From NCBI GenBank assembly GCA_964596735.1, contig CAZQVF010000004.1, positions 229-64,228 on the forward strand: a DNA stretch of 64,000 nt. Reading direction: 5' to 3'. This document shows, piece by piece, positions 1-64,000 of this stretch (positions within the stretch are counted from its first letter, which is position 1; every line of letters begins with the position of its first letter). This stretch comes from an uncultured Gammaproteobacteria bacterium. Its GTDB lineage: Bacteria > Patescibacteriota > Patescibacteriia > UBA2591 > UBA6264. Below the pieces are notes generated by a model. The model made no database searches. It worked only from the letters and a program-made list of their open reading frames with translations, and was not told the origin of the DNA. The position numbers and the translations under genes are program-made.

Positions 1-1
1 T

Positions 2-607
2 AAAAAACCATCATTTTTAAGAAGTTTTAAAAAATTAATTTATCTTTTAGTCACCTATCCTGCTTTTACTAAACCTTTTTACAACTTTGTTTCTCTTTTT
101 GATTACGTAGAAGAGAAAAAAATATTGAAAAAATTTACCCAATATTACCACGAAGAAAAAATTGATTTACCAAAAGACGCTTTTGAAATGATTTCTCCTT
201 TAGAGGCTCGGGTCGGTCTGGTTCAGCTTAAAAAATATTCTGAAATTAAAGAAAAAAGAAAAAAAATCGCTCAATTCTATAATGACAACTTAAAAGATAT
301 TCCTGAATTAACTCTGCCGCCCATTGTCAAGGGAGCTACTTATTCTCATTATGTCCCCCGGGTACAAAATCGAGAAAAAATAGTAAAAGAAATGAAAAAA
401 CAAGGGATTCAATTAGGAACATTGATTGAATATTCTATTCCCTACATGAAAGCCTATCAAAAATACAAAGATGAAGAGTTTAAAAATTCATTAAACTTTT
501 CACAAACAGTTATTAATTTGCCAATTTACCCTAGCTTAAGAAAGAAAAATTTAAGACAAATAACAAATAAAATTAAACAAATATATGAAAATCAAACAAA
601 CAATTAA
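2..607 (+). CDS. DegT/DnrJ/EryC1/StrS-family sugar aminotransferase, C-terminal part (5' end lies outside the window)
   Basis: The ORF track begins at a TTG at 125, but the same frame is open with no stop back to position 2, so the gene enters from upstream. The C-terminal region (MISPLEARVGLVQLKKYSEIKEKRKKIAQFY ... NLPIYPSL) matches the C-terminal domain of PLP-dependent DegT-type aminotransferases. Confidence 0.55.
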   Translation, partial: KKPSFLRSFKKLIYLLVTYPAFTKPFYNFVSLFDYVEEKKILKKFTQYYHEEKIDLPKDAFEMISPLEARVGLVQLKKYSEIKEKRKKIAQFYNDNLKDIPELTLPPIVKGATYSHYVPRVQNREKIVKEMKKQGIQLGTLIEYSIPYMKAYQKYKDEEFKNSLNFSQTVINLPIYPSLRKKNLRQITNKIKQIYENQTNN

Positions 608-1697
608 AAAGATTGTTAAACGAAATAAATACCTCAAAGCTCTAGCTTTGACCTTAATTAGAACCTATACTCTTTTTCTAAAATATGAATCAAAGGGTTT
701 GTCTTTAAAAACCAAGCTTCATATTATGAAAAAATATTTTATCCAAGAAATTAAAGGATTGCCTAGGATTATTGCTTTTGAACCAATTTCTACCTGTCCA
801 TTAAATTGTGAATTTTGCATGTTAAGAGATCTAAGGACGTTTGAAAAAAGGAGAAAAGTTAGAATGTCATTTAAAGAATTTAAAAGAATTATTGATGACA
901 CTGCTTCTTTTTGCACAAATATTGAATTCAGCGGAGGAGAACCCATCCTTAATAATGATATCTTTAAAATGTTAAAATATTGCCATGAAAAAAATATTAC
1001 TACTGTCTTGGCCACTAATGCTCAATTATTAAATAAAGAAAAAATAAAACAACTTTTACAAAGTCCTCCTAATCATGTCCTTCTAGCCCTTGAATCACCT
1101 GATAGAAAAACATATGAAAAAATAAGACATTTAGGAAACTTTGAAAGACTAAATAAAAATATTCATGAATTAATCTCACAAAAAAAGAAAACCGGGCAAT
1201 TTTATCCTCTAATTACCCTGCAAATGGTTTTGACAAAGGTAAATCAATATCAGGAAAAATATTATCATCAGATTGTCTCAGATTTAGGAGCAGACTTCTC
1301 TTCAGTTAAAGCTTTTGGTATTTGGCCCGAGGGCAGTCCTGAGTATTTTGAAAAAATGGAAAAAGAATATATAGTTGATAAAAAAGACAACCCAATCTCA
1401 AGGCATTATCTTGATAACAAAGGCAAGGTGGTTTACAAAAAATTAAAAAAGGGTGATTGTCCATTAACACAAACTGCCTATATAGGAAGTGGTGGAGAAG
1501 TTTATCCGTGTTGGTATATTCTCGCCCAAAAATTTTCGCCAGGTAACGCTGTTGATAATAATTTTATCGATATTTGGAACAGTAAAACTTATAAAAATTT
1601 TAGAAAAAAAATGGTTGAAGGTGCTGCTTATCCTGGTTTATGTGAAAAATGTATCGGACTAGAATCAAGGGCCGTTGTTAAAAGGGTAAAAAAATGA
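585..1697 (+). CDS. Radical SAM protein with C-terminal SPASM-like Cys cluster
   Basis: CxxxCxxC motif (STCPLNCEFCML) followed by FSGGEP. The C-terminus is Cys-rich (CPLTQ...YPCWY...GLCEKC), typical of SPASM/twitch auxiliary Fe-S domains. The start may instead be the internal Met (MKKYF...) at about 726. Confidence 0.7.
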   Translation: MKIKQTIKKIVKRNKYLKALALTLIRTYTLFLKYESKGLSLKTKLHIMKKYFIQEIKGLPRIIAFEPISTCPLNCEFCMLRDLRTFEKRRKVRMSFKEFKRIIDDTASFCTNIEFSGGEPILNNDIFKMLKYCHEKNITTVLATNAQLLNKEKIKQLLQSPPNHVLLALESPDRKTYEKIRHLGNFERLNKNIHELISQKKKTGQFYPLITLQMVLTKVNQYQEKYYHQIVSDLGADFSSVKAFGIWPEGSPEYFEKMEKEYIVDKKDNPISRHYLDNKGKVVYKKLKKGDCPLTQTAYIGSGGEVYPCWYILAQKFSPGNAVDNNFIDIWNSKTYKNFRKKMVEGAAYPGLCEKCIGLESRAVVKRVKK

Positions 1698-1701
1698 ACA
1701 T

Positions 1702-2541
1702 ATGAAAATTTTAATTATTTGTGGTAATGACATTTTTTCTGGAATTCTCGCATATAAATTGATTAGTCAAAATCATAAATCAATTGTTGGCATACTTTTA
1801 ACTAAAAAAATGATACACAAAAAGTCTCCTTTTGGTCTTTTTAAAAAAGTTGTAAAAACCTCGGGGTTAACCTATGCTTTTTATTTGGCGAATGAATTGA
1901 TTATTTACAAAATAATTGCATTTCTTCATTATATTTTAAATTTTAACAAAAATGATAATGCGTCTTTATGTTCCATTTCTAGGCTAGCCAAAAAATATAA
2001 TATAGAAATTTCTCAAACTAAGGACATAATGGCTGAACAGTCTTTGAAAAAAATTAAAACATTAAAACCAGATTTAATAATTAGTATTAGATTGGGACAA
2101 ATTATTAAAAAAAGATTATTACAGATCCCAGCCCTAGGGGCAATTAACTTTCACGCTTCTCTACTTCCTAAATATGCTGGTCTCGGATCAGTGTTTCAGG
2201 CTGTGTTTTATAATGAAAAATATAACGGAGTTACTGTTCATTTTATGAATGAAAAAATTGATCAGGGGAAAATCATAGTTCAAGAAAAAATAAAAATTAT
2301 TCCAAACGAATCAATTAGCCGTTTGTATCTAAGGTGTCATATTAAAGGAGCTGATTTAATAAATAAAGCCGTGAAATTAGTTGAATCAGACAACAAAGGG
2401 TTTATCCCTGACCTCAAAGAAAAAAGTTATTTTTCTTGGCCAGAAAAACAAAAAATTAAAAAATTTAAAAAATGTGGTGGAAAATTTTTAAAAATTTCAG
2501 ATATCTTTTATTTATTGTTTAATTTCAAATATGAAAAATAA
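1702..2541 (+). CDS. Formyltransferase-family protein (Fmt/ArnA/PurN-like), likely a sugar N-formyltransferase
   Basis: Formyl_trans_N catalytic motif NFHASLLPKYAGLGSVFQAVFYNEKYNGVTVHFMNEKIDQGKIIVQEK (HxSLLP...G, D...G). It sits within a glycan locus. Confidence 0.65.
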   Translation: MKILIICGNDIFSGILAYKLISQNHKSIVGILLTKKMIHKKSPFGLFKKVVKTSGLTYAFYLANELIIYKIIAFLHYILNFNKNDNASLCSISRLAKKYNIEISQTKDIMAEQSLKKIKTLKPDLIISIRLGQIIKKRLLQIPALGAINFHASLLPKYAGLGSVFQAVFYNEKYNGVTVHFMNEKIDQGKIIVQEKIKIIPNESISRLYLRCHIKGADLINKAVKLVESDNKGFIPDLKEKSYFSWPEKQKIKKFKKCGGKFLKISDIFYLLFNFKYEK

Positions 2542-3187
2542 TACTAATATTGAAGAAGAAGCGTTTATTAAAACAGACCAATATATTTATAAAAATCCAA
2601 TTACTCGATTTATTACAAATCTGGGGCACAAGACTTGTACAAAGTTGAGAAAAAATAAAAATTGCCCTGTTTTAGATTTGGGGTGTGGCGCTGGAGATCA
2701 TTTTCCTTATATTCAGAACCAACAAATCATTGGACTTGATATTTCACAAAAATTATTATCTCAAGCTCAAAAAAAATATCCCCATGCTCAACTGATTAAT
2801 GGAAACATTTTTAATCCTCCATTCAAAAAAGAATCTATAAAATCAATTATTTCTTTTGCTGTTTTGGAACATCTTTCCCCCTTGGAAAAGGCCTTGGAAC
2901 AAATTAACCATGTTTTGTCAAAAGACGGCGAATTTATTTTTGCTATTCCTACAGAGGGATTTTTGTATCGCTTGGGACGCAAACTCACAACCCAAAGATA
3001 TATTGAAAAAACAACCGGGATTGATTATGAAAAACTGTTAAAAAAAGAACACGTTAATCAGTGTGTTGATGTTTTAAAATGTGTGAAAAGGTATTTTTAT
3101 TTAAAACAATTAAGAGGTGTTCCTTTTTTTATTCCTAATATAAATTTAAATTTTGTAATAGTAGGACGATGTCTAAAAAAGAAATAA
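2531..3187 (+). CDS. Class I SAM-dependent methyltransferase
   Basis: Motif I VLDLGCGAGDH; post-I IIGLDIS; acidic LEH motif. Confidence 0.6.
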   Translation: MKNNTNIEEEAFIKTDQYIYKNPITRFITNLGHKTCTKLRKNKNCPVLDLGCGAGDHFPYIQNQQIIGLDISQKLLSQAQKKYPHAQLINGNIFNPPFKKESIKSIISFAVLEHLSPLEKALEQINHVLSKDGEFIFAIPTEGFLYRLGRKLTTQRYIEKTTGIDYEKLLKKEHVNQCVDVLKCVKRYFYLKQLRGVPFFIPNINLNFVIVGRCLKKK

Positions 3188-4005
3188 AGAAAGACGGAGA
3201 AAAATTTTGGGATTCAAATCCTTGTGGCGGATCCTGGATAACATTTAAAAAAAGGCTGGATTGGTATATAAAAACAGAGCCATACATTTTAGAATATATT
3301 AATAATGATCTGCTAAAAAATAAAAGGGTACTAGATGATGGATGCGGACAGGGATTAATTCTGTCCTTAATTGCTCAAAAATGTCGAAAGGTTGTTGGGG
3401 TAGATATTAGCAAAGAGTCCTTAATTAGAGCAAAACAAGGGATTAAAGAGCTGGGCTTACAAAATGTAGAGCTAATACAGGGTGATGCTGAAAATTTGCC
3501 TCTAAAAGACGAGACTTTTGATGTTGTTTATTCTATTGGAGTTCTTCATCACACTCCAGATACTCAAAAAGGAATTGACGAAATTTATCGCGTATTGAAA
3601 AATGACGGACAAGCAATTGTTATGCTTTATCATAAATTTAACCCAAAATGGCTAGCCGTTATTATTTTACGGAAAATATCAAAAATCACTGACATAATAA
3701 ACAGACAAAATTATTTTATAAGCAATAAAATAAAAAAATCAGCCAATAAAAAAAATGAACAGGGAACTGCTTTATTAGAACTTTTTGGTTGCCCGGTTTT
3801 AAAAATGTATTCCTCCCGCCAAGCTAAAAAATTCTTTAATAAGTTCAATTATATCAAAATCAAATATCATCAATCAGGATTTGAAAGATTATCAGATTTT
3901 CTGCCCAAATCCTGTCAGAGGTTGTTCCGCCCTCTGTTGAAATTAATTGATAAAATTACAAAAAATATCTTTGGTTTTTATATGGTTATTGAAGCACATA
4001 AATAA
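3169..4005 (+). CDS. Class I SAM-dependent methyltransferase (type 11-like)
   Basis: VLDDGCGQG (motif I), VVGVDIS, FDVVYSIGVLHH, KNDGQAIV. Confidence 0.65.
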   Translation: MSKKEIKKDGEKFWDSNPCGGSWITFKKRLDWYIKTEPYILEYINNDLLKNKRVLDDGCGQGLILSLIAQKCRKVVGVDISKESLIRAKQGIKELGLQNVELIQGDAENLPLKDETFDVVYSIGVLHHTPDTQKGIDEIYRVLKNDGQAIVMLYHKFNPKWLAVIILRKISKITDIINRQNYFISNKIKKSANKKNEQGTALLELFGCPVLKMYSSRQAKKFFNKFNYIKIKYHQSGFERLSDFLPKSCQRLFRPLLKLIDKITKNIFGFYMVIEAHK

Positions 4006-5818
4006 AATTAAAATGTTTAAACAGAGAATAAAAAGATATTTTAACAATTTGTCATGGCAGGAAAAAATAAAAACTATTTTTTCTCAACCTTTTCTTATCT
4101 TAGCGTTGCCAAAAACTTATTACCGATTGTATAAAAATATCTTGAGACCAAAGAATAAACAACTTGAATTTACTACTGGATTTTCAAAAACTACCGCGCT
4201 TATTTTGACTTGGTATTTACGGGTGAATGAATGTATTGAAAAATACGGTAGAAATGGATATGTATATGAAGACGGACTTGGGTTTTCTTTAAAAGAAAGA
4301 TTTTGGCTTAATCCCCTTGCTTTAAAAATTTACGGAAAATTAAAAATTCGCAATTTTATAATCATAACCACCGTTTTATTTATACTAAGTATTGCTATTA
4401 TTGCCTATTTTCAGTCTACCTCCTTGATATTTGCTATTATATTGACAATTTCAATTATCGGAAGCTCTTTATTTCTAATTTCATTTTTCAGATTCTCAAA
4501 GCCTGAAATATTAAGCTGGGCATTATTTCCATTTGCTTTTTATGCCTTCTTTACTGAGTCATATATTATTGCTGGTATAATTGCCATTTTAATCTCTTTT
4601 TTAAATTTTACAGTTACTTTATTAATTTTAGAAACTATTATACTTTATTCTTTTTTGTCAAAAAATTTATTTAATGGTTTTTTAATTTCTATTATTCCAA
4701 TATTAAAACTCTTGAACGACTTGTTGCCCCTTTTAAAAAGTTCACTAGTTAATAAATTATTTGAAGTCTTGGGCGGAAGAAAGGCAAAATCTAGAAAAGA
4801 TAAACTTTTAAAACTGCGATTAGAAGATGTATATTTGGAATTCTTTTATATTATTTTTATCTCTATTTTTATAATCCAGAAAGCGCCATTAGTCTATACT
4901 GTTCTTTTAATTAATCCTTTAATATTGTTTATTATTAATCAAAAAATATTCAGATATGGAGATAATAATACATTTTTTCGATTTTTCTTTACCATCGCAA
5001 CGATATGCATAATTTTACATCCAACTGTTTTATCTTTTATTTTTTACCTACTATTTATTTATCTATCCCCTCTTTCCTTGCTTGATGTTTCAGAAAAAAA
5101 TCTCTCTAATTTTCCTTATTTAAAACCGTATTCTTTGGAAAAAATAAACAAATTGGTTGAAAAATTTTTTAATCAAATCCCAAACCAATCTAGAATTGCC
5201 TTTGAACGAAATGACACCGAAAAGTCAATGTCCGGATTTAGAACAATTCTTTATTACCTAGAATATATACTCTTTAAAAGAGGAATTGAATTTCTGCCAA
5301 TGGAATGGTTACGCTTTACTCAGCTAGACTATTTTATGCAAGAATATATCAAAATCAACAATCAGAGTAATAAAAAAACAATTGAAGAAAAATTTCATGA
5401 ATTGGGCGTTCAATATATTATAGCTCACTCCCCTTCTTTTATAGAAAATCTTAAAAACTGGGGCTATAAAGAGATTAATACTCTAAATTATAAAGATATT
5501 AAAAAATACTTTTGGGGCCTCAAGGGTCTCCCTGAAAAAAATCTAGTTTTATTTTTATTACCCTTTGATGTTTTTTTAACTCATCCTCATTCAATTTTAA
5601 TAAGAAAGCCTAATCAAATGAAATTTGAAGCTCAGGCAAAAACAGAATACATTGTTAAATATACTTATCACCCAGATTGGCAAGCGTCTCAAAACGGTAA
5701 AAAAATACCCGTCTATGAATCTAAAGAAAAACTTTCATATCTTGCCTTAAAAACAGAAGACAAAGGAATGGTAGAGCTACAATTCAAAACCAATAAAGAC
5801 CGTACACCTTATGTATGA
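3947..5818 (+). CDS. Large polytopic membrane protein, copy A, with a soluble C-terminal domain resembling the C-termini of GT-C/YfhO-type membrane glycosyltransferases
   Basis: About 10 predicted hydrophobic helices. The soluble C-terminal ~230 aa end in YHPDWQASQNGKKIPVYESKEKLSYLALKTEDKGMVELQF, the Y-x-P-x-W-x-A-x-x-NGK-x-IPVY...L motif typical of GT-C/YfhO family C-termini. The probable true start is ATG 4013 (MFKQRIKRYF), which aligns with the start of paralog 7293..9092. Confidence 0.5.
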   Translation: MIKLQKISLVFIWLLKHINKIKMFKQRIKRYFNNLSWQEKIKTIFSQPFLILALPKTYYRLYKNILRPKNKQLEFTTGFSKTTALILTWYLRVNECIEKYGRNGYVYEDGLGFSLKERFWLNPLALKIYGKLKIRNFIIITTVLFILSIAIIAYFQSTSLIFAIILTISIIGSSLFLISFFRFSKPEILSWALFPFAFYAFFTESYIIAGIIAILISFLNFTVTLLILETIILYSFLSKNLFNGFLISIIPILKLLNDLLPLLKSSLVNKLFEVLGGRKAKSRKDKLLKLRLEDVYLEFFYIIFISIFIIQKAPLVYTVLLINPLILFIINQKIFRYGDNNTFFRFFFTIATICIILHPTVLSFIFYLLFIYLSPLSLLDVSEKNLSNFPYLKPYSLEKINKLVEKFFNQIPNQSRIAFERNDTEKSMSGFRTILYYLEYILFKRGIEFLPMEWLRFTQLDYFMQEYIKINNQSNKKTIEEKFHELGVQYIIAHSPSFIENLKNWGYKEINTLNYKDIKKYFWGLKGLPEKNLVLFLLPFDVFLTHPHSILIRKPNQMKFEAQAKTEYIVKYTYHPDWQASQNGKKIPVYESKEKLSYLALKTEDKGMVELQFKTNKDRTPYV

Positions 5819-7280
5819 AAAATTTAAACAATTAGGTAAAGACTCTACTTTATACGGATTAGGTAGCCTAGTTGGCAAAATAGTAGGTTTCTTGTTAATT
5901 CCTATTTATACCAGAATTTTTTCTCCATCTGATTATGGGATCATTGAAATGATTGGGGTTACCTGCTCAATTATCGGCATTATTCTTTCACTTGGATTAG
6001 ATTCTGCAATGTTTATGTGTTATTATCGTACCGATGATCAAAAAGAACGTCGTCTAATAACTTCTGTTAATTTCTTTTACCAGCTCTCCGCTATTATTGT
6101 TACCTGTATTTTAATAATTTTATTCAGTTCACAAATTTCGTTATTTCTTTTTAAAAATATTGTTTATTCAAAATATATTACTGTTGCTTTCTTGGGAATT
6201 CCTTTTGTTACTCTGATATCATTTTGTACCAACATTCTTAGACTAAATTTTCAGCCAATAAAATTTATCTATATCACTCTGGGAAACTTAATTATTAGTA
6301 CTTGCCTGAGTATATATTTCGTAGTGATCGCTCGTATCGGTATTATTGGTATTTACTATGCAATTTTAATCTCCGCAGTTATTCTTTCTATAATCTCTCT
6401 TTATTTAATACGTCAATATATTAGCCCTGTTTTTTCCTTTAAAAAGTTTAAAGAATTATTAAAAATAGGAATTCCTTTAGCTCCAGTCGCTGCTTTTATT
6501 TGGATTATGGACTTTTCAGATAGATACTTTTTGACCCATTTTACTAACCTTCATGAAATTGGTCTATATTCCATCGCTAATAAATTAGCCTTGGCCTTAG
6601 CCTTAGTCATTTTGGCTTTTCGTACTGCTAACGCTCCATTTCAATTTTCTGTTCAGAAAGACAAAGAAGCAAAAAAAATCTACGCTAAAACTTTAACCTA
6701 CTATATTATTGTTACCTTTTTTGTTGCTACTGGTCTTTCTATTTTTGCTAAAGAAGCTCTTATCATTCTTGCTCCTCCAATCTATCTTGCCGCCTACAGA
6801 GTAACCGGCCTACTTGCTTTTAGTATTGTTATCTATGGTCTTTATCATTTAATAGGAATTGGTCTAATTTTAAGTGATAAAAGAAAATATTTTACTATTT
6901 CCATAGGGATTGCCTGTATTTTAAACCTCTTCTTTAATAATGCCTTTATCCCTCTTTGGGGAATTATGGGCGCAGCTCTAGCCACACTTTTGTCTTATTC
7001 CATTGGTGCCATTCTTACTTATTATTATTCTCAAAAATATTATTTTATAGGATTTGAAATAAAAAAAATACTAAAGGTTACCTTGGTAACCCTTATTCTA
7101 ACTTTTGTTGGAACATTAATTATTTTCCCTTCATTACTTTTGAGTATAGTATTTAAAATTCTTCTCATGTTCTGTCTTTCAACTTTTCTCTATTCTCTTT
7201 TAGAACCAAAGGAAATACAAAAAATTAAATCAATTTTAAAAAACATTTTATATAAATATCTCCCTAATAATATGCGTTAA
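5811..7280 (+). CDS. Wzx-like polysaccharide/oligosaccharide flippase (MOP superfamily), copy A
   Basis: 489 aa with about 12-14 TM helices. The N-terminus MYEKFKQL...GSLVGKIVGFLLIPIYTRIFSPSDYGI is typical of Polysacc_synt (PF01943) flippases. Confidence 0.65.
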   Translation: MYEKFKQLGKDSTLYGLGSLVGKIVGFLLIPIYTRIFSPSDYGIIEMIGVTCSIIGIILSLGLDSAMFMCYYRTDDQKERRLITSVNFFYQLSAIIVTCILIILFSSQISLFLFKNIVYSKYITVAFLGIPFVTLISFCTNILRLNFQPIKFIYITLGNLIISTCLSIYFVVIARIGIIGIYYAILISAVILSIISLYLIRQYISPVFSFKKFKELLKIGIPLAPVAAFIWIMDFSDRYFLTHFTNLHEIGLYSIANKLALALALVILAFRTANAPFQFSVQKDKEAKKIYAKTLTYYIIVTFFVATGLSIFAKEALIILAPPIYLAAYRVTGLLAFSIVIYGLYHLIGIGLILSDKRKYFTISIGIACILNLFFNNAFIPLWGIMGAALATLLSYSIGAILTYYYSQKYYFIGFEIKKILKVTLVTLILTFVGTLIIFPSLLLSIVFKILLMFCLSTFLYSLLEPKEIQKIKSILKNILYKYLPNNMR

Positions 7281-7292
7281 TAACTAATTTCT

Positions 7293-9092
7293 GTGAGGTT
7301 AATAAAAAAATTCAAGAAATTTTATAACATGTTCTCTTTAGAGAATAAATTAGCCACTTTTTTTTCTATTCCTTTTTTAATTTTTATTCTTCCCAGAACT
7401 TATTGGAGGCTTTTTAAAAATGTGACTATACCAAGTAAAGAAGATCATTATATAACTGGTTTTTCCTCCCATATGGCCCTTATTCTTACTTGGTATCTCA
7501 GAATCGCTGATTGCGTTAAAAAATACGGCAGACACGGATATATTTATGAAGACGGCCTGGGTTCTTCTTTAAAAGAACGATTTTGGTCGAATTCATTTTC
7601 CTTAAAAATATATAATACTCTAAAGATTAAAAAATTCACTATTTTAACTGTTGTAATTCTCCTTTTTAATATTATTTTAATTGGTTTTCTACAAAATTCA
7701 CCCTGGCCTTTAATAATCGTCCTTATTTTGCTGATTATTGGTAGTCCTCTCTTTTTAATTTCTTTTTTCAGACTATCAAAACCAGAAATTTTAAGCTGGG
7801 CTTTTTTCCCTTTAGTTATATATTTCTTTTTAAACGGCTATTATTTAGTTTCAGGATTATTTTTGATCTTTATTGCTTTTTTAAATTTTACGACCACCCT
7901 TTTAACTATTGAAACTATTTTACTATGCTCTTTGGTTTCTAATTCTTTCATTAACGGAATTCTTATTTCAATCATCCCGCTAGTAATACTGGCAATCGAC
8001 TTTATTCCCTTTCTAAGGGGCTCTATTATAAATGGTGTGTTAGAAGCACTAGGAGGAAGAAGGGCAAAATCCCGCACTGACGAGTTTCTAAGAATCCGGC
8101 TTAATGACTTGTATTTGATTTTCTTTTATCTTATCTTTATTGTTACCTTTGTTATTAAAGATGCCTCTTTTATTCACGTGGTTCTTTTGATAAATCCTTT
8201 AATTTTATTTATCATTGACCGGAATATCTTTAGATTTGCTGATAATAACACGTTCTTTAGGTTCTTTTTTGCCCTGAGCACGGTTTTTGTTTTAATGAAT
8301 CCACACTTTTTAGTATTTCTTGCTTATATTATCTTTTTATACATGTCCCCTTTAAGCATGCTTGAAGTTTTTGAAAGTATTCCCAAAGAATATCCTCATC
8401 TTAAACCCCATTCTATTAAAAAATCAAAAGAATTTTTGGAAAAAACCTTCTCTCCGATTTCCAATCAATCAAGGATTGTATTTGAAATTAAGGACACTGA
8501 AAAATCTTTATCAGGATTTTCCACCCTTCTTTATTATTTTGAATATATTTTTATTAAAAGAGGTATTGAACTTTTGCCAATGGAATGGTTAAGAATGAAC
8601 CAAACTGACTATTTAATTAATGAATACGTAAAGATAAATAAAGAAAGCGATCAAGAAACAATTGAAGAAAAATTAAAAGAGCTTGGAGCACAATATTTAA
8701 TTGCTCATTCTAGTGAATTTATTAATAAATTGAAACAATGGGGATATCAAAATGTTATTATTATTCGTTGGCAAGACATTAAAAAAACTTTATGGGATTT
8801 CAAGGGAGTACTGATCCCGGAAAAAGATTTATTTATTTTTAAAGTACCTTTTTCCACCAGTTTTATTGAGCCAGAAACCAATTTAACACGTAAACCCAAT
8901 CAAATGGAATTTAACGCCCAAGCCAACAAAGAATATATTATCAAATATAATTACCATCCTTCTTGGCAAGTTTGGCAGAACAATAAAGAAATTCCTGTTT
9001 ACAAAGCAAAAGGAAATCTTTCCTATCTGGCATTATCTCCTAAAGAAAGTGGTCAGATGGTCCTAAAATTTAATACTCATTGGTATAAATAA
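7293..9092 (+). CDS. Large polytopic membrane protein, copy B (paralog of 3947..5818)
   Basis: Collinear similarity to copy A along its whole length (ILTWYLR, LKERFW, FFRLSKPEILSWA, LEALGGRRAKSR, KPNQMEFNAQA, YHPSWQVWQNNKEIPVY...LSYLAL). Confidence 0.5.
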   Translation: MRLIKKFKKFYNMFSLENKLATFFSIPFLIFILPRTYWRLFKNVTIPSKEDHYITGFSSHMALILTWYLRIADCVKKYGRHGYIYEDGLGSSLKERFWSNSFSLKIYNTLKIKKFTILTVVILLFNIILIGFLQNSPWPLIIVLILLIIGSPLFLISFFRLSKPEILSWAFFPLVIYFFLNGYYLVSGLFLIFIAFLNFTTTLLTIETILLCSLVSNSFINGILISIIPLVILAIDFIPFLRGSIINGVLEALGGRRAKSRTDEFLRIRLNDLYLIFFYLIFIVTFVIKDASFIHVVLLINPLILFIIDRNIFRFADNNTFFRFFFALSTVFVLMNPHFLVFLAYIIFLYMSPLSMLEVFESIPKEYPHLKPHSIKKSKEFLEKTFSPISNQSRIVFEIKDTEKSLSGFSTLLYYFEYIFIKRGIELLPMEWLRMNQTDYLINEYVKINKESDQETIEEKLKELGAQYLIAHSSEFINKLKQWGYQNVIIIRWQDIKKTLWDFKGVLIPEKDLFIFKVPFSTSFIEPETNLTRKPNQMEFNAQANKEYIIKYNYHPSWQVWQNNKEIPVYKAKGNLSYLALSPKESGQMVLKFNTHWYK

Positions 9093-10564
9093 TGTATCAA
9101 AAATTTAAACAATTAATTCAACACTCTTTTATTTACATGGTTGGGACAATCTTGACTGGAATAGTTAGCTTTGTTCTCATTCCTATTTATACTCGCGTAT
9201 TCTCTACTACTGACTATGGCATTTTAGATGTTGTTTTAATTACAGCTAAGGTGGTTATTAGCTTAAGTGTGTTGGGCCTGTATGCTGGCCTAAGCATGTT
9301 TTATTTTCACGAAAAGAACGAAGAAGAAAAAAAGACCATGGTTTCTTCAAATTTTATCTTTCTTTTATCTGTTACTGTTATTCTTTGCCTGATTACTATT
9401 TTCTTTAGCAAGGAGATTGCTAACATTTTTCTTAAAAATAGTGCATATGGTATTTATTTAATTCTGGCCGTTGCCACTGTACCATTTACAACAATCATTT
9501 CCTTTTGTTCAACTCTTTATCGACTTTCTTTTCAGCCAGTCAAATATTTCTATATTATTTTAGGAAACTTACTTTTTGGAACAGTTTTAAGTATTTATTT
9601 GGTGGTATTTAAAGAAATGGGGCTCTTTGGTGTTTTATATGGATCTCTTATCTCAAGTATAATCTTTTCTTTCTGGGGTCTTTATTTAACTAAAAATCAA
9701 TTTAATTGGAACTTCTCTTTACAAAAAATTAAAGATTTACTTAAATTTGGTTTACCTTTAGCCCCAACCGGATTAATGGTTTGGGTAATTGATTCGTCTA
9801 ATCGTTATTTCTTATCTTATTTTAGAAACGTCAGTGATGTTGGGCTTTATTCTGTCGGATTTAAATTTGCGGCAATTCTTCTTCTTGTCACTAGTGCTTT
9901 CCGTTTAGCTAATGCACCTTTTCAATATTCTATTTCTAGAGAAAACCGGGTCAAAGAAATCTATGCCAAAACCCTAACCTATTATATGTTTGCTACTCTT
10001 TTTCTTGCAGTAGGTATTTCTATTTTTAGCAAAGAATTAGTTAGTCTCTTTACCCCTTTAGAATATTTAAACGGCTATCAAGTTATTGCTCCTTTGGCGT
10101 TTAGTTTTTTGGTTTTTGGAATTTACCAGATCGCCGGTATTGGTTTAATGCTCTGCAAAAAAACATATTATGTTACCTATAGCCTTGGGATTGCTTCTTT
10201 GGCTAGCGTTTTATTAAATTTCTTTTTAATCCCCTATTTTGGCATTGTCGGCGCTGCTTTTGCTAATCTTTTGGCTTATTTAATTGGACTTAGTTTAATT
10301 CATTTTTGGAATCAAAAATACTACCACATAGACTTTGAAATAAAAAGAATTGTTAAAATTTTACTTTTTTCTGTTGGTTTAATTTTGTTTGGCTTATTTT
10401 TAATACCTCCTTCAACCCTTTTTGGTCTCTTAATAAAATTTGTTTTAATTCTTTTCTTCGCCTTGGGTGTATATTTCAGCTTAGAATTATCAGAAAAAGA
10501 CAGATTAAAACTATTAATCAATGACATATCACATAAATTATCTTTTAAAAAATCAAATGACTAA
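9092..10564 (+). CDS. Wzx-like flippase (MOP superfamily), copy B (paralog of 5811..7280)
   Basis: MYQKFKQL...GIVSFVLIPIYTRVFSTTDYGI. 490 aa, multi-TM, same architecture as copy A. Confidence 0.65.
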   Translation: MYQKFKQLIQHSFIYMVGTILTGIVSFVLIPIYTRVFSTTDYGILDVVLITAKVVISLSVLGLYAGLSMFYFHEKNEEEKKTMVSSNFIFLLSVTVILCLITIFFSKEIANIFLKNSAYGIYLILAVATVPFTTIISFCSTLYRLSFQPVKYFYIILGNLLFGTVLSIYLVVFKEMGLFGVLYGSLISSIIFSFWGLYLTKNQFNWNFSLQKIKDLLKFGLPLAPTGLMVWVIDSSNRYFLSYFRNVSDVGLYSVGFKFAAILLLVTSAFRLANAPFQYSISRENRVKEIYAKTLTYYMFATLFLAVGISIFSKELVSLFTPLEYLNGYQVIAPLAFSFLVFGIYQIAGIGLMLCKKTYYVTYSLGIASLASVLLNFFLIPYFGIVGAAFANLLAYLIGLSLIHFWNQKYYHIDFEIKRIVKILLFSVGLILFGLFLIPPSTLFGLLIKFVLILFFALGVYFSLELSEKDRLKLLINDISHKLSFKKSND

Positions 10565-11723
10565 ATCGAACAAAAAAATTTGCATGACTGTTTTAAACGA
10601 CTTTACGCATGATTCGCGTGTCTTACGTGAAGCCAAGGCCCTGCAGCAAGCAGGATACCAGGTTTTTGTTTTTGCTCTTTTTGAACCAGGTTTAAAAGAA
10701 AAAGAAACTGTTGAAAATATTCAAGCAGTTCGCATACCCTTAAAAACGCGCAAAATATTAGAAAAAACAAACATTCGTTTTATCAGGTTTATCGAATTTA
10801 TGATAAGAGTCTTAGCTCACATTAAAAAAATCAATCCCCTTGTCTGCCATTGCCATGATTTTAATACTCTACCCATTGGTTATTTAGCTAAAAAACTTTT
10901 TAAAACTAAATTAATTTATGATTCTCATGAACTAGAAAGTCATAAAGCCCCAGGAGAAAAAAAAGATCCTCACTGGTTTCTCTGGCTTCATCGTCGGGCT
11001 GAACACTTTTTTATGAGAAAAGCTGATGCTATCATTACTGTTGGTGATTGTATTGCTGATTATTTGGTTAAACAAGACCATATTAAACGTCCCATTGTTG
11101 TCCGTAATATTGAAGAAGAGGCTAAGGAAATTGACTATGAAGTGATGAGAAAAAAACATTTTAATCTTTCTCAGGATTATAAAATAGTTATTTACCAGGG
11201 GGGACTACAAAAATGGCGCGGAATAGAAAGCCTGATTCAGGCTTTAAAATATTTGGACAAAAAAATTATTCTAGCATTAGTTGGTGACGGCCCTTTAAAA
11301 AAGAACTTTGAAACAATGGTTGAAAAACTTAGCTTAAGTGATAGAGTAATATTTACCGGCTGGGTTAAACCAGAAGAATTACTTTCTTATACTTTACAGG
11401 CTGATTTAGGCACTGTCTCTTCTGAAAACCTTTGTTTAAGCTATTACTACACCTTGCCCAGTAAATTTTTTCAATACATTAGAGCTGGTATTCCTTTGGG
11501 AATAAGTGATTTTCCAGATATGAAAAAAATAGTTAATAAATATGATATTGGCGTATGTTTTAACCCTAGCGACCCTAAAGACGTAGCCAAAGCCATTAAA
11601 AAAGGGTTTAAGGAGGGTTATTATAAAAAATTAAAGGAAAATGTCATTAAAATACAAGAATTATTCACTTGGGATAAAGAAAAACAAAAACTTATTGAAT
11701 TATATAATCAACTAAACAAATAA
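10521..11723 (+). CDS. Glycosyltransferase family 4 (GT-B fold)
   Basis: N-terminal GT4-like domain (ICMTVLNDFTHDSRVLREAKAL) and C-terminal Glycos_transf_1 region (IVIYQGGLQKWRGIESLIQA ... VGDGP ... FTGWV). The likely real start is ATG 10557 (MTKSNKK), overlapping the flippase stop. Confidence 0.65.
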   Translation: MTYHINYLLKNQMTKSNKKICMTVLNDFTHDSRVLREAKALQQAGYQVFVFALFEPGLKEKETVENIQAVRIPLKTRKILEKTNIRFIRFIEFMIRVLAHIKKINPLVCHCHDFNTLPIGYLAKKLFKTKLIYDSHELESHKAPGEKKDPHWFLWLHRRAEHFFMRKADAIITVGDCIADYLVKQDHIKRPIVVRNIEEEAKEIDYEVMRKKHFNLSQDYKIVIYQGGLQKWRGIESLIQALKYLDKKIILALVGDGPLKKNFETMVEKLSLSDRVIFTGWVKPEELLSYTLQADLGTVSSENLCLSYYYTLPSKFFQYIRAGIPLGISDFPDMKKIVNKYDIGVCFNPSDPKDVAKAIKKGFKEGYYKKLKENVIKIQELFTWDKEKQKLIELYNQLNK

Positions 11724-11727
11724 ACCT

Positions 11728-12369
11728 ATGTTAAATGATTTAAAAAAAATATTAGTTTTAGCTCCTCACACTGATGATGGAGAATTTGGTTGCGGAGGAG
11801 CCATTGCCAAATTTATTGAAGAAAAGAAAAAAGTTTTTTATGTTGCTTTTTCTTCAGCGGAAAAATCAGTACCAAAAGGAATGTCTAAGAATGTTCTTAA
11901 AAAGGAACTAAAAAAAGCAGCTAAGGTTTTGGGTATTCCAGAAAAAAATCTGATTTTACTTAATTATCCAGTACGGGATTTTCCAGCTCACCGCCAAGAA
12001 ATCTTGGAAGATATGCTTAAGATAGGGGAAAAAATCAAACCAGATTTAGTGCTTCTCCCCTGTTCTCACGACACCCATCAAGATCACCAAGTAATTGCCC
12101 AAGAAGGGTTTAGGGCTTTTAAAACAACTTCTATGTTGGGATATGAAATTTCTTGGAATAATTTAAGCTTTAATACTGAAGCCTTTATTTTGCTTAAACC
12201 AAAACACTTACAAAAAAAACTTCGGGCTATAAGATGTTATAAATCTCAATCAAAAAGAGCCTATGCCTCAGAGGAGTTTATTAAAAGTCTGGCTACCACT
12301 CGCGGAAGACAAATCGGTGCAGATTCTTATGCCGAAGCATTTGAAATAACTAGATGGCTGATCAAATAA
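11728..12369 (+). CDS. PIG-L/LmbE-family N-acetylglucosaminyl deacetylase
   Basis: VLAPHTDDGEFGCGG (the HPDDE-like zinc-binding motif) and HDTHQDHQ. Confidence 0.7.
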   Translation: MLNDLKKILVLAPHTDDGEFGCGGAIAKFIEEKKKVFYVAFSSAEKSVPKGMSKNVLKKELKKAAKVLGIPEKNLILLNYPVRDFPAHRQEILEDMLKIGEKIKPDLVLLPCSHDTHQDHQVIAQEGFRAFKTTSMLGYEISWNNLSFNTEAFILLKPKHLQKKLRAIRCYKSQSKRAYASEEFIKSLATTRGRQIGADSYAEAFEITRWLIK

Positions 12370-13043
12370 AAATTGGAATTCACCAACCAAATTATTTGCC
12401 CTGGTTAGGTTATTTTTACAAAATCGCTCAGGTTGATATTTTTATTCTTTTAGACAATGTCCAATATGAAAAAAATAGCTATACCAACCGATGTCAAATC
12501 AAAACCCCTCAAGCCCCATTTTGGCTAACCTTACCGATTAAAAGAAAATTTCCTCAGATGATTAATAAGGCTGAAATAACTAATTATAAACAAGAAATTC
12601 AACGACATCTTAAAACCATTAGTCAAAATTATCAAAAAGCAAAATATTTTAATGACTTATACCCGGAATTAGAAAAAATAATGAAAAAAGATTATTCTTA
12701 TTTATCAGATTTGAATATTGCTTTAATTAAATTTTTGGTAAATAAGTTAAGAATCAAAACAAAAATAAAAACTGCTTCAGATTTTCAAGTTTCTGGGGCA
12801 AGTACTGAACGATTAATTAATCTTTGCAAAAATTTTAAAGGATCTATATATCTTTCTGGAAAAGGCGGGGCTAATTATCAAGACGAAGAAAAATTTAAAA
12901 AAGCAGGGATTAATTTAAAATATACTAATTTTCAACATCCCAATTACAACCAATTGTGGAAAGAATTTGTTCCTGGAATGTCAATTATTGATTTATTATT
13001 TAATTGCGGACCAGAAAGTTTAAAAATATTATTAAAAAAATAA
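12354..13043 (+). CDS. WbqC-like family protein
   Basis: IGIHQPNYLPWLGYFYKIAQVDIFILLDNVQY matches the WbqC-like (PF08889) N-terminus found in O-antigen loci. Confidence 0.6.
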   Translation: MADQIKIGIHQPNYLPWLGYFYKIAQVDIFILLDNVQYEKNSYTNRCQIKTPQAPFWLTLPIKRKFPQMINKAEITNYKQEIQRHLKTISQNYQKAKYFNDLYPELEKIMKKDYSYLSDLNIALIKFLVNKLRIKTKIKTASDFQVSGASTERLINLCKNFKGSIYLSGKGGANYQDEEKFKKAGINLKYTNFQHPNYNQLWKEFVPGMSIIDLLFNCGPESLKILLKK

Positions 13044-13047
13044 CTTT

Positions 13048-14346
13048 ATGCCAGCCGTGCCACTACCATTATATATTGCTTATGCATTAATCGGGATTAT
13101 TGTTTTGTTTATTATTGCTTTGAAACCAAAGCTATTTTGGCCGTTTTTAATCATAGCCACTGTTGCCTTTGGCGGATTAATGATTCAAGGACACGGTTTA
13201 GTAGAAGAATACTTAGTTGATCTTATTATTTTAGGCGCTTTACTTGCCCTTTCAATTGGTGCCATTCATTTAAAAAAACAAAAAGAGAATAAATGGGAAA
13301 CCCTACATCGAGCTGTTTTTATTATTTTTATTATGTACATGCTGGTTCAAAGCGTGCGCGGACTCTTAATTTTACATGATCCTCGTATTATTCGCTGGGT
13401 ATTTTTCTATGGTTTTCTTGGTCTGTTGACCTTTATTATTACCAAAAAAGGCTTCCCAACACCAAACGCTAGAAAAACCTCAATTATTATTTCTATTTCT
13501 ACATTAATTTATTTAAGTGCCTATCTGTTAACTGGGGTTATTTATGAAGCAATAACTGGACTATCTAAATGGGATCTGCAGGGTTATGTTTGGTCCGGGG
13601 CTGCCGCAGCTGTTTTCCCCTTAGTTTTGGCTATGCCCGCCGCTCTTTTTCTAATTAGAAGTAAAATTCGTAATGATAAAATTATTGCTTGGCTGGTTAT
13701 TATAATGGGTATGGTCATCACCCACTATTACTCTGCCCGAAGCGCCGCGGTAATGATGTTTGTTTTTCTAATTGTCGCGTTGTTCACTGTAAAATTTCGT
13801 AAAGTGCTTGTTCTAATAATTCTTTTTGCAGTTTTAACTATATTTTTAGGCACTGGTGATACAATTACTCAATATACGCAAAATATTGCCAAAAGTGCAG
13901 CATTGAAATCTAAATCTGAAGCAGGTCGACTCGATTTTGTTCATGCAGCCATGAACGCTATTGAAAAAAATGTAGGCACGTTCCTTTTTGGTTATGGAAT
14001 GTACACTAATCGTTATGTAATTCCCCCATATTTATATGATATTGGTTATTTTGGTGGCGGACCCATGCCAAAAATCGCCCGCACCTCGGGTTTATCAGCC
14101 CAAATCATTGATATTGGCATAATCGGTCTTTTGTTGTTTTATTTAAATATATTTTTTGTTGCCCGAAAAACTCTTTTTCTAAAACATAACCCTAATCGTT
14201 TTAGCATTATTTTAGCCTTAGGTATAATCTGTTTTTGGCCACTTGTCTCAAATATTCATGATAATGTTTTACTTTACTTATTAATAATGCCAGCTGGTTT
14301 ATTTATCCAATTAAGTAAAACAAGTCTTCAAGAATTAACTAAATAA
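13048..14346 (+). CDS. Polytopic membrane protein, O-antigen polymerase/ligase (Wzy)-like
   Basis: 432 aa with more than 10 hydrophobic helices and a larger loop in the C-terminal third (TQYTQNIAKSAALKSKSEAGRLDFVHAAMNAIEKN), like Wzy_C proteins. Its position in a glycan locus supports the call, but it is weak. Confidence 0.4.
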   Translation: MPAVPLPLYIAYALIGIIVLFIIALKPKLFWPFLIIATVAFGGLMIQGHGLVEEYLVDLIILGALLALSIGAIHLKKQKENKWETLHRAVFIIFIMYMLVQSVRGLLILHDPRIIRWVFFYGFLGLLTFIITKKGFPTPNARKTSIIISISTLIYLSAYLLTGVIYEAITGLSKWDLQGYVWSGAAAAVFPLVLAMPAALFLIRSKIRNDKIIAWLVIIMGMVITHYYSARSAAVMMFVFLIVALFTVKFRKVLVLIILFAVLTIFLGTGDTITQYTQNIAKSAALKSKSEAGRLDFVHAAMNAIEKNVGTFLFGYGMYTNRYVIPPYLYDIGYFGGGPMPKIARTSGLSAQIIDIGIIGLLLFYLNIFFVARKTLFLKHNPNRFSIILALGIICFWPLVSNIHDNVLLYLLIMPAGLFIQLSKTSLQELTK

Positions 14347-14347
14347 T

Positions 14348-15433
14348 ATGAAATTGTGTTTTATTGCTGTAGCTAATTCAATTCATTCTGTTAAATGGAT
14401 TAATTATTTTGCTGAAAAAGGCCATGAGGTCCACTGGATCACCTTAACTCCTAAAATTAATGCAGAATATAATCAGAAAATAATCTTCCATAATTTTAAT
14501 AATTTGTCAAATTTTACTTTATTAAAACTCTGTTTTAAAGATGTTAAAAAATTAATAAGACAAATTAAGCCTGATATTGTTCACGCTCATTATGCGGGCA
14601 TGAACGGCCTTTTGGGTGCTTTGTCTAACTTTCATCCTTTTGTTGTCACTGTTTGGGGTTCTGATGTTTTAATTTCTGGGAAATCAATAATTAAAAGGCC
14701 GTTTGTTAAATATATTCTTAAAAAAGCTGATTTAATTACCACTGACGCCGACCACATGAAAGAAGCGACTGTTAAGTTAGGAATTAATCCTGATAAAATT
14801 CAGCTTATATATTTTGGAATTGACACTAGAAAATTTCATCCTGATAAAAAAAGTGATGATTTTAAGTTAAAACTGGGAATTGAAAACCGGCCAGTAGTTA
14901 TAAGTCTAAGAAATTTTGAGCCAATTTATGATCTTGAATCTTTATTGCAAGCCGTTCCTTTGGTAGTTAAACAATTTCCTCAAGCCATGTTCTTAATCGC
15001 CGGTCGCGGGCCAGAAGAAAAAAAATTAAAAAGTTTAACAAAAAAATTAAAAATTAATAACAACGTTCGCTTTATCGGCTTCGTTGCCAATGACGAGCTT
15101 CCTATTTATCTAGCCTCGGCAGACGTTTATGTTTCTACTTCTCTTTCTGACGCTGGCATTGCTGCAAGCACGGCTGAAGCCATGGCCTGTGGTACGTCTA
15201 TTGTCATCACTGATTCTGGGGAAAATAAAAAATGGGTTACAAACAATGAAAGTGGGTTTATTATTCCTATAAAAAATCCTGAACAATTAGCCCAAAAAAT
15301 AATTGAATTATTAAAAGATGAACAAAAGAGAAATTCCCTTGGTCTTGCCGGGCGCAAAATAATTGTTCAACGTAATGATTATTATGGAGAAATGAATAAA
15401 ATGGAAAAATTTTATCAAGAAATAAAAAAATAA
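14348..15433 (+). CDS. Glycosyltransferase family 4
   Basis: GFVANDELPIYLASADVYVSTSLSDAGIAASTAEAMACGTSIVITDSG is the classic Glycos_transf_1 EX7E region. Confidence 0.7.
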   Translation: MKLCFIAVANSIHSVKWINYFAEKGHEVHWITLTPKINAEYNQKIIFHNFNNLSNFTLLKLCFKDVKKLIRQIKPDIVHAHYAGMNGLLGALSNFHPFVVTVWGSDVLISGKSIIKRPFVKYILKKADLITTDADHMKEATVKLGINPDKIQLIYFGIDTRKFHPDKKSDDFKLKLGIENRPVVISLRNFEPIYDLESLLQAVPLVVKQFPQAMFLIAGRGPEEKKLKSLTKKLKINNNVRFIGFVANDELPIYLASADVYVSTSLSDAGIAASTAEAMACGTSIVITDSGENKKWVTNNESGFIIPIKNPEQLAQKIIELLKDEQKRNSLGLAGRKIIVQRNDYYGEMNKMEKFYQEIKK

Positions 15434-15435
15434 AT

Positions 15436-16521
15436 ATGAAATTTATTTATTCTTTAGCCCGATTACCAAAAAACAAAAAAGTAGTTAAAGAAGTTAACAA
15501 AGCGACAGAAAGACTATTTAACAAACTTAATAAATTAGATACTGATTCCTTATTAATTTCAGATTATACTAAAAAATATCTTGCTGGCTATTTACAAGAT
15601 TTGCAAAACCGTTTAATGGATCTTTCATATATTCTTGCCTGGGCAGTCTCTTCAACTAATTTGCCTTTAAATAAAATTACTTTAATTGATCATGGCGGTG
15701 GATCAGGCGTGCTTTCTCTTTTGGCTAAAGAGTTGAAAATAGGAAAAGTAATTTATAATGACATTTACGACATCTCTTCCCAAGATGCCGAAACCCTTGG
15801 CCAACTGACAAACAATAAGGCTGATCACTACATTTCAGGTAATATTGAGGAATTAATTGAATTTCTAAAAACAAATTCTCTTTCCTGTGATGTTCTTGTT
15901 TCTAACGATGTTATTGAACATATTTACAATGTAGATGAATTTTTTCAAAAAGTTAAATTTGTTTCAACCGGTCCCCTATCTTTAATCATGGCCTCAGGGG
16001 CTAATTCAATTAATTCTAGAATTCGAAAAAAAATTATTAAAGATCAAATCGCTTTGGAAACCCAAGACAGAAAAAAAGAATGGGGACATAAGCCAACTGA
16101 TTGTTTGCGGGCCTATTCAAAGGTTAGAAGACAAATTATTTCTCAACAAAATTATAAATTAGAACAAGAAGAGGTTGAAAAACTGGCCAAGGCTACTCGT
16201 GGCATGATCGAATCAGATATTAAAAAAAGCGTTGACAATTATTTAAAGGACAAGAAGCTCCCCCCAGAATTAAATCATCCCACCAACACTTGTGATCCCT
16301 ACACTGGAAATTGGGCTGAACATTTAATGGATTTCAAACATTTAAAACAATCTTTATTAAAGCAAGGTTTTAATGTAAAAATTATGAGTGGTTATTATGG
16401 ATATCGCCAGAATCTAATAAAAAAATATATTACTAAGATTTTAAATATATTTATTTCTATTTTTAAAAATCAAGGACTTAAATTAGCTCCCTTTTATATA
16501 ATTTATGCCAGAAAAAAATAA
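15436..16521 (+). CDS. Putative SAM-dependent methyltransferase-fold protein
   Basis: LIDHGGGSGVLSLLA (GxGxG), VIYNDI, VLVSNDVIEHI. Confidence 0.45.
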   Translation: MKFIYSLARLPKNKKVVKEVNKATERLFNKLNKLDTDSLLISDYTKKYLAGYLQDLQNRLMDLSYILAWAVSSTNLPLNKITLIDHGGGSGVLSLLAKELKIGKVIYNDIYDISSQDAETLGQLTNNKADHYISGNIEELIEFLKTNSLSCDVLVSNDVIEHIYNVDEFFQKVKFVSTGPLSLIMASGANSINSRIRKKIIKDQIALETQDRKKEWGHKPTDCLRAYSKVRRQIISQQNYKLEQEEVEKLAKATRGMIESDIKKSVDNYLKDKKLPPELNHPTNTCDPYTGNWAEHLMDFKHLKQSLLKQGFNVKIMSGYYGYRQNLIKKYITKILNIFISIFKNQGLKLAPFYIIYARKK

Positions 16522-17797
16522 AAAAGTATTAATTATTGGATTCTTTTGGCCATACCTTGATGGAAGTAAAAGAATTTTTAGTTTAGCTAATTATCTTTTA
16601 GAATTTGGGTGGGAACCAATTATACTTACTGCTCCTTTAAAGAAAAAACCTGACCAGAAATTCAGGGTAATTGAAACTGATTATCATTGTTTTTTAGGTT
16701 CATGGGTAAAATTATTTGGATTTAATCAAAAATCAGACATTAGTGACCAAATTCAAGCTCAAACTAAAAAATCATCTTCCTTAATTAAATCTATTTTAAA
16801 ATTCTTTTATTATTTTATTAGAAAATTTTTAGCCTACCCTGACGAACATTGTCGCTGGGAAAAACCTGCCTTAAAAGCCGTTGACCAGCTTTTTAAAAAA
16901 GAAAAAATTCATGGTTTAATTAGTGTTTATCCTCATACTAGTCATTTAATTGCCAAAAAAATAAAAGAAAAATATGAAATTGGCTGGATTGCCGACTTCC
17001 CTGACCTTTGGTCAGATAATGAAGCCTATGCTTATGGAAAGATTAGAAAATTACTCGACCAACGATTAGAAAGAAAAACTGTTTGTGTGGCTAATGAACT
17101 AACCACTACTTCGCCTGTATATCGACAATGGTTAAAAAATTTTCATCAAAGAGAAGATGTTGAATTAATTACTTTGGGGTTTGATCCGAAGATATTAAAT
17201 GCTCCGCCCGTTCCTTTGACTAAAAATTTTACCATTACTTATACTGGTATTTTTTATCCTCAGGTACGCGAACCTTCAAAATTTTTACAAGCTTTGGCAG
17301 AATTAATTAACGAAAAAAGGCTTGATGTTCGAGACATTGAAGTAAGACTTTATGCTCCGGCTAAAGAATATGTGGAGAAAAAAATTAAAAAATATAATCT
17401 TTCAAAGGTTGTAAAACAATTAGGCATCATTTCTTTTGAACAATGTCTTGAAAAACAAAGAGAATCACAAATTTTATTACAATTAAATTGGGAAGATAAA
17501 AAAATGGCTGGACGGGCTTTTTCTGGTAAATTATTTGATTATTTGGCAGCCCAAAGGCCTATTTTGGCCACAGGAGGAAAAAATGAAGATGTAGTTAATG
17601 GTTTAATTAATCAAACAAAAGCAGGAATATTTTGTCCTCAAATAAAAGACATTAAAAAAGCTTTACTTGATTATTATTTAGAATATAAACACAAAGGCTG
17701 TGTTTCCTATTCTGGGGACTTAAATGAAATTAAAAAACACAGTAGTAAAGAGGCAGCGAAAAATTTTGCCCAGATGTTAAATAAAATGAATAAATAA
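16505..17797 (+). CDS. Putative GT-B-fold glycosyltransferase
   Basis: N-terminal VLIIGFFWPYLDGSKRIFSLANYLLEFGWEP and C-terminal SGKLFDYLAAQRPILATGG are consistent with a GT4-like fold. The similarity is weak. Confidence 0.4.
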   Translation: MPEKNKKVLIIGFFWPYLDGSKRIFSLANYLLEFGWEPIILTAPLKKKPDQKFRVIETDYHCFLGSWVKLFGFNQKSDISDQIQAQTKKSSSLIKSILKFFYYFIRKFLAYPDEHCRWEKPALKAVDQLFKKEKIHGLISVYPHTSHLIAKKIKEKYEIGWIADFPDLWSDNEAYAYGKIRKLLDQRLERKTVCVANELTTTSPVYRQWLKNFHQREDVELITLGFDPKILNAPPVPLTKNFTITYTGIFYPQVREPSKFLQALAELINEKRLDVRDIEVRLYAPAKEYVEKKIKKYNLSKVVKQLGIISFEQCLEKQRESQILLQLNWEDKKMAGRAFSGKLFDYLAAQRPILATGGKNEDVVNGLINQTKAGIFCPQIKDIKKALLDYYLEYKHKGCVSYSGDLNEIKKHSSKEAAKNFAQMLNKMNK

Positions 17798-17801
17798 AAT
17801 T

Positions 17802-18794
17802 ATGGACAAACCCTTAGTTTCTATTATTGTTCCCTGTCGTAATGAAGAAAAATTTATTAAAAAATGTATAGATTCTATTATTCAACAAGATTATCCTCAA
17901 AATAAAATGGAAATTTTAGTAATTGATGGTATAAGCAAAGATAAAACTAGAGATATCATCAAAAAATATTCTGAAAAAAAACCCTTTATTCAATTAATAG
18001 ACAATCCTAAAAAAATCACCCCCGTCGCTTTTAACATAGGAATTAAAACCGCCAAAGGTAAAATTATTATTATCATGGGATCTCACACAATTTATCAAAA
18101 AGATTATATTTCCAAGTGTGTTGAAACCTTAATTAAACATAAAGCCGACAATGTTGGCGGCGTTTTAAAAACAGTGCCAAGTAAAAATACTATCTCAGCC
18201 AAAGCTATTGCTGCTTGTCTTTCTAGTTTTTTTGGCGTAGGAGGCTCACATTTTAGAAAAGGATTAACTAAAGTTAGAGGGGTTGATACTGTTTTTGGTG
18301 GTTGTTATCGAAAAGAAGTCTTTAAAAAATTTGGCTTTTTTAATGAAAATCTAGTCCGCAGTCAAGATATGGCTTTTAATGCAAAATTAAAAAAAGCTGG
18401 CGGGAAAATTATTCTTAATCCAAAAATCGTTGGGCTTTATCACCCGAAAGCTACTTTAACAAGTTTTTTTATTCATAATATTAAAGATGGAATTTGGGCC
18501 ATTTATCCTTTAAAATTTGTTAAAATTCCTCTTAAATTGAGGCACTATATTCCTCTATTTTTTATTCTATCTTTATTAATTAGTTTAACATTGGGCATCT
18601 TCTTCACATTATTTCTCTGGCTTTTTCTATTCATCCTTATTTTTTATTTAATAGTTAATCTTTATTTTTCTGCTAAAATTGCTTATAATAAAAAAGAGTT
18701 GGGTTATTTGTTTGTCACTCCCTTTGCTTTTATTTACCGCCATTTTGGTTATGGCATTGGTTCGTTAATTGGCTTAATTAAATTAATCTTGTAA
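17802..18794 (+). CDS. Glycosyltransferase family 2 with C-terminal transmembrane segments
   Basis: VSIIVPCRNEEKFIKKCIDSIIQQDYP, DGISKD, then a hydrophobic C-terminus. Confidence 0.7.
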   Translation: MDKPLVSIIVPCRNEEKFIKKCIDSIIQQDYPQNKMEILVIDGISKDKTRDIIKKYSEKKPFIQLIDNPKKITPVAFNIGIKTAKGKIIIIMGSHTIYQKDYISKCVETLIKHKADNVGGVLKTVPSKNTISAKAIAACLSSFFGVGGSHFRKGLTKVRGVDTVFGGCYRKEVFKKFGFFNENLVRSQDMAFNAKLKKAGGKIILNPKIVGLYHPKATLTSFFIHNIKDGIWAIYPLKFVKIPLKLRHYIPLFFILSLLISLTLGIFFTLFLWLFLFILIFYLIVNLYFSAKIAYNKKELGYLFVTPFAFIYRHFGYGIGSLIGLIKLIL

Positions 18795-18804
18795 TAAAAG
18801 GTGT

Positions 18805-19581
18805 ATGGAGAAAAGAAAAGAAAGAGAAATCTCTCATTATGATAAATTGGCTGAAAAATGGCAAAATCAACGTCTAAATAAAAATTTGCAGGCGGATATT
18901 GAAGATTATGACGTAAATATTTTCTCAAGCTATCGATTTTGTAAAAAATGGATAAAACATAATGTTAAATCAGGAATGAAATTTCTTGACTATGGTTGCG
19001 GTCATGGAATGCATACTATTTTACCGGCAAAACTCGGGGCAGAGGTTTATGGAATTGATCTCTCAAAAAAATCTTTGAAAATTGCTGAACAAAGAATAAA
19101 GAAAAAAAAATGTGGCAAAATAAAATTTATTAAAATGGATTGTGAATCATTAGACTTCTCTGATAATTATTTTGATTTTATCTGGAATAGCGGCACATTT
19201 TCTTCTCTCGACATTAAAAGGGCCTTCCCAGAATTAGCTCGCGTTTTAAAACCAAGTGGAAAATTAATTGGCGTTGAAACATTTGGTCATAATCCCCTAA
19301 CAAATCTTAAGCGTTGGATTAATAAAAAACGCGGCGTAAGAACTTCATGGGCCACAGAACATATTATCAAGAATAAAGATTTAAAGTTTGCCAAAAAATA
19401 TTTCAATATAGAAAAAATATATTATTTTCATTTATTGTCGATGTTGACTTTTCCTTTTCGTAATATTTCTGGAGGAAAAACTTTGTTTAAGTTTTTAGAT
19501 CAGATTGACCATATATTATTGAAAATCCCCTGGCTGAAAAGATACGCCTTTAAAATTGTTTTTATTTTCTCAAAAAAATGA
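18805..19581 (+). CDS. Class I SAM-dependent methyltransferase
   Basis: FLDYGCGHGMHT (motif I), VYGIDLS, KPSGKLIG. Confidence 0.65.
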   Translation: MEKRKEREISHYDKLAEKWQNQRLNKNLQADIEDYDVNIFSSYRFCKKWIKHNVKSGMKFLDYGCGHGMHTILPAKLGAEVYGIDLSKKSLKIAEQRIKKKKCGKIKFIKMDCESLDFSDNYFDFIWNSGTFSSLDIKRAFPELARVLKPSGKLIGVETFGHNPLTNLKRWINKKRGVRTSWATEHIIKNKDLKFAKKYFNIEKIYYFHLLSMLTFPFRNISGGKTLFKFLDQIDHILLKIPWLKRYAFKIVFIFSKK

Positions 19582-20171
19582 TAAAAAAACTGTTTGATTT
19601 CTTTTGTTCCCTAATAGGGGTAATTATCCTTTCCCCTATTTTATTAATTATCAGCTTGGCTATAAAATTAGGTTCACCGGGGCCTGTATTCTATCGCGGA
19701 TTAAGAGTTGGAAAAGATAAAAAACCATTTAAAATATTCAAATTTCGGACTTTAGTTATCAATGCTGATAAAATTGGTGGTCCTTCAACCTCTGATGATG
19801 ACCCTCGATTAACTAAAATTGGCAAATTCTTGCGTAAATACAAACTTGACGAATTGCCTCAATTGTTTAATGTTATTAAAGGTGAAATAAGTTTAGTGGG
19901 ACCAAGACCAGAAGTTCCAGAATACGCTAAATTATATAAAAACGAAGAACAAATTATTTTTAAAGTGAAGCCAGGGATAACTGACCTGGCTTCTCTTTGG
20001 AATGCTGATGAGGGAGCTATTTTAAAAGGTAGCTCTGACCCAGAAAAAACATATTTAGAAAAAATCAGGCCAGAGAAAGTAAGATTACAAATAAAATATG
20101 TTAAAGAAAGATCTTTTGTTGGAGATTTAAAAATAATCTTTAAAACATTAAAAAAAATACTTAATAGGTAA
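19578..20171 (+). CDS. Small polyprenyl-phosphate sugar-phosphate transferase (Bac_transf / PglC-WbaP C-domain type)
   Basis: A single N-terminal TM, then SPGPVFYRGLRVGKDKKPFKIFKFRTL ... DELPQLFNVIKGEISLVGPRP, the hallmark of PF02397. Confidence 0.75.
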   Translation: MIKKLFDFFCSLIGVIILSPILLIISLAIKLGSPGPVFYRGLRVGKDKKPFKIFKFRTLVINADKIGGPSTSDDDPRLTKIGKFLRKYKLDELPQLFNVIKGEISLVGPRPEVPEYAKLYKNEEQIIFKVKPGITDLASLWNADEGAILKGSSDPEKTYLEKIRPEKVRLQIKYVKERSFVGDLKIIFKTLKKILNR

Positions 20172-20173
20172 TT

Positions 20174-21157
20174 ATGCCCAACTCTAAATATTCTAAAAAT
20201 TTTCTTTTAGGGCTTTATAAAAAAATGCTTCGTATTCGCCTGCTTGAAGAAAGCTTTGTTGAACCAATTATTAAGGGTGAAATTAAAACTCCTTGTCATC
20301 TTTATTCTGGAGAAGAAGCTATTGCCGTGGGCATTTGTGCTAATCTTAACAAAGCGGATGTATTATTTGGTAACCATCGCTCGCATGGTCATTATTTAGC
20401 CAAAGGCGGAGATATGAATAAATTGACCGCCGAAATTTTTGGTAAAATAACTGGTTGTTCAAAGGGCAGAGGAGGGTCTATGCATGTTACTGATCCTAAA
20501 AATGGTATACTTGGGTCAATTCCTATTGTTGCCGGAACTATTTCCTTAGCTGTCGGGGCAGCCATGGCTATAAAAAATAGAAATCAAAAAAGAGTGGCCA
20601 TTAGTTTCTTTGGCGACGGAGCCACAACCGAGGGCCTACTTCATGAATCTTTAAACTTTGCCGCTCTGCAAAAATTACCTATTATTTTTGTTTGTGAAAA
20701 TAATTTCTATGCCACTCATATGCCGATTAAAGAATGTTCTGCCAATACTAATCTTTATAAGTTGGGTCAACATTTTATGCCTTCTATTAGAATAGATGGT
20801 AATGATGTTTTAAAAGTACTTGAGGGAAGTAAAAAATTAATTAAAGACGCTAAAAACAACAAAGGCCCTGCTTTTATTGAATGTCTAACCTATAGACAAA
20901 GAGGTCATGTGGGCCCAGACGACAATATCCAGGGCGAGCACACTGATATTAGAGGAGAAAAAGAAGTTAGAGCTTGGTTTAAGAAAGATCCTATTAAAAG
21001 ATTTGAAAAATATCTTTTAAATAAGAAGGTTTTAAATAAAGCGGAAAAACAAAAAATTTATCAAAAAATAAATAAAGAAATTGCCCAAGCCTACCAATTT
21101 ATGAAGAAAAGTCCTTATCCAAAGAAAAGCGACCTGTTAAAACATATTTATGGCTGA
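20174..21157 (+). CDS. Thiamine-diphosphate-dependent dehydrogenase E1 component, alpha subunit
   Basis: ThDP-binding GDG...N motif (FFGDGATTEGLLHESLNFAALQKLPIIFVCENNFYA); YRQRGH. Confidence 0.75.
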   Translation: MPNSKYSKNFLLGLYKKMLRIRLLEESFVEPIIKGEIKTPCHLYSGEEAIAVGICANLNKADVLFGNHRSHGHYLAKGGDMNKLTAEIFGKITGCSKGRGGSMHVTDPKNGILGSIPIVAGTISLAVGAAMAIKNRNQKRVAISFFGDGATTEGLLHESLNFAALQKLPIIFVCENNFYATHMPIKECSANTNLYKLGQHFMPSIRIDGNDVLKVLEGSKKLIKDAKNNKGPAFIECLTYRQRGHVGPDDNIQGEHTDIRGEKEVRAWFKKDPIKRFEKYLLNKKVLNKAEKQKIYQKINKEIAQAYQFMKKSPYPKKSDLLKHIYG

Positions 21158-22151
21158 CAAAAAAGCAAAAAAAAGACTTCTCAGTTATAGCCTAGCTATT
21201 AATGAAGCGACTCACCAAATGATGAGTCAGAATAAATCTGTTTTTATTATTGGTCAAGGAGTTAAAAGCCCTTGGTATGTTGGTAATACTTGTCAAAATC
21301 TTTTAGAAAAATTTGGCCCTAAACGGGTTATTGATACGCCCATTGCTGAAAATGCTATCACTGGTGTTGGTGTCGGGGCTGGCATTGCCGGAGCTCGTGC
21401 CATTGTCGTTCATCCGCGTATTGATTTTATGCTCTACGGATTAGATCCGATTATTAATGAAGCGGCTAATTGGCGTTATATCTTTGGTGGTCAATCAACC
21501 GCTCCAGTAATTATTCGAGGAATAATCAATCGAGGAGGAGAGCAAGGAGCCCAACACTCCCAAACCTTACAAGGAATTTTTGCTCAGGTTCCAGGGCTAA
21601 AAGTAGTAATGCCAACTACAGCCTATGATGCCAAAGGTTTGTTAATTTCAGCTATTAAAGGCAATGACCCTGTGGTCTACATTGAAGATCGCTGGCTTTA
21701 TGAACAAAAATGCCACGTGCCTAAAAAAATATATACTGTCCCAATTGGTAAAGCAAAAATTAGAAAAAAGAGCAAAGGTATCACTATAATTGGCATTTCT
21801 TATGCAATGCTGAATACGCTTGAGGCTGCCAAAGAATTAAAAAAACAGAAAATTGATGCTGAAGTGATTGATGTTCGTACTATAAAGCCATTAGATATAA
21901 ATTTAATTATTAATTCAATTAAAAAAACAGGAAAAGTAGTTATTGTTGAAGCAGACTGGAAAACTGGCGGAGTTTCAGCCGAAATTGCTGCACAAATTTC
22001 AGATAAAGCATTCTCATATCTTAAAAAACCAATAAAAAGAATTTGTTTACCCGATTCCCCTGCCCCTACAAGTAAAACATTGGAAAAAGCATATTACGAT
22101 CATATTTCAACTAATAATATTATTAAAACAGTTAAAAAATTAATAAAATAA
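21150..22151 (+). CDS. ThDP-dependent dehydrogenase E1 component, beta subunit (transketolase-like)
   Basis: Transketolase pyrimidine-binding and C-terminal domains (VIDTPIAENAITGVGVGAGIAGARAIV ... DVRTIKPLD). Confidence 0.75.
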   Translation: MADKKAKKRLLSYSLAINEATHQMMSQNKSVFIIGQGVKSPWYVGNTCQNLLEKFGPKRVIDTPIAENAITGVGVGAGIAGARAIVVHPRIDFMLYGLDPIINEAANWRYIFGGQSTAPVIIRGIINRGGEQGAQHSQTLQGIFAQVPGLKVVMPTTAYDAKGLLISAIKGNDPVVYIEDRWLYEQKCHVPKKIYTVPIGKAKIRKKSKGITIIGISYAMLNTLEAAKELKKQKIDAEVIDVRTIKPLDINLIINSIKKTGKVVIVEADWKTGGVSAEIAAQISDKAFSYLKKPIKRICLPDSPAPTSKTLEKAYYDHISTNNIIKTVKKLIK

Positions 22152-22153
22152 AT

Positions 22154-23269
22154 ATGCACAAAGTACCTTTTGTAAACTATCCCCTACATTATCAATCAAT
22201 GAAAAAAGAAATTGATGCGGCTATAAAAAGAGTTTTATCTAAAGGTGATTTAATACTCCGTGATGATGTAAAAAAATTTGAAAACAGTATCGCCTCGTTT
22301 CTAGGAGTCAAATATAGTGTAGGTGTAAATAGCTGTACAGATGCTTTAATTTTTTCATTACGAGCCGCTGGTATTAAAAGAGGTGATGAAGTTATAACCG
22401 TTTCTCATACTTTTCTTGCAACCATAGCCGCCATTGTCCACTGCGGGGCCAAACCCATCCTAATTGAAGTTGGAGATGATTACAATATGGACGCAGACGA
22501 GATAGAAGCGGCTATTACAAAGAAGACAAAAGCCATTCTTCTGGTTCATTTTAATGGTCGGGCTTGTAATATGAAAAAAATAATGAACCTTGCCAAAAAA
22601 CACAACCTAAAAGTAATTGAAGATGCGGCTCAATCTCTCGGGGCTACTTTTAATAAAAAAATGGCTGGTTCTTTTGGTCTCTCAAGTTGTTTTAGTTTTT
22701 ATCCGGCAAAAATACTCGGAACATTTGGAGACGGTGGAATGGTGTGTACAAACAACAAATCTTTTGCTCAAAAAATTATTCTTTTAAGAGATCATGGAAG
22801 AGAAACTAAAGACAAGATAGCTTGTTATGGGTTTACTAGTCGTCTAGACAATTTGCAGGCCGCTATTCTTAATGTGAAATTTAAATATTTTTCTGCTTGG
22901 ATTAAAAAACGTAGAAAATTAGCCGCTGTTTATAATCAAGGATTATCAGGAATAAAAGAAATTAAACTTCCTCCGTCTCCTCAAACAAAAGGGCCATTCT
23001 TTGATGTATACCAAAACTATGTAATCCGGGCCAAGAAAAGAAATAAGCTTGCTTTGTGCTTAAAAAATAAAGGGATTGAAACAATTATTTCCAGCCCTAT
23101 TCCAAATCATAAACAAAGGGCATTAAAAGACCTACATCATTTTCATCTTCCAAAAACAGAACAAATGGCAAAAGAGGTTATTTCTCTTCCCTTATATCCT
23201 GAATTAACCAATATGCAAATAAAATACGTTATTCAAGCTGTCCGCGAGTTTTATAAAAATAAGAACTGA
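22154..23269 (+). CDS. DegT/DnrJ/EryC1/StrS-family PLP-dependent sugar aminotransferase
   Basis: Full-length DegT architecture (CTDALIFSL ... VITVSHTFLAT ... FSFYPAKILG ... LPLYPEL). Confidence 0.8.
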   Translation: MHKVPFVNYPLHYQSMKKEIDAAIKRVLSKGDLILRDDVKKFENSIASFLGVKYSVGVNSCTDALIFSLRAAGIKRGDEVITVSHTFLATIAAIVHCGAKPILIEVGDDYNMDADEIEAAITKKTKAILLVHFNGRACNMKKIMNLAKKHNLKVIEDAAQSLGATFNKKMAGSFGLSSCFSFYPAKILGTFGDGGMVCTNNKSFAQKIILLRDHGRETKDKIACYGFTSRLDNLQAAILNVKFKYFSAWIKKRRKLAAVYNQGLSGIKEIKLPPSPQTKGPFFDVYQNYVIRAKKRNKLALCLKNKGIETIISSPIPNHKQRALKDLHHFHLPKTEQMAKEVISLPLYPELTNMQIKYVIQAVREFYKNKN

Positions 23270-23284
23270 TAAACGGTAATTCCT

Positions 23285-24442
23285 ATGAGAAAAACATTTT
23301 TATCATTTTCCCCTCCTTTAATTGGCCAGGAAGAAATTAAACAAGTTGTTAAAACGCTTAAGTCTGGCTGGTTAACTACTGGACCAAAAGCTAAAAAATT
23401 TGAAAGAAATTTTGCCAAGTTTGTTGATGCTAAATATGCCGTTGCCACCAACTCCTGCACTGCCGCTCTTCATCTTTGTTTAAAAATCATTGGTGTTAAA
23501 AGCGGTGATGAAGTTATTGTTCCCACAATGACTTTTGCGGCCACTGCTGAGGTTGTTGAACATCTTAATGCCAGACCCGTTTTAGTTGATATTAGACCCG
23601 ATACTTTAATTATCGACCCGAAACAGATTGAAAAAGCCATTACTAAAAAAACCAAAGCTATTATTCCGGTTCATCATGGTGGTCAAGCCGGTGAAATTGA
23701 TAAAATCCTTAAAATTGCCAAAAAATATAAGCTAAAAGTTGTTTGGGACGCGGCCCATGCTTTGCCCACAAAGTATAAAGGAAAAATAATTGGAAGCTTT
23801 CCTGATTTAACTTGCTTTAGTTTTTATGTCAATAAAACTCTAGCAGCTGGCCAAGGAGGAATAATAACAACTAATAATAAAAAATGGGCTGAACAAGCGC
23901 GTCTATTAAGTTTTCACGGTATTAATACAAATCCTTGGAAGCGTAGTACTGTGGGTTCTTGGTATTATGAAATTATCACTCCAGGATTTGAATGTAATTT
24001 AACTGATATTGCTGCTTCTTTAGGCTTAGTCCAGTTAAAAAGAGTTAATTCTTTTTTACAAAAAAGAAGAAGAATTGCCCAAGCATATAACCAGGCTTTT
24101 AAAAATTTAAAAGAGATTGACATTCCTGTTATTGGAAAAAACACTAAACCTTGCTGGCATCTCTATGTTATTCAATTAAACCTTAATAAATTAAAAATAA
24201 ATCGTAATCAATTTATTCAAGAATTAAAAAAACGAAACATTGGCTTTAGTGTACACTTTATCCCCTTGCATCTACACCCGTATTATAGGGAAAAATATGG
24301 ATATAAGGCTAATGATTTTCCTCATGCTTATGCTGCCTATAAACGAATAATTTCTCTACCTATTTATCCTAAAATGACTCAAAAGGATATTCGAGATGTT
24401 GTCTGGGCCGTCAAAGACATTGTTAAAAAATTTAAAAAATGA
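23285..24442 (+). CDS. DegT/DnrJ/EryC1/StrS-family PLP-dependent sugar aminotransferase (second copy)
   Basis: ATNSCTAALHLCL ... VIVPTMTFAATA ... FSFYVNKTLAAGQGG ... LPIYPKM. Confidence 0.8.
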   Translation: MRKTFLSFSPPLIGQEEIKQVVKTLKSGWLTTGPKAKKFERNFAKFVDAKYAVATNSCTAALHLCLKIIGVKSGDEVIVPTMTFAATAEVVEHLNARPVLVDIRPDTLIIDPKQIEKAITKKTKAIIPVHHGGQAGEIDKILKIAKKYKLKVVWDAAHALPTKYKGKIIGSFPDLTCFSFYVNKTLAAGQGGIITTNNKKWAEQARLLSFHGINTNPWKRSTVGSWYYEIITPGFECNLTDIAASLGLVQLKRVNSFLQKRRRIAQAYNQAFKNLKEIDIPVIGKNTKPCWHLYVIQLNLNKLKINRNQFIQELKKRNIGFSVHFIPLHLHPYYREKYGYKANDFPHAYAAYKRIISLPIYPKMTQKDIRDVVWAVKDIVKKFKK

Positions 24443-26322
24443 GTATAAAAAATAAAATTTTCACTAATATAGCTTTGAAAAGAACCATCTTCTTTTTATT
24501 AAGCGATGTTGTTTTAATTGGACTAGCTTGCTGGCTGGGTTTTTTGCTTCGTTTTGATGCAAGTATTCCTCAAAAATATTTTTTAATGATTAAAGCATTT
24601 ATTGTTTTTTGCATCCCTGTAATCATTTTTTTCTTTTTCTTAGAAAAACTTTATTCTATTTCTTGGACATTTATTAGTGTTACTGAGCTCTTTAAACTAA
24701 TCAGAGCCGTCATCATCAGTTTTTTAATCATTGGTGGTATCATATATCTTTTACGTAGCCAGCAAACAGTTTTTTCTGGGTTTCCTCGTTCAATCCTTTT
24801 TATTACCTTTAATCTTGTTCTTGGATTTACTGGGGCCTTACGTTTTGCTAAAAGAATTTATCTCCACGGATTTCAAAGAATTAGTCGAAATGGAAAAAAC
24901 ACCAAAAAAGGTAAGCCTATTCTAATTATTGGGGCCGGCGGAGCAGGAGAACAATTAGCTCGACACATTGTCTCTTCCTCTAATACTCCTTATTCTTTAA
25001 TCGGCTTTATTGATGACAGTCCCGTGAAACAAGGAATTTTAATTCATGGTATTAAAACTTTGGGAAAAATTAAGGATTTACCAAAAATTGTTAAAGAACA
25101 TCAGGTTAAAGAAATTATTATCGCCATGCCTTCTGTCTCTCGAAAAATTATTAAACAGACTGTTAATTTGTCTCGCAAGGCTGGTGTGCAAAAAATAAAA
25201 ATATTGCCAAGTACTGAACAAATTCTAGCAGAAAGAGTTAGTTTAAGTAATTTACGTGATATCTCTATTGAAGATTTACTCGGCCGAGAATCAGTAAAGA
25301 TAGACATGCGTGCTATTCAAAGCTATATTACTGGAAAAACTATCTTAATAACGGGAGCGGCTGGTTCAATTGGTTCTGAATTGTGCGAACAAGTCTTAAA
25401 ATTTAAGCCAAAAAGATTAATTGCCTTAGACCAAGGTGAAACTGGCATTTTTCATTTAGAAAGAAATTTAAATAAAGCGTTTCCACAAATTCAAAAGTCA
25501 TTTATTCTCGCTGATGTTTACGACCAAAATAAAACAAATCAAGTGTTTCATAGTCTTAAACCTGAAGTTGTTTTTCATGCTGCCGCCTACAAACATGTGC
25601 CTGTAATGGAAGCCAATCCTGAAGAGGCAATTAAAAATAATGTTTTTGGAACATTGACACTTGGTAAGGCTGCTTTAGAGAACAATGTTGAAAAATTTGT
25701 GATGATCTCTACTGACAAGGCAATTAATCCCACCTCAATAATGGGAGCAAGCAAACGAATTTGTGAAATGATCTGTGTTTGGCTTAATAAACAAAATAAA
25801 ACAAAATTCTGTGCGGTCAGGTTTGGCAATGTTTTAGGTAGCCAGGGAAGCGTTGTTCCTATTTTTGAAAAACAAATAAAAAAGGGTGGTCCTGTTGAGG
25901 TAACCCACCCTGAAATGAAAAGATATTTTATGGTCACAGCTGAATCTTGTCTCTTGGTCATGCAAGCCGGGGCCATTGGCCAGGGTGGTGAAGTTTTTGT
26001 CCTTGATATGGGTCAACCAATTAAAATTGTTGATTTAGCCAGGGAAATGATCCGCTTAGCAGGCTATCAGCCCGATGTTGACATTCCTATTGTTTTTACT
26101 GGAATCAGACATGGAGAAAAATTATTTGAGGAAATCATGACAGATAAAGAAACCCCGACTAAACATGAAAAAATATTTATTGCTCAACTCTCACAAATCA
26201 ATGAAGAAAAGCTGATTCAGTGTTTAGAAAGCTTTAAGCAGGCCCTTGAAAAAATTGATAAAGCTGCTATAATAAATACATTAAAAGACCTTGTTCCTAT
26301 GTATGAAACAGGTAAAAAATAA
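24439..26322 (+). CDS. Membrane-anchored nucleotide-sugar 4,6-dehydratase (PglF/CapD/WbpM family)
   Basis: Four N-terminal TM helices, a CoA-binding-like linker, and a Polysacc_synt_2 SDR domain (ILITGAAGSIGSEL ... YKHVP ... ISTDKA). Confidence 0.8.
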   Translation: MSIKNKIFTNIALKRTIFFLLSDVVLIGLACWLGFLLRFDASIPQKYFLMIKAFIVFCIPVIIFFFFLEKLYSISWTFISVTELFKLIRAVIISFLIIGGIIYLLRSQQTVFSGFPRSILFITFNLVLGFTGALRFAKRIYLHGFQRISRNGKNTKKGKPILIIGAGGAGEQLARHIVSSSNTPYSLIGFIDDSPVKQGILIHGIKTLGKIKDLPKIVKEHQVKEIIIAMPSVSRKIIKQTVNLSRKAGVQKIKILPSTEQILAERVSLSNLRDISIEDLLGRESVKIDMRAIQSYITGKTILITGAAGSIGSELCEQVLKFKPKRLIALDQGETGIFHLERNLNKAFPQIQKSFILADVYDQNKTNQVFHSLKPEVVFHAAAYKHVPVMEANPEEAIKNNVFGTLTLGKAALENNVEKFVMISTDKAINPTSIMGASKRICEMICVWLNKQNKTKFCAVRFGNVLGSQGSVVPIFEKQIKKGGPVEVTHPEMKRYFMVTAESCLLVMQAGAIGQGGEVFVLDMGQPIKIVDLAREMIRLAGYQPDVDIPIVFTGIRHGEKLFEEIMTDKETPTKHEKIFIAQLSQINEEKLIQCLESFKQALEKIDKAAIINTLKDLVPMYETGKK

Positions 26323-26327
26323 CCACT

Positions 26328-27272
26328 ATGGACTATCATCAATCACAATCTCAACAACATAGTCAACAAGTTAAATCTTCTTATGAAGAAGAAATTAACT
26401 TAAGAGACTATTTACAAACGATTTGGAAAAGGAAAATGAGCATTATTGCTGTTTTCTTAATAATTGTTATTCTGGGTGGAATCTTGACTTATTTTGTTTT
26501 ACCAAAAATTTATGAGAGTACATCAATTTTAAGAATAGGAAAAATTAGTGGCGAGCACATCGAAACACCCGAACAAACAGAAGTCATTATTTCTACGCTT
26601 ACTATTAATAGAGAAATAATGAGGAGATTAGATTTATTAGAGTTACCCAAAAAATCTAAAATACCAGAAGAGATAAGAATAACAAATAAAATTGATGACT
26701 TTCTAAAGGTTAAAACAACTGCCTCTACTCCTGAAAGAACGCTGGCTTTAAATGAAATTACTAATGAGATTATAATAGAGAGGCATACTGACTTAGCAAC
26801 CCAGGCTCAACTTGCTTTAAAAGAAAGTATTGAACAGATCCAAAAACAAACTAAAGACACTGAAATAGCCATGGCTGAAACATCAAAAAGAATAGAAACA
26901 GTTAACCAAGAGGCTGATAGTATTTTAAAAAAAGTAGAAGAATTAGACAAAGCTTCTACTGAAGGACAGGGTCGGGTTGTTCAGGGGTATTTAAATGCTT
27001 GGCAAGATACAAAGGCTCGAATAGGAAGTGAACAGACAAAACATGACCAGCTTAAAAACAAATTGGAAGCATTAAAAAATTCTCTGCGTGGAAAACAGAT
27101 AGAACAGGCCTATCAAGAACAGCCTACTAGCATAGAAGTTGGGCCTGCCTTGGCTAGTGGTCCGGTTAAACCAAATAAACAATTAAATTGGGTAATCACG
27201 ATTATTATCGCCTTCTTTGTTAGTATTATCTACGGTTTCATGGCCGAATATTTTAGCAAAGAAAAAGTTTAG
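26328..27272 (+). CDS. Wzz-like polysaccharide chain-length determinant protein
   Basis: The N-terminal Wzz motif (DYLQTIWKRKMSIIAVFLIIVILGGILTYFVLPKIYESTSIL), a long coiled-coil region, and a C-terminal TM. Confidence 0.6.
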   Translation: MDYHQSQSQQHSQQVKSSYEEEINLRDYLQTIWKRKMSIIAVFLIIVILGGILTYFVLPKIYESTSILRIGKISGEHIETPEQTEVIISTLTINREIMRRLDLLELPKKSKIPEEIRITNKIDDFLKVKTTASTPERTLALNEITNEIIIERHTDLATQAQLALKESIEQIQKQTKDTEIAMAETSKRIETVNQEADSILKKVEELDKASTEGQGRVVQGYLNAWQDTKARIGSEQTKHDQLKNKLEALKNSLRGKQIEQAYQEQPTSIEVGPALASGPVKPNKQLNWVITIIIAFFVSIIYGFMAEYFSKEKV

Positions 27273-27292
27273 AATAAAGAATTAATAATATA

Positions 27293-27325
27293 AAAGGACC
27301 CGTTTAAACGCGGGTCCTTTTTTTA
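27293..27325. terminator. Bidirectional rho-independent terminator between the convergent wzz-like and recA genes
   Basis: GGACCCG-tttaaacg-CGGGTCC hairpin flanked by an A-run on one side and a T-run on the other. Confidence 0.6.
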
Positions 27326-27342
27326 TATAACTATCTAACTAT

Positions 27343-28353
27343 TTACTTCTCCTCTTCTTTAATAGCTTTTAAAATATCTTTTTTTAATTGCTGGGCTAAT
27401 TTCTTATCCTCTCTTAAGCTTTGTTTGGCTTTTTCCCAACCGACTCCAAGCTTATTCTCTCCATAACTTAAAGTATTTCCTGATTTCTTAACCAAGCCAT
27501 GTTTGGCTCCTAAATTTAACAAATCTCCGGCCCAAGAAATACCTTCATCATACATAATCTCAAACTCACAAACTTTAAATGGCGGAGCTACCTTATTCTT
27601 AACAACCTTGACCTTAACCTTATTGCCAATAACATCATCACCTTTTTTCATTTGAGCTAGACGTCTGAGTTCTATTCTAACTGAGGAATAAAATTTTAAA
27701 GCCAAGCCGCCTGTTGTCGTCTCTGGATTACCAAAATAGATTCCAATTTTCATTCGAATTTGATTAATAAAAATTACCGATGTATTAGTCTTACTAACAA
27801 TACTAGTTAGTTTTCTAAGGGCTTGGGACATAAGACGAGCTTGCAATCCCATTTGAGCATCTCCCATATCTCCTTCGATTTCTTTTTTTGGCGTTAAAGC
27901 CGCCACTGAGTCAATAACAATAATATCAACCCCATTAGAACGAACCAAGGTTTCAACAATTTCTAAAGCTTCTTCAGCACAAGATGGTTGAGAAATTAAG
28001 AGATCATTAACCTTAACCCCTATTTTTTTAGAATATTCTGGGTCTAAAGCATGTTCAGCATCAACAAAAGCGGCAATTCCACCTTTTTTCTGGGCTTCAG
28101 CAATCATATGAAGAGCTAAAGTAGACTTACCAGTCATTTCATTTCCAAAAATCTCAATCACCCGACCCCTGGGAATTCCCCCCACTCCTAAGGCTAAATC
28201 TAATGATAAACACCCTGTAGAAATCGCCTCTACCTGCATTTTTTTAGCCTCTCCGAGCTTCATAATAGTTCCTTCACCAAAACGTGACTTAATCTGCTCA
28301 ACAGCCGCTTCAGTCGCTTTTTGGCGCGGAGATATATCTTTTTGTTTATTCAT
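27343..28353 (-). CDS. recA: Recombinase RecA
   Basis: [23 protein letters not shown] (Walker A) and strong full-length RecA similarity. Confidence 0.95.
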
Positions 28354-28400
28354 ATAAATATTTATTAATGTTTATATTATATATCATTAAAGGCAATTTT

Positions 28401-28429
28401 ATTATATAAAGAAAAAACTACAAAGTCAA
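28401..28429 (-). promoter_or_regulatory. Candidate sigma70-type promoter for recA
   Basis: On the minus strand: TTGACT - 17 nt - TATAAT, about 45 nt upstream of the recA ATG. Confidence 0.45.
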
Positions 28430-28430
28430 C

Positions 28431-29096
28431 TTATTTAATTATTTCTTTTTCCAATACTATTTGGCGATAAATAATTTTTTCTTTAGAATATTTCTTTTTA
28501 GCTGATATTTCAATTTGATTTAAACCAATTAAAAGATCTATTTTTTGTTCAAAAAATCCTTCCTCTGTTTGTTCCACTGGCTGGTTGTTAATAAAAATAG
28601 TCGCCCGAGGATTAGTTTTACCTTTAATTGTTAAAGATGAATTTGTTGTCACCATATCTTCAGCTGGATAAAAAATTTTAATCTCCGGACTAAATAAAAC
28701 ATTTTTAATGCCAAAACCTAAATAGAATAAAATTAAACAAAAAACTATCAAAATTAAAATAATCTTGAATTTAAACTGACTTAATTGAAACATTTCCTTT
28801 ATCTTGCTTCTCGGTTTTTTAAGTTCTCTTTCTCCATGATTATACTTTTCATCCCATTGACTAAGTATTTTTTCAAAATCTAATTTTAAAAACTCAGCAT
28901 AACGTTTTAAAAACCCACGAGCATAAGTTGGGCTTGGTAATTTATAAAAATCATCTGCCTCTAAAGATTCTAAATATTTAACCTCAATACTAATCTCCTT
29001 GGCTACCTCTTTTAAATCCAATTCTTGAGAAAGACGAGCCTTTTTTAAAAGCCCGCCTAGGGTATTTATTTTAATTTCTCGTTTAGTAAAACTCAT
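28431..29096 (-). CDS. RodZ-like protein (N-terminal HTH, one TM, C-terminal extracytoplasmic domain)
   Basis: XRE-type HTH (LGGLLKKARLSQELDLKEVAKEISIEVKYLESLE), a TM (ILILIVFCLILFYLGF), and a C-terminal beta-rich domain. Confidence 0.55.
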   Translation of the reverse strand: MSFTKREIKINTLGGLLKKARLSQELDLKEVAKEISIEVKYLESLEADDFYKLPSPTYARGFLKRYAEFLKLDFEKILSQWDEKYNHGERELKKPRSKIKEMFQLSQFKFKIILILIVFCLILFYLGFGIKNVLFSPEIKIFYPAEDMVTTNSSLTIKGKTNPRATIFINNQPVEQTEEGFFEQKIDLLIGLNQIEISAKKKYSKEKIIYRQIVLEKEIIK

Positions 29097-29105
29097 TTTT
29101 GTTCT

Positions 29106-31313
29106 CTATTCAACTTCTTCTTCATTTACTTCTTCTTCTAAACTTCGATAAACTTCTCTTGGTTTGGCTCCATCTGCTGGACCAATTATTCTTTCATTTT
29201 CTAATAAATCTAAAAGTCTAGCCGCTCTAGCATAGCCAATTCTTAAACGACGCTGTAAAAATGAAGCAGAAGCTTTACCCGCCTGAATAACTACATCCCT
29301 TGCCTCGGGTAACATTTCGTCTTCTTTTAAGTCTCCGTGTTCTAATCCTATTTCTATTTGATGACTTTTCGTAATATCTTCTTGAAAATTAGGCTCAGCA
29401 ATATTTCTTAAATATTCAACAATCCCTTTTACCTCATCATCAGAAACAAAAGCGCCTTGAATTCTTTTAGGTTTGGATAATTCTGAGGAGATAAAAAGCA
29501 TGTCTCCTCGTCCTAATAATTTTTCTGCTCCGGAAAGATCTAAAATCGTCCTGGAATCCATTAAAGAAGCAACGGAAAAGGCTATCCTTGACGTAATATT
29601 AGCCTTGATTAAACCCGTAATAATGTCCACAGAAGGCCTCTGAGTGGCCATAATGAGGTGAATACCCGTGGCTCGCGCCATTTGAGCTAAACGGACAATA
29701 CAGGCCTCTACCTCTTGAGCCGCCGTCGCCATTAAATCGGCTAATTCATCAATCATAATAACTATAAAGGGTAATTTATTTTCTGGATTAGCCTGGTTAT
29801 AGGCATTGATGTCTCTCTTTTTAGCCTCGGCCATAACATCAAAACGACGATCCATTTCGCCTACGGCCCACTTTAAAGCATTGATTGTTTTTTGCACATT
29901 AGTAATAACTGGAGTTAATAAATGAGGCAGGTCATTATAAAGAGTTAATTCAACTCTTTTTGGGTCAACCAAAATAAATCTTAAATCATCAGGCGAATTT
30001 TGATAAATCAGACTAATAATAACACTATTAAGGAAAATAGTTTTACCACTACCTGTGGAACCGGCGACTAAACAATGAGGCATTTTACCCAAATCAGCCA
30101 GCCAAATATTACCGGTGACGTCTCGCCCCAAAGCAATAGTCAAGTTTGATTTTCTGTTTTTAAAAGCATTGTCGGATAAAATTCCCCTTAATCTAATTAC
30201 GGCTACTTGTTGATTTGGGACTTCGATTCCGACCAAAGACTGCCCTGGAATTGGGGCTTCAATGCGAATAGGATGAGCCGCCAAGGCCAAGGACAAATCA
30301 TTATGCAAACCCGTAATATGGGATAATTTTACTCCATCAGCTGGCTTAAGCGTATACTGAGTTACGGTCGGGCCTATTTTAATCTCTCCCATTTCTACTG
30401 AAATATTAAAATTCTCTAAGGTTTTTTTAATAATTAACTTATTCTCTTTAATATCTCCGGCATTAGGTTTTGTTGAATCAGCTCCTAATAAGCTTAAAGG
30501 TAAATCAATTTTTTGATGCGATTTAATATAAGAAACAGACATCTCATCTTTTTTGCCCTTAGTCTTAGTAAATATATTTTTAATTTTTGGTATAATTTCC
30601 TCTTCTTCTTCATATTCTTCTTCATATTCTTCTTCGGTTGATTCAGCTAATAATTTATCTGTTGGCTCTGGCTTTAAAACTAATTTTTGTTTTCTTTTAA
30701 AAATAGATTTTAATCCACCTAAGGTCTTTTTAAATAAACCTTGCTGAATTATTTCTTCCCCCTCTTCTTCGTCCTCCTCTTCTTGTTCTCTTTTTAAGCT
30801 AACCAAGCCCGCCAAAACAATAATTAAACCAATTGTAAAGAGACCAATAAAAATCACCCAACTTGCCCAAAAGCCAAAGGTATTAACAACAAGATAACTA
30901 AGGCCATAGCCCAAATAACCTCCTCCATAATGTTCAATCAAAGCAATTTTGTCATCAACAAAATAAATATGAAAAATAGCTGATAAAACAAGAACTAAGA
31001 AAATTAATCCTCCGCAACGAGCCCCCAACGAAGGATATCTTCTGTCTAAAGCCTGGTTCATTTCTTTAATATCTTCGTATTTAAGTATTAACCAGCCAGA
31101 TAAAACCAGAACAACAGGAACCAACCAACTGGCCCAGCCAAAAAATGTTTCTAAACCTAAAACAAGAAATTCGCCAGCAACGCCAGCTAAATTAACTAAT
31201 CCTAGAAATAAAATAATCGCCAGCGTGAATAAAATTATGGCGACAATTAAGCGCTGAGTCTTTCTATTAAAAGAGAACCTAGACTCTTTTTTCTTTTTTC
31301 TTTTTTTGGCCAT
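29106..31313 (-). CDS. ftsK: DNA translocase FtsK/SpoIIIE
   Basis: N-terminal TM helices, an acidic linker, a motor domain (HCLVAGSTGSGKT, FILVDPKRVEL, MIDELADLM), and a C-terminal gamma (winged-helix) domain. Confidence 0.9.
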   Translation of the reverse strand: MAKKRKKKKESRFSFNRKTQRLIVAIILFTLAIILFLGLVNLAGVAGEFLVLGLETFFGWASWLVPVVLVLSGWLILKYEDIKEMNQALDRRYPSLGARCGGLIFLVLVLSAIFHIYFVDDKIALIEHYGGGYLGYGLSYLVVNTFGFWASWVIFIGLFTIGLIIVLAGLVSLKREQEEEDEEEGEEIIQQGLFKKTLGGLKSIFKRKQKLVLKPEPTDKLLAESTEEEYEEEYEEEEEIIPKIKNIFTKTKGKKDEMSVSYIKSHQKIDLPLSLLGADSTKPNAGDIKENKLIIKKTLENFNISVEMGEIKIGPTVTQYTLKPADGVKLSHITGLHNDLSLALAAHPIRIEAPIPGQSLVGIEVPNQQVAVIRLRGILSDNAFKNRKSNLTIALGRDVTGNIWLADLGKMPHCLVAGSTGSGKTIFLNSVIISLIYQNSPDDLRFILVDPKRVELTLYNDLPHLLTPVITNVQKTINALKWAVGEMDRRFDVMAEAKKRDINAYNQANPENKLPFIVIMIDELADLMATAAQEVEACIVRLAQMARATGIHLIMATQRPSVDIITGLIKANITSRIAFSVASLMDSRTILDLSGAEKLLGRGDMLFISSELSKPKRIQGAFVSDDEVKGIVEYLRNIAEPNFQEDITKSHQIEIGLEHGDLKEDEMLPEARDVVIQAGKASASFLQRRLRIGYARAARLLDLLENERIIGPADGAKPREVYRSLEEEVNEEEVE

Positions 31314-31354
31314 GACTTAAAATTTTTAATTTCAAGGTTCTGCGTAGCAGGTTC
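31314..31354 (-). repeat. Short intergenic element of the TAA-GAACC ... GAACCTTGAAAT family (rpoC-ftsK spacer)
   Basis: Minus sense: TAA GAACC tgctacgca GAACCTTGAAATTAAAAATTTTAAGTC ATG. It shares its framing motif with the elements at 38574, 42441 and 49036. Confidence 0.4.
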
Positions 31355-34300
31355 TTATCTTTTAGGTTTTGTTTTTTTCAATCCTGTCCCTACTGGAATT
31401 AATCTACCAACAATTACGTTTTCTTTCAAGCCCCTTAAATGATCTGGACGACCACTAATGGCGGCCTTGACCAAAACTCTTGAAGTTTCTTGAAAAGAAG
31501 CAGCTGAAAGCCAAGAGTCAGTAGAAAGGGAAACCCGAGTAATACCAGTTAATCTTTCTTCTGCTTCCGCCTGCTTTTTACCTAAAGCCTTTGCCTTTTT
31601 ATTAATTTCCCATAAATAAGACTTGGGAACTATTTCTCCTGGTAAGAGATTTGTTTCTCCCCCGTCCTTAATTAAACAACGAGAAAACATTTGACGGATA
31701 ACTATTTCCACATGTTTATCATTTAACTTCTGCGCCTGAGATGAATAAATATATTGAATTTCCTTAAGGACATATTTTTCTGTTGCTTCTCTCCCCTGTA
31801 ATTCATAGAGTTCACGTAAATCCAAACTGCCGTCTGTTAATTGTTCTCCAACCTTAACCTTGTCTCCGTCTTTAACCCAAACATTATAGCCAGTAACATT
31901 GTATTCTTCTTTGTCGTCGCGTTCATAAAAAACTTTAATCGTTCCCGTACTAAGTTTAATCTTACCTTTATGCTTAGCGGTAATCTTTCTCTTTTTAAAT
32001 GTAGCTAAAACCTCTCCTCGTTTTACTTCCTGGTCTTGTTTAACTTTAATCTTCCAGTCTTCATCTTCATCAATCAAATAAGTTTCTTGTTTTTTTCCTT
32101 TATATTTCAAGATAATTCTTTTTTTATCATCTTCTTGAACTAAATTAACCACTCCATCGTGATTAACCATCACTGCCTTTTTCTTAACCGGCCGCACTTC
32201 AAAAAGTTCTTCAACTCGTGGCAAACCCTGAGTAATATCCACTCCCGCTACCCCACCAGTATGAAAAGTTCTTAATGTTAACTGGGTGCCTGGTTCACCA
32301 ATACTCTGAGCAGCGATAACACCAACCGGAGTACCTAATTCTACGGGTTTATTATAGCCTAAATCATAGCCATAACACTTAACACAGGTGCCATGCAGTG
32401 ATTTACAACTTAAAACAGATCGAATAAAAACTTTTTCAGGATCTGCTTCGTTAATCTCTTTTGCCTTTTCCCTGCTAATCATTTCATTGGCTTTGACAAT
32501 TACTTTTTTAGTCTTTGGACGTTTAATAGCCTGAACAGCAGTACGACCAAATAATCTGCTCTGCCAATCTTCATCCATTTCCAGATTTTCCTGGCGAGTT
32601 AAGCAAATACCCTTTTTATCACCGCAATTTTTTTCAGTAATAATTATGTCCTGACAAACATCAACCATGCGGCGAGTCAAATATCCAGCACTAGCCGTAC
32701 GCAAAGCCGTATCCGCTACACCTTTTCTCGAACCATGGGTAGAGATAAAGTATTCCAAAACATTGAAACCTTCTTTAAAAGAAGATTTAATGGGTAATTC
32801 AATTAAACGACCAGTTGGGGAAGAAACAATTCCTCTCATTCCAAACATCTGAGCTAACTGAGTCCAAGAACCACGCGCTCCTGATTCAACCATGGTAAAA
32901 ATTGCCGAGACAGCTAAGGGATTCTTTTTTACAATTTCTGTAATTTTACTCTTGGCTGTCATCCAGGTCTCAATACTCTTAAGATAGCGCTCATCTTCTG
33001 CCAATAAACCCATATCATACTGAGATTGTATTTTATCAATATTTTTCTCCGCTTCCCCAATAATCTTTTCTTTTTCTGGTAAATGGGGTAAATCATCCAT
33101 GCCCCAAGAAAGACCTGAGGCAGTTAAATATGAAAGAGTCGTTTGCTTAATTTTATCTAACAATTCAACTGTTTTTTCTCGCCCATGTATTTCTATAGAT
33201 TCGATAATAAAATTTTTGAGTCTCTTCTTATCAACAACATTATCCATTTGATAAAGTCCTGGGGGTAAGATATTATTAAAAGCTAATCGACCAGCACTAG
33301 TTTCCTTTATTCTTTTACCAATTCTAACATTAATTCTTTCTTGCAAATCTATTTTGCCTGACTGATAAGCCAAAAGGGCTTCTTCGGCATTAATAAAAGA
33401 TGAAAGATGTTTTTTCTTATCCTTAAGCATGGTCATATAATAAGCACCCCAAACCATGTCTTGGGTTGGGGTAACTACTGGCTCACCAGTGGCTGGTTTT
33501 AAAAGATTATGAGTAGATAAAATAATATCTTTTGCTTCTTTTTGAGCTCTTTCCGTAATAGGAACATGCACGGCCATTTGATCACCATCAAAATCCGCAT
33601 TAAAAGCGGCACAAACTAAAGGATGAATCTGAATTGCCTTACCCTCAATAAGGACAGGTTGAAAAGCTTGAATACCTAAGCGATGTAAAGTTGGGGCTCG
33701 ATTAAGCAAAACATAAGATTTTTTAGTAATTTCTTCTAAAATTGCCCAAACGTCTTCTGCCCCGTCCTCGATTAAACGATTAGCACTGCGAACATTATGA
33801 ACCAAACCTCTTTTAATTAATTCACTAGCAATAAAAGGCTTGAAAAGCTCTAGAGCCATGACCTTGGGCAAACCACATTGGTTTAATTTTAATTTAGGCC
33901 CGACAACAATTACGGATCGACCAGAATAGTCCACTCTTTTCCCAAGTAGATTTTGACGAAATCTTCCTTGTTTACCTTTTAAAATATCTGCTAAAGATTT
34001 TAAGGGTCTGCGTTGACCAGTAGAAGCAATGGTTGTTTTGCCTGACCTCATATTGTTGTCAATTAAAGCATCGACTGCTTCTTGAAGCATTCTTTTTTCA
34101 TTACGTAAAATTACCTCTGGAGCATGTAAATCATAAAGACGCTTTAATCGATTGTTACGATTAATCACTCTTCGATAAAGATCATTTAAGTCTGATGAGG
34201 CAAAACGGCCCCCATCAAGAGGAACCAGGGGCCTTAATTCTGGTGGAACAACAGGAATTGTTTTTAAAATCATATGTTCTGGCTGAATCTTGTTGACCAA

Positions 34301-35149
34301 AAAACTTCTCAAACATTCTATTCTTTGTACTAATTTCTTTTTTTTAGTTGGATTAGTCGTTTTTCTTTTCTCTTTTTCTATTTCTTTAACTAACTTAAGT
34401 AGTTCAATGTCTTGTAAAAGTTTTAAAATTGCTTCTGCCCCAATGTCGGCAGTTAAAATATGTCCGTATTTTAAAGAAAGATCTCTATACTCAAGTTCAG
34501 TTAATAATTTTTTGAGTCGTAAATCTAAAATTTCGCGCTTAGTTTCATTATAATCTTGGGTTAATTGTTCAATTTTTTTCTCTGCACCCTCCTCCTTTTT
34601 TAATTCTTTTTTCTTTTGTTTAAACTCTTGTTCCAATTCTTCAAGCGTCTGTTGTTTTAAATCTTCTTTTATCTCAGTAATAACAAAATTAGCAAAATAG
34701 ACCACTTTTTCTAAGGTCTGAACTGACATCTCTAAGGCTAAGCCTATCCTTGATGGAACACTGCGTAAAAACCAAATATGAGTAACAGGAGCGGCTAATT
34801 GAATATGTCCCATTCTTTCGCGCCTGACCAAACTGCGAGTTACTTCAACCCCACAGCGATCACAAACAATGCCTCGATAACGAAGTTTTTTATACTTACC
34901 ACAAGCACATTGCCAGTCTTTTACTGGACCAAAAATCTTTTGACAAAATAAACCATCTCTTTCTGGTTTTCTGCTTCGATAATTAATTGTCTCTGGTTTG
35001 GTAACTTCGCCATATGACCAACCACCTTTTTCTTTTGGTCCCATTTCTTTTGAAGAAGCCAGTCGTAAAGAAATAGCATTAAAATCTAAATTCCGTCGTG
35101 GTTTATCACTTGGCAAGGTCAATGTTCCAATTGTTGATGGTGTTGACAT
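31355..35149 (-). CDS. rpoC: DNA-directed RNA polymerase subunit beta prime
   Basis: NADFDGDQMAVH catalytic motif and zinc-binding Cys clusters. Confidence 0.97.
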   Translation of the reverse strand: MSTPSTIGTLTLPSDKPRRNLDFNAISLRLASSKEMGPKEKGGWSYGEVTKPETINYRSRKPERDGLFCQKIFGPVKDWQCACGKYKKLRYRGIVCDRCGVEVTRSLVRRERMGHIQLAAPVTHIWFLRSVPSRIGLALEMSVQTLEKVVYFANFVITEIKEDLKQQTLEELEQEFKQKKKELKKEEGAEKKIEQLTQDYNETKREILDLRLKKLLTELEYRDLSLKYGHILTADIGAEAILKLLQDIELLKLVKEIEKEKRKTTNPTKKKKLVQRIECLRSFLVNKIQPEHMILKTIPVVPPELRPLVPLDGGRFASSDLNDLYRRVINRNNRLKRLYDLHAPEVILRNEKRMLQEAVDALIDNNMRSGKTTIASTGQRRPLKSLADILKGKQGRFRQNLLGKRVDYSGRSVIVVGPKLKLNQCGLPKVMALELFKPFIASELIKRGLVHNVRSANRLIEDGAEDVWAILEEITKKSYVLLNRAPTLHRLGIQAFQPVLIEGKAIQIHPLVCAAFNADFDGDQMAVHVPITERAQKEAKDIILSTHNLLKPATGEPVVTPTQDMVWGAYYMTMLKDKKKHLSSFINAEEALLAYQSGKIDLQERINVRIGKRIKETSAGRLAFNNILPPGLYQMDNVVDKKRLKNFIIESIEIHGREKTVELLDKIKQTTLSYLTASGLSWGMDDLPHLPEKEKIIGEAEKNIDKIQSQYDMGLLAEDERYLKSIETWMTAKSKITEIVKKNPLAVSAIFTMVESGARGSWTQLAQMFGMRGIVSSPTGRLIELPIKSSFKEGFNVLEYFISTHGSRKGVADTALRTASAGYLTRRMVDVCQDIIITEKNCGDKKGICLTRQENLEMDEDWQSRLFGRTAVQAIKRPKTKKVIVKANEMISREKAKEINEADPEKVFIRSVLSCKSLHGTCVKCYGYDLGYNKPVELGTPVGVIAAQSIGEPGTQLTLRTFHTGGVAGVDITQGLPRVEELFEVRPVKKKAVMVNHDGVVNLVQEDDKKRIILKYKGKKQETYLIDEDEDWKIKVKQDQEVKRGEVLATFKKRKITAKHKGKIKLSTGTIKVFYERDDKEEYNVTGYNVWVKDGDKVKVGEQLTDGSLDLRELYELQGREATEKYVLKEIQYIYSSQAQKLNDKHVEIVIRQMFSRCLIKDGGETNLLPGEIVPKSYLWEINKKAKALGKKQAEAEERLTGITRVSLSTDSWLSAASFQETSRVLVKAAISGRPDHLRGLKENVIVGRLIPVGTGLKKTKPKR

Positions 35150-35160
35150 AAAATTTAATA

Positions 35161-38100
35161 TTATCTTGTTTTAATCATTTCCACGTTTAAACCCAGTCCT
35201 TTTAATTCACGGACTAAAACGCTAAATGATTCTGGGATATAGGTTTCTCTTACTGGCAGGCCCTTAATAATTGATTCATAAGCCTTGGTTCTCCCCAAAA
35301 CATCATCCGACTTGATTGTTAACATTTCCTGTAAAGTATAAGCCGCTCCATAGCCCTCTAAAGCCCAGACTTCCATTTCCCCAAATCTTTGTCCACCAAA
35401 CTGAGCCTTTCCCCCTAAAGGCTGTTGAGTGATTAAAGAATAAGGGCCAATTGATCGTTGGTGAATTTTGTCTTCAACCAAATGGTTAAGTTTCATAAAA
35501 TACGTGTAGCCGACCGTAACTGGGTTTTTAAAAGCCTTGCCCGTGCGACCATCATAAAGAATCATTTTTCCGCTTGAAGAAAATCCTGCTCTGACTAATT
35601 CTTGTTTAATTGTCTCCTCTTTAATTCCATTTAAAGGAGGGGTGGCTGTTTTATAACCTAGTTTTTGAGCGGCTAACCCCATATGAATTTCTAAAATCTG
35701 ACCCAAATTCATTCGTGAAACAACTCCCAAGGGGTTAAGAATGATATCAATTGGAGTTCCATCTTTTAAATAAGGCATGTCTTCTTGAGAAACAACCCTA
35801 GAAACTACTCCCTTATTGCCATGGCGGCCAGCCATTTTATCCCCCACCTGAATTTTTCTTAAATCAGCAACTAAAACCTGGATTGACTTAACTACTCCTG
35901 GGGCTAATTTATCTCCTCTTTCGCGAGAAAATATTTTAATTCCAATTACTTTACCATGTTCTCCGTGTTCAAGATAAAGAGAAGAATCCCTCACGTCCTG
36001 AGCCTTTTCTCCAAAAATCGCTCTAAGTAATTTTTCTTCCGCTGTCAACTCGGCCTCTCCTTTGGGGGTAATTTTCCCAACTAAAATATCACCTGATTTT
36101 ACTTCTGCGCCAACTCTAATAATTCCTTCTTCATCAAGATCCTTTAACTTTTCTTCACTAACATTAGGAATATCTCTTGTGGTCATTTCTGGGCCAAATT
36201 TTGTTTCCCGAATATCAATGGTGTGTTCGTCAATATGCAAAGAAGTAAATTTATCCTGGTGAACCAGCCTTGAGGATATTAAAATAGCGTCTTCGTAATT
36301 ACCGCCCTCCCAAACCATAAAGGCACCTAAAATATTTTGACCTAGGGCCAACTCTCCGTTATCAATTGAAGAGCCACGAGCTAAGATATCACCAACTTTA
36401 ACAGTTTGATTTTTTACCACTGAGGGCTGTTGATTTACACAAGTATCATAATTTGAGCGAAGATATTTATCTAAATAATAAGTTTTTGTCTTGCCTGAAC
36501 GACCAGTTATACGGATATGATTAGCATCAACCTCAGTTACTTTTCCTGACTCCTTGGCAATAACTAAATGCCCAGAATCCTGCGCTATTTTACCTTCAAC
36601 TCCTGTTCCTACTATTGGAGATTCTGGCTTTATCAAAGGAACTGCCTGACGCTGCATATTAGTCCCCATCAAAGCTCTAACCCCATCATCATGTTCTAAA
36701 AATGGAATCAAAGATGTCCCAATACTAATGATTTGATTAGCCGCCACATCAGTAAACTCTACCTCTAAAACCTTACAAAAACCAGGACGACCATAAATTC
36801 TTGCTTCAACTTTTTTCTCAGTAATACGTCCTTTTTTATCAACCTCAGTAAGAAAAGGAGCAATAATATATTGTTCCTCTTCATGAGCATTAAGATAAAC
36901 TATCTGATTAGTTATTCTTCCTTTGACTACTTTTTGATAAGGGGTTTCAATAAAACCATATTCATTAATCCGAGCATAACAGGACAAATGACTGACTAAG
37001 CCAACATTTGGCCCTTCTGGCGTAGCAATGGGACAAATTTTACCATAATAGGTCCGATGAACGTCTCTTACCTCAAAGCCGGCTCTCTCTCGGCTTAACC
37101 CGCCCGGACCAGCCACGGTTAATCTCCTTTTGTGGGATAATTCAGAAAGAATATTGGTTTGGTCCATAAATTGAGATAACTGTGAAGACATGAAAAATTC
37201 TTTAATCACACCGGTAATTGGTCTAATATTAACTAACTGTCCTGGAGTTGCTTTTCCCTCTATAACGCTCATGCGATCTTTAGTAATACGCTGTAATCTA
37301 AGCATACCTACTCTCATTCTGTTTTGAACTAATTCGCCAACCGCACGGATACGACGGTTGGCTAAATGATCAATATCGTCTGGATTTCCCTGACTAATGT
37401 TAAGCTTAATAATTTCTGAAATCATTGCTTTTAAATCCTCTGGACGCAAAACCCTCTTTTCTATATTTTTATCAAGACTAAGTCGTTGATTTATCTTGTA
37501 TCTTCCTACTTTGCTTAAATCATAACGATTAGGCAAGAAAAACATGGCATAAATCAAAGATTTGGCATTGTCAACTGTAGCTAAATCACCCGGTCGGATT
37601 TTACGATAAACTTCAATTAATCCTTCTTCTTCTGAGGCAGAAGGATCTTTTTCCATTGTCGCTTTAATATAGTCTAGGGCAGAAACATCTATTTTGGGTT
37701 TTTTGCTTTTTTTGTCTAAACGAGCCTTTTTTGGAGTAAATAAATCTAAAATTTCTTTATCTGTCCCATAGCCAAAAACTCTAAGTAAGGAAGTAACGGG
37801 TGTTTTTCTTTGCCGATCAATTCTTACCCAAATTACACCCTTGGTATCTGTTTCAAACTCAAGCCAGGCTCCTCGATCAGGAATTATTTTAGCTCCGTAA
37901 AAAAATCGCCCCTTGATTGATTCTCTTGAGAAAAATACGCCGGGCGATCTAATTAACTGCTGAACAATAACCCTTTCAATGCCATTAATAATAAAAGTTC
38001 CCCTTTCAGTCATCAGGGGAATGTCGCTAAAGTAGATTTCTTGGGCAACTCTTTTTCCAGTTTTCTTATTAATTAAACGCACCTTTGCGGTTAAAGGTGC

Positions 38101-38361
38101 TTCATATGTTAAATTTCTATTCTTACTTGTTGCCTCGTCAAACTTTGGCAAACCTAAAGAACAGTTCACAAAATGTAATTCAAAATTTTTCCCCACCGAG
38201 TCTTCAATTGGAGAAAATTCTTTTATTAATTCTTTAATCCCCTTTTTCAAAAACCAAGAATAAGAAGTCTTCTGTATTTGGGTTAGATCAGGCAAGGGCA
38301 AATTGGAGCGGGATTCTGAAAAATATTTACGTTCTTCAGACATAAAATATTTTGAGGGCAA
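35161..38361 (-). CDS. rpoB: DNA-directed RNA polymerase subunit beta
   Basis: Full-length RpoB similarity. The start is a TTG at 38361; the first ATG is at 38343. Confidence 0.97.
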   Translation of the reverse strand: MPSKYFMSEERKYFSESRSNLPLPDLTQIQKTSYSWFLKKGIKELIKEFSPIEDSVGKNFELHFVNCSLGLPKFDEATSKNRNLTYEAPLTAKVRLINKKTGKRVAQEIYFSDIPLMTERGTFIINGIERVIVQQLIRSPGVFFSRESIKGRFFYGAKIIPDRGAWLEFETDTKGVIWVRIDRQRKTPVTSLLRVFGYGTDKEILDLFTPKKARLDKKSKKPKIDVSALDYIKATMEKDPSASEEEGLIEVYRKIRPGDLATVDNAKSLIYAMFFLPNRYDLSKVGRYKINQRLSLDKNIEKRVLRPEDLKAMISEIIKLNISQGNPDDIDHLANRRIRAVGELVQNRMRVGMLRLQRITKDRMSVIEGKATPGQLVNIRPITGVIKEFFMSSQLSQFMDQTNILSELSHKRRLTVAGPGGLSRERAGFEVRDVHRTYYGKICPIATPEGPNVGLVSHLSCYARINEYGFIETPYQKVVKGRITNQIVYLNAHEEEQYIIAPFLTEVDKKGRITEKKVEARIYGRPGFCKVLEVEFTDVAANQIISIGTSLIPFLEHDDGVRALMGTNMQRQAVPLIKPESPIVGTGVEGKIAQDSGHLVIAKESGKVTEVDANHIRITGRSGKTKTYYLDKYLRSNYDTCVNQQPSVVKNQTVKVGDILARGSSIDNGELALGQNILGAFMVWEGGNYEDAILISSRLVHQDKFTSLHIDEHTIDIRETKFGPEMTTRDIPNVSEEKLKDLDEEGIIRVGAEVKSGDILVGKITPKGEAELTAEEKLLRAIFGEKAQDVRDSSLYLEHGEHGKVIGIKIFSRERGDKLAPGVVKSIQVLVADLRKIQVGDKMAGRHGNKGVVSRVVSQEDMPYLKDGTPIDIILNPLGVVSRMNLGQILEIHMGLAAQKLGYKTATPPLNGIKEETIKQELVRAGFSSSGKMILYDGRTGKAFKNPVTVGYTYFMKLNHLVEDKIHQRSIGPYSLITQQPLGGKAQFGGQRFGEMEVWALEGYGAAYTLQEMLTIKSDDVLGRTKAYESIIKGLPVRETYIPESFSVLVRELKGLGLNVEMIKTR

Positions 38362-38573
38362 AAAAACCTCAGGAATGTGCTTCCTAAAAGGTTTGTTTAT
38401 TTAATTTTCTAAATCTTTTGTATTATAAAAAAATAAGATAAAAAAACGACTAAATAAATAATATCAAAAAACTCTTATTTAGTCAACTCTATCTATTGCA
38501 TTATTTTAACGCTCTATTAAGCCAAAATAGAGTTTATCCACAAATCATCCACAGGTCTATAATTGAAATGTTT

Positions 38574-38650
38574 TTTAATTTCAAGGTTCCCGCCTAAATT
38601 TCGAAGAAACTTTGGCGGGGTTCTCGCCGAAGGCGAAGTTCTTATTCTTA
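38574..38650 (-). repeat. GC-clamped hairpin repeat, copy A (identical 50-nt core at 38577..38626)
   Basis: The core aatttcaaggttCCCGCCtaaatttcgaagaaactttGGCGGGgttctcg is identical to 42444..42493. A CGCCGAAGGCG mini-hairpin tail follows and ends in the Mur-ligase TAA. Confidence 0.7.
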
Positions 38651-39967
38651 TCCCTCATCTAAAACCTCTCTAACAATTGCTCTATCGTCCCAAGCAATCT
38701 TTTGATTTTTGGGTCCCATAATCCATGGTTCACAACCTTTGCCAGTAATGATTACTACATCCCCTGCTCGAGCCAGATTTATAGCTTTTCTAATGGCTTT
38801 TTTTCTATCAAGAATCTTAATCGCCTTTTTATTTTTTATTCCTGAAATTATTTGATCAATAATTTGCTCAGGATCTTCATTATAAGAATCTTCATTAGTA
38901 ATAATTATTTCGTCTCCATATTTTTCAGCAATCTGTCCCATAATTGGCCTTTTCCATTTATCTCTTCCTCCACCAGCTGAACCTAAAACACAAATTAATC
39001 TGGGCTTCCGCCGAAGGCGGATCCGCTTCTGGCGGAGATTCTTTAAGGTTTGATAAACCTTTTCCAAGGAATCGGGAATATGAGCATAGTCAACAATAAC
39101 AGTAAATGGCTGCTTATCAACCACTTCCATGCGTCCGGGTATTTGCTCAACTTTTGTTAAAGCTTTTTGACAAATATTTAAATCAATGCTCTGAGATAAA
39201 GCCACACAAATAGCGCTTAAAGCATTTATCACATTAAATTTTCCTAGTAGATTGATTTTAAAATTAACATTATTAACTATAAATTCTGAACCATCTGACA
39301 TAGTTCTGATATTTTCCGCGCTGACAACCTTAATATCTTTCAAAATATTTCCTTCGCAAGTATAACCATATTGCTGATCAACTTTAAATTTTAAAAAATA
39401 CTCTTTGTTTTCATCATCTAAATTAACAATGCTAGCCTTATTAATTATTTTCTTATTAATCTTTTTTCTTTTACATTTACTTAAATGTTGAAAAAACTTT
39501 TGTTTAGCCTTCCTATATTTTTCAAAACTACCATGATATTCAATGTGTTCTTTTGATAAATTAGTAAAAACACCAATATCATAGTTAATCCCTAAATGTC
39601 TATATTGCTTAACCCCCTGCGAAGTTGTTTCGATCACAGCATACTGACAACCAGCTTTATACATTTGTTTTAATAATTTTTGTAAAGCAAAACGACCAAG
39701 CATGGTCATTTTATGTTTATTAATTTTTTCCTCTTTACCAATTTTAAAATTAAAAGTAGTGGTTAAACCTACTTTAAATCCAGCTTGTTCTAAAATTTGG
39801 CCGATTAAATTAACCACTGTGGATTTAGCCGAAGTACCGGTCACACCAATAACAATCATTTTATTACTGGGATGGCCATAAATAAAGGCAGCTAAGTGAG
39901 CTAAAGCCCAGTGATAGAATAATAGAACTGGCTGAGGAACTATTTTTTTTAACAATCTTTTTATCAT
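38648..39967 (-). CDS. Mur-ligase-family amide ligase, MurE-like but lacking the N-terminal UDP-binding domain
   Basis: AAFIYGHPSNKMIVIGVTGTSAKST aligns with the MurE region immediately before and including the P-loop, but only about 40 residues precede it. The middle domain has DIGVFTNLSKEHIEYHGSFEKY. The C-terminal domain has VLGSAGGGRD, ITNEDSYNEDPE, DRKKAI, and GDVVIITGKGCE. The start overlaps the upstream gene's stop (ATGA). Confidence 0.7.
   Translation of the reverse strand: MIKRLLKKIVPQPVLLFYHWALAHLAAFIYGHPSNKMIVIGVTGTSAKSTVVNLIGQILEQAGFKVGLTTTFNFKIGKEEKINKHKMTMLGRFALQKLLKQMYKAGCQYAVIETTSQGVKQYRHLGINYDIGVFTNLSKEHIEYHGSFEKYRKAKQKFFQHLSKCKRKKINKKIINKASIVNLDDENKEYFLKFKVDQQYGYTCEGNILKDIKVVSAENIRTMSDGSEFIVNNVNFKINLLGKFNVINALSAICVALSQSIDLNICQKALTKVEQIPGRMEVVDKQPFTVIVDYAHIPDSLEKVYQTLKNLRQKRIRLRRKPRLICVLGSAGGGRDKWKRPIMGQIAEKYGDEIIITNEDSYNEDPEQIIDQIISGIKNKKAIKILDRKKAIRKAINLARAGDVVIITGKGCEPWIMGPKNQKIAWDDRAIVREVLDEG
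39001..39045. repeat. GC-rich double mini-hairpin embedded in-frame in the Mur-ligase coding sequence
   Basis: cttCCGCCgaaGGCGGaTCCGCttctgGCGGAgattc. It shares the CGCCGAAGGCG unit with repeat copy A's tail and encodes the extra basic segment RLRRKPRL. Confidence 0.5.
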
Positions 39968-41523
39968 TTATTTATTTTTTTAATAAGCCTAACTATTCCT
40001 TTATTTGCATCTACCTCTACTAAATCACCGTTCCTCAGAACCCTTGTAGCTGTTTTTGTACCAACAATGCAAGGTATTTTAAGTTCGCGAGAAATTATTG
40101 CTGCATGACAGGCTAAACCACCTTCATCTGTAATAATAGCTGCAGATTTATTTACCAATGGCATAAAATCCGGCCTGGTCATAGCAGTAACCAAAATCTC
40201 TCCCTGACTCATTTTAACATTACTACGAGGGTTAAGTACAACCTTAATTTTTCCACTAACTACACCCCCTGAGGCCGTTAAGCCCTTGATTACCTTGATT
40301 CTCTGATGACTTCTCGGTTTCGCCTGAACTAATGATAATAAAAATGGATTAATATTTTTATTTAGCCACCAGATTCTTCCATTTTTATTTCTAAACTGAA
40401 CAACTAAATCAAATCGTTTCTTAATAGAATTCAGATCTATTCTTTTGTTCTGCAAAAAATCTATGAATTCGCTAGGTAACATATGATATAAAATCTTCCT
40501 AGAAATATTTTTTTCTTTAGCTGCTTTTCGAATAATCACATCTTGCCAATATGTACCAATTAGACCCGCTTTTTTTCTGCGGTCCTGCCACCCTGCCATA
40601 AAAGATATTAATTCTAATATTTTAATTTCTTGCTTGGTAAATATGTTAGCTCTTTTGATTTTTAGCTTTTCTTTCTTAATATTTCTTTTATAATCCTTGA
40701 TCTCCTCTAAGTCTTTTTTTATTTCTAACATTCCTTTAAACTCTTTGGCTGTTTTGATCTCTTTTAAGATATCTTCCTCTGTTAATGCTTTTGCTCCGAG
40801 ATAATTCGTATACAGCCAATAATATTTCTTTAGGTAGCTCCTGGCAGTACTTTCTTTATTCTTTGTAAAGGCTATTTCAAAAAGATTTTTTCTGGCGACA
40901 GAAAGAAAAGAAGACTCTTTAGGAGAAGACAATATGTTTATTTCACTATGAAGCTTTGGATATTTTTTTATCAACTTTTTAGAGATATATTCACTATAAT
41001 TTAAAAAATACTCCGGAATAATACCATAAGCCCACTGGGTTGAATGGGCATTATAAATATTAATATAGTCCAGGGTAATGTCATTTATCCCCCCTTTCTC
41101 TATCTTCTTAACCAATTCATAAAAGCGTCTTTCTTTGTCTTCCCACCGCCTGAACTCTCTATTAATAAACTTTGTGTTCTTAATCAACTCTTCTGATCTC
41201 TTAATAAGCAAAGATTTATTATAAACCCAAACAAGATTAGAGCCTTTAAAAATCGTCAAAATAAAGTCAAAATTTAACTTTATCTTTTTAGCATGTGGAG
41301 AATGTGTTAAAGGATTATCAGCAGAAAAAAACAAATGAATATTGCCCGGGAAATTAAAAACGCCAATTGACTCTAATCTCTGAAGCTTGTTTATAATCCT
41401 TTTTTCTATCTTTTGAGACATAGAAAGATAACGCTTTATCAAAGCTATTTTAATATAAAAATTTATAACGTCGTAATTGGCCTTGATTGAGTAATATAAA
41501 TCTTTCCTTTGGCAAAGGCCCAT
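39964..41523 (-). CDS. PEP-utilising-enzyme family protein, paralog 4: a ~400-aa N-terminal putative substrate domain plus a C-terminal phosphohistidine swivel domain
   Basis: The C-terminus GEILVTAMTRPDFMPLVNKSAAIITDEGGLACHAAIISRELKIPCIVGTKTATRVLRNGDLVEVDANKGIV is PF00391. The first ~20 residues of the tracked ORF overlap the upstream ATP-grasp extension in another frame, so the likely start is ATG 41421 (MSQKIEKR). Confidence 0.6.
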   Translation of the reverse strand: MGLCQRKDLYYSIKANYDVINFYIKIALIKRYLSMSQKIEKRIINKLQRLESIGVFNFPGNIHLFFSADNPLTHSPHAKKIKLNFDFILTIFKGSNLVWVYNKSLLIKRSEELIKNTKFINREFRRWEDKERRFYELVKKIEKGGINDITLDYINIYNAHSTQWAYGIIPEYFLNYSEYISKKLIKKYPKLHSEINILSSPKESSFLSVARKNLFEIAFTKNKESTARSYLKKYYWLYTNYLGAKALTEEDILKEIKTAKEFKGMLEIKKDLEEIKDYKRNIKKEKLKIKRANIFTKQEIKILELISFMAGWQDRRKKAGLIGTYWQDVIIRKAAKEKNISRKILYHMLPSEFIDFLQNKRIDLNSIKKRFDLVVQFRNKNGRIWWLNKNINPFLLSLVQAKPRSHQRIKVIKGLTASGGVVSGKIKVVLNPRSNVKMSQGEILVTAMTRPDFMPLVNKSAAIITDEGGLACHAAIISRELKIPCIVGTKTATRVLRNGDLVEVDANKGIVRLIKKINK

Positions 41524-41642
41524 TCAATATCTTGGGGAGTTTTATAATGTTTCTCAATATTTCTAACTATTTTACTTAATTTAATAATCTCAGGATTTTT
41601 TAATTTTTGTTTAGCTTGTTTTGCTTTAGGAACAGCGATATT
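41463..41642 (-). other. In-frame 59-codon continuation of the PPDK_N ATP-grasp gene beyond its TAA
   Basis: Same frame as 41643..42422. It translates to NIAVPKAKQAKQKLKNPEIIKLSKIVRNIEKHYKTPQDIEWAFAKGKIYITQSRPITTL, the conserved end of the PEP synthase / PPDK nucleotide-binding domain (IEKHYG.P.DIEWA...IVQARP). Confidence 0.7.
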
Positions 41643-42422
41643 TTAATTCTTATTCTTTGCCCATTTAATCATTTTCTCCTGTTCATTAATATTAATATCT
41701 AAAATGGTTAAAGAGTCTTTTTCAACCACATAAGCATCAGGGGTAATCATTCCCCCGACAATGGCTTCTCCTAAACCATAACCGGCTTCAATAATCATTT
41801 GATTTTTATCTTTAGTAATAGGGTGAACAGTAAAACAAATTCCTGAAACTTCTGATTGAATCATTTTTTGCACGGCTACAGCCACAGAAACACTTTTTCT
41901 TCGCATTTTTCTCTCTATCCGATAAAACAAAGCGCGAGGAGTATAAAGAGACGCCCAACATTTTTTAACATTTTTTAAAACCATTTTTTCCGTGGTATTT
42001 AAATAAGTTTCCAATTCCCCTGCCCAAGAATCAATCTTGGAATCTTCTGCTGTGGCTGAACTTCTTACGGCGACATATTTTACCTTTAACTTTTTAAATT
42101 CTTTTAATATTTCTTGTTGCATTGATTTAGGCATTTTTTTATTCATAATCAAATCTCTAAGAATTTCTGAACTTTCTTCCACTGATTCTATATCTTTTAA
42201 ATTGATTTTGTTTAACCTTGCCCTGATTTCTACATTAATATCCGTTGCTTTTAAATATTCTTCAAAAGCCAAAGCGGTAACGACAAAACCTTCTGGCACA
42301 TGAAAACCAGCTTTTGTCATTTCTCCCAGAGAGGCTCCCTTCCCTCCAACAGAATTAACATCCTTTTTTGAAATTTGATTAAAATGTTTTATAAAATCAC
42401 TCATATTGTTAAAATTTAGCAA
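41643..42422 (-). CDS. Stand-alone PEP-synthase / pyruvate-phosphate-dikinase N-terminal ATP-grasp (PPDK_N) domain protein, interrupted by an in-frame TAA
   Basis: DVNSVGGKGASLGEMTKAGFHVPEGFVVT ... VAVRSSATAEDS ... GLGEAIVGGMITPD is PF01326. The tracked start is a TTG at 42422; a good ATG (MSDFIKHFNQ) is at 42404. Confidence 0.75.
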   Translation of the reverse strand: MLNFNNMSDFIKHFNQISKKDVNSVGGKGASLGEMTKAGFHVPEGFVVTALAFEEYLKATDINVEIRARLNKINLKDIESVEESSEILRDLIMNKKMPKSMQQEILKEFKKLKVKYVAVRSSATAEDSKIDSWAGELETYLNTTEKMVLKNVKKCWASLYTPRALFYRIERKMRRKSVSVAVAVQKMIQSEVSGICFTVHPITKDKNQMIIEAGYGLGEAIVGGMITPDAYVVEKDSLTILDININEQEKMIKWAKNKN

Positions 42423-42440
42423 TAAAATATTATTTACATA

Positions 42441-42519
42441 TTAAATTTCAAGGTTCCCGCCTAAATTTCGAAGAAACTTTGGCGGGGTTCTCGACGAACG
42501 AAGTGAGGAGGGATTCTTA
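42441..42519 (-). repeat. GC-clamped hairpin repeat, copy B (identical 50-nt core at 42444..42493)
   Basis: Identical to 38577..38626. Its tail ends in the TAA of paralog 3. Confidence 0.7.
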
Positions 42520-44067
42520 TTTTTTAATAATATTAATTATACCATGTGTGGCATCAACCTCAATAATGCTCCCATCTTTTAAAACTTGAGTGGCGATCTT
42601 AGTGCCAATCACGCAAGGAATGTCTAATTCCCGACTAACAATGGCAGCATGGCAGGTTAAGCCACCAGTATCAGTAACAACAGCGGCGGCTTTTTTCATA
42701 GCAGGCACTAAGGAAGGATTAGTAATTTGAGAAACTAAAATATCACCTTTTTTCATTTTTTGCATCTCCTCTGGAATAGTAATAATCCTGACAGTGCCTC
42801 GAGCTTTACCTGGACAACCACACTCTCCACTAAGTTCACGGGTGTCTTTGAGTTTTGGCAGTGAATTTAAAATCGGCTTCATAATCTTCTGGGCCGCCTG
42901 ACCAGTATAAAGTTTAAAATCTCCGTCTTCAGCTCGATAAATTGAATATCCAAGCATTTCGTTAGCTTGCTTAACAGGAAATTTCCTCTTCTTTAAAATT
43001 TCCACTAAATCGCCATCGTGAATAATGTAAAGCTGCTTTAAAGAAATATTAAATTCTTTAGCTGCTTGTTTAAGCAGTGGTTTAATAAAACAATATGACT
43101 GATACAAGGCATCCATTCTAACCACTTTGGCATGTATTATACCGGTCATCAACTCAAATAACTTTTGCTGATCATCATCTATGTTAAGCTTGTTAATCCA
43201 ATCCTTTTTAACTGATAACAATTCATTCTGTTGTTTTTTCATCTGTCCAGCTTTTTCAGCTAAACCTTTTTTATTTAACATCCGTTTAAACAAATCAACA
43301 AAGTAATCTATCTCCCAAGCTGGACCTATCCAACTATAAGGCAACCAATAATAAATTTTGTAATGATTAACAAGCTCTTGCCAACATTCTTTAAAATCTT
43401 TTCTTAAAATCTCTTTAACTTCTTCTAAACCCTCTTTGGATTTCATGCCCTTTTTCAGCTTTGTATTCTTTTGATACTTAGCAACCAATGAGAGAAAATC
43501 GTGTTCTTCTCTCTGATTAAAACTCCATTCTTTGGGAGTAGTTAGTAATCGAAAAATCTCTTGAGCCCTGGGGTGATTGGCCTTTCTCCTAGAATCAAGA
43601 TATTCAGTTAAATAAGAAGATAATAAAGTATTATTAAGCTCCAAAAGATTAGGCACCATACCTAAACACCATAAATTATAATGTAATCTATGCCACTTGG
43701 CGAAAGTGGTTACTATTTTATTCCATGAACTTGAGGCAAAATTAATTCCCTTAATTCTCTTATTAAAAGAAAAAAGGTCTGTGGCGGCTGCCTCAATTGC
43801 TCTGAGAGCTCGAGCTAATAACTTTGGTTCTTTCTTAATTTGATTAAAATATCTTTGGCTAATCTTATTCCATTCACTTTGTGAAATATAATATCGCTGA
43901 ACACCATTTTTATACTCCCAAACTTGATTTTCACAGGCATAACCAACATTTTTCTTAAGTTCAGTATAAAGACCATAGATATATGGACTATGAAACCAAT
44001 ATAAATCATACCATTCAGCAAAACATATCCAATCATTCTTTATTCCTTTTATTTCTTTTGACGCCAT
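42517..44067 (-). CDS. PEP-utilising-enzyme family protein, paralog 3 (N-terminal domain plus phosphohistidine swivel domain)
   Basis: The C-terminus GECGCPGKARGTVRIITIPEEMQKMKKGDILVSQITNPSLVPAMKKAAAVVTDTGGLTCHAAIVSRELDIPCVIGTK. The N-terminal domain shares W-x-C-x-AE and KxYYWLPYSWIGPA motifs with paralog 2. Confidence 0.65.
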   Translation of the reverse strand: MASKEIKGIKNDWICFAEWYDLYWFHSPYIYGLYTELKKNVGYACENQVWEYKNGVQRYYISQSEWNKISQRYFNQIKKEPKLLARALRAIEAAATDLFSFNKRIKGINFASSSWNKIVTTFAKWHRLHYNLWCLGMVPNLLELNNTLLSSYLTEYLDSRRKANHPRAQEIFRLLTTPKEWSFNQREEHDFLSLVAKYQKNTKLKKGMKSKEGLEEVKEILRKDFKECWQELVNHYKIYYWLPYSWIGPAWEIDYFVDLFKRMLNKKGLAEKAGQMKKQQNELLSVKKDWINKLNIDDDQQKLFELMTGIIHAKVVRMDALYQSYCFIKPLLKQAAKEFNISLKQLYIIHDGDLVEILKKRKFPVKQANEMLGYSIYRAEDGDFKLYTGQAAQKIMKPILNSLPKLKDTRELSGECGCPGKARGTVRIITIPEEMQKMKKGDILVSQITNPSLVPAMKKAAAVVTDTGGLTCHAAIVSRELDIPCVIGTKIATQVLKDGSIIEVDATHGIINIIKK

Positions 44068-44076
44068 AAACCTATT

Positions 44077-45642
44077 CTATTTCTTTTTTAATATCTTAAC
44101 CACCCCCTTAGTCGCATCAACCTCAACTAAATCCCCATCTTTAAAAATTTTAGTAACAATTTTAGTTCCGACGATACAAGGAATGCCTAGTTCCCTGCTA
44201 ACAATAGCGGCATGACAAGACAATCCACCAGCATTAGTAACAATGGCCGCTGCATTTTTCATAGCTGGAACTAGGCTTGGATAAGTTGTTTCAGAAATCA
44301 AAATATCACCTTTTTTCATTTTCACTATATCTTTAGGATACTCAACAATCTTAATCTGCCCCTTGGCTTTACCCGGTGAAGCACAGGTTCCTTTTAGTTC
44401 ATCAACTTGCCTTTGAATAGCTAATTTTTCTTTAGGCAGTTTGTCAAAAAAATCTTGAGCCTTTTTACCAGTTAAAATCGTGGTTTTTTTAGCTGTAGTA
44501 TAAAAAATAGCGCATTTCATCCGAGCTTTAAGAACTTCTATTGTAGGAATCTTGCCATCCTTTAAGGCTTTTATTATTTCTCCATAGGTCATGGCTCTAA
44601 CATTATGGCAAGTTATTTTAAACTTTTTAGCAATTTGCCTAAAAAAGGGTTGATAACAATACATGCCGTGATAAAGAGACCCCTTTCTAAACTCCTTAAC
44701 AAAAACAATTTCTTGACATATCTTAATAAGTTTAAGTTGATAAGAATTAAATCTTAGTTTTTTAAATAAATCTCTTTGTTTTTGTTTTGTCTTTCTTTCT
44801 TTAGCTAAGATCTCTTTTAAAAGCTCTGTTGGCAAGACATTTCCCTTAATTAAATTTTGCCAGCGTTCTAAAAAATATTTAAAAGGATAAGCTGGTCCTT
44901 TATACTCATAAGGCAACCAGGTCCATTCTTTAAAATGAGCTTGCATAATTTCAAACATTTTTAAATCTACCTCCCTGAGCTTTTTGGGTAAAAGGTTTAA
45001 TTTAGTCTTTTTAAAAACCTGTTTAATTTTAGGTTGAGAATATATTTGCTGAGCAACTTTTAAAAATTCTTTTTCTTCTTTGATAACAAAACTTTTTTTA
45101 ATTGGAGTAGAAAGGACACTAAAAACATTAGCTAATTCTAATTTTAATTTTAATTTTCTTTTTTTAATCTGCTTTTCAATCATTTTTGTAACCGACCTAC
45201 TTATTCTTTCTTTGTCTGCATCAACGTGCCAGGAAACAGCTGAGCCAACTCCATGAGATAGTTCTTGCCATTTTAAAACCCGTTGATAAGCATTAAGCAT
45301 TTGTACTGAAGTCATTTTAGAAAAAGGCAAATTAAAAAATTTATTAGATTCTTTAATAAACTTGTTTGAATAAACCTCAGCTTTATCTAACATTTTTAAG
45401 GCCCAATCAGGATTGGAAATCATTTTTTTAGCTAAAAAATCTGCCGCTGCATCAAATTCAGATCTTTTATAATATAAAGCAGAAAAATCTCCTTTAAAAT
45501 AATTAAAACAAACCTTTATTTTTGATCCTAATCCTAGTCTAGGCCAACCTGTAAAGAAAAAACGAAGTGGCAGGCTAATTATAAATATTGTGTTTCTTGT
45601 AATTTCTGCAGAACAAAACCACAAATCTTTATTTTTTTTCAT
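44077..45642 (-). CDS. PEP-utilising-enzyme family protein, paralog 2
   Basis: The C-terminus GTCASPGKAKGQIKIVEYPKDIVKMKKGDILISETTYPSLVPAMKNAAAIVTNAGGLSCHAAIVSRELGIPCIVGTK. Confidence 0.65.
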   Translation of the reverse strand: MKKNKDLWFCSAEITRNTIFIISLPLRFFFTGWPRLGLGSKIKVCFNYFKGDFSALYYKRSEFDAAADFLAKKMISNPDWALKMLDKAEVYSNKFIKESNKFFNLPFSKMTSVQMLNAYQRVLKWQELSHGVGSAVSWHVDADKERISRSVTKMIEKQIKKRKLKLKLELANVFSVLSTPIKKSFVIKEEKEFLKVAQQIYSQPKIKQVFKKTKLNLLPKKLREVDLKMFEIMQAHFKEWTWLPYEYKGPAYPFKYFLERWQNLIKGNVLPTELLKEILAKERKTKQKQRDLFKKLRFNSYQLKLIKICQEIVFVKEFRKGSLYHGMYCYQPFFRQIAKKFKITCHNVRAMTYGEIIKALKDGKIPTIEVLKARMKCAIFYTTAKKTTILTGKKAQDFFDKLPKEKLAIQRQVDELKGTCASPGKAKGQIKIVEYPKDIVKMKKGDILISETTYPSLVPAMKNAAAIVTNAGGLSCHAAIVSRELGIPCIVGTKIVTKIFKDGDLVEVDATKGVVKILKKK

Positions 45643-45651
45643 AAATTTTAA

Positions 45652-47127
45652 CTAATTCTTATTTTTAATAATTCTAACCACTCCTTTATTTGCGTCTACT
45701 TTGACCAAATCCCCATCTTTCAATGCCCTAGTGGCAATTTTAGTGCCCACAACGCAAGGAATTTTTAATTCACGAGAGATAATGGCCGCATGAGAAAGTA
45801 ATCCGCCCTCATCAGTAATTATAGCTGATGCCTTTTCCATAGCCGGGACAAATTTAGGATTGGTCTTTGGGCTGACTAATATTTCTCCTCTTTTCATTTT
45901 AGCCACATCACAGTAGCTTTCTAAAACTCTGACCCTTGCTTTAACTATGCCTGAAGAAGCAGCCACTCCTTTTAGTTGATCAACTTGTTTTATCTGAGAC
46001 TCTGTCTTTCTTTTTTCTGCTTCTTCCCATTTTTCTAACTCTTTTCCCGAGTAAATTTTTATTTCTGTTCCCTGCCAAAGAATTCCATATTTTTTTACTC
46101 TTTGCTTTAATTTAACTTTTGTTCGTGAAGAGATTACGCCCTTTTTAAAAAATTCATCAATTTCTTCAAAGGCCATCTCTGCCAGCATCTTGTGACTTAT
46201 TTTCATTCTTTTAGCAAGCTCTGAATGAAGCCCCTTAAGATAATGGCTAATTAAACAACCAGCTTCATCTAAATAATTAAGGCAATGACCCCACTGTTTC
46301 AAGGTTTTTATAATAAGTTGGGCCTTTTTAGACAAATTAAGCTCCTGAATAATTTTTTGCGTCAATTCTTTATTCTTTTCTTGAATTTTGATTTTTCTAA
46401 TTTCCTCTTTTAACTCCTTAGGCAAAATCCTCTTGATTCTTTTCTCTATCTCTTTCTCTGTATAAGGTTGATAATAGTAAAAATAGTAGTTGAGAAACCC
46501 GTATTTTTTAATATGGTCCTTGATAAATCTTTGAATTCTTTTATTTTTAAAAGAAAGTTTTTTCTCTTTTACTAACTTAGCTAGTTTTAAGAGCTGAAGC
46601 CTTTCTTGTCTAATCAAAGTCGGCCTATCAAGGCCAGTTAAAATTCCAATAATCTCATTAAATCTTTTTTCGTTTTTTAGTTTTTTATTAATTTCGGCAA
46701 TCAAAACATCGGGCAAATATCGATCTATTATATAATATGTGTAATCAGGAACAAGCCATTTCTTTTTCAAATCAATAAGCTTTCTGTAGATCTTTTCAAT
46801 TCCTTGAAGCTCCCATCTCGAAAAATCAACGTCTTTATATCTCTCACAAAATTGGACAATTTCTTTATTCCTTTTTTCAAATTCTTTTCCTAATTTTAAA
46901 AGATAACCAGGACTTTTATTTTCTTTACTTTTGATTAGTTTTAAATAATCATCCCATTCTTCTTTGTTAAAATAAGTCGCGCCAAGAACCCGACGATAAT
47001 AATGAATAGTAAAATTAGCTTTTAAAAACTTTTTTAAAAGCCCTTCCTTATAGGCATAAGGAAAAATAGATATTAAAAGTAAAGGAACCCGGCCAGTTTT
47101 AGTTACTTGAACCCAATTAACAGGCAT
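45652..47127 (-). CDS. PEP-utilising-enzyme family protein, paralog 1
   Basis: The C-terminus GVAASSGIVKARVRVLESYCDVAKMKRGEILVSPKTNPKFVPAMEKASAIITDEGGLLSHAAIISRELKIPCVVGTK. Confidence 0.65.
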   Translation of the reverse strand: MPVNWVQVTKTGRVPLLLISIFPYAYKEGLLKKFLKANFTIHYYRRVLGATYFNKEEWDDYLKLIKSKENKSPGYLLKLGKEFEKRNKEIVQFCERYKDVDFSRWELQGIEKIYRKLIDLKKKWLVPDYTYYIIDRYLPDVLIAEINKKLKNEKRFNEIIGILTGLDRPTLIRQERLQLLKLAKLVKEKKLSFKNKRIQRFIKDHIKKYGFLNYYFYYYQPYTEKEIEKRIKRILPKELKEEIRKIKIQEKNKELTQKIIQELNLSKKAQLIIKTLKQWGHCLNYLDEAGCLISHYLKGLHSELAKRMKISHKMLAEMAFEEIDEFFKKGVISSRTKVKLKQRVKKYGILWQGTEIKIYSGKELEKWEEAEKRKTESQIKQVDQLKGVAASSGIVKARVRVLESYCDVAKMKRGEILVSPKTNPKFVPAMEKASAIITDEGGLLSHAAIISRELKIPCVVGTKIATRALKDGDLVKVDANKGVVRIIKNKN

Positions 47128-47166
47128 AAATTTAATAAACTTAGGGCAGAGAGCCTTTTATATCAA

Positions 47167-47240
47167 TGCCCCTGACAGGAGTCGAACCTGTGCTTTCCTC
47201 CTCCGGAGGGAGGCGTTTTATCCATTAAACTACAGGGGCC
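47167..47240 (-). tRNA. tRNA-Arg (anticodon CCG)
   Basis: Minus-strand cloverleaf: acceptor GCCCCTG/CAGGGGC plus discriminator A; D-arm GTTT-AATGGATA-AAAC; anticodon arm CCTCC-CTCCGGA-GGAGG (U33, CCG, G37); T-arm ACAGG-TTCGACT-CCTGT. There is no encoded CCA. Confidence 0.85.
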
Positions 47241-47252
47241 CTTCTTGTCCAT

Positions 47253-47792
47253 CTACTCTTCTTCGTCAATTAAAGAAGACAAAGGAATACCTTGATTAAG
47301 TCGTTCATAATCAGGCAATTCATTTAAATCTTTGACGCCTAAATGGCGGATAAAATCCAAACTGACATTATAGATCTCCTTGTCTTTGTTCTCTTCAACA
47401 ATCAACCCTTTGATTAAAAGATGGCGCAAAATAATACTACAGTTAACTCCTCTAATTTGTTCTAATTCATCTCTTTTAATTGGCCCTCGATAAGCAATAA
47501 TGGATAATGTTTCCAAAGAAGCTGGTGTTAATTCTTGATTAACTTCCTGTTTTAAAAACTTTTGAATAACTGAGCTATTTGTCGGATCAGTAACCATTTG
47601 CCATTCTTGGCCATTTTGAAGAATTTTAATGCCTCTTTCTTTGGATTCTTCGACTAATTCTTTTAAGGCTTTTTCTACTTTATCTATTTTTTGTTCTGTT
47701 ATTCTGGCCAATTCTTTTTTATTTAAAGGTCGATTAGCAATAAAAAGTAAGCTTTCAATTAATGACTTAAGATTCTGCTGTTTTGTTTCCAT
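47253..47792 (-). CDS. scpB: Segregation and condensation protein B
   Basis: ESLLFIANRPLNKKELARI ... two winged-helix repeats. Confidence 0.8.
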   Translation of the reverse strand: METKQQNLKSLIESLLFIANRPLNKKELARITEQKIDKVEKALKELVEESKERGIKILQNGQEWQMVTDPTNSSVIQKFLKQEVNQELTPASLETLSIIAYRGPIKRDELEQIRGVNCSIILRHLLIKGLIVEENKDKEIYNVSLDFIRHLGVKDLNELPDYERLNQGIPLSSLIDEEE

Positions 47793-47797
47793 ATTTT

Positions 47798-48490
47798 CTA
47801 TTTTCTTTTAATAATAATTTCCTTAAATAAGCCTGTTTGACTAATCAGAACTTGTCTTTTCTTAATTAATTCTAAAACCGCTAAAAACATTACGATTTTT
47901 TCTGGCTTTTTTCTCTTTTTAATCAATGAAACAAAATTAATTTGTGATTGTTTTTTTAAAACCTCTATCAGTTCATTGATTTTTTGTTTTAAAGAAATTG
48001 CCTTGTTTCTAAAAGTTTTCTTGGCTAATTTGGTTTGATTCAAAAGAATACCCAGAAGTTCTTTAAAATATTTTTCTAAAATCTGAGGGGTAATTTTAAT
48101 TTCTAAAGAAAATTCTGGCACTATTTGCAAGGGAATTTTATCTCGAGCAAAACTATATTTAGGGTAATTGGCTATTTTCCCTACCCTTTTAGTTGCCTGA
48201 GCATATTGTTGATAAATTTTCAATTGATTAATCAGGTCTTGACCCTCCTCTTCTTCGTCAACTAATTCTGGGATTAAAAGCCGAGATTTAATTAAAATCA
48301 ACTTAGCCGCTATTTCTAAAAAATCAGCCAACTCATAAGGCTGAACTTGTTCAACTTTTTTAAGATAATTTAAAAATTCATCAGTTACCTGAGATAAAGA
48401 GACTTCTGTAATGTCTAGCTTTTCTTTTTCGATTAATTGAAGCAATAAATTAAACGGCCCTTGAAATTTTTCAAGCTTAAGCGTGTACAT
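47798..48490 (-). CDS. scpA: Segregation and condensation protein A
   Basis: FQGPFNLLLQLIEKEKLDITEVSLSQVTDEFLNYL is the ScpA N-terminus. Confidence 0.8.
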   Translation of the reverse strand: MYTLKLEKFQGPFNLLLQLIEKEKLDITEVSLSQVTDEFLNYLKKVEQVQPYELADFLEIAAKLILIKSRLLIPELVDEEEEGQDLINQLKIYQQYAQATKRVGKIANYPKYSFARDKIPLQIVPEFSLEIKITPQILEKYFKELLGILLNQTKLAKKTFRNKAISLKQKINELIEVLKKQSQINFVSLIKKRKKPEKIVMFLAVLELIKKRQVLISQTGLFKEIIIKRK

Positions 48491-48505
48491 ATTGTTTTCA
48501 ACAAC

Positions 48506-49066
48506 TTACTTTTTTTTACCAAAACTTGCCTTAATTGGTTCCTCCAGCTTTATTAAATCCTTGGTTTTAATCTTCAAAGAAACGCCATAATCTCCAGCAT
48601 TAACAATCACTTTTACTGGCTTAAGAACAGTTTTATCAGCAAATACTGGCATACCTAGTAGTTGACCAAATGGTGGAACTACTCCTAATTTCCCTACCTT
48701 AATGTTCTTTTTCATCCATGCTTCTTTAACAAAATCAATTTTCTTAACTGCTTTTAATCCTTGTTTTTTTCTCCAGTGATTAACTGCTTTCTTAAACTTG
48801 GCCTTATCTAAATTCTTATTCGATGGTAATAGGACTAGAACGTAATCTTTATCTGTTTTAATAATCAATGTTTTAACTACCTCAGCCGGCTTTTTTAAAT
48901 GCAAGGTTTGAACCAAATCCCAGGCCGTATAAACAATACGGTGTTCAATTAATTCAAATTTAACTTTGTTTTTCTCCAAATAATTGAGGAGTTTTTTAGG
49001 GACAGCCATAAAATTTAAAATTAAATTAATTATTTCAAGACATAAATAATATACAAGGCGAAACAA
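48506..49066 (-). CDS. YbaK/ProX-type aminoacyl-tRNA deacylase domain protein
   Basis: Similarity to the YbaK/prolyl-tRNA-synthetase-associated domain. The likely start is the internal ATG at 49009 (MAVPKK). Confidence 0.65.
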   Translation of the reverse strand: MFRLVYYLCLEIINLILNFMAVPKKLLNYLEKNKVKFELIEHRIVYTAWDLVQTLHLKKPAEVVKTLIIKTDKDYVLVLLPSNKNLDKAKFKKAVNHWRKKQGLKAVKKIDFVKEAWMKKNIKVGKLGVVPPFGQLLGMPVFADKTVLKPVKVIVNAGDYGVSLKIKTKDLIKLEEPIKASFGKKK

Positions 49067-49091
49067 GGTTCTTGAGCGTAGCGAAAGGTTC
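49036..49091 (-). repeat. Intergenic element of the TAA-GAACC ... GAACCTTG family (downstream of alaS)
   Basis: Minus sense: TAA GAACC tttcgctacgctcaa GAACCTTG tttcgccttg. The shared gcgtagc unit also occurs at 31314. Confidence 0.4.
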
Positions 49092-50870
49092 TTATTTATT
49101 TAAAACCGCCTTTATTCTTCTTACTCCTGCCCCGCTCGCCTTTTCCTTAACAATTTTAAACTGACCAATCTCGTTGGTATTCTTCACGTGAGGCCCAGCA
49201 CAAATTTCTTTGGAAAAATTTCCAATAGAATAAACTTTAACTATTTTAGGGTATTTTTCTTTAAAAAAAGCTAAAGCTCCTTTTTTAATCGCTTCTTCAT
49301 AGGGCATTTCTTTCATTTGAACCTTTAATTCTTCTTTTATTTTCTGATTAACAATCTCTTCAACTTTTCTAATTTCTTCTTCAGTCATTTTTTGAGAATG
49401 AGAAAAATCAAATCTTAATCTTTCCGGGGTTAAATCAGAACCTGCCTGCTGAACATGATCTCCTAAGACCTGTTGTAAGGCTTTATGCAAAAGATGGGTA
49501 GCTGTATGATGAAGGGCTACTTTGTCTCCCCATTCACCTACTCCTCCAAATTTCTTCTTTGCCCCAGCTCGTGATATTTCTCTATGATGATCAAATTCTT
49601 TTTCAAAGGCTTTTTCGTCTATTTCAAGACCTTCCTCTTCAGCCATTTCCTTGGTCAATTCTAAAGGAAATCCATAAGTATCATATAAATGAAAAATTGC
49701 TTTTGAATCAAGAATTTCTTTCCTTTCTTCTAAGGCTAATTGAACAAGTTTTTTAAATTTTTTCAAGCCTTGACTTAGGGTCTTTTCAAATTTTTCTTGC
49801 TCTTTTTGAATAATGGTCAAAATATCACTCTGTTTGTTTCTTAATTCTGGATAAATATTATGATATTGCCTAATAACTATTTGGGCCAAAGGAATTAAGA
49901 ATCCTTTTTCTGCTTCAATTAAACGACCGTGTCTCATTGCTCTTCTAAGAATTCTTCTTAAAATATAGCCGCGATCTTCTTTGCTTGGCAAAACTCCATC
50001 AGCAATTAAAAAACAAATGGCTCTGACGTGATCGGCAATAATGCGGCTAGATTTTTGTTTAGATAAATCTGCTTTCTGAGAAGTCTTTTCAATCTCATGC
50101 ATAATTGGTAAAAACAAGTTTGTTTCATAGTCTGATTCTTTGTTTTGCAAAACACAGGCTAATCGCTCTAAGCCTGCCCCTGTATCAATGTTCTGTTTGG
50201 ATAATTTTTCATACTCACCCTTTTCTGTTTTATTGTATTCCATAAAAACTAAATTCCAAACTTCAACAAATCTGCCACAGCCACAATTGGGTCCGCACTT
50301 TGGTAATGTACATTTATTTTTTTGAAATTCCTTCCCTTGATCATAATATATTTCTGAACAAGGGCCACAGGGTCCGGTTGAACCAACTGGTCCCCAAAAA
50401 TTATCAGTTGAACCAAATTCTTTAATCTTTTTTTTGACAATACCATTTTTCTGCCAAATTTTCTCAGCCTCTTTATCACAGGGTATATTCTTTTCTCCTT
50501 TGAAAATTGTCACCCAAAGCCGATCTTTTTCTAAATGATAATTATCAACTAATAGTTCTAACGCCCATTTAATAGCTTCTTCTTTAAAATAGTCGCCGAA
50601 TGACCAATTACCAAGCATTTCAAAAAAAGTATGGTGAAACTCATCTCCAACTTTATCAATATCAGAAGTACGAAAACATTTTTGCACTGAACAGGCTCGA
50701 TTATAGGGTGGCTCTGTTTCTCCGCTTAAATAAGGAATAAATTGCTGCATTCCCGCAGAAGTAAAAAGAGCCGTTGGATCAGCCGGTATCAAAGAAGATG
50801 AATCAACTGCTTGATGCGATTTATTTTTAAAAAAATCTAAAAAACTTTGTCTTATTTGATCCGTCGTCAT
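49092..50870 (-). CDS. alaS: Alanine--tRNA ligase, short form (catalytic, tRNA-recognition and editing domains; no C-Ala domain)
   Basis: The AlaRS N-terminus MTTDQIRQSFLDFFKNKSHQAVDSSSLIP, the editing-domain HTATHLLHKAL...H, and a C-terminal CAGPHV zinc motif. It ends about 280 aa short of the canonical length. Confidence 0.9.
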   Translation of the reverse strand: MTTDQIRQSFLDFFKNKSHQAVDSSSLIPADPTALFTSAGMQQFIPYLSGETEPPYNRACSVQKCFRTSDIDKVGDEFHHTFFEMLGNWSFGDYFKEEAIKWALELLVDNYHLEKDRLWVTIFKGEKNIPCDKEAEKIWQKNGIVKKKIKEFGSTDNFWGPVGSTGPCGPCSEIYYDQGKEFQKNKCTLPKCGPNCGCGRFVEVWNLVFMEYNKTEKGEYEKLSKQNIDTGAGLERLACVLQNKESDYETNLFLPIMHEIEKTSQKADLSKQKSSRIIADHVRAICFLIADGVLPSKEDRGYILRRILRRAMRHGRLIEAEKGFLIPLAQIVIRQYHNIYPELRNKQSDILTIIQKEQEKFEKTLSQGLKKFKKLVQLALEERKEILDSKAIFHLYDTYGFPLELTKEMAEEEGLEIDEKAFEKEFDHHREISRAGAKKKFGGVGEWGDKVALHHTATHLLHKALQQVLGDHVQQAGSDLTPERLRFDFSHSQKMTEEEIRKVEEIVNQKIKEELKVQMKEMPYEEAIKKGALAFFKEKYPKIVKVYSIGNFSKEICAGPHVKNTNEIGQFKIVKEKASGAGVRRIKAVLNK

Positions 50871-50872
50871 AT

Positions 50873-51898
50873 TTATTCCCTTTTTACATTATTTTTATTA
50901 TTAACAAATTTAAAAACGTGATGAGTTAAATAATAAGCAATGATTAATAAACCAACAAAAACAAAACTAAAATCAATTAATCTAGTCATTAAGGTAAAAC
51001 TAAGACCTGTTTCTGCAGTTAATTGAACGCTTTGAAAAGCTAGAATACTTGTTCCTTCATAAATTCCTAACATTGCTGGAATAGGAATCATGCCAGAAAA
51101 TAAAGTCAAAATTCTAATTAAAAGAGCATTGGTGAAAGATACGAATTCGCCCAAAATATGAACAAAGATAACAACCTGAATCGCTCTCATTACAAAACAA
51201 AAACAGGATAGGATTGTGCTATAGAAAACTGTCTTTGGGAATTTTTGGAAAAAAATTATTATTTCTTCACGAATAAATTTAACCTTTTCAGCTAAATTAT
51301 TTTCTTCTCCATTTTTCTGAGAAAATCTTATCTTGTGCAGACGAAAAAATTTTATTAAGCCGGCCACTTTGTTGGATTTCAATAGCCTAAAAATTAAAGC
51401 GACCAAAATCAAAGGTAAAAAACCGAGAATTGTAAAAAAAAGTCCTCCAAGCAGATTTCTTTGAAAAAATAAGACAAATGCCCCTAAAAAAGCAAAAATG
51501 GCAAAAGCAAAAATTTCAATTATCCTATCTGAAACAACAGAAACCAAACCCTGCGACGTAGGAATATTTGCACTCTTTTTTAAAGCAAAAACTCTAACCA
51601 CCTCTCCTCCATAGTAAATACCCGGTGTTAAATAGCTTAAAGCCATTTCACCTAAACGAGCTCCGGCTAAGCTTTTAAAGGGCAAACCCTTAAAACCCAT
51701 GGCTTTCAGTATTAACTTCCATCGGAAAATCCAAATTGTAATCTTGGTTAATGTCAAAGCAAAAAGGACTATCATTTGTCCCCAAGTCAAAAAGCCAAAA
51801 CGCAAAAAAACATCCCTTAAACCAATTTGAGTATAAATCCAAATCGCCAGACCTAAACCGAACAATAAAGAAATGCTAAACAAAAGGATTTTTCTCAT
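50873..51898 (-). CDS. UPF0104 / lysylphosphatidylglycerol-synthase-TM-region-like polytopic membrane protein
   Basis: 8 TM helices; N-terminus MRKILLFSISLLFGLGLAIWIYTQIGLRDVF is typical of PF03706. Confidence 0.55.
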   Translation of the reverse strand: MRKILLFSISLLFGLGLAIWIYTQIGLRDVFLRFGFLTWGQMIVLFALTLTKITIWIFRWKLILKAMGFKGLPFKSLAGARLGEMALSYLTPGIYYGGEVVRVFALKKSANIPTSQGLVSVVSDRIIEIFAFAIFAFLGAFVLFFQRNLLGGLFFTILGFLPLILVALIFRLLKSNKVAGLIKFFRLHKIRFSQKNGEENNLAEKVKFIREEIIIFFQKFPKTVFYSTILSCFCFVMRAIQVVIFVHILGEFVSFTNALLIRILTLFSGMIPIPAMLGIYEGTSILAFQSVQLTAETGLSFTLMTRLIDFSFVFVGLLIIAYYLTHHVFKFVNNKNNVKRE

Positions 51899-51967
51899 AC
51901 CCGCCTAAATTTTTTATTTATTAAATTCCATATTTTCTCGCCTGTCCCTTAAAAAATTTGGGCGGGC
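51899..51967. repeat. Long imperfect hairpin with CCCGCC-TAAATTT ... AAATTT-GGGCGGG arms
   Basis: The arms are reverse complements with one mismatch. It shares the CCCGCCTAAATTT unit with repeat copies A and B. Confidence 0.5.
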
Positions 51968-51980
51968 ATAAGATGTAAAA

Positions 51981-53600
51981 TCAACTTTTATCAAAAGTGA
52001 CTGGGCCTTTTTTAATTGCCTGTTTTAAAGAAACATTTTCTAAAGGTTTTTCTGTTTGTCGAGCCTTTTTTAAGCATTTTTTACAATAAACAGGTCTTAT
52101 ACCATCTGGAATAAAAGGGACATTGATTTCAGTTCCACATCCGTCACATTTTGCTTCATATTTATCCGGGCCTGGCTGAGGCAATCCTTGTCCAGCCTCA
52201 ATCACGCCACTCCAACGAGCAATTTTTTCTTCAACGACCTTTTTGGGTTCAGCATATCTCTCACGAGAAATCTTAATAATTTTATTTTCACAATTTTGTG
52301 GGTTAGAAATGGGTGGTAGAGTAACAGCAGAAAATGGTTCAGAGGTAATTCCATCAATCATTAATTTAACGTAAATATTATACTGATCTAAATCAACTAA
52401 ATCTGTTTCATCAAAACGAGGATAAAATTCTTTAGCTAAAAATTCTGCATCTTCAGCTCCCACTCTAAAGGCTACCATTGTTCCGACATTACCAAAAACA
52501 GCATCTCTCACCTTTGTGCTATCTAAAGTTAATTGCCCAATATATTGGTGGCCAATAATTAAATTAAGGCGATATTTTCTGGCTTCTGAAAGGATATCAG
52601 CAAATGATTCAGTAGCAAAATTCTGAAATTCATCTACATAAAGATAAAAATCTCTTCTTTTATCCTCATGAATATCAACACGGCTCATGGCCGCCATTTG
52701 AATTTTAGTAATCATCATTGCCCCTAATAAAGCTGAGGCGTCTTCTCCTATTCTTCCTTTAGAAAGATTCATTATTAAAATCTTGCCTTCGTCCATAATT
52801 TCGCGCAAATTTATTTTAGAACGAACTTGACCAACAATATTTCTAATTAAAGAAGTGGACAAAAATTGTCCCACCTTATTTTGAATAGGAGCAATAGCCT
52901 CGGCACGCAGTCTTTCAGGATATCTTGGATATTCATCAACCCAGAATGATTTAACCACTGGATCTGTTAAACGGTCAACCACTTTTTTTCTAAAATCTTT
53001 ATCAACCAAAATACGCATTATACCTAAAAGCGTACTACCTGGATATTCAAGTAAAGCAAGTATGGTATTTCTAAGAACATATTCTAATCTTGGTCCCCAC
53101 GAATCTGCCCAAATCTTTTTAAATACTCCGACCAAACCAGAAGCGACTAAGTGTCTATGCTCAGGACCAACGCTTTCTAAAACATTAAAGGCAAAGGGGT
53201 ATTCTGCATCAGCCGGATTAAAATAAACAGTGTCGTTAATTCGGTTCGGAGGAATAAAATTTAGAATTTTTTCAACTGACTCGCCATGGGGGTCAATAAA
53301 AACCACTCCTCTGCCCGCCTGAATATCCTGAAGGGCCATATTTTCCATGGAGGTAGTTTTTCCAGTTCCAGTTTTACCAATTAAATACATGTGCCGACGC
53401 CTGTCTTCGGGTTTAATGCCAAACTTTTTCCGAATATTCCGGTAATTAGTCTCGGCAAAAAGCACTATTTCATCCTTTTCATGAGATAATTTTTCTTGAT
53501 TTATATTGTCCATAATCTTAAATATATTATATGTTGTATTTCCCCGATTGTCAACGCAATATTTAAAAGACAAAATCCCCAAAAAAACGGGAATTTTCAA
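51981..53600 (-). CDS. HerA/FtsK/TraG-superfamily P-loop ATPase (AAA_10-like) with a C-terminal Cys4 zinc ribbon
   Basis: Walker A LIGKTGTGKTT, Walker B LYVDEFQNF, and a C-terminal CDGCGTE...CKKC. The likely start is ATG 53513 (MDNINQEK). It ends in TGA. Confidence 0.5.
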   Translation of the reverse strand: MKIPVFLGILSFKYCVDNRGNTTYNIFKIMDNINQEKLSHEKDEIVLFAETNYRNIRKKFGIKPEDRRRHMYLIGKTGTGKTTSMENMALQDIQAGRGVVFIDPHGESVEKILNFIPPNRINDTVYFNPADAEYPFAFNVLESVGPEHRHLVASGLVGVFKKIWADSWGPRLEYVLRNTILALLEYPGSTLLGIMRILVDKDFRKKVVDRLTDPVVKSFWVDEYPRYPERLRAEAIAPIQNKVGQFLSTSLIRNIVGQVRSKINLREIMDEGKILIMNLSKGRIGEDASALLGAMMITKIQMAAMSRVDIHEDKRRDFYLYVDEFQNFATESFADILSEARKYRLNLIIGHQYIGQLTLDSTKVRDAVFGNVGTMVAFRVGAEDAEFLAKEFYPRFDETDLVDLDQYNIYVKLMIDGITSEPFSAVTLPPISNPQNCENKIIKISRERYAEPKKVVEEKIARWSGVIEAGQGLPQPGPDKYEAKCDGCGTEINVPFIPDGIRPVYCKKCLKKARQTEKPLENVSLKQAIKKGPVTFDKS

Positions 53601-53639
53601 AATTTTCTTGTTTTTTTTACTCCCAAAAAGGCTAAAAAG

Positions 53640-54725
53640 CTAACTTTTAACACTTTTTTCTTTTTTAAAAGAAAGAAGGCTAATTAAACCAATTCCGAAA
53701 ATAATTAAAACAAATAAAGCAATTATCTTGCCTCTTGTTTGTAAAAACAAAGCAATTAAGCCAAATATCAAGGCAATAGACCAGTAAAAGATGACTGCCA
53801 AACGGTGGGAAAAACCAATTTCTAATAAACGAAAATGAAAATGTTTTTTATCGCCTTTAAATGGTGAAGTATGTTCAATAAAAATCCTTTGAATAATCAC
53901 GCTAATTAAATCAATAACAGCCAAACCTAAAATTAAAAATGTGGTGGCTACTTTACCTCCAGAGATTATTGCCAAAGACCCAAGAATAAAACCAGCAAAA
54001 AGACTACCCCCTTCTCCTAGAAAAATCTTAGCCGGGTGGAAATTAAAGAATAAAAATCCTAACGCTGCTCCGGCTAAAATCAAGGCCATGGTCCCTACGT
54101 CAGGTTGATAAAATTGGGTGGCGAAACAAAGTCCAGCAATAACCAAGGCCCCGATTACTGTTATCCCAGAGACTAGACCGTCTAATCCGTCAAGAAATTT
54201 AGTAGAATACATTAAAAACATTAACCAAATAAAAGTAATAATATCAGCCCAAGGCGTTAGATAATATGGAATACCATTAAAACGGAGTATTTCAATTTTT
54301 GTATTATCAAGGTGTAAATATCCTGAACCAAAAGGATTATTAATATATTCAATACCTATTCCACTAATAATAATAACGAGACAAGCTAAAATAGGCCAAA
54401 TAATCTGCTGAATGGGTTTTAAATTATATTTGTCATCTAAAAATCCTCCGATCATCAACAAACCGCCCGCTAAAAACAAACCGATTAAATGTTTGTCTAA
54501 AACCTTATCTACTGGCCACCAAGCAGTTTGTTTGGCAATAAAAAGAATAATAAAAAAAGAAAGAAATATTACTAAACCACCCAAAAGAGGGGCGTTTTTT
54601 TTATGAATCTTTCTTTCTGATTCTCCAAAAACATCAACCACTTTTAACTTTATTGCTAAATTGCGAACCAAGGGAGTTAAAATAATAGCTAGAGCAAAGC
54701 TAATTAAGAAAAAACCAAAAATCAT
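53640..54725 (-). CDS. MraY/WecA-family polyprenyl-phosphate N-acetylhexosamine-1-phosphate transferase (WecA/TagO-like)
   Basis: The DxxxxRKxH cytoplasmic motif (DVFGESERKIHKKNAPLLGG) and FLDGLDGL. Confidence 0.7.
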   Translation of the reverse strand: MIFGFFLISFALAIILTPLVRNLAIKLKVVDVFGESERKIHKKNAPLLGGLVIFLSFFIILFIAKQTAWWPVDKVLDKHLIGLFLAGGLLMIGGFLDDKYNLKPIQQIIWPILACLVIIISGIGIEYINNPFGSGYLHLDNTKIEILRFNGIPYYLTPWADIITFIWLMFLMYSTKFLDGLDGLVSGITVIGALVIAGLCFATQFYQPDVGTMALILAGAALGFLFFNFHPAKIFLGEGGSLFAGFILGSLAIISGGKVATTFLILGLAVIDLISVIIQRIFIEHTSPFKGDKKHFHFRLLEIGFSHRLAVIFYWSIALIFGLIALFLQTRGKIIALFVLIIFGIGLISLLSFKKEKSVKS

Positions 54726-54728
54726 AAT

Positions 54729-55232
54729 TTAATTTTTATCTAAATAATCTTGTAAAATAATGCTAGCGGCCACCGCGTGATTCTGCTTTTGACCAAATGA
54801 CAGCTTGTCAGCCATTTTTGAGCTTAATCTTTCGTCAAATCTAATTATTGGAACATTTAAAAATTCTTTTAATTCCTCAATAAATTGTTCTGTTATCTTA
54901 GTTTGCTCTGTTGGTTTTCCTGACATACCAACTGGATAACCAACAATAATCTTCTGTATTTTTTCTTGATTAACAATTTTTTCTAATTCCTGAAATAAAA
55001 AATTCTGATCTTTTATATCTAAAACCTGAAAAGGCATGGCTATTTTTACTTGATCATCAGCCATGGCCAAGCCAATATATCTTTTCCCTGGATCAATGCC
55101 TAAAAATTTCATAATATTACAATGTTTTACCAATATAGCCTCGGCAATCTTTGCTTGGACAACTACATTTAAATTTAGCCCCTTCAATTTCTGTTTTATC
55201 ATAGTCGCACACAATCTCTTCGCCCGGGGCAA
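54729..55232 (-). CDS. ruvX: Putative Holliday-junction resolvase / pre-16S rRNA nuclease RuvX (YqgF)
   Basis: MKFLGIDPGKRYIGLAMAD ... IVGYPVGMSGKP. The likely start is ATG 55112, which removes the overlap with the SET gene. Confidence 0.75.
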   Translation of the reverse strand: MPRAKRLCATMIKQKLKGLNLNVVVQAKIAEAILVKHCNIMKFLGIDPGKRYIGLAMADDQVKIAMPFQVLDIKDQNFLFQELEKIVNQEKIQKIIVGYPVGMSGKPTEQTKITEQFIEELKEFLNVPIIRFDERLSSKMADKLSFGQKQNHAVAASIILQDYLDKN

Positions 55233-55494
55233 TGTCTATAATAGCAATTAAAACAACTGAGTTTTTTGTAATATTTAAAAGCGTATTTGGATTGCAGGAA
55301 TGATTAACCCAATTAAGAACCTTACTGTCAGACACATATTGTCTATTACCAATATAGATGTATCGCGGATTGGGCTTATAAGAAATATTATCTAAAGGAG
55401 CTCTATAAAATTCTTCGCCTTTTGAAATTTTTTTCTTTGTAAAAATCCCAAAACCATGTATGTGACTGAATTTCTTTTCAAGAAAATTTGTCAT
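55117..55494 (-). CDS. Minimal SET-domain protein (putative protein lysine methyltransferase)
   Basis: HGFGIFTKKKISKGE (N-SET GxG), NHSCNPN, GEEIVCDY, and post-SET CSCPSKDCRG. Confidence 0.7.
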   Translation of the reverse strand: MTNFLEKKFSHIHGFGIFTKKKISKGEEFYRAPLDNISYKPNPRYIYIGNRQYVSDSKVLNWVNHSCNPNTLLNITKNSVVLIAIIDIAPGEEIVCDYDKTEIEGAKFKCSCPSKDCRGYIGKTL

Positions 55495-55503
55495 AAATAT
55501 TAA

Positions 55504-56265
55504 CTACATTCTTGTTAAAACCTCAGACCCTTTTTTTGTCACTAAAATAGTATGTTCAAAATGAGCTGATAGACTTCCATCTTCTGTAACAATGGTCCAA
55601 CCGTCTTTAAGTGTTTTAACCGGCCAATCTCCCATATTAACCATTGGCTCAAAGGCTAAAACCATGCCTGATTTTAAAATAGGACCAGTTCCTTTTTTAC
55701 CATAATTTAAAATAGTTGGTTTCTCATGAAGCTTTTTGCCAATGCCATGTCCGGAAAGCTGGCGTACCACTGAAAACCCTTTTTTTTCAACAAAAGATTG
55801 AATCAAATAAGAAATATCGCCTAAATAAACCCCTTCTTTTATATTCTTAATAGCCAGCTCTAATGCCCCTTTAGTTGTTTTAATTAACTCTTTAGTTTTA
55901 TAAGGAATTTTTCCTACGGCTACGGTTATGGCCATATCTGAATAATATCCCTTATATTTTACCCCACAATCCAGACCAATAATATCACCATCTTTTAAAA
56001 GTTTATTTCTCTTAGGAATAGTATGAACCACTTCTTCATTAATTGACGTGCAAAGTGTCGCCGGGTAAATCTTCTTTTTGCCACTATATCCTTTAAATCC
56101 TGGCTTGGCTCCGGCCTGATAAATTAACTTCTCTGCCAATTGGTCTAATTCTAAAGTAGAAACGCCCCGACAAATATGCGGGACGATTTTTCTCATAACA
56201 TCAGACAAAATCTGACCTGCCTGACGCATGATTTCAATCTCTTTTTCATTTTTAATAGGAATCAT
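55504..56265 (-). CDS. map: Methionine aminopeptidase type I
   Basis: Pita-bread fold motifs (VVHTIP, LSGHGIG, HFEHT). Confidence 0.9.
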   Translation of the reverse strand: MIPIKNEKEIEIMRQAGQILSDVMRKIVPHICRGVSTLELDQLAEKLIYQAGAKPGFKGYSGKKKIYPATLCTSINEEVVHTIPKRNKLLKDGDIIGLDCGVKYKGYYSDMAITVAVGKIPYKTKELIKTTKGALELAIKNIKEGVYLGDISYLIQSFVEKKGFSVVRQLSGHGIGKKLHEKPTILNYGKKGTGPILKSGMVLAFEPMVNMGDWPVKTLKDGWTIVTEDGSLSAHFEHTILVTKKGSEVLTRM

Positions 56266-56266
56266 C

Positions 56267-56926
56267 TTACCCTAATTTTTTTTCTATTTTTCTCAAGGTT
56301 TCTTTAAAAACTTTTTCTACTGACTGCTCCCCATTAACCGGAACTAACATTTTACGCTGTTTATAAAACTCAACAGCTGGAACTACATGATCATGAAACC
56401 AATCTAATCTTTTTTGAATTGCTTTTTTATCTTTATCATAACCCCTGACTTTAACTAAACCACCGCAATCTGGGCATTTCTTAACTTTTCGGTTAGAAAA
56501 AATCTTACCACACTTAGAGCAAAGGGCCCGACTAAACAGTCTTTTTAAAGATTCTTTATCACTAACATTAATCCAAATAGCTAAGCTCGGTCTTTTTTTA
56601 TAACAATCTTTTAAAGCTTTTTGTAAATCCCAAGCTTGTCCAGCTGTCCGTGGATATCCGTCAATTAAAAGTCGATGTTTTTTATTAATTTTTTTGATTC
56701 TCTGTTCAAAAAGATTAAGAATAAAATCATCTGGGAAATGCATGCCCACTTTGTGCATCCAAGCAATTAATTTAGCTTGTTTACTTTTCTGTTTAGCTGC
56801 TCCCCGGACCAACTCTCCCATTTCAATTATTTTCATATTAAATTTTTCAGCCAATAAATAAGCCTGAGTTCCTTTACCTGAACCAGCCGGCCCTAAAATA
56901 ATTAAATTGAAATTCTTTTTAATCAT
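56267..56926 (-). CDS. adk: Adenylate kinase (zinc-lid type)
   Basis: IILGPAGSGKGTQA; lid CSKCGK...CPDCGG. Confidence 0.9.
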   Translation of the reverse strand: MIKKNFNLIILGPAGSGKGTQAYLLAEKFNMKIIEMGELVRGAAKQKSKQAKLIAWMHKVGMHFPDDFILNLFEQRIKKINKKHRLLIDGYPRTAGQAWDLQKALKDCYKKRPSLAIWINVSDKESLKRLFSRALCSKCGKIFSNRKVKKCPDCGGLVKVRGYDKDKKAIQKRLDWFHDHVVPAVEFYKQRKMLVPVNGEQSVEKVFKETLRKIEKKLG

Positions 56927-56941
56927 ATTTTAAAATTACTA

Positions 56942-58219
56942 TTAACCCAAGCCTTCATATTCATGCATGGCAATTTGAGCTTGAATTTGTTTAACCGATT
57001 CTAAAACCACGCTGACGACAATTAAAATAGCTGCTCCCCCAACAACAAAGGTAGAAAGTCTAAAAACATTTTGGGTAATAATGGGCAAAACAGCAATAAT
57101 TCCTAAAGATAATGCTCCGGCAAGCATAATTCTAACGCTAACCGTTGATAAATAACTAGCCGTTGGCTCGCCTGGTCTTAATCCAGGAACAAAACCTCCT
57201 TGCTTTTGCAAATTATCAGCTATTTGTTTTGGATGAAAAATAATACTAGTATAAAAATAAGTAAAAGCAACCACTAAAGTAAAATATAACAAACCATAAA
57301 TAAGTTGATTTTGAGTAATTCCCATTAAAATTTGACCAAACTTAGCCATAAAAGCTGACCCTGATCTGGATAAAAGTTGCCCTATTAAACCTGGGAAAAG
57401 AACAATGGAAATGGCAAAAATAATCGGGATCATACCGGCCTGATTTACCTTCATTGGTAAATAAGTATCTGTTCCTCCGTACATGCGGTGACCACGAATG
57501 CGTCGGGCATAAGTAACTGGAATATTGCGCTGACCTTCTGTAATAATTACCACTCCAGCAATCGTCACTAAAGCTAAGACTACTAAAACTAAAAAATTAA
57601 TGATTTGGTCTGCCGAAAAAGTAGCAATCGTTTGTTGGATAGAAATAGGAACTCGTTCAACAATTCCAGCAAAAATAAGTAAAGAAATGCCATTGCCAAT
57701 TTTCTTTTCTGTAATTAATTCTCCTAACCACATTAAAAAGACTGTCCCGGCAGTCATAACCATTAAAATATTGACTAATTCAAAGGTCGACAAAGAACCC
57801 AGGATTGGTTGACTGGACTGGCTAAAAATCGCGATCATCCCATAAGACTGGAGAATGGCCAAGGGGACTGTTAATAAACGAGAATATTGATTAATTTTTT
57901 TGTAACCACTTGCCCCCTCCTTGCTAAGCTCTTCTAAACGGGGAACAATCATAGTTAAGAGTTGCATAATAATTGAAGCGGTGATATAAGGGGCAATCCC
58001 CATGGCCACTAAGGAAAAATTAGACATGGCTCCACCGGAAAGGATATTTAACATTCCCAACATCTCATTGCGCGAGAAAAAATCTTTTAAATTAGCTATA
58101 TTTACTCCCGGGACTGGAATGTGTGCGGCAATACGAAAAATAATCAACATGGCCATAACAAAAAGAAGACTATTTCTTAAATCTTTAATTTGCCAAAGTT
58201 GTCTTATTTTTCCCCACAT
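56942..58219 (-). CDS. secY: Preprotein translocase subunit SecY
   Basis: 10-TM SecY similarity. Confidence 0.95.
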   Translation of the reverse strand: MWGKIRQLWQIKDLRNSLLFVMAMLIIFRIAAHIPVPGVNIANLKDFFSRNEMLGMLNILSGGAMSNFSLVAMGIAPYITASIIMQLLTMIVPRLEELSKEGASGYKKINQYSRLLTVPLAILQSYGMIAIFSQSSQPILGSLSTFELVNILMVMTAGTVFLMWLGELITEKKIGNGISLLIFAGIVERVPISIQQTIATFSADQIINFLVLVVLALVTIAGVVIITEGQRNIPVTYARRIRGHRMYGGTDTYLPMKVNQAGMIPIIFAISIVLFPGLIGQLLSRSGSAFMAKFGQILMGITQNQLIYGLLYFTLVVAFTYFYTSIIFHPKQIADNLQKQGGFVPGLRPGEPTASYLSTVSVRIMLAGALSLGIIAVLPIITQNVFRLSTFVVGGAAILIVVSVVLESVKQIQAQIAMHEYEGLG

Positions 58220-58246
58220 TTGAAATAATTAAAATATTTTTAATGC

Positions 58247-58699
58247 TTAAAGTTTGCTTATCTTCCCTCCTACTTTTTTAATAGCTTTTTCCGCTGCTTT
58301 TGAAAATTGATGAGCCTTAATGGTTAACTTTTTTGTTATTTTCCCTTGAGCTAAAATTTTAACCCGGCGATCTTTCTTTTTAATTAAACCACTCTTAACT
58401 AATTTGGCAAGATCAACAATCTCATTTTCTTTAAATTTGTTTTCTAAATCTTTCAAACTTATTGGTTCAATAATTAAAGACTTTCTTTTATTAAATCCCT
58501 TTAATTTGGGCATGCTTCTCAAATTGCTTCTTAGGCCTCTAATTTTAAGCCCCTTTTTTCCGCCAGATCTTGATCTCTGTCCCTTTATTCCCCGGCCAGA
58601 ATAAGTGCCTGGATCAGAAGCATTATTTCCCCGGCCAACTCTTCTTGAGCGACGCCTTGACTTGGACCCTGGTCTTAAATCAGATAATTTAACAATCAT
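58247..58699 (-). CDS. rplO: 50S ribosomal protein L15
   Basis: Gly/Arg-rich N-terminus (RGIKGQRSRSGG); KILAQGKI. Confidence 0.9.
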   Translation of the reverse strand: MIVKLSDLRPGSKSRRRSRRVGRGNNASDPGTYSGRGIKGQRSRSGGKKGLKIRGLRSNLRSMPKLKGFNKRKSLIIEPISLKDLENKFKENEIVDLAKLVKSGLIKKKDRRVKILAQGKITKKLTIKAHQFSKAAEKAIKKVGGKISKL

Positions 58700-58703
58700 A
58701 AAT

Positions 58704-59192
58704 TTAAACCTTAGGAACTTTTAAAGATTCTAAAGCCTTAAAAGTTGCCTTAACATTGTTTATTTTGCTTTTTGAACCCAGAATTTTAGCAGTAACATTT
58801 CTAATCCCTGATAAAGATAAGACTGTTCTAACGGCTCCTCCGGCGACGATTCCATGACCTTTTCTAGCTGGTCGTAATAAAACTTGGGCCGCTCCATACT
58901 TAGCCTTAACCCAATGAGGAATAGTATCGTTAACAATTGTCACTTTGATTAAATTTTTATTTGCCTTACGTACTGCTTTGTGAATAGCTCCGGCGACATC
59001 TGTCCCCTTGGCTAATCCCATTCCAATTTCTCCTTTATTATTTCCAATAACCATACAGGCACGAAAACTTAAACGTTTTCCTCCCTTAACAACTCTAGTT
59101 ACTCGAGCTAAATCAACTAATTGCTGAATAAACTCTGGCTCAGTTTTAACTCTAGGCAACCCCCTACGTTTTATTCTCTTTTCTTTTGTCAT
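58704..59192 (-). CDS. rpsE: 30S ribosomal protein S5
   Basis: GKRLSFRACMVIGNNKGEIGMGLAKG. Confidence 0.95.
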   Translation of the reverse strand: MTKEKRIKRRGLPRVKTEPEFIQQLVDLARVTRVVKGGKRLSFRACMVIGNNKGEIGMGLAKGTDVAGAIHKAVRKANKNLIKVTIVNDTIPHWVKAKYGAAQVLLRPARKGHGIVAGGAVRTVLSLSGIRNVTAKILGSKSKINNVKATFKALESLKVPKV

Positions 59193-59196
59193 TTGT

Positions 59197-59562
59197 TTAA
59201 AATTTTAGTCCGCCCTGCCTTGCTCCTTCGGCTACTGCCTTAACTCGTCCATGATATTTATATCCTCCACGATCAAAAACTATTTTTTTAATTTTCTTTT
59301 CAATCGCTTTTTTAGCTAAAATCTTTCCAACCTCTAAGGCACTATTTATATTTGAAGATTCTTTGGTTTTAGATTTTGTTTTTGGTTTTTTATCAGTAAC
59401 AGATAATAAAGTTTTTCCTTTTTTATCATCAATCAACTGCGCATAAATATATTTATTACTTCTGAAAACACAAAGTCTTGGACATTGACTTGTTCCATTA
59501 ATTTTAGCGCGAACTCGGCGATGTCTTCTTTCTCTTTGCAATTGTTTTTTTACTTGAATCAT
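59197..59562 (-). CDS. rplR: 50S ribosomal protein L18
   Basis: [18 protein letters not shown] ... [17 protein letters not shown]. Confidence 0.9.
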
Positions 59563-59574
59563 AAAAATTATCGA

Positions 59575-60141
59575 TTACGTGCCTGCTCCAGCAACCCTTT
59601 TGCCGGCTTTTCGACGAACTATCTCATCAGAATATTTAATTCCCTTTCCCTTATATGGTTCTGGTTTTTTAAACTTCCTGATTTGAGCTGCTGTTTCTCC
59701 TACTAACTGTTTATCAATACCCCGAATAACAATTGTTCTTTTTTCAACATCTGCTTCAATATTTTTAGGAATTAAATATTCTATCGGGTGGGAAAAGCCA
59801 ACGTTAAGAGTAATCTTATCTCCTTGTTTTTCTGCTCGATAACCCACTCCTACCAATTCTAGTTTTTTTTCAAATCCTTGAGTTACCCCTTGAATCATAT
59901 TAGAAATCAGCTTAGCAAATGTTCCCCAACAAGCTCTTTGTTTCTTTTCTTCAGGCTTTTTAACCAAAACTTTTAGCTGATTATCTTTTATTTCAATTTT
60001 AACAAAATCTGGCAAAAATTGCTTTAATTCGCCCTTTGACCCTTTGACTAAAATCTGTTGATCTTGTACTTTTATTTCAACGTTTTCTGGAATAGAAATA
60101 ATTTTCTTACCAATTCTTGACATAGGATTAATATATTTCAC
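59575..60141 (-). CDS. rplF: 50S ribosomal protein L6
   Basis: MSRIGKKIISIPENVEIK. Confidence 0.9.
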   Translation of the reverse strand: MKYINPMSRIGKKIISIPENVEIKVQDQQILVKGSKGELKQFLPDFVKIEIKDNQLKVLVKKPEEKKQRACWGTFAKLISNMIQGVTQGFEKKLELVGVGYRAEKQGDKITLNVGFSHPIEYLIPKNIEADVEKRTIVIRGIDKQLVGETAAQIRKFKKPEPYKGKGIKYSDEIVRRKAGKRVAGAGT

Positions 60142-60532
60142 AGATTAATTCTCCTCCCAAATTCTTCTCTCTAGCTTCTTGTCCGGTCATCAAGCCTTTG
60201 GAGGTAGATAAAATATTCATTCCCAAACCATTTAAAACTTTGGGAATTTTATCTTTTTTAACATAAATACGTTGACCTGGGCTACTGATTCTTTTTAAAG
60301 TACCAATAACTGATTGGTTGTCTTCGTTATACTTTAATTTAATTTTTATTTGCTTAAATCCTGTTTTACTTTTCGTCGCATCAATTATTTCCACTTTTTC
60401 AATCAATTTTTCTTTTTCTAATACTTTAGCAATATTAAACTTAACCTTGGAATAAGGCAAAACTATCTCTGGTTTTTTAATAGCCAAAGCATTGCGAATT
60501 CTTGTTAGCATGTCAGCAATTGGATCAGTCAT
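60128..60532 (-). CDS. rpsH: 30S ribosomal protein S8
   Basis: MTDPIADMLTRIRNA. Confidence 0.9.
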   Translation of the reverse strand: MTDPIADMLTRIRNALAIKKPEIVLPYSKVKFNIAKVLEKEKLIEKVEIIDATKSKTGFKQIKIKLKYNEDNQSVIGTLKRISSPGQRIYVKKDKIPKVLNGLGMNILSTSKGLMTGQEAREKNLGGELICEIY

Positions 60533-60559
60533 AATATTTTAACTTAATATTCTAATTAT

Positions 60560-60754
60560 TTACCAGGATGATTTTCTCACCCCTGGTATTGCGCCCTTGG
60601 TCGCTAGTTCTCTAAAACAAATGCGACAAACATCAAATTCTCTCATATAGCCACGTTTTCTTCCGCAACGCCAACAACGTCGTACTTTTCGTGTTCGATA
60701 TTTAGGCTCTTTATTTGATTTAATTATTTGTCCTTTTGTTGCCATATATTTCAA
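60560..60754 (-). CDS. rpsZ: 30S ribosomal protein S14 type Z (zinc-binding)
   Basis: 61-aa form with [10 protein letters not shown] ... CRICFRE. Confidence 0.9.
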
Positions 60755-60756
60755 AA

Positions 60757-61302
60757 TTATTCCTTTCTAAAGGGGAACCCTAATAATCTAAATAGTTCTA
60801 ATGCCTTTTCTTTGCTTTGAGTTGTTGTCGTAATTACCACCTGTAAACCATGGGTTGCCTCAAGGCTTTCCTGATTAATCTCTGGAAAAACTACCTGCTC
60901 TTTAAGGCCGATTGATAAATTCCCCTGCTGATCAATGCTCTGTCTTTTTAGTCCTCTAAAATCTCTTATTCTTGGTAGGGCAATGTTAACTAATTTATCT
61001 ATAAAATCATACATTTTTGGTCCCCGCAGAGTCGTGCTTATGCCAACTGGCATTCCTTCTCTAATTTTAAACCCGGCAATTGATTTTTTTGCTAGATTTT
61101 TAACTGGCTGTTGTCCGGTAATTTGAGCAACAGTTTTTGTAACCATGTCAACATATTTAGAATTCTTCTCTGTAGTTCCCCGGCTTAATCCAGAATTAAC
61201 AACAACCTTTTCTATCTTAGGGACAGCCATCTTGTTCTGATAATTAAATTTTTTGATCAATTCTGGAACAACTTTTTTTAAATATATTTGCTTTAAATCC
61301 AT
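60757..61302 (-). CDS. rplE: 50S ribosomal protein L5
   Basis: Full-length L5 similarity. Confidence 0.95.
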
Positions 61303-61318
61303 ATGATTAATCTATTTT

Positions 61319-61627
61319 TTAAAAGATGTCTTCACATTTTCGACAAATTCTTTTTTTTCTATTATCAGTTAAAATCTTGTATCCCACTCTAACTCTTTTT
61401 TTGCAATGAGGGCAAATCAACATTACCTTTGAAATATGCAAGGGAGTGGCCATCTTGATTCTTTGTCCCTTTTCTCCAGATTTTTTTGGCCGAACATGCT
61501 TAGTTACCACATTTAAACCCTCAACAACTATTTTGTCTTCCTGGGGTAAAGATCGGATCACTTTCCCCTTTTTCCCTTTATCTTTACCATTAATTATTTG
61601 GACTGTGTCACCTTTTTTTATTTTCAT
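61319..61627 (-). CDS. rplX: 50S ribosomal protein L24 with a Cys4 zinc-ribbon C-terminus
   Basis: KIKKGDTVQIINGKDKGKKGKV (KOW domain). The C-terminus is LICPHCKKRVRVGYKILTDNRKKRICRKCEDIF. Confidence 0.85.
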   Translation of the reverse strand: MKIKKGDTVQIINGKDKGKKGKVIRSLPQEDKIVVEGLNVVTKHVRPKKSGEKGQRIKMATPLHISKVMLICPHCKKRVRVGYKILTDNRKKRICRKCEDIF

Positions 61628-61666
61628 ATTATTATAAGCAGATTTTGAAGTTAAAAAACATCTTAA

Positions 61667-62038
61667 TTATAAAACTTCGGGGGCCAAAGAAATTATCTTA
61701 GTAAAACCTTTTTCTCTTAATTCTCGGGCAACAACACTAAAAATTCTGCCTCCCTTTGGTTCTTTGGTTTTTCTGTCAACAATCACCGCGGCATTATCAT
61801 CAAATCTGACATAAACACCATTGGCTCGACGAGTTTCCTTTTTTGTTCTAACAATGACCGCATGAATCACCTCTCCCTTTTTTACTGAGGTGTGAGGAAC
61901 AGCCTTTTTAATTGTCGCTGTAATAATATCGCCAATACGAGCATAACGCTTCCTATATCCCCCTAAAACGCGGATACACTGTATTTCTTTGGCTCCAGTG
62001 TTATCAATAACTTTTAGTCTTGTTTCTGGTTGAATCAT
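61667..62038 (-). CDS. rplN: 50S ribosomal protein L14
   Basis: [27 protein letters not shown]. Confidence 0.95.
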
Positions 62039-62053
62039 AAACCCGCTTTATAA

Positions 62054-62299
62054 TTAAATTACTTTTTTCTTAATTTCAATTAATCTCCATTTCTTATCTT
62101 TTGACAAGGGTCTGCATTCCTCAAAAATAACTTGATCACCAATTTTAGCTTCATTTTTCTGGTCATGAACCTTGTATTTTTTACTAACCCGATATCTTTT
62201 TTTATAGATAGGGTGGACTTTTGTCCGATTTATCTTAACAACAATGGTTTTATCCATTTTATCACTAGTCACTATTCCTTGAAATCTTTTTTTGGCCAT
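62054..62299 (-). CDS. rpsQ: 30S ribosomal protein S17
   Basis: GIVTSDKMDKTIVVKINRTKVHPIYKKRYRVSKKYKVHD. Confidence 0.9.
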   Translation of the reverse strand: MAKKRFQGIVTSDKMDKTIVVKINRTKVHPIYKKRYRVSKKYKVHDQKNEAKIGDQVIFEECRPLSKDKKWRLIEIKKKVI

Positions 62300-62304
62300 A
62301 GTAT

Positions 62305-62487
62305 TTATTTTTGATTAATAAATGTAAGTATTTTGGCAATTAATTTCTTTGCCTTTCTTATCTCTCTCACATTTTTTGATTGCTTCATTTGAATATCAAA
62401 ACGTAGATTACGTAGTTTCTCTCTAGAATCTTCTAATAATCTTTCTAATTCCTTTTTTGTTTTTTGTTTAAGCTCCTTTGTTTTCAT
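62305..62487 (-). CDS. rpmC: 50S ribosomal protein L29
   Basis: LKQKTKKELERLLEDSREKLRNLRF. Confidence 0.8.
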   Translation of the reverse strand: MKTKELKQKTKKELERLLEDSREKLRNLRFDIQMKQSKNVREIRKAKKLIAKILTFINQK

Positions 62488-62490
62488 TTT

Positions 62491-62910
62491 CTAAATATTA
62501 TCTTTGCTGACAAATTTAGTTTTCACTGGCAATTTATATGAAGCTGCTTTAAAGGCTTTTTTGGCCAATTCTTCATCAACTCCGGTGACTTCAAAAAGAA
62601 TCATTCCCGGTTTTACGGCAACGACATAATGGTCAACCGCTCCTTTACCCTTGCCCATAGGAACCTCTGAGCCCTTGGTGGTGACTGGTTTATCAGGAAA
62701 AATCCTAATCCAAATCTTTCCCCTTTTTTTAAATGCCCGGGTAAGTGTTCGGCGCACCGTTTCAATTTGACGAGCCGTTATCCAACGATGCTCTAATGTT
62801 TTTAATCCAAAATCACCAAAACTAACCGTAGTTCCTCTTGTTGCCTGACTTTTTGTTCGCCTTCTTCCCTTGTGGCTCTTTCTATACTTTTGTTTCTTGG
62901 GCATTAACAT
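62491..62910 (-). CDS. rplP: 50S ribosomal protein L16
   Basis: [18 protein letters not shown] ... GDFGLK. Confidence 0.95.
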
Positions 62911-62912
62911 AT

Positions 62913-63587
62913 TTATGCCTTTAAATTAACTTTTATTTGATTAGGTTTTGCTTTTTCAAATTTTTCTCCGCGATAAACCCAGACCTTAACGCCGATTGAA
63001 CCATATGTTGTTGCGGCTACGCCACGAGCATAGTCAATGTCTGCTCGCAAAGTATGAAGCGGTAAATTTCCCCAGATCAATTTTTCTGATCGAGCAATCT
63101 CAACGCCTCCTAAACGTCCACTAAGGATGATTTTTATTCCTTTAGCCTCGCTTGTTTTAGCCTGTTTAATAACTTTTTTCATCACTCGACGAAAAGGAAA
63201 TCTTTTCTCTAAATCAGCAATTGCTCCTTCTAGAATCACAGCGGCTGAAAGCATTGGCTTTTTCTCTTCAATAACATTAACCTCTAAAACAATTTTATCG
63301 CTGACAAAAACTTTTAATTCTTTTTTTAATTTTTCAATATCAAGACCTCCTCGACCAATAATTAATCCAGGCTTAGCCGTGGATATGCTGACTCTCACAA
63401 TGTTAGCCAACCTCTCAATACTAATATTAGAAACACCACAATTCTTTAGTCTTTTTGATAAAAACTCTCTAATCTGTATATCCTCTTTTAAGAATTGTTT
63501 AAATTCGTGCTTTTTGGCAAACCACTTTGATTCCCAATCTCTAATTAAGGGAATACGGAAAATTTTTGGATTTACTTTTCTTCCCAT
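62913..63587 (-). CDS. rpsC: 30S ribosomal protein S3
   Basis: [24 protein letters not shown]; KH domain. Confidence 0.95.
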
Positions 63588-63591
63588 AATA

Positions 63592-64000
63592 TTAAATGCT
63601 TTTTCTTCTAAAAACCTTTTTCAAAGCCCCGCCAAAACCCTTACCTTTTGTTTGGTCCTGGGTTGGTTTGGGGCGATGTTTTTCTTGAGGCCGACTTAAT
63701 ATTTCTTCTTCTTTCTCTTTTTCTTTTACCGGCTTTTTTTTCTCAATTTTATCTTTAGAAATAGGTTCAATTATTGGTTCTTTAATTTTTGTTTTAACAG
63801 GCCTGGTCTCTGAGCTAGGAATTTTTTCTCCTAAAATAATTTCTAAATGTGAACTTCTTTTACGAATCTGTCCGGCCCGACCAAAAGCTCTTGGCCTCCA
63901 TCTTTTAAGAGTGGGTCCTTCGTTAACAAAGATTTCTTTAATAAAAAGATTTTCTTTTTTTAAATCAAAATTATGTTCTGCATTAGCTAAGGCTGACTTT
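63592..64000 (-). CDS. rplV: 50S ribosomal protein L22 with a Lys/Glu-rich C-terminal extension (5' end outside the window)
   Basis: Minus-strand translation reads ...[59 protein letters not shown]..., then a low-complexity basic tail ending in TAA at 63592. It is not in the ORF track because its start codon lies beyond the window. Confidence 0.8.

Follow-up and report, generated by a model that had tools for sequence, protein, structure and literature searches.

The first part of the window, i.e., of the whole 64,000-nucleotide stretch of DNA analyzed, is occupied by a co-directional polysaccharide locus (positions 1..27272, forward strand), as defined by Pfam and NCBIfam scans and counts of transmembrane (TM) helices; the upstream continuation of this locus is found in L095. 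In order, it encodes a DegT protein, a radical SAM/SPASM protein, a formyltransferase, and two methyltransferases, followed by a four-gene module, termed here BIG1-Wzx1-BIG2-Wzx2, in which two large membrane proteins alternate with two flippases. Downstream of Wzx2 are found a GT4, a PIG-L deacetylase, WbqC, a Wzy_C-like protein (13048-14346), another GT4, a methyltransferase-like protein, a weak Glyco_trans_1_4 match (16505-17797), a GT2 with C-terminal TM helices (17802-18794), a methyltransferase, a PglC-like Bac_transf protein (19578-20171), E1 alpha and beta, two further DegT proteins, a PglF-like dehydratase, and Wzz (26328-27272). The initial annotation had likened the module to GtrB-type decoration, but we found no convincing GtrB/ArnC-type lipid-phosphate-sugar synthase in the locus; the GT2 at 17802-18794 shares only generic GT2 similarity with Escherichia coli K-12 ArnC (24% over 123 amino acids).

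All four genes of the module lie on the forward strand. BIG1 (4013..5818) encodes 601 amino acids. Its mechanical ORF, and with it the gene as initially annotated, begins at TTG 3947, which would cause an overlap of 59 nucleotides with the upstream methyltransferase; since similarity to the paralogue and to homologues starts at M23, the ATG at position 4013 is most likely the start. Wzx1 (5811..7280; 489 amino acids) overlaps the BIG1 stop by 8 nucleotides, BIG2 (7293..9092; 599 amino acids) has a GTG start, and for Wzx2 (9092..10564; 490 amino acids), the ATG and the preceding stop codon of BIG2 have one base in common. That each large protein is paired with a MOP flippase was confirmed, since both proteins of ~490 amino acids are Wzx/MOP flippases according to their Pfam matches (Polysacc_synt_3, 68.6 and 73.5 bits with a cut-off of 23; 6.8e-19 for Wzx1 and 2.2e-20 for Wzx2; Wzx1 also matches Polysacc_synt at 7.6e-16).

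The two gene pairs are paralogous pair for pair, as originally proposed. The four ORFs are present as described, the peptides quoted as examples of visible protein identity were found in the translations, and BLASTP aligned BIG1 and BIG2 with 320 identical residues out of 593 (54%, E = 0) and Wzx1 and Wzx2 with 209 out of 482 (43%, E = 1e-141). In-register direct DNA repeats define a module period of 3,280-3,281 nucleotides. One of these repeats (5802-5855 versus 9083-9136, 76%) covers the junction between the stop of the large gene and the start of Wzx, and because the homology includes this junction, the gene pair was copied as a unit. The DNA identity of about 80% in places that had been noted holds for windows of 60 to 93 nucleotides only (best 60-nucleotide window, 83%/77%; one 93-nucleotide repeat, 75%), whereas overall codon-aligned identity amounts to 64% for the large gene and 57% for Wzx, with 45-47% at third positions. 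To judge from this divergence, the duplication is therefore ancient, not recent. BIG1 and BIG2 are each 53-56% identical to orthologues in other metagenomes, compared to 54% to each other, and the closest to Wzx2 is not Wzx1 (43%) but the Wzx of locus L001 (46%).

Scans of the ~600-amino-acid proteins against Pfam, NCBIfam, and PDB sequences returned no match. They belong to a family of at least 516 cluster representatives at E <= 1e-3, of which 180 are retrieved at E <= 1e-30; the family is unnamed, and its members are mostly metagenomic and occur in bacteria and archaea. Membership in YfhO, PMT_2, STT3, or other described GT-C sequence families was rejected, as none of these was matched by sequence. 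The predicted layout consists of helix 1, a long structured first loop with the motif G-R-x-G-Y-x-Y-E-D-G-L-G, 9-10 further helices with a K-P-E turn, a kink at (S/N)-x-T, and an almost invariant R-x-x-D loop, and a C-terminal alpha/beta plus beta-sandwich domain. A number of observations can be made on these elements. (i) The first-loop motif, located after helix 1 in BIG2 (7527..7583; G79-R-x-G82-Y-x-Y-E86-D87-G-L-G90...R96-F97) and likewise present in BIG1 (4247-4303), is a candidate GT-C-type acidic motif. Its glycines G79, G82, and G90 are kept in 145-151 of 155 family members, but the acidic pair E86/D87 in only about half of them. (ii) The most conserved acidic residue of the family is D317 (D in 139 and S in 16 of the 155 members), which together with R314 (108 of 155) forms part of the R314-x-x-D317-x-x-T320 loop (FRFADNNT in BIG2, 8232..8252). 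Of the duplicated DNA, the stretch that includes this loop (8181-8273 versus 4901-4993, 75%) is conserved best. (iii) A WWDxG-type motif is absent from all 155 members. (iv) The C-terminal soluble domain, delimited in BIG2 by model secondary structure and conservation (residues 361-599, 8373..9089; equivalent segment in BIG1, 5093-5815), comprises an alpha/beta part with R394, a position at which 150 of 155 members have R or K, and a beta-sandwich (residues 513-593) bearing the YHPxWxAxQNGK...LSYLAL motif. The claim that this motif typifies YfhO-type C termini is only weakly supported: 2 of 74 C-terminal segments matched the last ~40 positions of PF09586 (YfhO) below threshold (E about 0.01), but none of the family members passed a Pfam threshold, and full-length scans were empty.

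The structural model of BIG2 (pLDDT 93, pTM 0.92) supports the view that the large proteins have a GT-C-like fold, as had been predicted. Its 19 best Foldseek matches in the PDB were all GT-C enzymes, namely, STT3, PglB, DPY19, ALG9, ArnT, and AftD. STT3 (E = 2e-4), PglB, and DPY19 ranked first, within 2e-4 to 8e-3, followed by ALG9, ArnT, and AftD (E = 0.05-0.1). TM-scores were moderate (0.40-0.45) and rmsd values large, reaching 9-12 Å in the near full-length alignments to STT3 and AftD. In the modelled C-terminal domain, the alpha/beta part is Rossmann-like, and partial fold matches were obtained to AftD and to GH beta-sandwich domains. These matches correspond to the reference set (STT3, PglB, AftD, ArnT, and AglB) by which GT-C side-chain transferases that lack a Pfam family have been recognized (PMC8035078).

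We then inspected the genomic context of the family in 11 loci, all of which are glycan-assembly loci. In 7 of them, the large gene is the immediate same-strand neighbor of a Wzx gene, and stop and start codons overlap in most of these cases; in another (L009), it directly follows a Wzm/Wzt exporter. The organisms with the cassette include an archaeon and a probable CPR bacterium. The trees of the large gene and Wzx mirror each other, and the correlation between the identity matrices of the large proteins and their adjacent Wzx proteins (r = 0.87, Mantel p about 0.002, n = 8) indicates, at the sequence level, that both co-diversify. The data thus support the description of the pair as a GT-C-like protein plus dedicated flippase. 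Since most loci (L001, L011, L013, L097, L098, and L099) show no flippase other than the adjacent Wzx, this Wzx may flip the main repeat unit, not a dedicated side-chain donor. The window, L002, L009, and L097 each also encode a candidate polymerase distinct from the large protein, either Wzy_C-like or another polytopic protein, so that the large protein would provide an additional function and is not the sole polymerase candidate.

On balance, we lean toward the interpretation that the module represents two anciently diverged copies of a translationally coupled, co-inherited unit of a flippase and a GT-C-fold transferase acting outside the cytoplasm. Wzx would bring a sugar or oligosaccharide linked to polyprenyl phosphate across the membrane to its outer face. 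For the large protein, we infer a catalytic role in which it would take the lipid-linked glycan delivered by its own flippase as donor and transfer it, with an active site outside the cytoplasm, onto the glycan product of the surrounding locus, in the manner of GacK/GacL, the MATE-flippase/GT136 systems, and Gtr/YfhO systems; the beta-sandwich would help to bind this acceptor polymer.

Precedents exist for a MOP-family flippase next to a GT-C protein with a carbohydrate-binding domain, namely, the multi-component transmembrane glycosylation systems GacI/J-GacK(Wzx-type)-GacL(GT-C) of Streptococcus pyogenes and ORF15-ORF14(MATE)-ORF12(GT136, GT-C with CBM) of Citrobacter (PMC8035078, PMC11127046). 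As in the module, the gene for a MOP-superfamily flippase adjoins that for a polytopic GT-C-fold protein in a polysaccharide locus, Pfam has no family for the GT-C partner, which is recognized only by structural similarity to AftD, ArnT, STT3, AglB, and PglB, an extra beta-sandwich domain is present, and loci with multiple GT-Cs are known. In contrast to these systems, the BIG family shows no detectable sequence similarity to their GT-Cs, lacks a convincing synthase partner in its locus, is translationally coupled to and co-diversifies with Wzx over the whole family, is paired in many loci with what seems to be the only flippase, and has a predicted topology that conflicts with an extracytoplasmic C-terminal domain. 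YfhO (PF09586), which acts in teichoic acid glycosylation with CsbB and GtcA, also has a polytopic N-terminal part followed by a C-terminal domain ending in a Y-x-P-x-W-x-A-x-x-(N/D)-G-K ... beta-sandwich motif, but the BIG proteins fall below the Pfam threshold, are smaller (about 600 amino acids, 10-11 helices), and have a Wzx-type, not a GtrA-type, partner. The cassette further resembles the Arn pathway (ArnB aminotransferase, ArnA formyltransferase, ArnC, ArnD deformylase, ArnE/F flippase, and the GT-C ArnT) in combining a DegT aminotransferase, an N-formyl-/N-acetyltransferase, a polysaccharide deacetylase, a flippase, and a GT-C-fold protein. In comparisons with the E. coli K-12 proteins, clear homology was limited to the formyltransferase domain (32% over 133 amino acids, a family-level similarity); the deacetylase matches ArnD with E = 0.017, and ArnT, though among the fold matches of BIG2, is aligned to the family profile by hhalign with a probability of only 0.2. 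Finally, O-antigen and capsule loci with Wzx/Wzy pairs share the flippase gene adjoining a polytopic membrane protein, the initiating phosphoglycosyltransferase, and Wzz. The BIG proteins differ in their predicted GT-C(A)-type fold with a 240-amino-acid soluble domain and in the separate occurrence of Wzy_C-like candidates; hhalign of the close-family profile (alignment A1) with the window's own Wzy_C-like protein revealed no similarity.

As for the side of the membrane faced by the C-terminal domain, the family charge bias points to the cytoplasm and the GT-C analogy to the outside. Across the aligned family, loop 243-269 is strongly basic, and so are the inserts that follow the last helix; those at 216-219 and 289-292 are acidic or neutral. 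An indel is never seen at N198, where the helix of the model is broken by a single residue only. According to the positive-inside rule, which the control protein E. coli ArnT obeys, loop charges and N198 continuity predict 10 helices with N-in and C-in, which would make both the C-terminal domain and the R-x-x-D loop cytoplasmic, an arrangement unlike any GT-C known to us. The large protein could then be a GT-C-shaped enzyme or adaptor, instead of an outer-face glycosyltransferase, that modifies or hands over a lipid-linked intermediate on the inner face just before the coupled Wzx flips it. We consider this unlikely. In its favor, the positive-inside signal is self-consistent and family-wide over five loops, the single-residue break makes 184-215 one kinked helix and the helix count even, and the most conserved polar residues (D317, R314, and R394) lie on the basic-loop side; the Rossmann-like part would suit a nucleotide-type cytoplasmic ligand, half of the family dispenses with the first-loop acidic pair, and tight translational coupling fits a hand-over role. 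Yet all 19 best fold matches are outer-face enzymes, and the near full-length alignments to STT3 and AftD are hard to square with a domain on the opposite side, an indirect argument as the aligned ranges are unreported. In addition, the beta-sandwich is similar to CBM-type domains, which are extracytoplasmic, and weakly to the C terminus of YfhO, and an odd helix count would gather all conserved motifs on one face, a more economical arrangement for a single active site.

Equally improbable in our assessment is an en bloc transferase role of the large protein, i.e., as an OST-like ligase or a non-canonical polymerase and not as a single-sugar side-chain transferase, in which it would join a whole Und-PP-linked unit that its Wzx has flipped, or Wzm/Wzt has exported, to protein, lipid, cell wall, or a growing chain. 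The ranking of the fold matches, with STT3, PglB, and DPY19 ahead of ALG9, ArnT, and AftD, is consistent with this possibility. For the GT66 proteins STT3, PglB, and AglB, the best fold matches of BIG2 (E = 2e-4 to 8e-3, probability 0.97-1.0, TM-score 0.29-0.44), the resemblance includes a long first loop and a flexible loop preceding four helices and a C-terminal domain of mixed alpha/beta type, mirroring the EL5-TM10-13-C-domain layout of PglB. Furthermore, a sole visible Wzx in six loci should carry the main glycan, the L009 gene directly follows an exporter, and LPS-type ligation does not apply in an archaeon and a probable CPR bacterium. The BIG proteins differ from the GT66 proteins in having 10-11 instead of 13 helices, a strongly basic flexible loop, and no sequence similarity to PDB chains. 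Against an en bloc role, none of the 155 members has a WWDxG motif. Wzy_C-family or other polytopic polymerase or ligase candidates exist separately in four loci including the window, a polymerase is unneeded in an ABC transporter locus, and the predicted C-in topology conflicts with this alternative as it does with the interpretation that we favor.

The occurrence of tandem paralogues within one operon-like cluster might also reflect a redundant or decaying second pair without separate function, but this is very improbable, since all four ORFs are intact, all close-family invariant positions are kept in BIG1 and BIG2, the same two-pair arrangement was found in contigs of four separate metagenome samples, locus L001 also retains two diverged large-gene copies, and synonymous sites are saturated while the proteins are still 54% and 43% identical, indicating that both copies have been long maintained. 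In the favored interpretation of flippase-transferase units acting outside the cytoplasm, the two pairs would give one locus two different specificities for donor or linkage, and the original proposal that two distinct lipid-linked glycans may be involved is reasonable. The large proteins thus point to a new enzyme family, as defined by sequence, and not to a new kind of system.

The first 27 kb of the window are occupied by a polysaccharide locus, the genes of which run in a single direction. It contains two successive units on the plus strand, each consisting of a gene for a large membrane protein of about 600 amino acids (BIG1, 4013..5818, and BIG2, 7293..9092) followed by a gene for a protein of about 490 amino acids (Wzx1, 5811..7280, and Wzx2, 9092..10564). 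For BIG1, the ATG at 4013 is the most likely start as judged from the sequence; an extension to the TTG at 3947 (3947..5818) overlaps the upstream methyltransferase gene and is not conserved. The two ~490-aa proteins matched the Pfam families Polysacc_synt_3 (68.6 and 73.5 bits; cut-off, 23) and Polysacc_synt (58.8 and 66.8 bits; cut-off, 28.2), and their hydropathy peaks, determined with a crude method, extend across the entire 489 and 490 amino acids, in line with 12 to 14 helices and with the absence of a large soluble domain. With scores well over the cut-offs, both are classified as Wzx/MOP flippases, which agrees with the initial annotation, in which each large protein was paired with a MOP flippase.

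The two units had also been described as paralogous pair for pair, and the protein comparisons bear this out: BIG1 and BIG2 share 54% identity over 593 aligned residues, and Wzx1 and Wzx2 share 43% over 482. DNA repeats are in register with a period of 3,280 to 3,281 nt, and one of them (5802-5855 versus 9083-9136, 76% identity) contains the junction between the BIG stop and the Wzx start, which overlap in both units. Since the in-register repeat crosses this junction, the pair was copied as one unit. The DNA identity of about 80% noted earlier holds for windows of 60 to 93 nt only, whereas the overall codon-aligned identity is 64% for BIG and 57% for Wzx. Third codon positions are 45 to 47% identical between the copies, and by sequence divergence the duplication is old. 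BIG2 resembles orthologues in other metagenomes (53 to 56% identity) no less than it resembles BIG1, and a Wzx from another locus (46%) is nearer to Wzx2 than Wzx1 is.

The large proteins matched no family in Pfam and NCBIfam. We searched 1.84 billion cluster representatives exhaustively with an HMM and retrieved 516 relatives at E <= 1e-3, of which 180 reached E <= 1e-30. They fall into three size classes of about 520 aa (no terminal beta-sandwich), about 600 aa (including BIG1 and BIG2), and about 700 aa (extended at the N terminus). All 30 clusters that were looked up were either unnamed or named "hypothetical" or "membrane protein." The clusters are metagenomic singletons almost throughout, with a host named only in the cases of Campylobacter concisus and a Methanoperedenaceae archaeon; a profile of the close family found no relative among 185,579 species-representative genomes. 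A scan of 51 diverse family members against Pfam gave no match to any family, and PMT, PMT_2, and PF04932 (Wzy/O-antigen ligase) were matched neither by these members nor by BIG1 and BIG2. Profiles of 12 and 51 sequences yielded only noise (E >= 0.1) against the PDB sequences, with no homology to an OST chain, and hhalign probabilities were 0.2 both for the close-family profile against the Wzy_C-like protein of the window and for the 51-sequence profile against E. coli ArnT. A profile of the soluble C-terminal domain of BIG2 (C-domain, residues 361-599) retrieved a single fragment and no informative relatives from a set of 5.8 billion proteins, apparent stand-alone C-domain proteins proved to be gene fragments, and a tblastn search of plasmids with the C-terminal motif returned nothing relevant. 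A repeat search with the 51-sequence alignment recovered the 11 proteins of the initial search and no others.

GT-C glycosyltransferases catalyze extracytoplasmic steps that fix the final structure of cell surface glycans, and their recognition by sequence is notoriously hard. A structural model of BIG2 from 12 close homologues was of mediocre quality (pLDDT, 76), yet GT-C enzymes made up its eleven highest-ranked PDB matches and the majority of its best ones. The model from 51 diverse homologues reached a pLDDT of 93 and a pTM of 0.92, and its 19 best Foldseek matches in the PDB were all GT-C glycosyltransferases, namely, STT3 from yeast and humans (best E = 2e-4; probability, 1.0; TM-score, 0.40 to 0.44), AftD (TM-score, 0.45), PglB, DPY19, ALG9, ArnT, AftA, and ALG6; matches ranked below these were short and partial. 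In the model, a basic N terminus is followed by helix 16-45, a confidently folded first loop of about 55 residues with short helices (46-100; pLDDT, 94 to 97), and another 9 or 10 helices (101-133, 138-160, 166-180, 184-197/199-215, 219-242, 270-288, 293-311, 318-335, and 339-356), with a basic loop of low confidence at 243-269. An alpha/beta domain (370-500) and a beta-sandwich (513-593) complete the protein, the latter with partial fold matches to AftD and to accessory domains of glycoside hydrolases. The model thus has the 7 to 13 helices and the long structured loop after helix 1 that characterize the GT-C fold, and its membrane domain is similar in three dimensions to solved GT-C enzymes. 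The GT-C classification proposed earlier therefore largely stands at the level of the fold but does not extend to membership in any described GT-C family. In Gram-positive bacteria, GT-C side-chain transferases that lack a Pfam family have been recognized via the same structural reference set (PMC8035078).

Conservation was counted over 155 family members (residue numbers of BIG2). The most conserved positions are G79, G82, and G90 in the first loop (145 to 151 members), S151 in helix 138-160 (146), W169 in helix 166-180 (150), and, within the C-domain, R394 (R or K in 150), P372 at its start (130), and P429 (119). The loop R314-x-x-D317 contains R314 in 108 members and, at position 317, D in 139 and S in 16. 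The closest look-alike of the GT-C "modified DxD" is the first-loop pair E86-D87, which BIG1 and BIG2 share with the ~600-aa class. However, only about half of the 137 members of the set that bear the anchor motif have an acid at these positions, and the motif of the 520-aa class reads G-R-x-G-x-S-P-x-x-G-x-G. The family-wide acid is D317, in a loop other than the first. A WWDxG motif occurs in none of the 155 members (regular expression W[WYF]D[YFWHN]G, plus WWD anywhere). The C-terminal motif that had been taken as typical of YfhO-type enzymes is real and conserved inside the ~600-aa class, but the proposed kinship finds little backing: PF09586 (YfhO) did not match BIG1, BIG2, or the 51 members in full-length scans, and only 2 of 74 isolated C termini scored, at 14 bits (cut-off, 28.5; E of about 0.01) at positions 785-823 of the 835-position profile.

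We then examined 11 independent loci with family members, from the window and from other metagenomes (L001 and further L numbers), and all 11 are glycan assembly loci. (i) In seven, a Wzx gene directly adjoins the large gene on the same strand, usually with an overlap of 4 to 37 nt (the window, twice, L001, L011/L012, L013, L097, L098, and L099), which substantiates the flippase partnership. (ii) In two (L007 and L008), an unrelated Wzx gene lies on the opposite strand, at most two genes away. (iii) In L009, an ABC transporter locus, the large gene is directly 3' of Wzm/Wzt. (iv) In L002, Wzx is at a distance of 10 kb. The identity matrices of the large proteins and their adjoining Wzx proteins are correlated (r = 0.87; Mantel p of about 0.002; n = 8), and both comparisons show the same three subclades, indicating that the two genes have stayed together in inheritance down to about 20% identity. 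The copy numbers of large gene and flippase vary separately; L001 (8177-11818), an independent second instance, contains two diverged tandem large genes (P0010 and P0006, 44% identical) followed by a single Wzx.

Around the large gene, bacteria and an archaeon share a cassette of GT2 (~265 aa), AsnB-like, DUF7033 or polysaccharide deacetylase, Ulvan_lyase_N-like (heparinase-like), and DegT genes, in some cases radical SAM and formyl- or acetyltransferase genes, methyltransferases, BIG/Wzx, and GT4 (L001, L002, L007, L008, L011, L013, L095, and L098). Its occurrence in uncultured bacteria, Campylobacter concisus-like contigs, and a Methanoperedenaceae archaeon implies interdomain transfer of the whole module; a literature search on the AsnB/heparinase-like/DegT cassette found nothing useful. 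In the window, a radical SAM/SPASM gene (585-1697, +) is flanked by genes for a sugar aminotransferase and a formyltransferase, the same position as in L002 and L007. WbpB/D/E/I-like genes for a diacetamido-uronic acid are found upstream of the window. A GT2 of 330 aa with two or three C-terminal transmembrane helices (17802-18794, +) has generic GT2 matches only (NCBIfam, ArnC) and may be a lipid-phosphate-sugar synthase; among the other loci examined, a counterpart was seen only in L002 (11742-12731), directly 3' of the large membrane gene. No orthology to the E. coli arn operon was found, and an Arn-like pathway is retained as an analogy of logic.

With moderate confidence, we interpret these data as a co-inherited unit of a flippase and a GT-C-fold transferase, present in the window in two long-diverged copies, that uses a flippase-delivered glycan at the outer face. 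Wzx would deliver a lipid-linked glycan to the outer face, where the GT-C-fold protein, a putative transferase, would by analogy use the glycan supplied by its own flippase; the donor may be polyprenyl-phosphate linked, as far as the genetic context, linkage to Wzx or Wzm/Wzt, goes. The same flippase plus GT-C logic is found in GacK/GacL (PMC8035078) and in the MATE-flippase/GT136 systems (PMC11127046). The large proteins form a new sequence family in a kind of system that is already known. Alternatively, the large protein may be an OST-like en bloc ligase or a polymerase, which we consider unlikely. STT3 is among its fold matches. Separate Wzy_C-like or other polytopic candidates exist in the window (13048-14346), L002, L009, and L097, so that the large protein adds a function and is not the only candidate for the polymerase; together with the ABC transporter dependence of one locus, this led us to down-weight its being the Wzy of the locus.

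As to topology, we lean toward an outward-facing C-domain. In a different reading, which taken as a whole is unlikely, the GT-C scaffold is used in an inverted manner: the R-x-x-D loop and the Rossmann-like/beta-sandwich C-domain would be cytoplasmic, and the enzyme would modify or present a lipid-linked glycan at the inner face and hand it straight to the translationally coupled Wzx, the two forming a dedicated "finish-and-flip" module conserved in CPR-like bacteria and Campylobacter through archaea. The positive-inside signal is coherent over the family alignment, with a basic N terminus, loop 243-269 (mean of 6.6 K+R), and inserts past the last helix, and with inserts of acidic or neutral character at 216-219 and at 289-292; the rule also holds for the control protein, E. 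coli ArnT. No family member has an indel at N198, and the helix break there is of one residue only in the model, so that 184-215 would be a single kinked helix. Together, the charge pattern and the kinked helix point to 10 helices with both termini inside and thus to a cytoplasmic R-x-x-D loop and C-domain. However, the soluble domain is, to our knowledge, extracytoplasmic in every known GT-C enzyme, and an odd helix count would bring the first loop, the K-P-E turn, S/N-x-T, R-x-x-D, and R394 to one face. Moreover, the Foldseek alignments with AftD and STT3 are near full length at an rmsd of 9 to 12 Å only (aligned ranges are not reported), which would be hard to reach with 40% of the residues across the membrane and argues indirectly for the outside, and the beta-sandwich resembles extracytoplasmic CBM-type domains; the weak YfhO matches of the C terminus point the same way. 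Mean-field DCA of the 155 sequences for covariation of the C-domain with outer versus inner loops gave gap and alignment artefacts only. A cytoplasmic topology, if true, would run counter to the rule by which the action of GT-C enzymes is confined to the outer face. The least tenable alternative is that the second copy is redundant, which is highly improbable.

Contigs of JGI metagenomes are exact matches to the window. Its RecA had its best matches among 185,579 species genomes in Candidatus Paceibacter (69%), an unclassified bacterium (65%), Doudnabacteria (65%), and Saccharibacteria (64%), slightly above those in Proteobacteria (60 to 63%), and the GC content is about 30 to 35%; tentatively, the host is therefore probably Patescibacteria-like, with no close sequenced relative. 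The Wzx/Wzy/Wzz-type locus of more than 27 kb is found in a seemingly CPR-like host. RpoB (1,066 aa) and RpoC (1,264 aa) are compact (RecA, RpoB, and RpoC entry at 27343-28353 and 31355-38361, both -).

Several other genes deserve mention. Within the locus, genes for TPP-dependent E1 alpha and beta subunits (20174-22151, +) adjoin a PglC-like initiating transferase and two DegT genes, suggesting a two-carbon side group on an amino sugar; counterparts elsewhere are split transketolase-like genes, and the one in L007 (15810-17689) appears to be disrupted by an ORF bearing a NUMOD3 (homing endonuclease) motif. For two further genes of the locus (15436-17797, +; 361 and 430 aa), the matches to methyltransferases or GT1 are only marginal, and the metagenome annotation lists no Pfam entry. 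Four tandem paralogous genes of about 490 to 520 aa (39964-41523, 42517-44067, 44077-45642, and 45652-47127, all -) matched in Pfam only a C-terminal PEP-utilising mobile domain, and a separate gene for a PPDK_N (ATP-binding) protein of 259 aa (41643-42422) lies among them; the region 39964-47127 is an unusual split, amplified PPDK/PEP-synthase-like arrangement. AlaRS (49092-50870, -; 592 aa) stops at the second additional domain, and on its strand it is followed by a separate gene for an aminoacyl-tRNA editing domain (48506-49066, -; 186 aa) and preceded by a gene for an LPG_synthase_TM-family membrane protein (50873-51898, -). A TrwB/HerA-like ATPase of 539 aa (51981-53600, -) has a C-terminal treble-clef zinc finger and is surrounded by housekeeping genes.

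Taken together, a fold can be assigned to a nearly metagenome-only family that is absent from Pfam and NCBIfam and that has a conserved genetic partner, the co-diversifying Wzx, and a conserved sugar modification cassette common to bacteria and an archaeon. New CAZy families have been founded on recently characterized GT-C enzymes, e.g., GT136, and if our interpretation is confirmed, the family would represent one more GT family. It would also give access to glycan assembly in little-studied lineages, which are probably Patescibacteria, and provide a clean natural pair of diverged modules for the co-evolution of flippase and transferase specificity.

Follow-up and report, generated by a model that had tools for sequence, protein, structure and literature searches.

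A conserved surface-glycan gene cassette with an E1-type ThDP enzyme pair, a candidate carboligase of nucleotide-sugar metabolism

To our knowledge, the two-carbon branching of sugars by E1-type enzymes has up to now been described only in actinomycetes that produce antibiotics. The E1 alpha/beta enzymes AviB1/B2, Pau11/12, AlmDI/II and KbDH-a/b place a pyruvate-derived C2 branch on NDP-keto-sugars (PMC4753412, PMC12247030), and KbDH-a/b has been assayed in vitro (PMC12247030). The ketone of the branch subsequently undergoes reduction, methylation, oxidation or transamination, the last being the route taken in kibdelomycin (PMC12247030, PMC4753412). YerE, by comparison, is a flavo-ThDP enzyme made of one chain; it belongs to the decarboxylase (acetolactate-synthase-like) superfamily, and its substrate is CDP-3,6-dideoxy-4-keto-glucose (PMC12247030, PMC4753412).

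The window, that is the whole stretch of 64 kb of DNA analysed here, carries within a glycan operon the genes of an alpha and a beta subunit of an E1-type ThDP enzyme, E1a and E1b (Table 1). The two reading frames have 8 nt in common, the ATG of E1b lying at 21150 and the stop codon TGA of E1a at 21155-21157. As read from the sequence, 2 nt separate the PglC stop from the ATG of E1a, and another 2 nt the E1b stop from the ATG of DegT1. The original prediction described a coupled pair with a GDG…N motif in the alpha subunit, placed after a PglC-type transferase and before two DegT genes and PglF; reading frames, Pfam domains and the overlap agree with the first part of this description, and the Pfam families of the neighbours with the second. 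Residues G147, G149, E153, N176 and N177 of the ThDP motif were invariant in the alignment of relatives. The closest PDB matches were human PDHA1 for E1a (4.9e-54) and the E1p beta subunit of G. stearothermophilus (Gst) for E1b (7e-66). Neither subunit attains the score of a curated NCBI pyruvate dehydrogenase (PDH) model: E1a reached 314.3 bits with PDH_E1_alph_y (cut-off 393.85), while E1b reached 314.2 bits with PRK09212 (cut-off 321) and 312.5 with PRK11892 (cut-off 454). We propose, with a probability of about 0.55, that E1a and E1b together form a heteromeric (alpha/beta) ThDP carboligase that works without E2 in nucleotide-sugar metabolism, a reading built on sequence comparisons.

Table 1. 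Features of the E1 pair and of the surrounding operon in the window
Feature	Coordinates	Strand	Size and evidence
SAM-dependent methyltransferase, Methyltransf_11	18805..19581	+	258 aa; Pfam 1.4e-23
Small PglC-type polyprenyl-phosphate phosphoglycosyl transferase	19578..20171	+	197 aa; Pfam Bac_transf 3.3e-60
E1 alpha-type ThDP subunit (E1a)	20174..21157	+	327 aa; Pfam E1_dh 2.1e-69
ThDP/Mg binding motif GDGATTEG…CENN of E1a	20612..20704	+	residues 147-177; translation and invariant columns
Clade-specific E1a motif GHVGPDDNIQGEHTDIR	20903..20953	+	residues 244-260; alignment and group comparison
E1 beta-type subunit (E1b)	21150..22151	+	333 aa; Pfam Transket_pyr 5.8e-28 and Transketolase_C 5.9e-36
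DegT1, QdtB/DesV/WbpE-like sugar aminotransferase	22154..23269	+	371 aa; Pfam DegT 5e-104
DegT2, ArnB/PseC-like (ArnB/Spr1654-like) 4-aminotransferase type	23285..24442	+	385 aa; Pfam 1.7e-126
PglF-type membrane-anchored UDP-GlcNAc 4,6-dehydratase	24439..26322	+	627 aa; Pfam Polysacc_synt_2 5.3e-116 and CoA_binding_3
Wzz-type chain-length determinant, final gene of the + strand glycan operon	26328..27272	+	Pfam Wzz 1e-9

The same cassette (Methyltransf_11, PglC, E1a, E1b, DegT1, PglF) was found in 25 distinct related loci representing over 10 phyla, some of these loci being cut short by contig ends. On the tblastn maps, every locus with an E1a at least 47% identical adjoined PglC, DegT or PglF genes; the hosts of these loci belong to Patescibacteria, Nitrospirota, Omnitrophota, Elusimicrobiota, Brocadiaceae, Bacteroidales, Verrucomicrobiota, deltaproteobacterial groups, Acidobacteriota and Dehalococcoidales. 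A PglF-type dehydratase was present in 16 of the 25 loci, and truncation of the contig affects several of those where it is missing. Methyltransf_11 is a frequent, not universal, member of the cassette; in L001, L003, L087, L088, L089, L090, L014, L018, L019 and L028 its gene immediately precedes the PglC/E1 block. The association of the E1 pair with PglC, DegT and PglF is far beyond chance. Between phyla the cassette proteins are 50-72% identical, which points to their transfer as a unit; the PglC of the window shares 68-72% identity with copies from Thermodesulfovibrio, Elusimicrobiota and Brocadiaceae, values that exceed the identity of E1a. Downstream, the gene order Wzz-RecA-HTH_25-FtsK is common to the window and to the Patescibacteria MAG locus L005. 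A search of plasmid proteins returned only relatives of at most 42% identity and no annotated example of the cassette. A literature search for E1 pairs in clusters for O-antigen, capsule or Pgl-type glycans found no direct account and, beyond that, just a gene table of an EPS cluster of Crocosphaera. Krug et al. 2024 reportedly surveyed some 120 clusters in search of branching enzymes of the E1 type, and the cassette might be listed there.

Genes for E2 or E3 components were sought by tblastn in the 64 kb window and in about 10 kb of flanking sequence of the related loci. With Pfam-verified E2/E3 references, taken from loci L064 and L040 for the window, none was detected in the window or in any cassette locus. 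E2/E3 genes adjoined only those E1a relatives that are at most 43% identical. In an NJ tree, calculated without the AviB1, AlmDI, Pau11 and KbDH sequences, the E2-linked clades stood apart from an E2-less superclade, and judged by this tree and by gene context the E1 pair is a distinct clade locked to PglC, DegT and PglF. The other E2-less E1 pairs likewise sit among sugar-nucleotide genes: their 73 immediate neighbours surveyed include 10 epimerases/dehydratases and 15 radical SAM proteins, together with SIS, PfkB plus cytidylyltransferase, and NTP_transferase proteins. The original prediction held that no E2/E3 partner is present and that the pair is a ThDP enzyme of a sugar pathway, not part of a dehydrogenase complex. 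The negative searches of the window and of the flanks of close relatives uphold the former statement, and the absence of E2/E3 and the distinct clade give the latter strong comparative-genomic support.

The active site was compared with that of canonical E1 enzymes. Beta E67 is the cofactor-activating glutamate, beta F93 the phenylalanine stacking on the pyrimidine, and alpha H245 and beta H136 are the catalytic histidines. All four are kept in the alignment, where the beta residues are the equivalents of E59, F85 and H128 of Gst beta, and alpha H245 that of H271 of Gst alpha. In Gst beta, F82 and T124 form a hydrophobic nest around H128 (PMC2663715). The first of these positions is an arginine (R90) in 100% of the cassette sequences, while a phenylalanine is kept there in 82% of the E2-linked sequences, and the second is a glutamine (Q132) in 95% of the cassette sequences. 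Cassette E1a proteins also carry a conserved insertion of four residues after His245 (GPDDNIQGxH), in the outer active-site loop that gates the lipoyl group. A further change was observed at the position of Gst beta E285, which is acidic and conserved in the E2-linked enzymes and is a lysine in the cassette clade, a reversal of charge; this residue was not found stated as a contact of the E2 peripheral subunit-binding domain in the literature searched. By these alignments, the pocket is remodelled on the lipoyl (second-substrate) side, and the residues for ThDP binding and decarboxylation are retained.

These data bear on whether the pair might be the ordinary E1 of a pyruvate, acetoin or branched-chain 2-oxoacid dehydrogenase that came to lie in the operon by chance, its E2 and E3 being encoded elsewhere in the genome. 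The pair does share with such alpha2beta2 enzymes the fold, the GDG…NN motif, beta E67, F93 and H136, and alpha H245, all of the heterotetrameric E1 type. It departs from them in the absence of E2/E3 nearby, in scores below the PDH cut-offs for both subunits, in the Arg and Gln of the histidine nest, in the loop insertion and in the lysine at the E285 position. In addition, the pair is placed in the same way in 25 distinct loci of more than 10 phyla, E2/E3 genes occur only beside distant relatives in separate clades, and the PglC-E1a, E1a-E1b and E1b-DegT1 junctions either overlap or leave a gap of 2 nt. A conventional E1 is thus strongly disfavoured, and we give this explanation hardly any weight.

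The two aminotransferases of the operon differ in type. The top PDB matches of DegT1 were 7b0d, 7n63, QdtB, 5u1z, DesV (2oga) and WbpE, and its PLP lysine is kept (FYPAKILG). DegT2 scored 370 bits with the NCBIfam model of PseC and 368 bits with that of ArnB, and its top PDB matches were ArnB and 6ewj. In every related locus the DegT adjacent to the E1 pair is of the DegT1 type, with 43-57% identity to DegT1 against 29-35% to DegT2, and it directly adjoins E1b in nearly every locus, which makes it the most tightly linked gene. Minimal cassettes (L001, L003, L088) combine PglF with a DegT1-type aminotransferase only, the ArnB/PglE-type DegT2 being absent. Hence DegT1 regularly accompanies the E1 pair and DegT2 is optional. 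The original prediction was right that two DegT genes are present; as a refinement of it, the two are not equivalent, and only DegT1 travels with the E1 pair. Among the remaining neighbours, the dehydratase had C. jejuni PglF/WlaL as its best PDB match (5BJU, 1.9e-93). The PDB matches of the methyltransferase were generic, phosphoethanolamine N-methyltransferases being the best named ones at about 1e-12.

The carboligase reading can be written as a pathway. The PglF-type dehydratase would convert UDP-GlcNAc into UDP-2-acetamido-2,6-dideoxy-4-hexulose. The E1a/E1b enzyme would decarboxylate pyruvate, the presumed donor, to hydroxyethyl-ThDP and add this equivalent of an acyl anion to the C4 ketone, the presumed point of branching, giving a 4-C-acetyl tertiary alcohol. 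Transamination of the methyl ketone so formed, by DegT1, would then yield a 1-aminoethyl branch, and the Methyltransf_11 protein may methylate the product. Finally, the PglC-type transferase would put the finished sugar phosphate on polyprenyl phosphate as residue 1 of a surface glycan made by Wzx/Wzy/Wzz. The choice of acceptor follows from the minimal cassettes: because they hold PglF and lack an ArnB/PglE-type enzyme, C4 would be left free as a ketone. Similarly, since PglC is adjacent, a polyprenyl-linked initiating sugar is the presumed product. By analogy with kibdelomycin, the branch would probably not stay an acyloin but be transaminated. The product of the cassette would then be a previously undescribed 4-C-(1-aminoethyl), possibly N-methylated, HexNAc, which we consider more likely than a novel kind of N-acyltransferase. 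We know of no report of a 4-C-(1-aminoethyl) or 4-C-acetyl HexNAc from any bacterial glycan.

The role of DegT1 on the branch could also be read otherwise. The E1 pair would still add the C2 unit, yielding a 4-C-acetyl or later hydroxyethyl sugar, while DegT1 would be an ordinary ring aminotransferase acting either on another keto-sugar or on PglF product from a parallel pool. Its nearest solved relatives, QdtB, DesV and WbpE, are indeed ring C3 aminotransferases. Moreover, an aldo/keto reductase gene lies between PglC and E1a in locus L090, and another adjoins E1a/E1b in an EPS cluster of Crocosphaera (PMC3247675), an arrangement that mirrors Pau11/12 with the reductase Pau7 and counts in favour of the carboligase reading as well. 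However, this division of labour fits poorly with DegT1 being the gene most tightly linked to E1b, and the minimal cassettes contain one dehydratase only and neither a 3,4-ketoisomerase nor a 3-dehydrogenase that would provide a ring 3-ketone. We therefore regard a ring-directed DegT1 as unlikely. Locus L090 has the aldo/keto reductase and DegT1 together, and a single branch ketone does not need both, an observation that speaks against the carboligase reading.

Additional genes in some loci raise another explanation, in which the pair would carry out a small-molecule 2-oxoacid decarboxylation that supports the pathway and leaves the nucleotide sugar untouched, either by making an aldehyde or amine substituent or by removing a 2-oxoacid by-product of transamination. 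A class-I amino-acid aminotransferase (Asp/Met-type), a handler of free amino and oxo acids, is added in 7 of 21 cassette loci (L005, L007, L008, L009, L011, L013, L019) and also in L089, and the carboligase reading leaves it unexplained. A ThDP enzyme combined with an aminotransferase and a methyltransferase furthermore recalls the logic of 2-aminoethylphosphonate synthesis. Yet the window and the minimal cassettes lack the class-I enzyme, neither a PEP mutase nor a ligase or transferase for such a substituent is conserved, the release of an aldehyde is not usual for E1-type enzymes, and the strongest linkage of the pair is to PglC, DegT1 and PglF. Free 2-oxoacid decarboxylation appears quite improbable on these grounds. 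The phosphonate (AEP) pathway itself was rejected, as there is no PEP mutase and the ThDP enzyme belongs with the E1 enzymes and not with the phosphonopyruvate decarboxylases.

The operon was also compared with the genes for diNAcBac. PglF and PglC types are present, and the window has a PglE/ArnB-type enzyme in DegT2; PglD is absent, so that the set is incomplete. A Hexapep/PglD-type acetyltransferase was found neither in the window operon nor among the 25 commonest families of cassette neighbours. By gene-order analogy with PglF-PglE-PglD-PglC clusters, the E1 pair occupies the position of PglD, which is a point against the carboligase reading. Both observations would fit a replacement of PglD by the pair, with a CoA- and lipoate-independent, ThDP-based N-acylation from a 2-oxoacid of the 4-amino group made by DegT, the product being diNAcBac or an N-acyl variant. 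To form acetyl-ThDP from pyruvate, however, two electrons must pass to an acceptor, and the cassette has no conserved redox partner. Amine acylation is known for no enzyme of the E1 family, and the aminotransferase of the 4-amino type (PglE/PseC/ArnB) is the optional DegT2 and not DegT1. Substitution for PglD is accordingly highly doubtful in our view.

Taken as a whole, the comparative data indicate a dedicated, horizontally mobile cassette of six genes for what is predicted to be an unusual initiating sugar, in more than 10 phyla and in hosts that are almost all uncultured. For reduced organisms such as Patescibacteria, the label 'pyruvate dehydrogenase E1' that annotation gives to these genes is misleading, as it suggests that they belong to a complex of central metabolism. 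If the cassette does make a C-branched (amino)sugar, a new class of monosaccharide would be added to bacterial surface glycans, the range of E1-type sugar carboligases would widen from the antibiotics of actinomycetes to the cell envelope and to UDP-HexNAc as substrate, and a large and diverse set of enzymes for tertiary-alcohol and amino-branched sugars would become available.

With the Pgl-type modules for UDP-diNAcBac and UDP-AAT (PglF-PglE-PglD-PglC; WcfR/WcfS), the cassette shares PglF, a small PglC and one or more DegT genes in a single block. It differs from them in having no PglD-type acetyltransferase, in the insertion of the E1 pair and of the methyltransferase, and in its constant aminotransferase, which is QdtB/DesV-like and not PglE/PseC-like. 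With YerE and YerE-like enzymes (yersiniose, erwiniose and caryophyllose; LPS), it has in common the proposed ThDP-dependent addition of an acyl anion to an NDP-4-keto-sugar for a surface polysaccharide. The window pair, in contrast to YerE, consists of two subunits with E1_dh and transketolase-type domains; Pfam detected no TPP_enzyme_N or TPP_enzyme_M domain in the pair, and just a weak TPP_enzyme_C match (1.3e-6) inside E1_dh. Membership in the YerE-like group was rejected on account of this difference in superfamily, domains and number of chains. The idea that C2 branching of 4-keto-sugars has a ThDP precedent stands, but yersiniose synthesis, to which it had first been attached, is not that precedent.

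By analogy, the closest precedent would be the E1-type enzymes AviB1/B2, Pau11/12 and KbDH. The likeness is one of gene context, and the settings differ. The pair lies in a Wzx/Wzy/Wzz surface-glycan operon, theirs in antibiotic gene clusters; the presumed acceptor is a 4-ketone derived from UDP-HexNAc by PglF, whereas theirs is a dTDP-deoxyhexose; and the cassette occurs in Patescibacteria and in many further phyla, most of them uncultured, instead of in actinomycetes. As in the AviB1/B2-type systems, a two-gene E1a/E1b pair without E2/E3 lies inside a nucleotide-sugar pathway, next to a 4,6-dehydratase that supplies the keto-sugar and next to genes that may tailor the branch ketone, namely an aminotransferase, a methyltransferase and sometimes an aldo/keto reductase.

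Both ORFs of the E1 alpha/beta pair, which the original prediction had placed directly between a PglC-type transferase and DegT, DegT and PglF, are present in that arrangement, and their Pfam matches and the ThDP motif (GDGATTEG…CENN at alpha residues 147-177, from translation and alignment) agree. At the base level, the TGA stop of alpha (21155-21157) overlaps the ATG start of beta, and a gap of 2 nt separates the PglC-type transferase from alpha as well as beta from DegT1, the first DegT-family protein. According to Pfam, the pair is preceded by a 197-aa Bac_transf protein of PglC size, a Methyltransf_11 protein and a GT2, and followed by two DegT-family proteins, a 627-aa Polysacc_synt_2 protein and Wzz. 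Among solved structures, C. jejuni PglF (1.9e-93) comes closest to the Polysacc_synt_2 protein. The structural matches of the methyltransferase were generic only. The glycan locus contains elsewhere flippases, GT4s, a Wzy-like protein, a PIG-L/WbqC pair, a formyltransferase, a radical SAM/SPASM protein and more methyltransferases. The genes at its start suggest a glycan that is very heavily modified and contains one or more N-formylated amino sugars. A PIG-L gene also accompanies the recurring gene block described below in loci L028 and L090.

Coordinates of the features in the window and, where indicated, in locus L090
Feature	Position	Strand	Remarks
Glycan locus	window start to 27272	+	
Start of the glycan locus	1-9092	+	runs on to window edge; third DegT gene (3' part only, cut by window start), radical SAM/SPASM protein, formyltransferase, two more Methyltransf_11, second Wzx-like flippase, two ORFs (623 and 599 aa) without Pfam match
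PIG-L-type de-N-acetylase and WbqC-family genes	11728-13043	+	overlapping
PglC-type transferase	19578-20171	+	Bac_transf
E1 alpha	20174-21157	+	327 aa; E1_dh, 2.1e-69
E1 beta	21150-22151	+	333 aa; Transket_pyr, Transketolase_C
DegT1	22154-23269	+	
DegT2	23285-24442	+	
PglF	24439-26322	+	Polysacc_synt_2
RecA, HTH_25 protein with Glucodextran_B-like domain, FtsK, then RpoC, RpoB	27343-38361	-	beyond the glycan operon
Four diverged paralogues in a row	39964-47127	-	491-521 aa, 26-37% identical
PPDK_N (nucleotide-binding) ORF	41643-42422		259 aa, separate; breaks the paralogue array
tRNA-Arg(CCG)	47167-47239		beside the paralogue array
L090, aldo/keto reductase insertion	6016-6978		
L090, 23S-rRNA-intervening-sequence-protein gene	8039-8398		parts E1 alpha and beta

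A protein search yielded more than 120 cluster representatives of alpha homologues (59-94% identical), with annotations including Elusimicrobiota, Patescibacteria, Thermodesulfovibrio and Brocadiaceae. Neighbourhoods were examined for seven cluster representatives on long contigs and for 80 tblastn-mapped loci found by scanning species-representative genomes. Wherever alpha was at least 47% identical to that of the window, PglC-, DegT- or PglF-type genes adjoined the E1 pair, and a block of Methyltransf_11, PglC-type transferase, E1 alpha, E1 beta, DegT and PglF (the cassette) recurred over 25 distinct loci. Between phyla, cassette proteins share 50-72% identity, and the 71% identity of the PglC-type protein between the window and a Thermodesulfovibrio chromosome would fit a lateral transfer of the block as one unit.

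The distribution of E2 and E3 was then considered, using Pfam-verified queries taken from acetoin/PDH-type operons of Bacillaceae and Clostridium that were among the matches. No E2 or E3 gene was found in the 64-kb window or in flanks of about 10 kb at any cassette locus, in line with the predicted lack of a partner, and such genes adjoin only alpha subunits at most 43% identical to that of the window. In a neighbour-joining tree, E2-linked sequences lie in clades apart from an E2-less superclade that includes the cassette clade. Furthermore, alpha (314 bits) and beta (314.2 bits) score below the curated NCBI PDH cut-offs of 394 and 321, respectively. Together with the recurrence of the cassette, these data make it very unlikely that the pair belongs to a conventional dehydrogenase complex and lies in a glycan operon by chance. 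The window (GC about 32%) shares the order Wzz-RecA-HTH_25-FtsK with the Patescibacteria MAG GCA_028713475.1 (RecA 78%, FtsK 64% identical) and probably derives from a related, Patescibacteria-like genome, where a "pyruvate dehydrogenase" annotation would be especially misleading.

E2-less pairs outside the cassette clade (L020-L037, L043, L046, L050, L055, L058, L060, L067, L079) are likewise embedded among sugar-nucleotide genes. Their 73 immediate neighbours comprise 15 radical SAM and 10 epimerase/dehydratase proteins, together with SIS, PfkB with cytidylyltransferase, NTP_transferase and GT2, so that E1-type enzymes may modify several kinds of nucleotide sugar besides the PglF product. 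The PfkB and cytidylyltransferase genes correspond to heptose-type activation, and the L058 pair comes from a complete Pelagibacter genome.

Active-site residues were compared between 20-21 cassette sequences and 33 E2-linked ones, numbered after the G. stearothermophilus E1p. In that enzyme, E59-beta activates the cofactor and F85-beta stacks on the pyrimidine (PMC2663715). The equivalents of both, and of H128-beta and H271-alpha, are all kept in the cassette clade, whose apparatus for binding ThDP and for decarboxylation is intact. The second-substrate side of the pocket differs from that of E2-linked enzymes. In the Geobacillus enzyme P125, T124, F85 and F82 form a hydrophobic nest around H128-beta (PMC2663715); in the cassette clade F82, a Phe in 82% of E2-linked sequences, is always Arg, T124 and the adjacent H123 are Gln and Glu (95% each), and G34-G35 is Trp-Tyr. 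The outer active-site loop of alpha, which gates lipoyl-domain entry in the Geobacillus enzyme (PMC2663715), carries in the closest relatives the motif GHVGPDDNIQGxHTDIR. This motif includes a 4-residue insertion seen in none of the E2-linked sequences. At the beta position E285, probably within the surface where E2 docks, E2-linked enzymes conserve an acidic residue, whereas 71% of cassette sequences have Lys. Judged from these alignments, the kept ThDP residues and the altered second-substrate side fit an enzyme that would still make hydroxyethyl-ThDP but pass it to a polar acceptor, not to lipoamide.

No gene stays with the E1 pair more constantly than DegT1. It keeps the PLP lysine, its closest solved structures are 7b0d, QdtB, WlaRG-type (5u1z), DesV and WbpE, and the DegT adjoining the pair at every related locus is of its type (43-57% identity, versus 29-35% to DegT2). 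DegT2 resembles ArnB, PseC and the pneumococcal 6ewj protein, the usual 4-aminotransferase type. The two DegT partners are not interchangeable: DegT2 is absent from the minimal cassettes L001, L003 and L088, where PglF is the sole dehydratase and DegT1 the sole aminotransferase. Since carboligase and aminotransferase each need a ketone and PglF gives one ring ketone, the second would be made by the carboligase, provided that the two enzymes share one sugar as substrate.

Gene context, conservation and the altered active site lead us to infer that the pair is, with high probability, some form of sugar-pathway enzyme that works independently of E2. For the specific mechanism, C-branching at C4 followed by amination, we estimate a probability of about 0.55. 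PglF, assigned by homology to a family whose established chemistry is 4-keto product formation, would supply UDP-2-acetamido-2,6-dideoxy-4-hexulose. The E1 pair would decarboxylate pyruvate, and the resulting hydroxyethyl-ThDP carbanion would attack the C4 ketone to form a tertiary alcohol with a 4-C-acetyl group; DegT1 probably then converts the new methyl ketone by transamination into a 1-aminoethyl branch. The methyltransferase might then modify the product. Gene content suggests that the PglC-type enzyme uses polyprenyl phosphate as acceptor for the sugar phosphate and that GTs and Wzx/Wzy/Wzz finish the glycan. In the window, DegT2 would draw off some of this 4-keto pool to form a plain 4-amino sugar used for a different residue.

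Branching could also be real with DegT1 serving as ring aminotransferase for a parallel pool; its relatives resemble C3-aminotransferases and L090 has a reductase, but DegT1 near-obligately adjoins E1 beta and an isomerase able to make the 3-ketone is missing, which leaves this rather unlikely. A class-I Asp/Met-type aminotransferase (383-430 aa), beside DegT1 or E1 alpha, is added in 7 of 21 cassette loci and in L089 (L005, L007, L008, L009, L011, L013, L019, L089). It may supply or remove a 2-oxoacid, a role outside what the proposed mechanism explains, and would suit auxiliary small-molecule 2-oxoacid chemistry by the E1 pair; the absence of this aminotransferase from the window and the minimal cassettes makes such chemistry unlikely. 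Pfam detected no PglD-type (Hexapep) acetyltransferase in the operon, nor does one occur among the frequent cassette-neighbour families. Replacement of PglD by ThDP-dependent N-acylation, attractive by gene order, is improbable, being unprecedented and requiring an oxidant that is not encoded.

On the minus strand, the sole Pfam match of the four paralogues is the C-terminal PEP-utilizers mobile domain, and the array looks like a split, multiplied PEP-utilising enzyme family.

The idea of a sugar-pathway ThDP enzyme holds largely, with a real feature and DegT1 now specified as the constant partner; its yersiniose-type precedent had to be corrected. YerE, a single-chain flavo-ThDP enzyme, falls into the decarboxylase superfamily (PMC12247030, PMC4753412), a family that Pfam domain content rejects for the E1 pair; the precedent that fits is the E1 alpha/beta-type group. 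For eurekanate and paulomycose, AviB1/AviB2 and Pau11/Pau12 have been proposed to attach an acetyl branch at C-4 that derives from pyruvate, and this branch is subsequently reduced by the aldo-keto reductase Pau7 (PMC4753412). According to a review, feeding and gene-knockout experiments support a pyruvate donor for AlmDI/II (aldgamycin), and KbDH-alpha/beta (kibdelomycin) was tested in vitro with ketones; among these enzymes the branch ketone undergoes reduction, methylation, oxidation or, in kibdelomycin, transamination (PMC12247030). The same review links YerE-like enzymes with LPS and the E1 type with secondary metabolites (PMC12247030). We found no description in the literature of an E1-type pair within a Pgl-like module for an initiating sugar. 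In a gene table of a Crocosphaera EPS cluster, E1 alpha and beta stand without comment beside a sugar transferase, an aldo/keto reductase and an O-methyltransferase (PMC3247675). The aldo/keto reductase between PglC and E1 alpha in L090 recalls Pau7, and in its gene anatomy (orphan pair, dehydratase, putative tailoring enzymes) the cassette resembles the characterised E1-type branching group.

Follow-up and report, generated by a model that had tools for sequence, protein, structure and literature searches.

A probable multi-module, split form of the rifampin phosphotransferase-type dikinase in a Patescibacteria-type locus with an interrupted ATP-grasp gene

The division of a kinase into an ATP-grasp protein and a separate partner carrying a substrate-binding domain and a His swivel (RD+HD) is a described and biochemically proven arrangement, exemplified by the phenylphosphate synthase PpsAB, CreHI, and HpeHI (PMC12167813). 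In such two-component dikinases, both proteins are required, the reaction forms AMP, and the swivel histidine is essential; moreover, HpeH alone can move phosphate from 4-phosphoacetophenone to acetovanillone (PMC12167813). AcvAB is a further two-component dikinase (PMC12624787). In rifampin phosphotransferase (RPH), residues R666, E667, and K670 have a role in phosphotransfer (PMC4844700).

The locus that we compare with these systems lies in a 64-kb stretch of DNA, referred to here as the window. Four open reading frames (ORFs) follow one another on the minus strand, listed at first as 45652-47127, 44077-45642, 42517-44067, and 39964-41523. An earlier note had proposed a single architecture for them, a ~400-aa N-domain followed by a swivel, and the ORFs and Pfam bear this out in all four. 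Paralog 1 (45652-47127; 491 aa) carries its swivel at 45682-45894, with the codon for His446 at 45790-45792; the corresponding positions are 44104-44316 and 44212-44214 (His477) in paralog 2 (44077-45642; 521 aa), 42541-42753 and 42649-42651 (His473) in paralog 3 (42517-44067; 516 aa), and 39997-40209 and 40105-40107 (His439) in paralog 4 (39964-41421; 485 aa). The likeliest start of paralog 4 is the ATG at 41421 rather than position 41523, the boundary given earlier, from which translation would run out of frame over the C terminus of the ATP-grasp; the 485-aa version is also the one called in public assemblies. The PF01326 (PPDK_N) ATP-grasp sits between paralogs 3 and 4. A six-frame HMM scan of the window found no further ATP-grasp or swivel, in agreement with the claim that none of the paralogs carries an ATP-grasp and that a single PPDK_N domain is encoded apart from them. 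PADLOC returned no defense-system match for any of the genes.

Pfam places one PEP-utilizers swivel (PF00391; E values of 1e-24 to 1e-25) at the C terminus of each paralog. The motif GGLxxHAAIxSRELxIPC occurs in all four, and the phosphate-carrying His of GGxxxHAAI can be located in each. Pairwise identity among the paralogs is 48 to 63% for the swivels versus 17 to 23% for the N-domains, and single-sequence phmmer matches are confined to the swivel. Over the first ~400 aa of each paralog, Pfam detects nothing, and a HMMER search of PDB sequences with only the N-domain as query also found nothing (best E, 0.96). The relationship of the N-domains to the RPH substrate domain, which the earlier note had suspected, is visible solely by profile-profile and structure comparison. 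RPH structures are the only solved ones that match the N-domains, at 13 to 19% identity in structural alignments, and the profile-profile match reaches residues 517 to 866 of RPH-Lm, including the phosphotransfer helix with R666, E667, and K670. The fold is that of a helical substrate domain like the RIF-binding domain, and the first ~180 residues have no sequence alignment to RPH. Paralog 2 matches the N-domain HMM with an E value of 1.3e-128 and paralog 4 with one of 2.6e-42; in NCBIfam comparisons, residues 279 to 518 of paralog 2 align to RPH residues 627 to 864, and none of the four paralogs reaches a curated family cutoff. The N-domain family comprises ~2,400 clusters (50% identity; E ≤ 1e-10), has no model in Pfam or NCBIfam, and is not mentioned in the searchable literature as far as we found.

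Alignment by hhalign places the family residues K314-x-x-R317-K318-D on RPH R666-E667-x-x-K670. The basic residues are kept, the register differs, and no Glu is aligned, the equivalent of E667 not being conserved in the family. This basic helix is found in paralogs 2 and 3 and partly in paralog 4, which has Gln and Arg at the two basic positions. Paralog 1, with Leu at both, represents a divergent subfamily without the conserved K314, R317, W241, G248, and P249. Two motifs that had been described as shared among the paralogs, K-x-Y/W-W-L-P-Y..G-P-A and W-x-C-x-A-E, match exactly in paralogs 2 and 3 only, paralogs 1 and 4 having degenerate versions. The suggestion that the proteins act on four different acceptors was too definite: it can only be inferred, and in paralog 1, the basic residues that the family conserves in alignment with the RPH phosphotransfer helix are missing.

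Genuine PpsA scores 1300 bits against models PRK08296.1-4, whereas the window paralogs score 70 to 117 bits, over the swivel only and against cutoffs of 578 to 730. Similarly, the hhalign alignment of the window N-domains to genuine PpsA covers the swivel only (111 columns). Because both alignment and model matches are restricted to the swivel, sequence comparison does not put the paralogs in the PpsA/HpeH family (NCBIfam PRK08296). A function as PEP synthase, PPDK, or enzyme I was considered and rejected since there is no PEP-binding domain: the PEP/pyruvate-binding TIM-barrel PF02896 is absent from all five proteins in Pfam searches. The PEP_synth/PPDK NCBIfam scores are all far under cutoff.

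We propose that the locus is probably a Patescibacteria-type multi-module, multi-acceptor, split version of the RPH-type small-molecule dikinase, its ATP-binding gene being interrupted here. The stand-alone ATP-grasp would bind ATP and charge the conserved His of a mobile swivel with release of AMP and Pi in the same way as RPH, PEP synthase, and HpeHI. The swivel would be carried by four separate proteins, each linking it to a highly diverged, RPH-like substrate-binding domain of its own; once charged in trans, it would move back to its own N-domain and hand the phosphate to a small molecule bound there. Conserved swivels would then correspond to a common docking partner, and divergent N-domains would correspond to different acceptor specificities. 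We infer the trans-loading, the dikinase stoichiometry, and small-molecule acceptors that differ between paralogs.

The ATP-grasp gene itself (41463-42422, minus strand; 320 codons, ATG at 42404) matches PF01326 with an E value of 2e-76 over profile positions 2 to 246 of 328, and its best NCBIfam matches are PEP synthase models. The earlier note recognized this gene but missed an in-frame TAA at 41643-41645, which translation and alignment place in a variable loop. The open ORF is 259 aa long (253 aa when counted from the ATG at 42404), and profile positions ~247 to 328 are missing. This segment, the C-terminal quarter, holds the invariant D-I-E-W and Q-x-R-P motifs. Intact orthologs of 321 to 337 aa occur in three related loci (L001, at 12491-13462; L004; and L014, at 4652-5617). 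The TAA is common to four independent ENA assemblies (L006 to L009), in three of which the cluster is base-for-base identical and in the fourth of which it has a single 1-nt gap, and the contig therefore does not appear to be misassembled, a condition that had been raised earlier. Sequencing error or misassembly was rejected as the source of the stop because the cluster, stop included, recurs in these assemblies, and stop-codon reassignment was rejected because TAA, TAG, and TGA are all normal stops in the window, where each terminates conserved genes. Thus, the TAA cannot be put down to a random sequencing error or to codon recoding.

The shared ATP-grasp donor may consequently be inactive in this strain. 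Because the TAA removes the C-terminal quarter, the donor acts only via readthrough, or is replaced by an ATP-grasp elsewhere in the genome, or else the system was recently disabled. Under the last of these explanations, the ATP-grasp is a fresh pseudogene, and the RD+HD genes, all four still intact, are remnants lacking a phosphoryl donor, products of the birth-and-death turnover typical of arrays. A normal stop codon that recurs in four assemblies fits such a history, as do the lack of any in-frame ATG, GTG, or TTG after the TAA from which the C-terminal piece could restart and the broken modules found in the related arrays L005, L011, L003, and L023. Nevertheless, none of the four RD+HD ORFs is shortened, each keeps an intact catalytic His, and a second ATP-grasp may lie outside the window. 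Also, the 59 codons 3' of the TAA still retain every invariant residue (DIEW and Q-x-R-P), so that the lesion must be very recent or tolerated. On balance, we regard a disabled system as unlikely, if worth serious attention.

A survey for the same split arrangement, which had been recommended earlier, identified 14 related loci with tandem arrays of 2 to 9 modules, and none of them has more than one ATP-grasp within about 10 kb. Those carrying a lineage label are mostly Patescibacteria, an assignment drawn from few named records (Kerfeldbacteria, Magasanikbacteria, and "Patescibacteria group"). The paralog 3 ortholog group is present in most of the related arrays, in a survey that is biased toward arrays holding it; with a narrow alignment, the paralog-3-based search gave three genome loci and six metagenome loci. 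An ATP-grasp is present in L001, L004, L014, L017, and L021, and it is encoded by a gene separate from but neighboring the RD+HD genes in the window, L001, L004, L014, and L021. Fused forms exist as well: P0132 combines grasp, RD, and HD on one chain, P0140 combines a grasp with two modules, and P0018, found in one genome, is a five-part polyprotein in which three modules, a grasp, and one module follow the window's gene order in a single uninterrupted 2309-codon ORF. Paralog 2 is the nearest of the four to these fused forms, with P0132 and P0018 module 4 as its best BLASTP partners; the idea that paralog 4, directly after the ATP-grasp, is the ortholog of their RD+HD was not supported.

These loci bear on a second explanation, in which the RD+HD proteins work independently of a grasp, either shuttling phosphate from phosphorylated to unphosphorylated small molecules via the swivel His or being loaded by some other donor. 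The transfer from 4-phosphoacetophenone to acetovanillone by HpeH alone (PMC12167813) makes this conceivable; the large arrays L003, L013, and L023 have no ATP-grasp within 15 to 21 kb, and the window's grasp is truncated. However, in 6 of the 15 loci, the window included, modules adjoin a grasp or are fused to one, the P0018 polyprotein and the P0132 and P0140 fusions argue for obligate coupling, and no paralog carries the PF02896 PEP-binding barrel. We consider grasp-independent transfer improbable.

The cluster sits in the window among housekeeping genes (rpoB, Mur ligase, ScpA/B, a tRNA-editing protein, and AlaRS), none of which offers a substrate clue. Paralog 4 runs 4 nt into the downstream Mur-ligase gene, so that its stop overlaps that gene's start. 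A 58-nt intergenic repeat with a stable hairpin, CCCGCC...GGCGGG, separates paralog 3 from the ATP-grasp gene at 42441-42498 (minus strand) and recurs at 38574-38631, past the Mur-ligase gene. The repeat copies are 97% identical and include an exact 31-nt match, of which 0 are expected by chance; the hairpin RNA has a minimum free energy (MFE) of -21.7 kcal/mol (z, -3.0). The hairpin may be a terminator or processing element that divides paralogs 1 to 3 from the ATP-grasp, paralog 4, and the Mur ligase.

This layout is the basis for a third explanation, that the acceptors are not small molecules but proteins, cell wall precursors, or glycans, or that the role is regulatory, with a possible link to the translationally coupled Mur ligase. 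The 4-nt overlap agrees with it, and one hairpin repeat after both paralog 3 and the Mur ligase suggests a unit of ATP-grasp, paralog 4, and Mur ligase. Yet other loci do not conserve the Mur-ligase linkage; the characterized relatives RPH, PpsAB, HpeHI, CreHI, and PigC all act on small molecules; and the phospho-enzymes embedded in arrays elsewhere, namely, His_Phos_1, HAD, and APH kinases, are small-molecule kinases and phosphatases, an acylphosphatase being found there too. We hold such acceptors to be doubtful in the extreme. Finally, full-length fused relatives such as P0132 might suggest an assembly or frameshift artifact of ordinary RPH-like genes, but this is effectively refuted by the agreement of the four assemblies, by clean gene boundaries with 9-nt spacers, by the same grasp-less arrangement in 14 other loci, and by an HMM scan that found no ATP-grasp remnant upstream of paralogs 1 to 3.

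In weighing the split, multi-module dikinase reading, we counted in its favor the Pfam swivels and grasp, the RPH profile match, the HpeHI/PpsAB/CreHI precedent, the higher identity of swivels than of N-domains, the arrays, the fusions, and the embedded phospho-enzymes; counted against it were the interrupted ATP-grasp, the grasp-less L003, L013, and L023, paralog 1 without K/R, and the housekeeping neighbors.

Patescibacteria have very small genomes and few paralog expansions. Despite this, each of these loci devotes 7 to 15 kb to tandem copies of a single enzyme module. We tentatively raise the idea of a "one charger, many carriers" hub across the Patescibacteria lineage, in which a single ATP-grasp would load 2 to 9 fast-diversifying modules, sometimes within one polyprotein of >2,300 aa, that phosphorylate host-derived or environmental small molecules. 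If real, such a hub would capture scavenged metabolites or neutralize toxic ones and would be a major unrecognized capability, taking up roughly 7 to 15 kb of very small genomes. Moreover, if one ATP-grasp serves many modules, the swivel mechanism would reach beyond 1:1 enzymes to include a hub architecture, and this would hint at a group of phosphorylated metabolites or xenobiotics at the core of episymbiotic life. Annotators should neither name these genes "phosphoenolpyruvate synthase" nor tally them as rifampin resistance genes.

Like RPH from Listeria monocytogenes (PDB 5FBS, 5FBT, 5FBU, and 5HV1), the locus combines a PPDK_N ATP-grasp, a large helical substrate-binding domain, and a His swivel, but its ATP-grasp is a separate gene that presumably serves four RD+HD genes, and nothing points to rifampin as a substrate. 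The same building blocks make up the RPH-like "small-molecule dikinase" family (NCBIfam PRK06241 group; PigC/RedH), whose domain order recurs in the fused P0132. In contrast to the RPH-type superfamily (Stogios et al. 2016), the three domains are not on one polypeptide in the window, while they are fused in P0132 and P0018. PEP synthase, PPDK, and PTS enzyme I have homologous ATP-grasp and swivel domains, but in structure searches, the match to them is restricted to the swivel (TM, 0.14 to 0.19). The direct mechanistic precedent is provided by PpsAB(C), CreHI, AcvAB, and HpeHI, in which the ATP-grasp makes up one protein and the substrate-binding domain with the His swivel makes up its partner. 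These, however, are 1:1 gene pairs, compared with one grasp to four modules in the window (up to nine elsewhere), and they sit in aromatic-catabolism operons, such as Azoarcus ppsA-ppsB-ppsC-ppcBDA, whereas the window's surroundings are housekeeping genes of a reduced genome. We found no description of a one-grasp-to-many-modules arrangement in the literature and, to our knowledge, no system is known in which one ATP-grasp loads several partners in trans. The organization was thus not wholly undescribed, as had been thought, given that the split is known from PpsAB, CreHI, HpeHI, and AcvAB; what is new appears to be confined to the 1:4 stoichiometry and the Patescibacteria arrays, and the locus is a multi-copy form of an already known two-part kinase design.

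The modules described here, each pairing an N-terminal domain (N-domain) with a phosphohistidine swivel, belong to a large, unannotated enzyme family that is expanded in minimal genomes and whose chemistry is probably conventional. In the window, all genes of the cluster (39964-47127) lie on the minus strand, and their neighbors are housekeeping genes. The open reading frames (ORFs) of paralogs 1 (45652-47127), 2 (44077-45642), and 3 (42517-44067), spaced by 9 nt, match exactly the coordinates in the earlier note. Paralog 4, which had been placed at 39964-41523, exists as an ORF, but its start is most likely the ATG at 41421 (39964-41421; 485 aa), as in public gene calls; from 41523, it would run, in a different reading frame, across the last part of the ATP-grasp gene. 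Gene calls can in this way be lengthened at the upstream side of paralog 4 into the region for the ATP-grasp C terminus (window 41422-41523; 5557-5661 in the related locus L014); the resulting extensions, "MGLCQRK..." in the window and "MGFCQRE..." in the related protein P0011, look alike because the other frame encodes the conserved DIEWAF...QSRPITTL. Each paralog carries a single, C-terminal PF00391 swivel (E = 1e-24 to 1e-25), and Pfam finds no match in its first ~400 residues. All four paralogs have the motif GGLxxHAAIxSRELxIPC and, in it, the His that carries the phosphate; the N-domain motifs proposed earlier are exact in two of them only.

Although sequence searches against solved structures matched the swivel alone, with no match for the N-domain, several lines of evidence relate the N-domain to rifampin phosphotransferase (RPH). 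Alignments to full-length, RPH-like families in NCBIfam (RPH, PigC, and PRK06241) reach 150 to 260 residues upstream of the swivel. An AlphaFold2 model of paralog 3, built on a 105-sequence alignment (pLDDT 95; pTM 0.92), had Listeria RPH as its top Foldseek match in the PDB (E = 3.5e-14 to 7e-12; 470 to 560 aligned columns; TM 0.51 to 0.58), while all other PDB matches covered only the swivel, with TM < 0.2. The profile-profile comparison with RPH that had been suggested, which used the RPH-Lm sequence from an annotated Listeria record, gave 99.5% probability (E = 3.5e-22) over 329 columns, placing family positions 180-516 on RPH 517-866. The earlier structural reading of the paralogs as the substrate-binding and swivel portion of RPH (RD+HD) is thereby borne out.

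The best-conserved N-domain helix of the family, K314-x-x-R317-K318-D (87 to 88% conserved), aligns with R666-E667-x-x-K670 of RPH, in which the Arg666-Glu667 pair is essential for the second phosphotransfer by mutagenesis and Lys670 is implicated by structure (PMC4844700). Because the two motifs are not in exact register and a matching Glu is missing, catalytic equivalence is suggestive only. Paralogs 2 and 3 have the full set of conserved residues, paralog 4 has Q/R/K at the conserved basic-helix positions, and paralog 1 lacks W241/G248/P249 and carries Leu in place of both basic residues. An ortholog of paralog 1 elsewhere (P0020; 68% identical) indicates that paralog 1 is a maintained divergent subtype. 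Among the window paralogs, swivels are 48 to 63% identical and N-domains 17 to 23%, the pattern that would be expected of a common docking partner and diverged acceptor sites. At the DNA level, the swivel-coding segments (39977-40215, 42521-42759, 44084-44322, and 45662-45900) are 62 to 74% identical over 239 nt, with no similarity among the four genes outside them; this likeness reflects strong constraint, not recent gene conversion.

When a profile made from only the four N-domains was run against 1.84 billion cluster representatives, it matched 3,920 proteins at E <= 1e-3, of which 2,439 reached E <= 1e-10 and 255 reached E <= 1e-30. Most of the best 150 matches have 480 to 530 aa and the architecture seen in the window; about 26 of the 150 exceed 800 aa, and in most of these the profile matched two to four stretches. 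Records that carry a name come from Candidatus Kerfeldbacteria, Candidatus Magasanikbacteria, and "Patescibacteria group bacterium." A 3.7-kb contig with three tandem modules (L012; CAZOCX010000084.1) sits in a bin labeled "uncultured Gammaproteobacteria"; it was probably binned wrongly and is unlikely to be a true occurrence outside Patescibacteria.

The earlier note had asked for a survey of related genomes. In 14 further independent loci, scanned with N-domain, swivel, and ATP-grasp HMMs made here, split tandem arrays recur: all 14 hold tandem modules, with 2 to 9 swivel domains each. An ATP-grasp lies within reach in L001, L004, L014, L017, and L021, and there is never more than one in any of the 14. 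The HMM scan found none within 15 to 21 kb in L003, L013, and L023 (8 to 9 modules each); the remaining loci lacking one are on short contigs or break off at a contig edge. Broken modules in several arrays suggest birth-and-death turnover with frequent gene decay. Modules split into two ORFs or fragmentary occur in L005 (8394-9650), L011, L003 (11527-12591), and L023.

Fused forms also exist. P0132 joins ATP-grasp, N-domain, and swivel, which is the RPH architecture, and P0140 joins ATP-grasp and two modules. P0018 comprises three modules, ATP-grasp, and one module, the exact gene order of the window, in an uninterrupted ORF of 2309 codons (L017 2012-8941; NCBI assembly GCA_053531335.1). This fusion makes a strong "Rosetta-stone" case that several modules and one ATP-grasp would act together.

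Given the established chemistry of RPH and of the two-component dikinase HpeHI, together with the anatomy of the cluster, we propose that one ATP-grasp most likely serves several modules. It would bind ATP and, acting in trans, load the swivel His on every module; a loaded swivel would then swing back to the N-domain of its own protein and phosphorylate the acceptor bound there, and the cycle would release AMP and Pi. Such a hub mechanism is testable. Arrays in other genomes (L003, L004, L013, and L014) interleave His_Phos_1 phosphatases, HAD hydrolases, APH-family kinases (one fused to an alpha/beta hydrolase), an acylphosphatase, and a metallo-beta-lactamase-fold protein, as well as several 250- to 370-aa proteins without a Pfam match. 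The interleaved phosphatase, small-molecule kinase, and acylphosphatase genes are hints that point to small-molecule phospho-metabolism rather than to proteins.

The chief problem for this mechanism in this strain is a premature stop in an ATP-grasp gene that is otherwise conserved perfectly. The separate gene of the earlier note is present between paralogs 3 and 4 (minus strand, 41463-42422; PF01326, E = 2e-76; 320-codon frame), but an in-frame TAA (minus strand, 41643-41645) had to be added; apart from this stop, the start of paralog 4, and the exactness of the motifs, that observation was largely right. The PF01326 match ends at profile position 246 of 328, and the TAA falls in a variable loop. 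The 59 codons past it retain all residues that do not vary across intact relatives, PpsB, and RPH, D-I-E-W and Q-x-R-P among them. The 7.2-kb cluster, TAA included, was found in four independent ENA assemblies, three identical base for base and one with a single 1-nt gap, and TAA, TAG, and TGA each serve in the window as the stop of conserved genes. This population therefore truly carries the premature stop, which reflects neither codon recoding nor a chance error. The lost C-terminal quarter holds invariant motifs, which in ATP-grasp enzymes help to form the Mg-ATP site; the truncated 253-aa product is therefore probably inactive by itself. Read-through of the TAA is one possibility. A second ATP-grasp might lie outside the window, within which a six-frame HMM scan of the 64 kb found no further ATP-grasp or swivel. 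Possibly, too, the kinase system was disabled very recently in this strain. The TAA itself could mark a fresh pseudogene, a tolerated truncation, or read-through.

Expression of the cluster may involve two transcription units, paralogs 1-2-3 and ATP-grasp-paralog 4-Mur-ligase, since a 58-nt intergenic repeat follows both paralog 3 (42441-42498) and the Mur-ligase gene (38574-38631; copies 97% identical) and since the paralog 4 stop and the Mur-ligase ATG overlap by 4 nt (ATGA; 39964-39967). The overlap also suggests translational coupling. The Mur-ligase gene encodes 439 aa with Mur_ligase_M and Mur_ligase_C and no N-terminal domain; its linkage to paralog 4 was not seen in the loci of other lineages. 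The repeat contains a stable hairpin, CCCGCC-N19-GGCGGG (RNA, -21.7 kcal/mol; z = -3.0), which lacks the T-tract of a classical intrinsic terminator.

Among known systems, PEP synthase, PPDK, and enzyme I are ruled out because Pfam finds no PEP/pyruvate-binding domain in the cluster proteins. PADLOC gave no match for the cluster genes, and full-text literature searches did not find PEP-utilizer domains or PEP-synthase paralogs linked with Patescibacteria or CPR; a resistome survey does no more than tally "rph" hits from CPR genomes (PMC8651080). The organization had been taken as not described, yet the split of ATP-grasp from RD+HD is known from PpsAB, CreHI, and HpeHI, AMP-forming dikinases made of an ATP-grasp protein and a RIF-binding-like-domain/swivel protein (PMC12167813), and from AcvAB, another heterodimeric dikinase (PMC12624787). 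HpeHI cannot work without its swivel His, and HpeH by itself can shuttle phosphate between substrates (PMC12167813). Only the one-to-many, arrayed, Patescibacteria-specific form appears undescribed. The window proteins would resemble these dikinases in mode of working but differ in sequence family: PpsA from a genuine Azoarcus ppsA-ppsB-ppsC-ppcBDA operon belongs to NCBIfam PRK08296 (1300 bits), whereas the window paralogs match PRK08296 models in the swivel only, far below cut-off, and hhalign to PpsA covers 111 columns, all swivel, versus 329 for RPH. By these alignments, they are not members of the two-component dikinase sequence family. Their N-domains are nearer to RPH-like fused enzymes than to PpsA, and fused forms exist in Patescibacteria, which suggests that the split arose there independently of the two-component dikinases.
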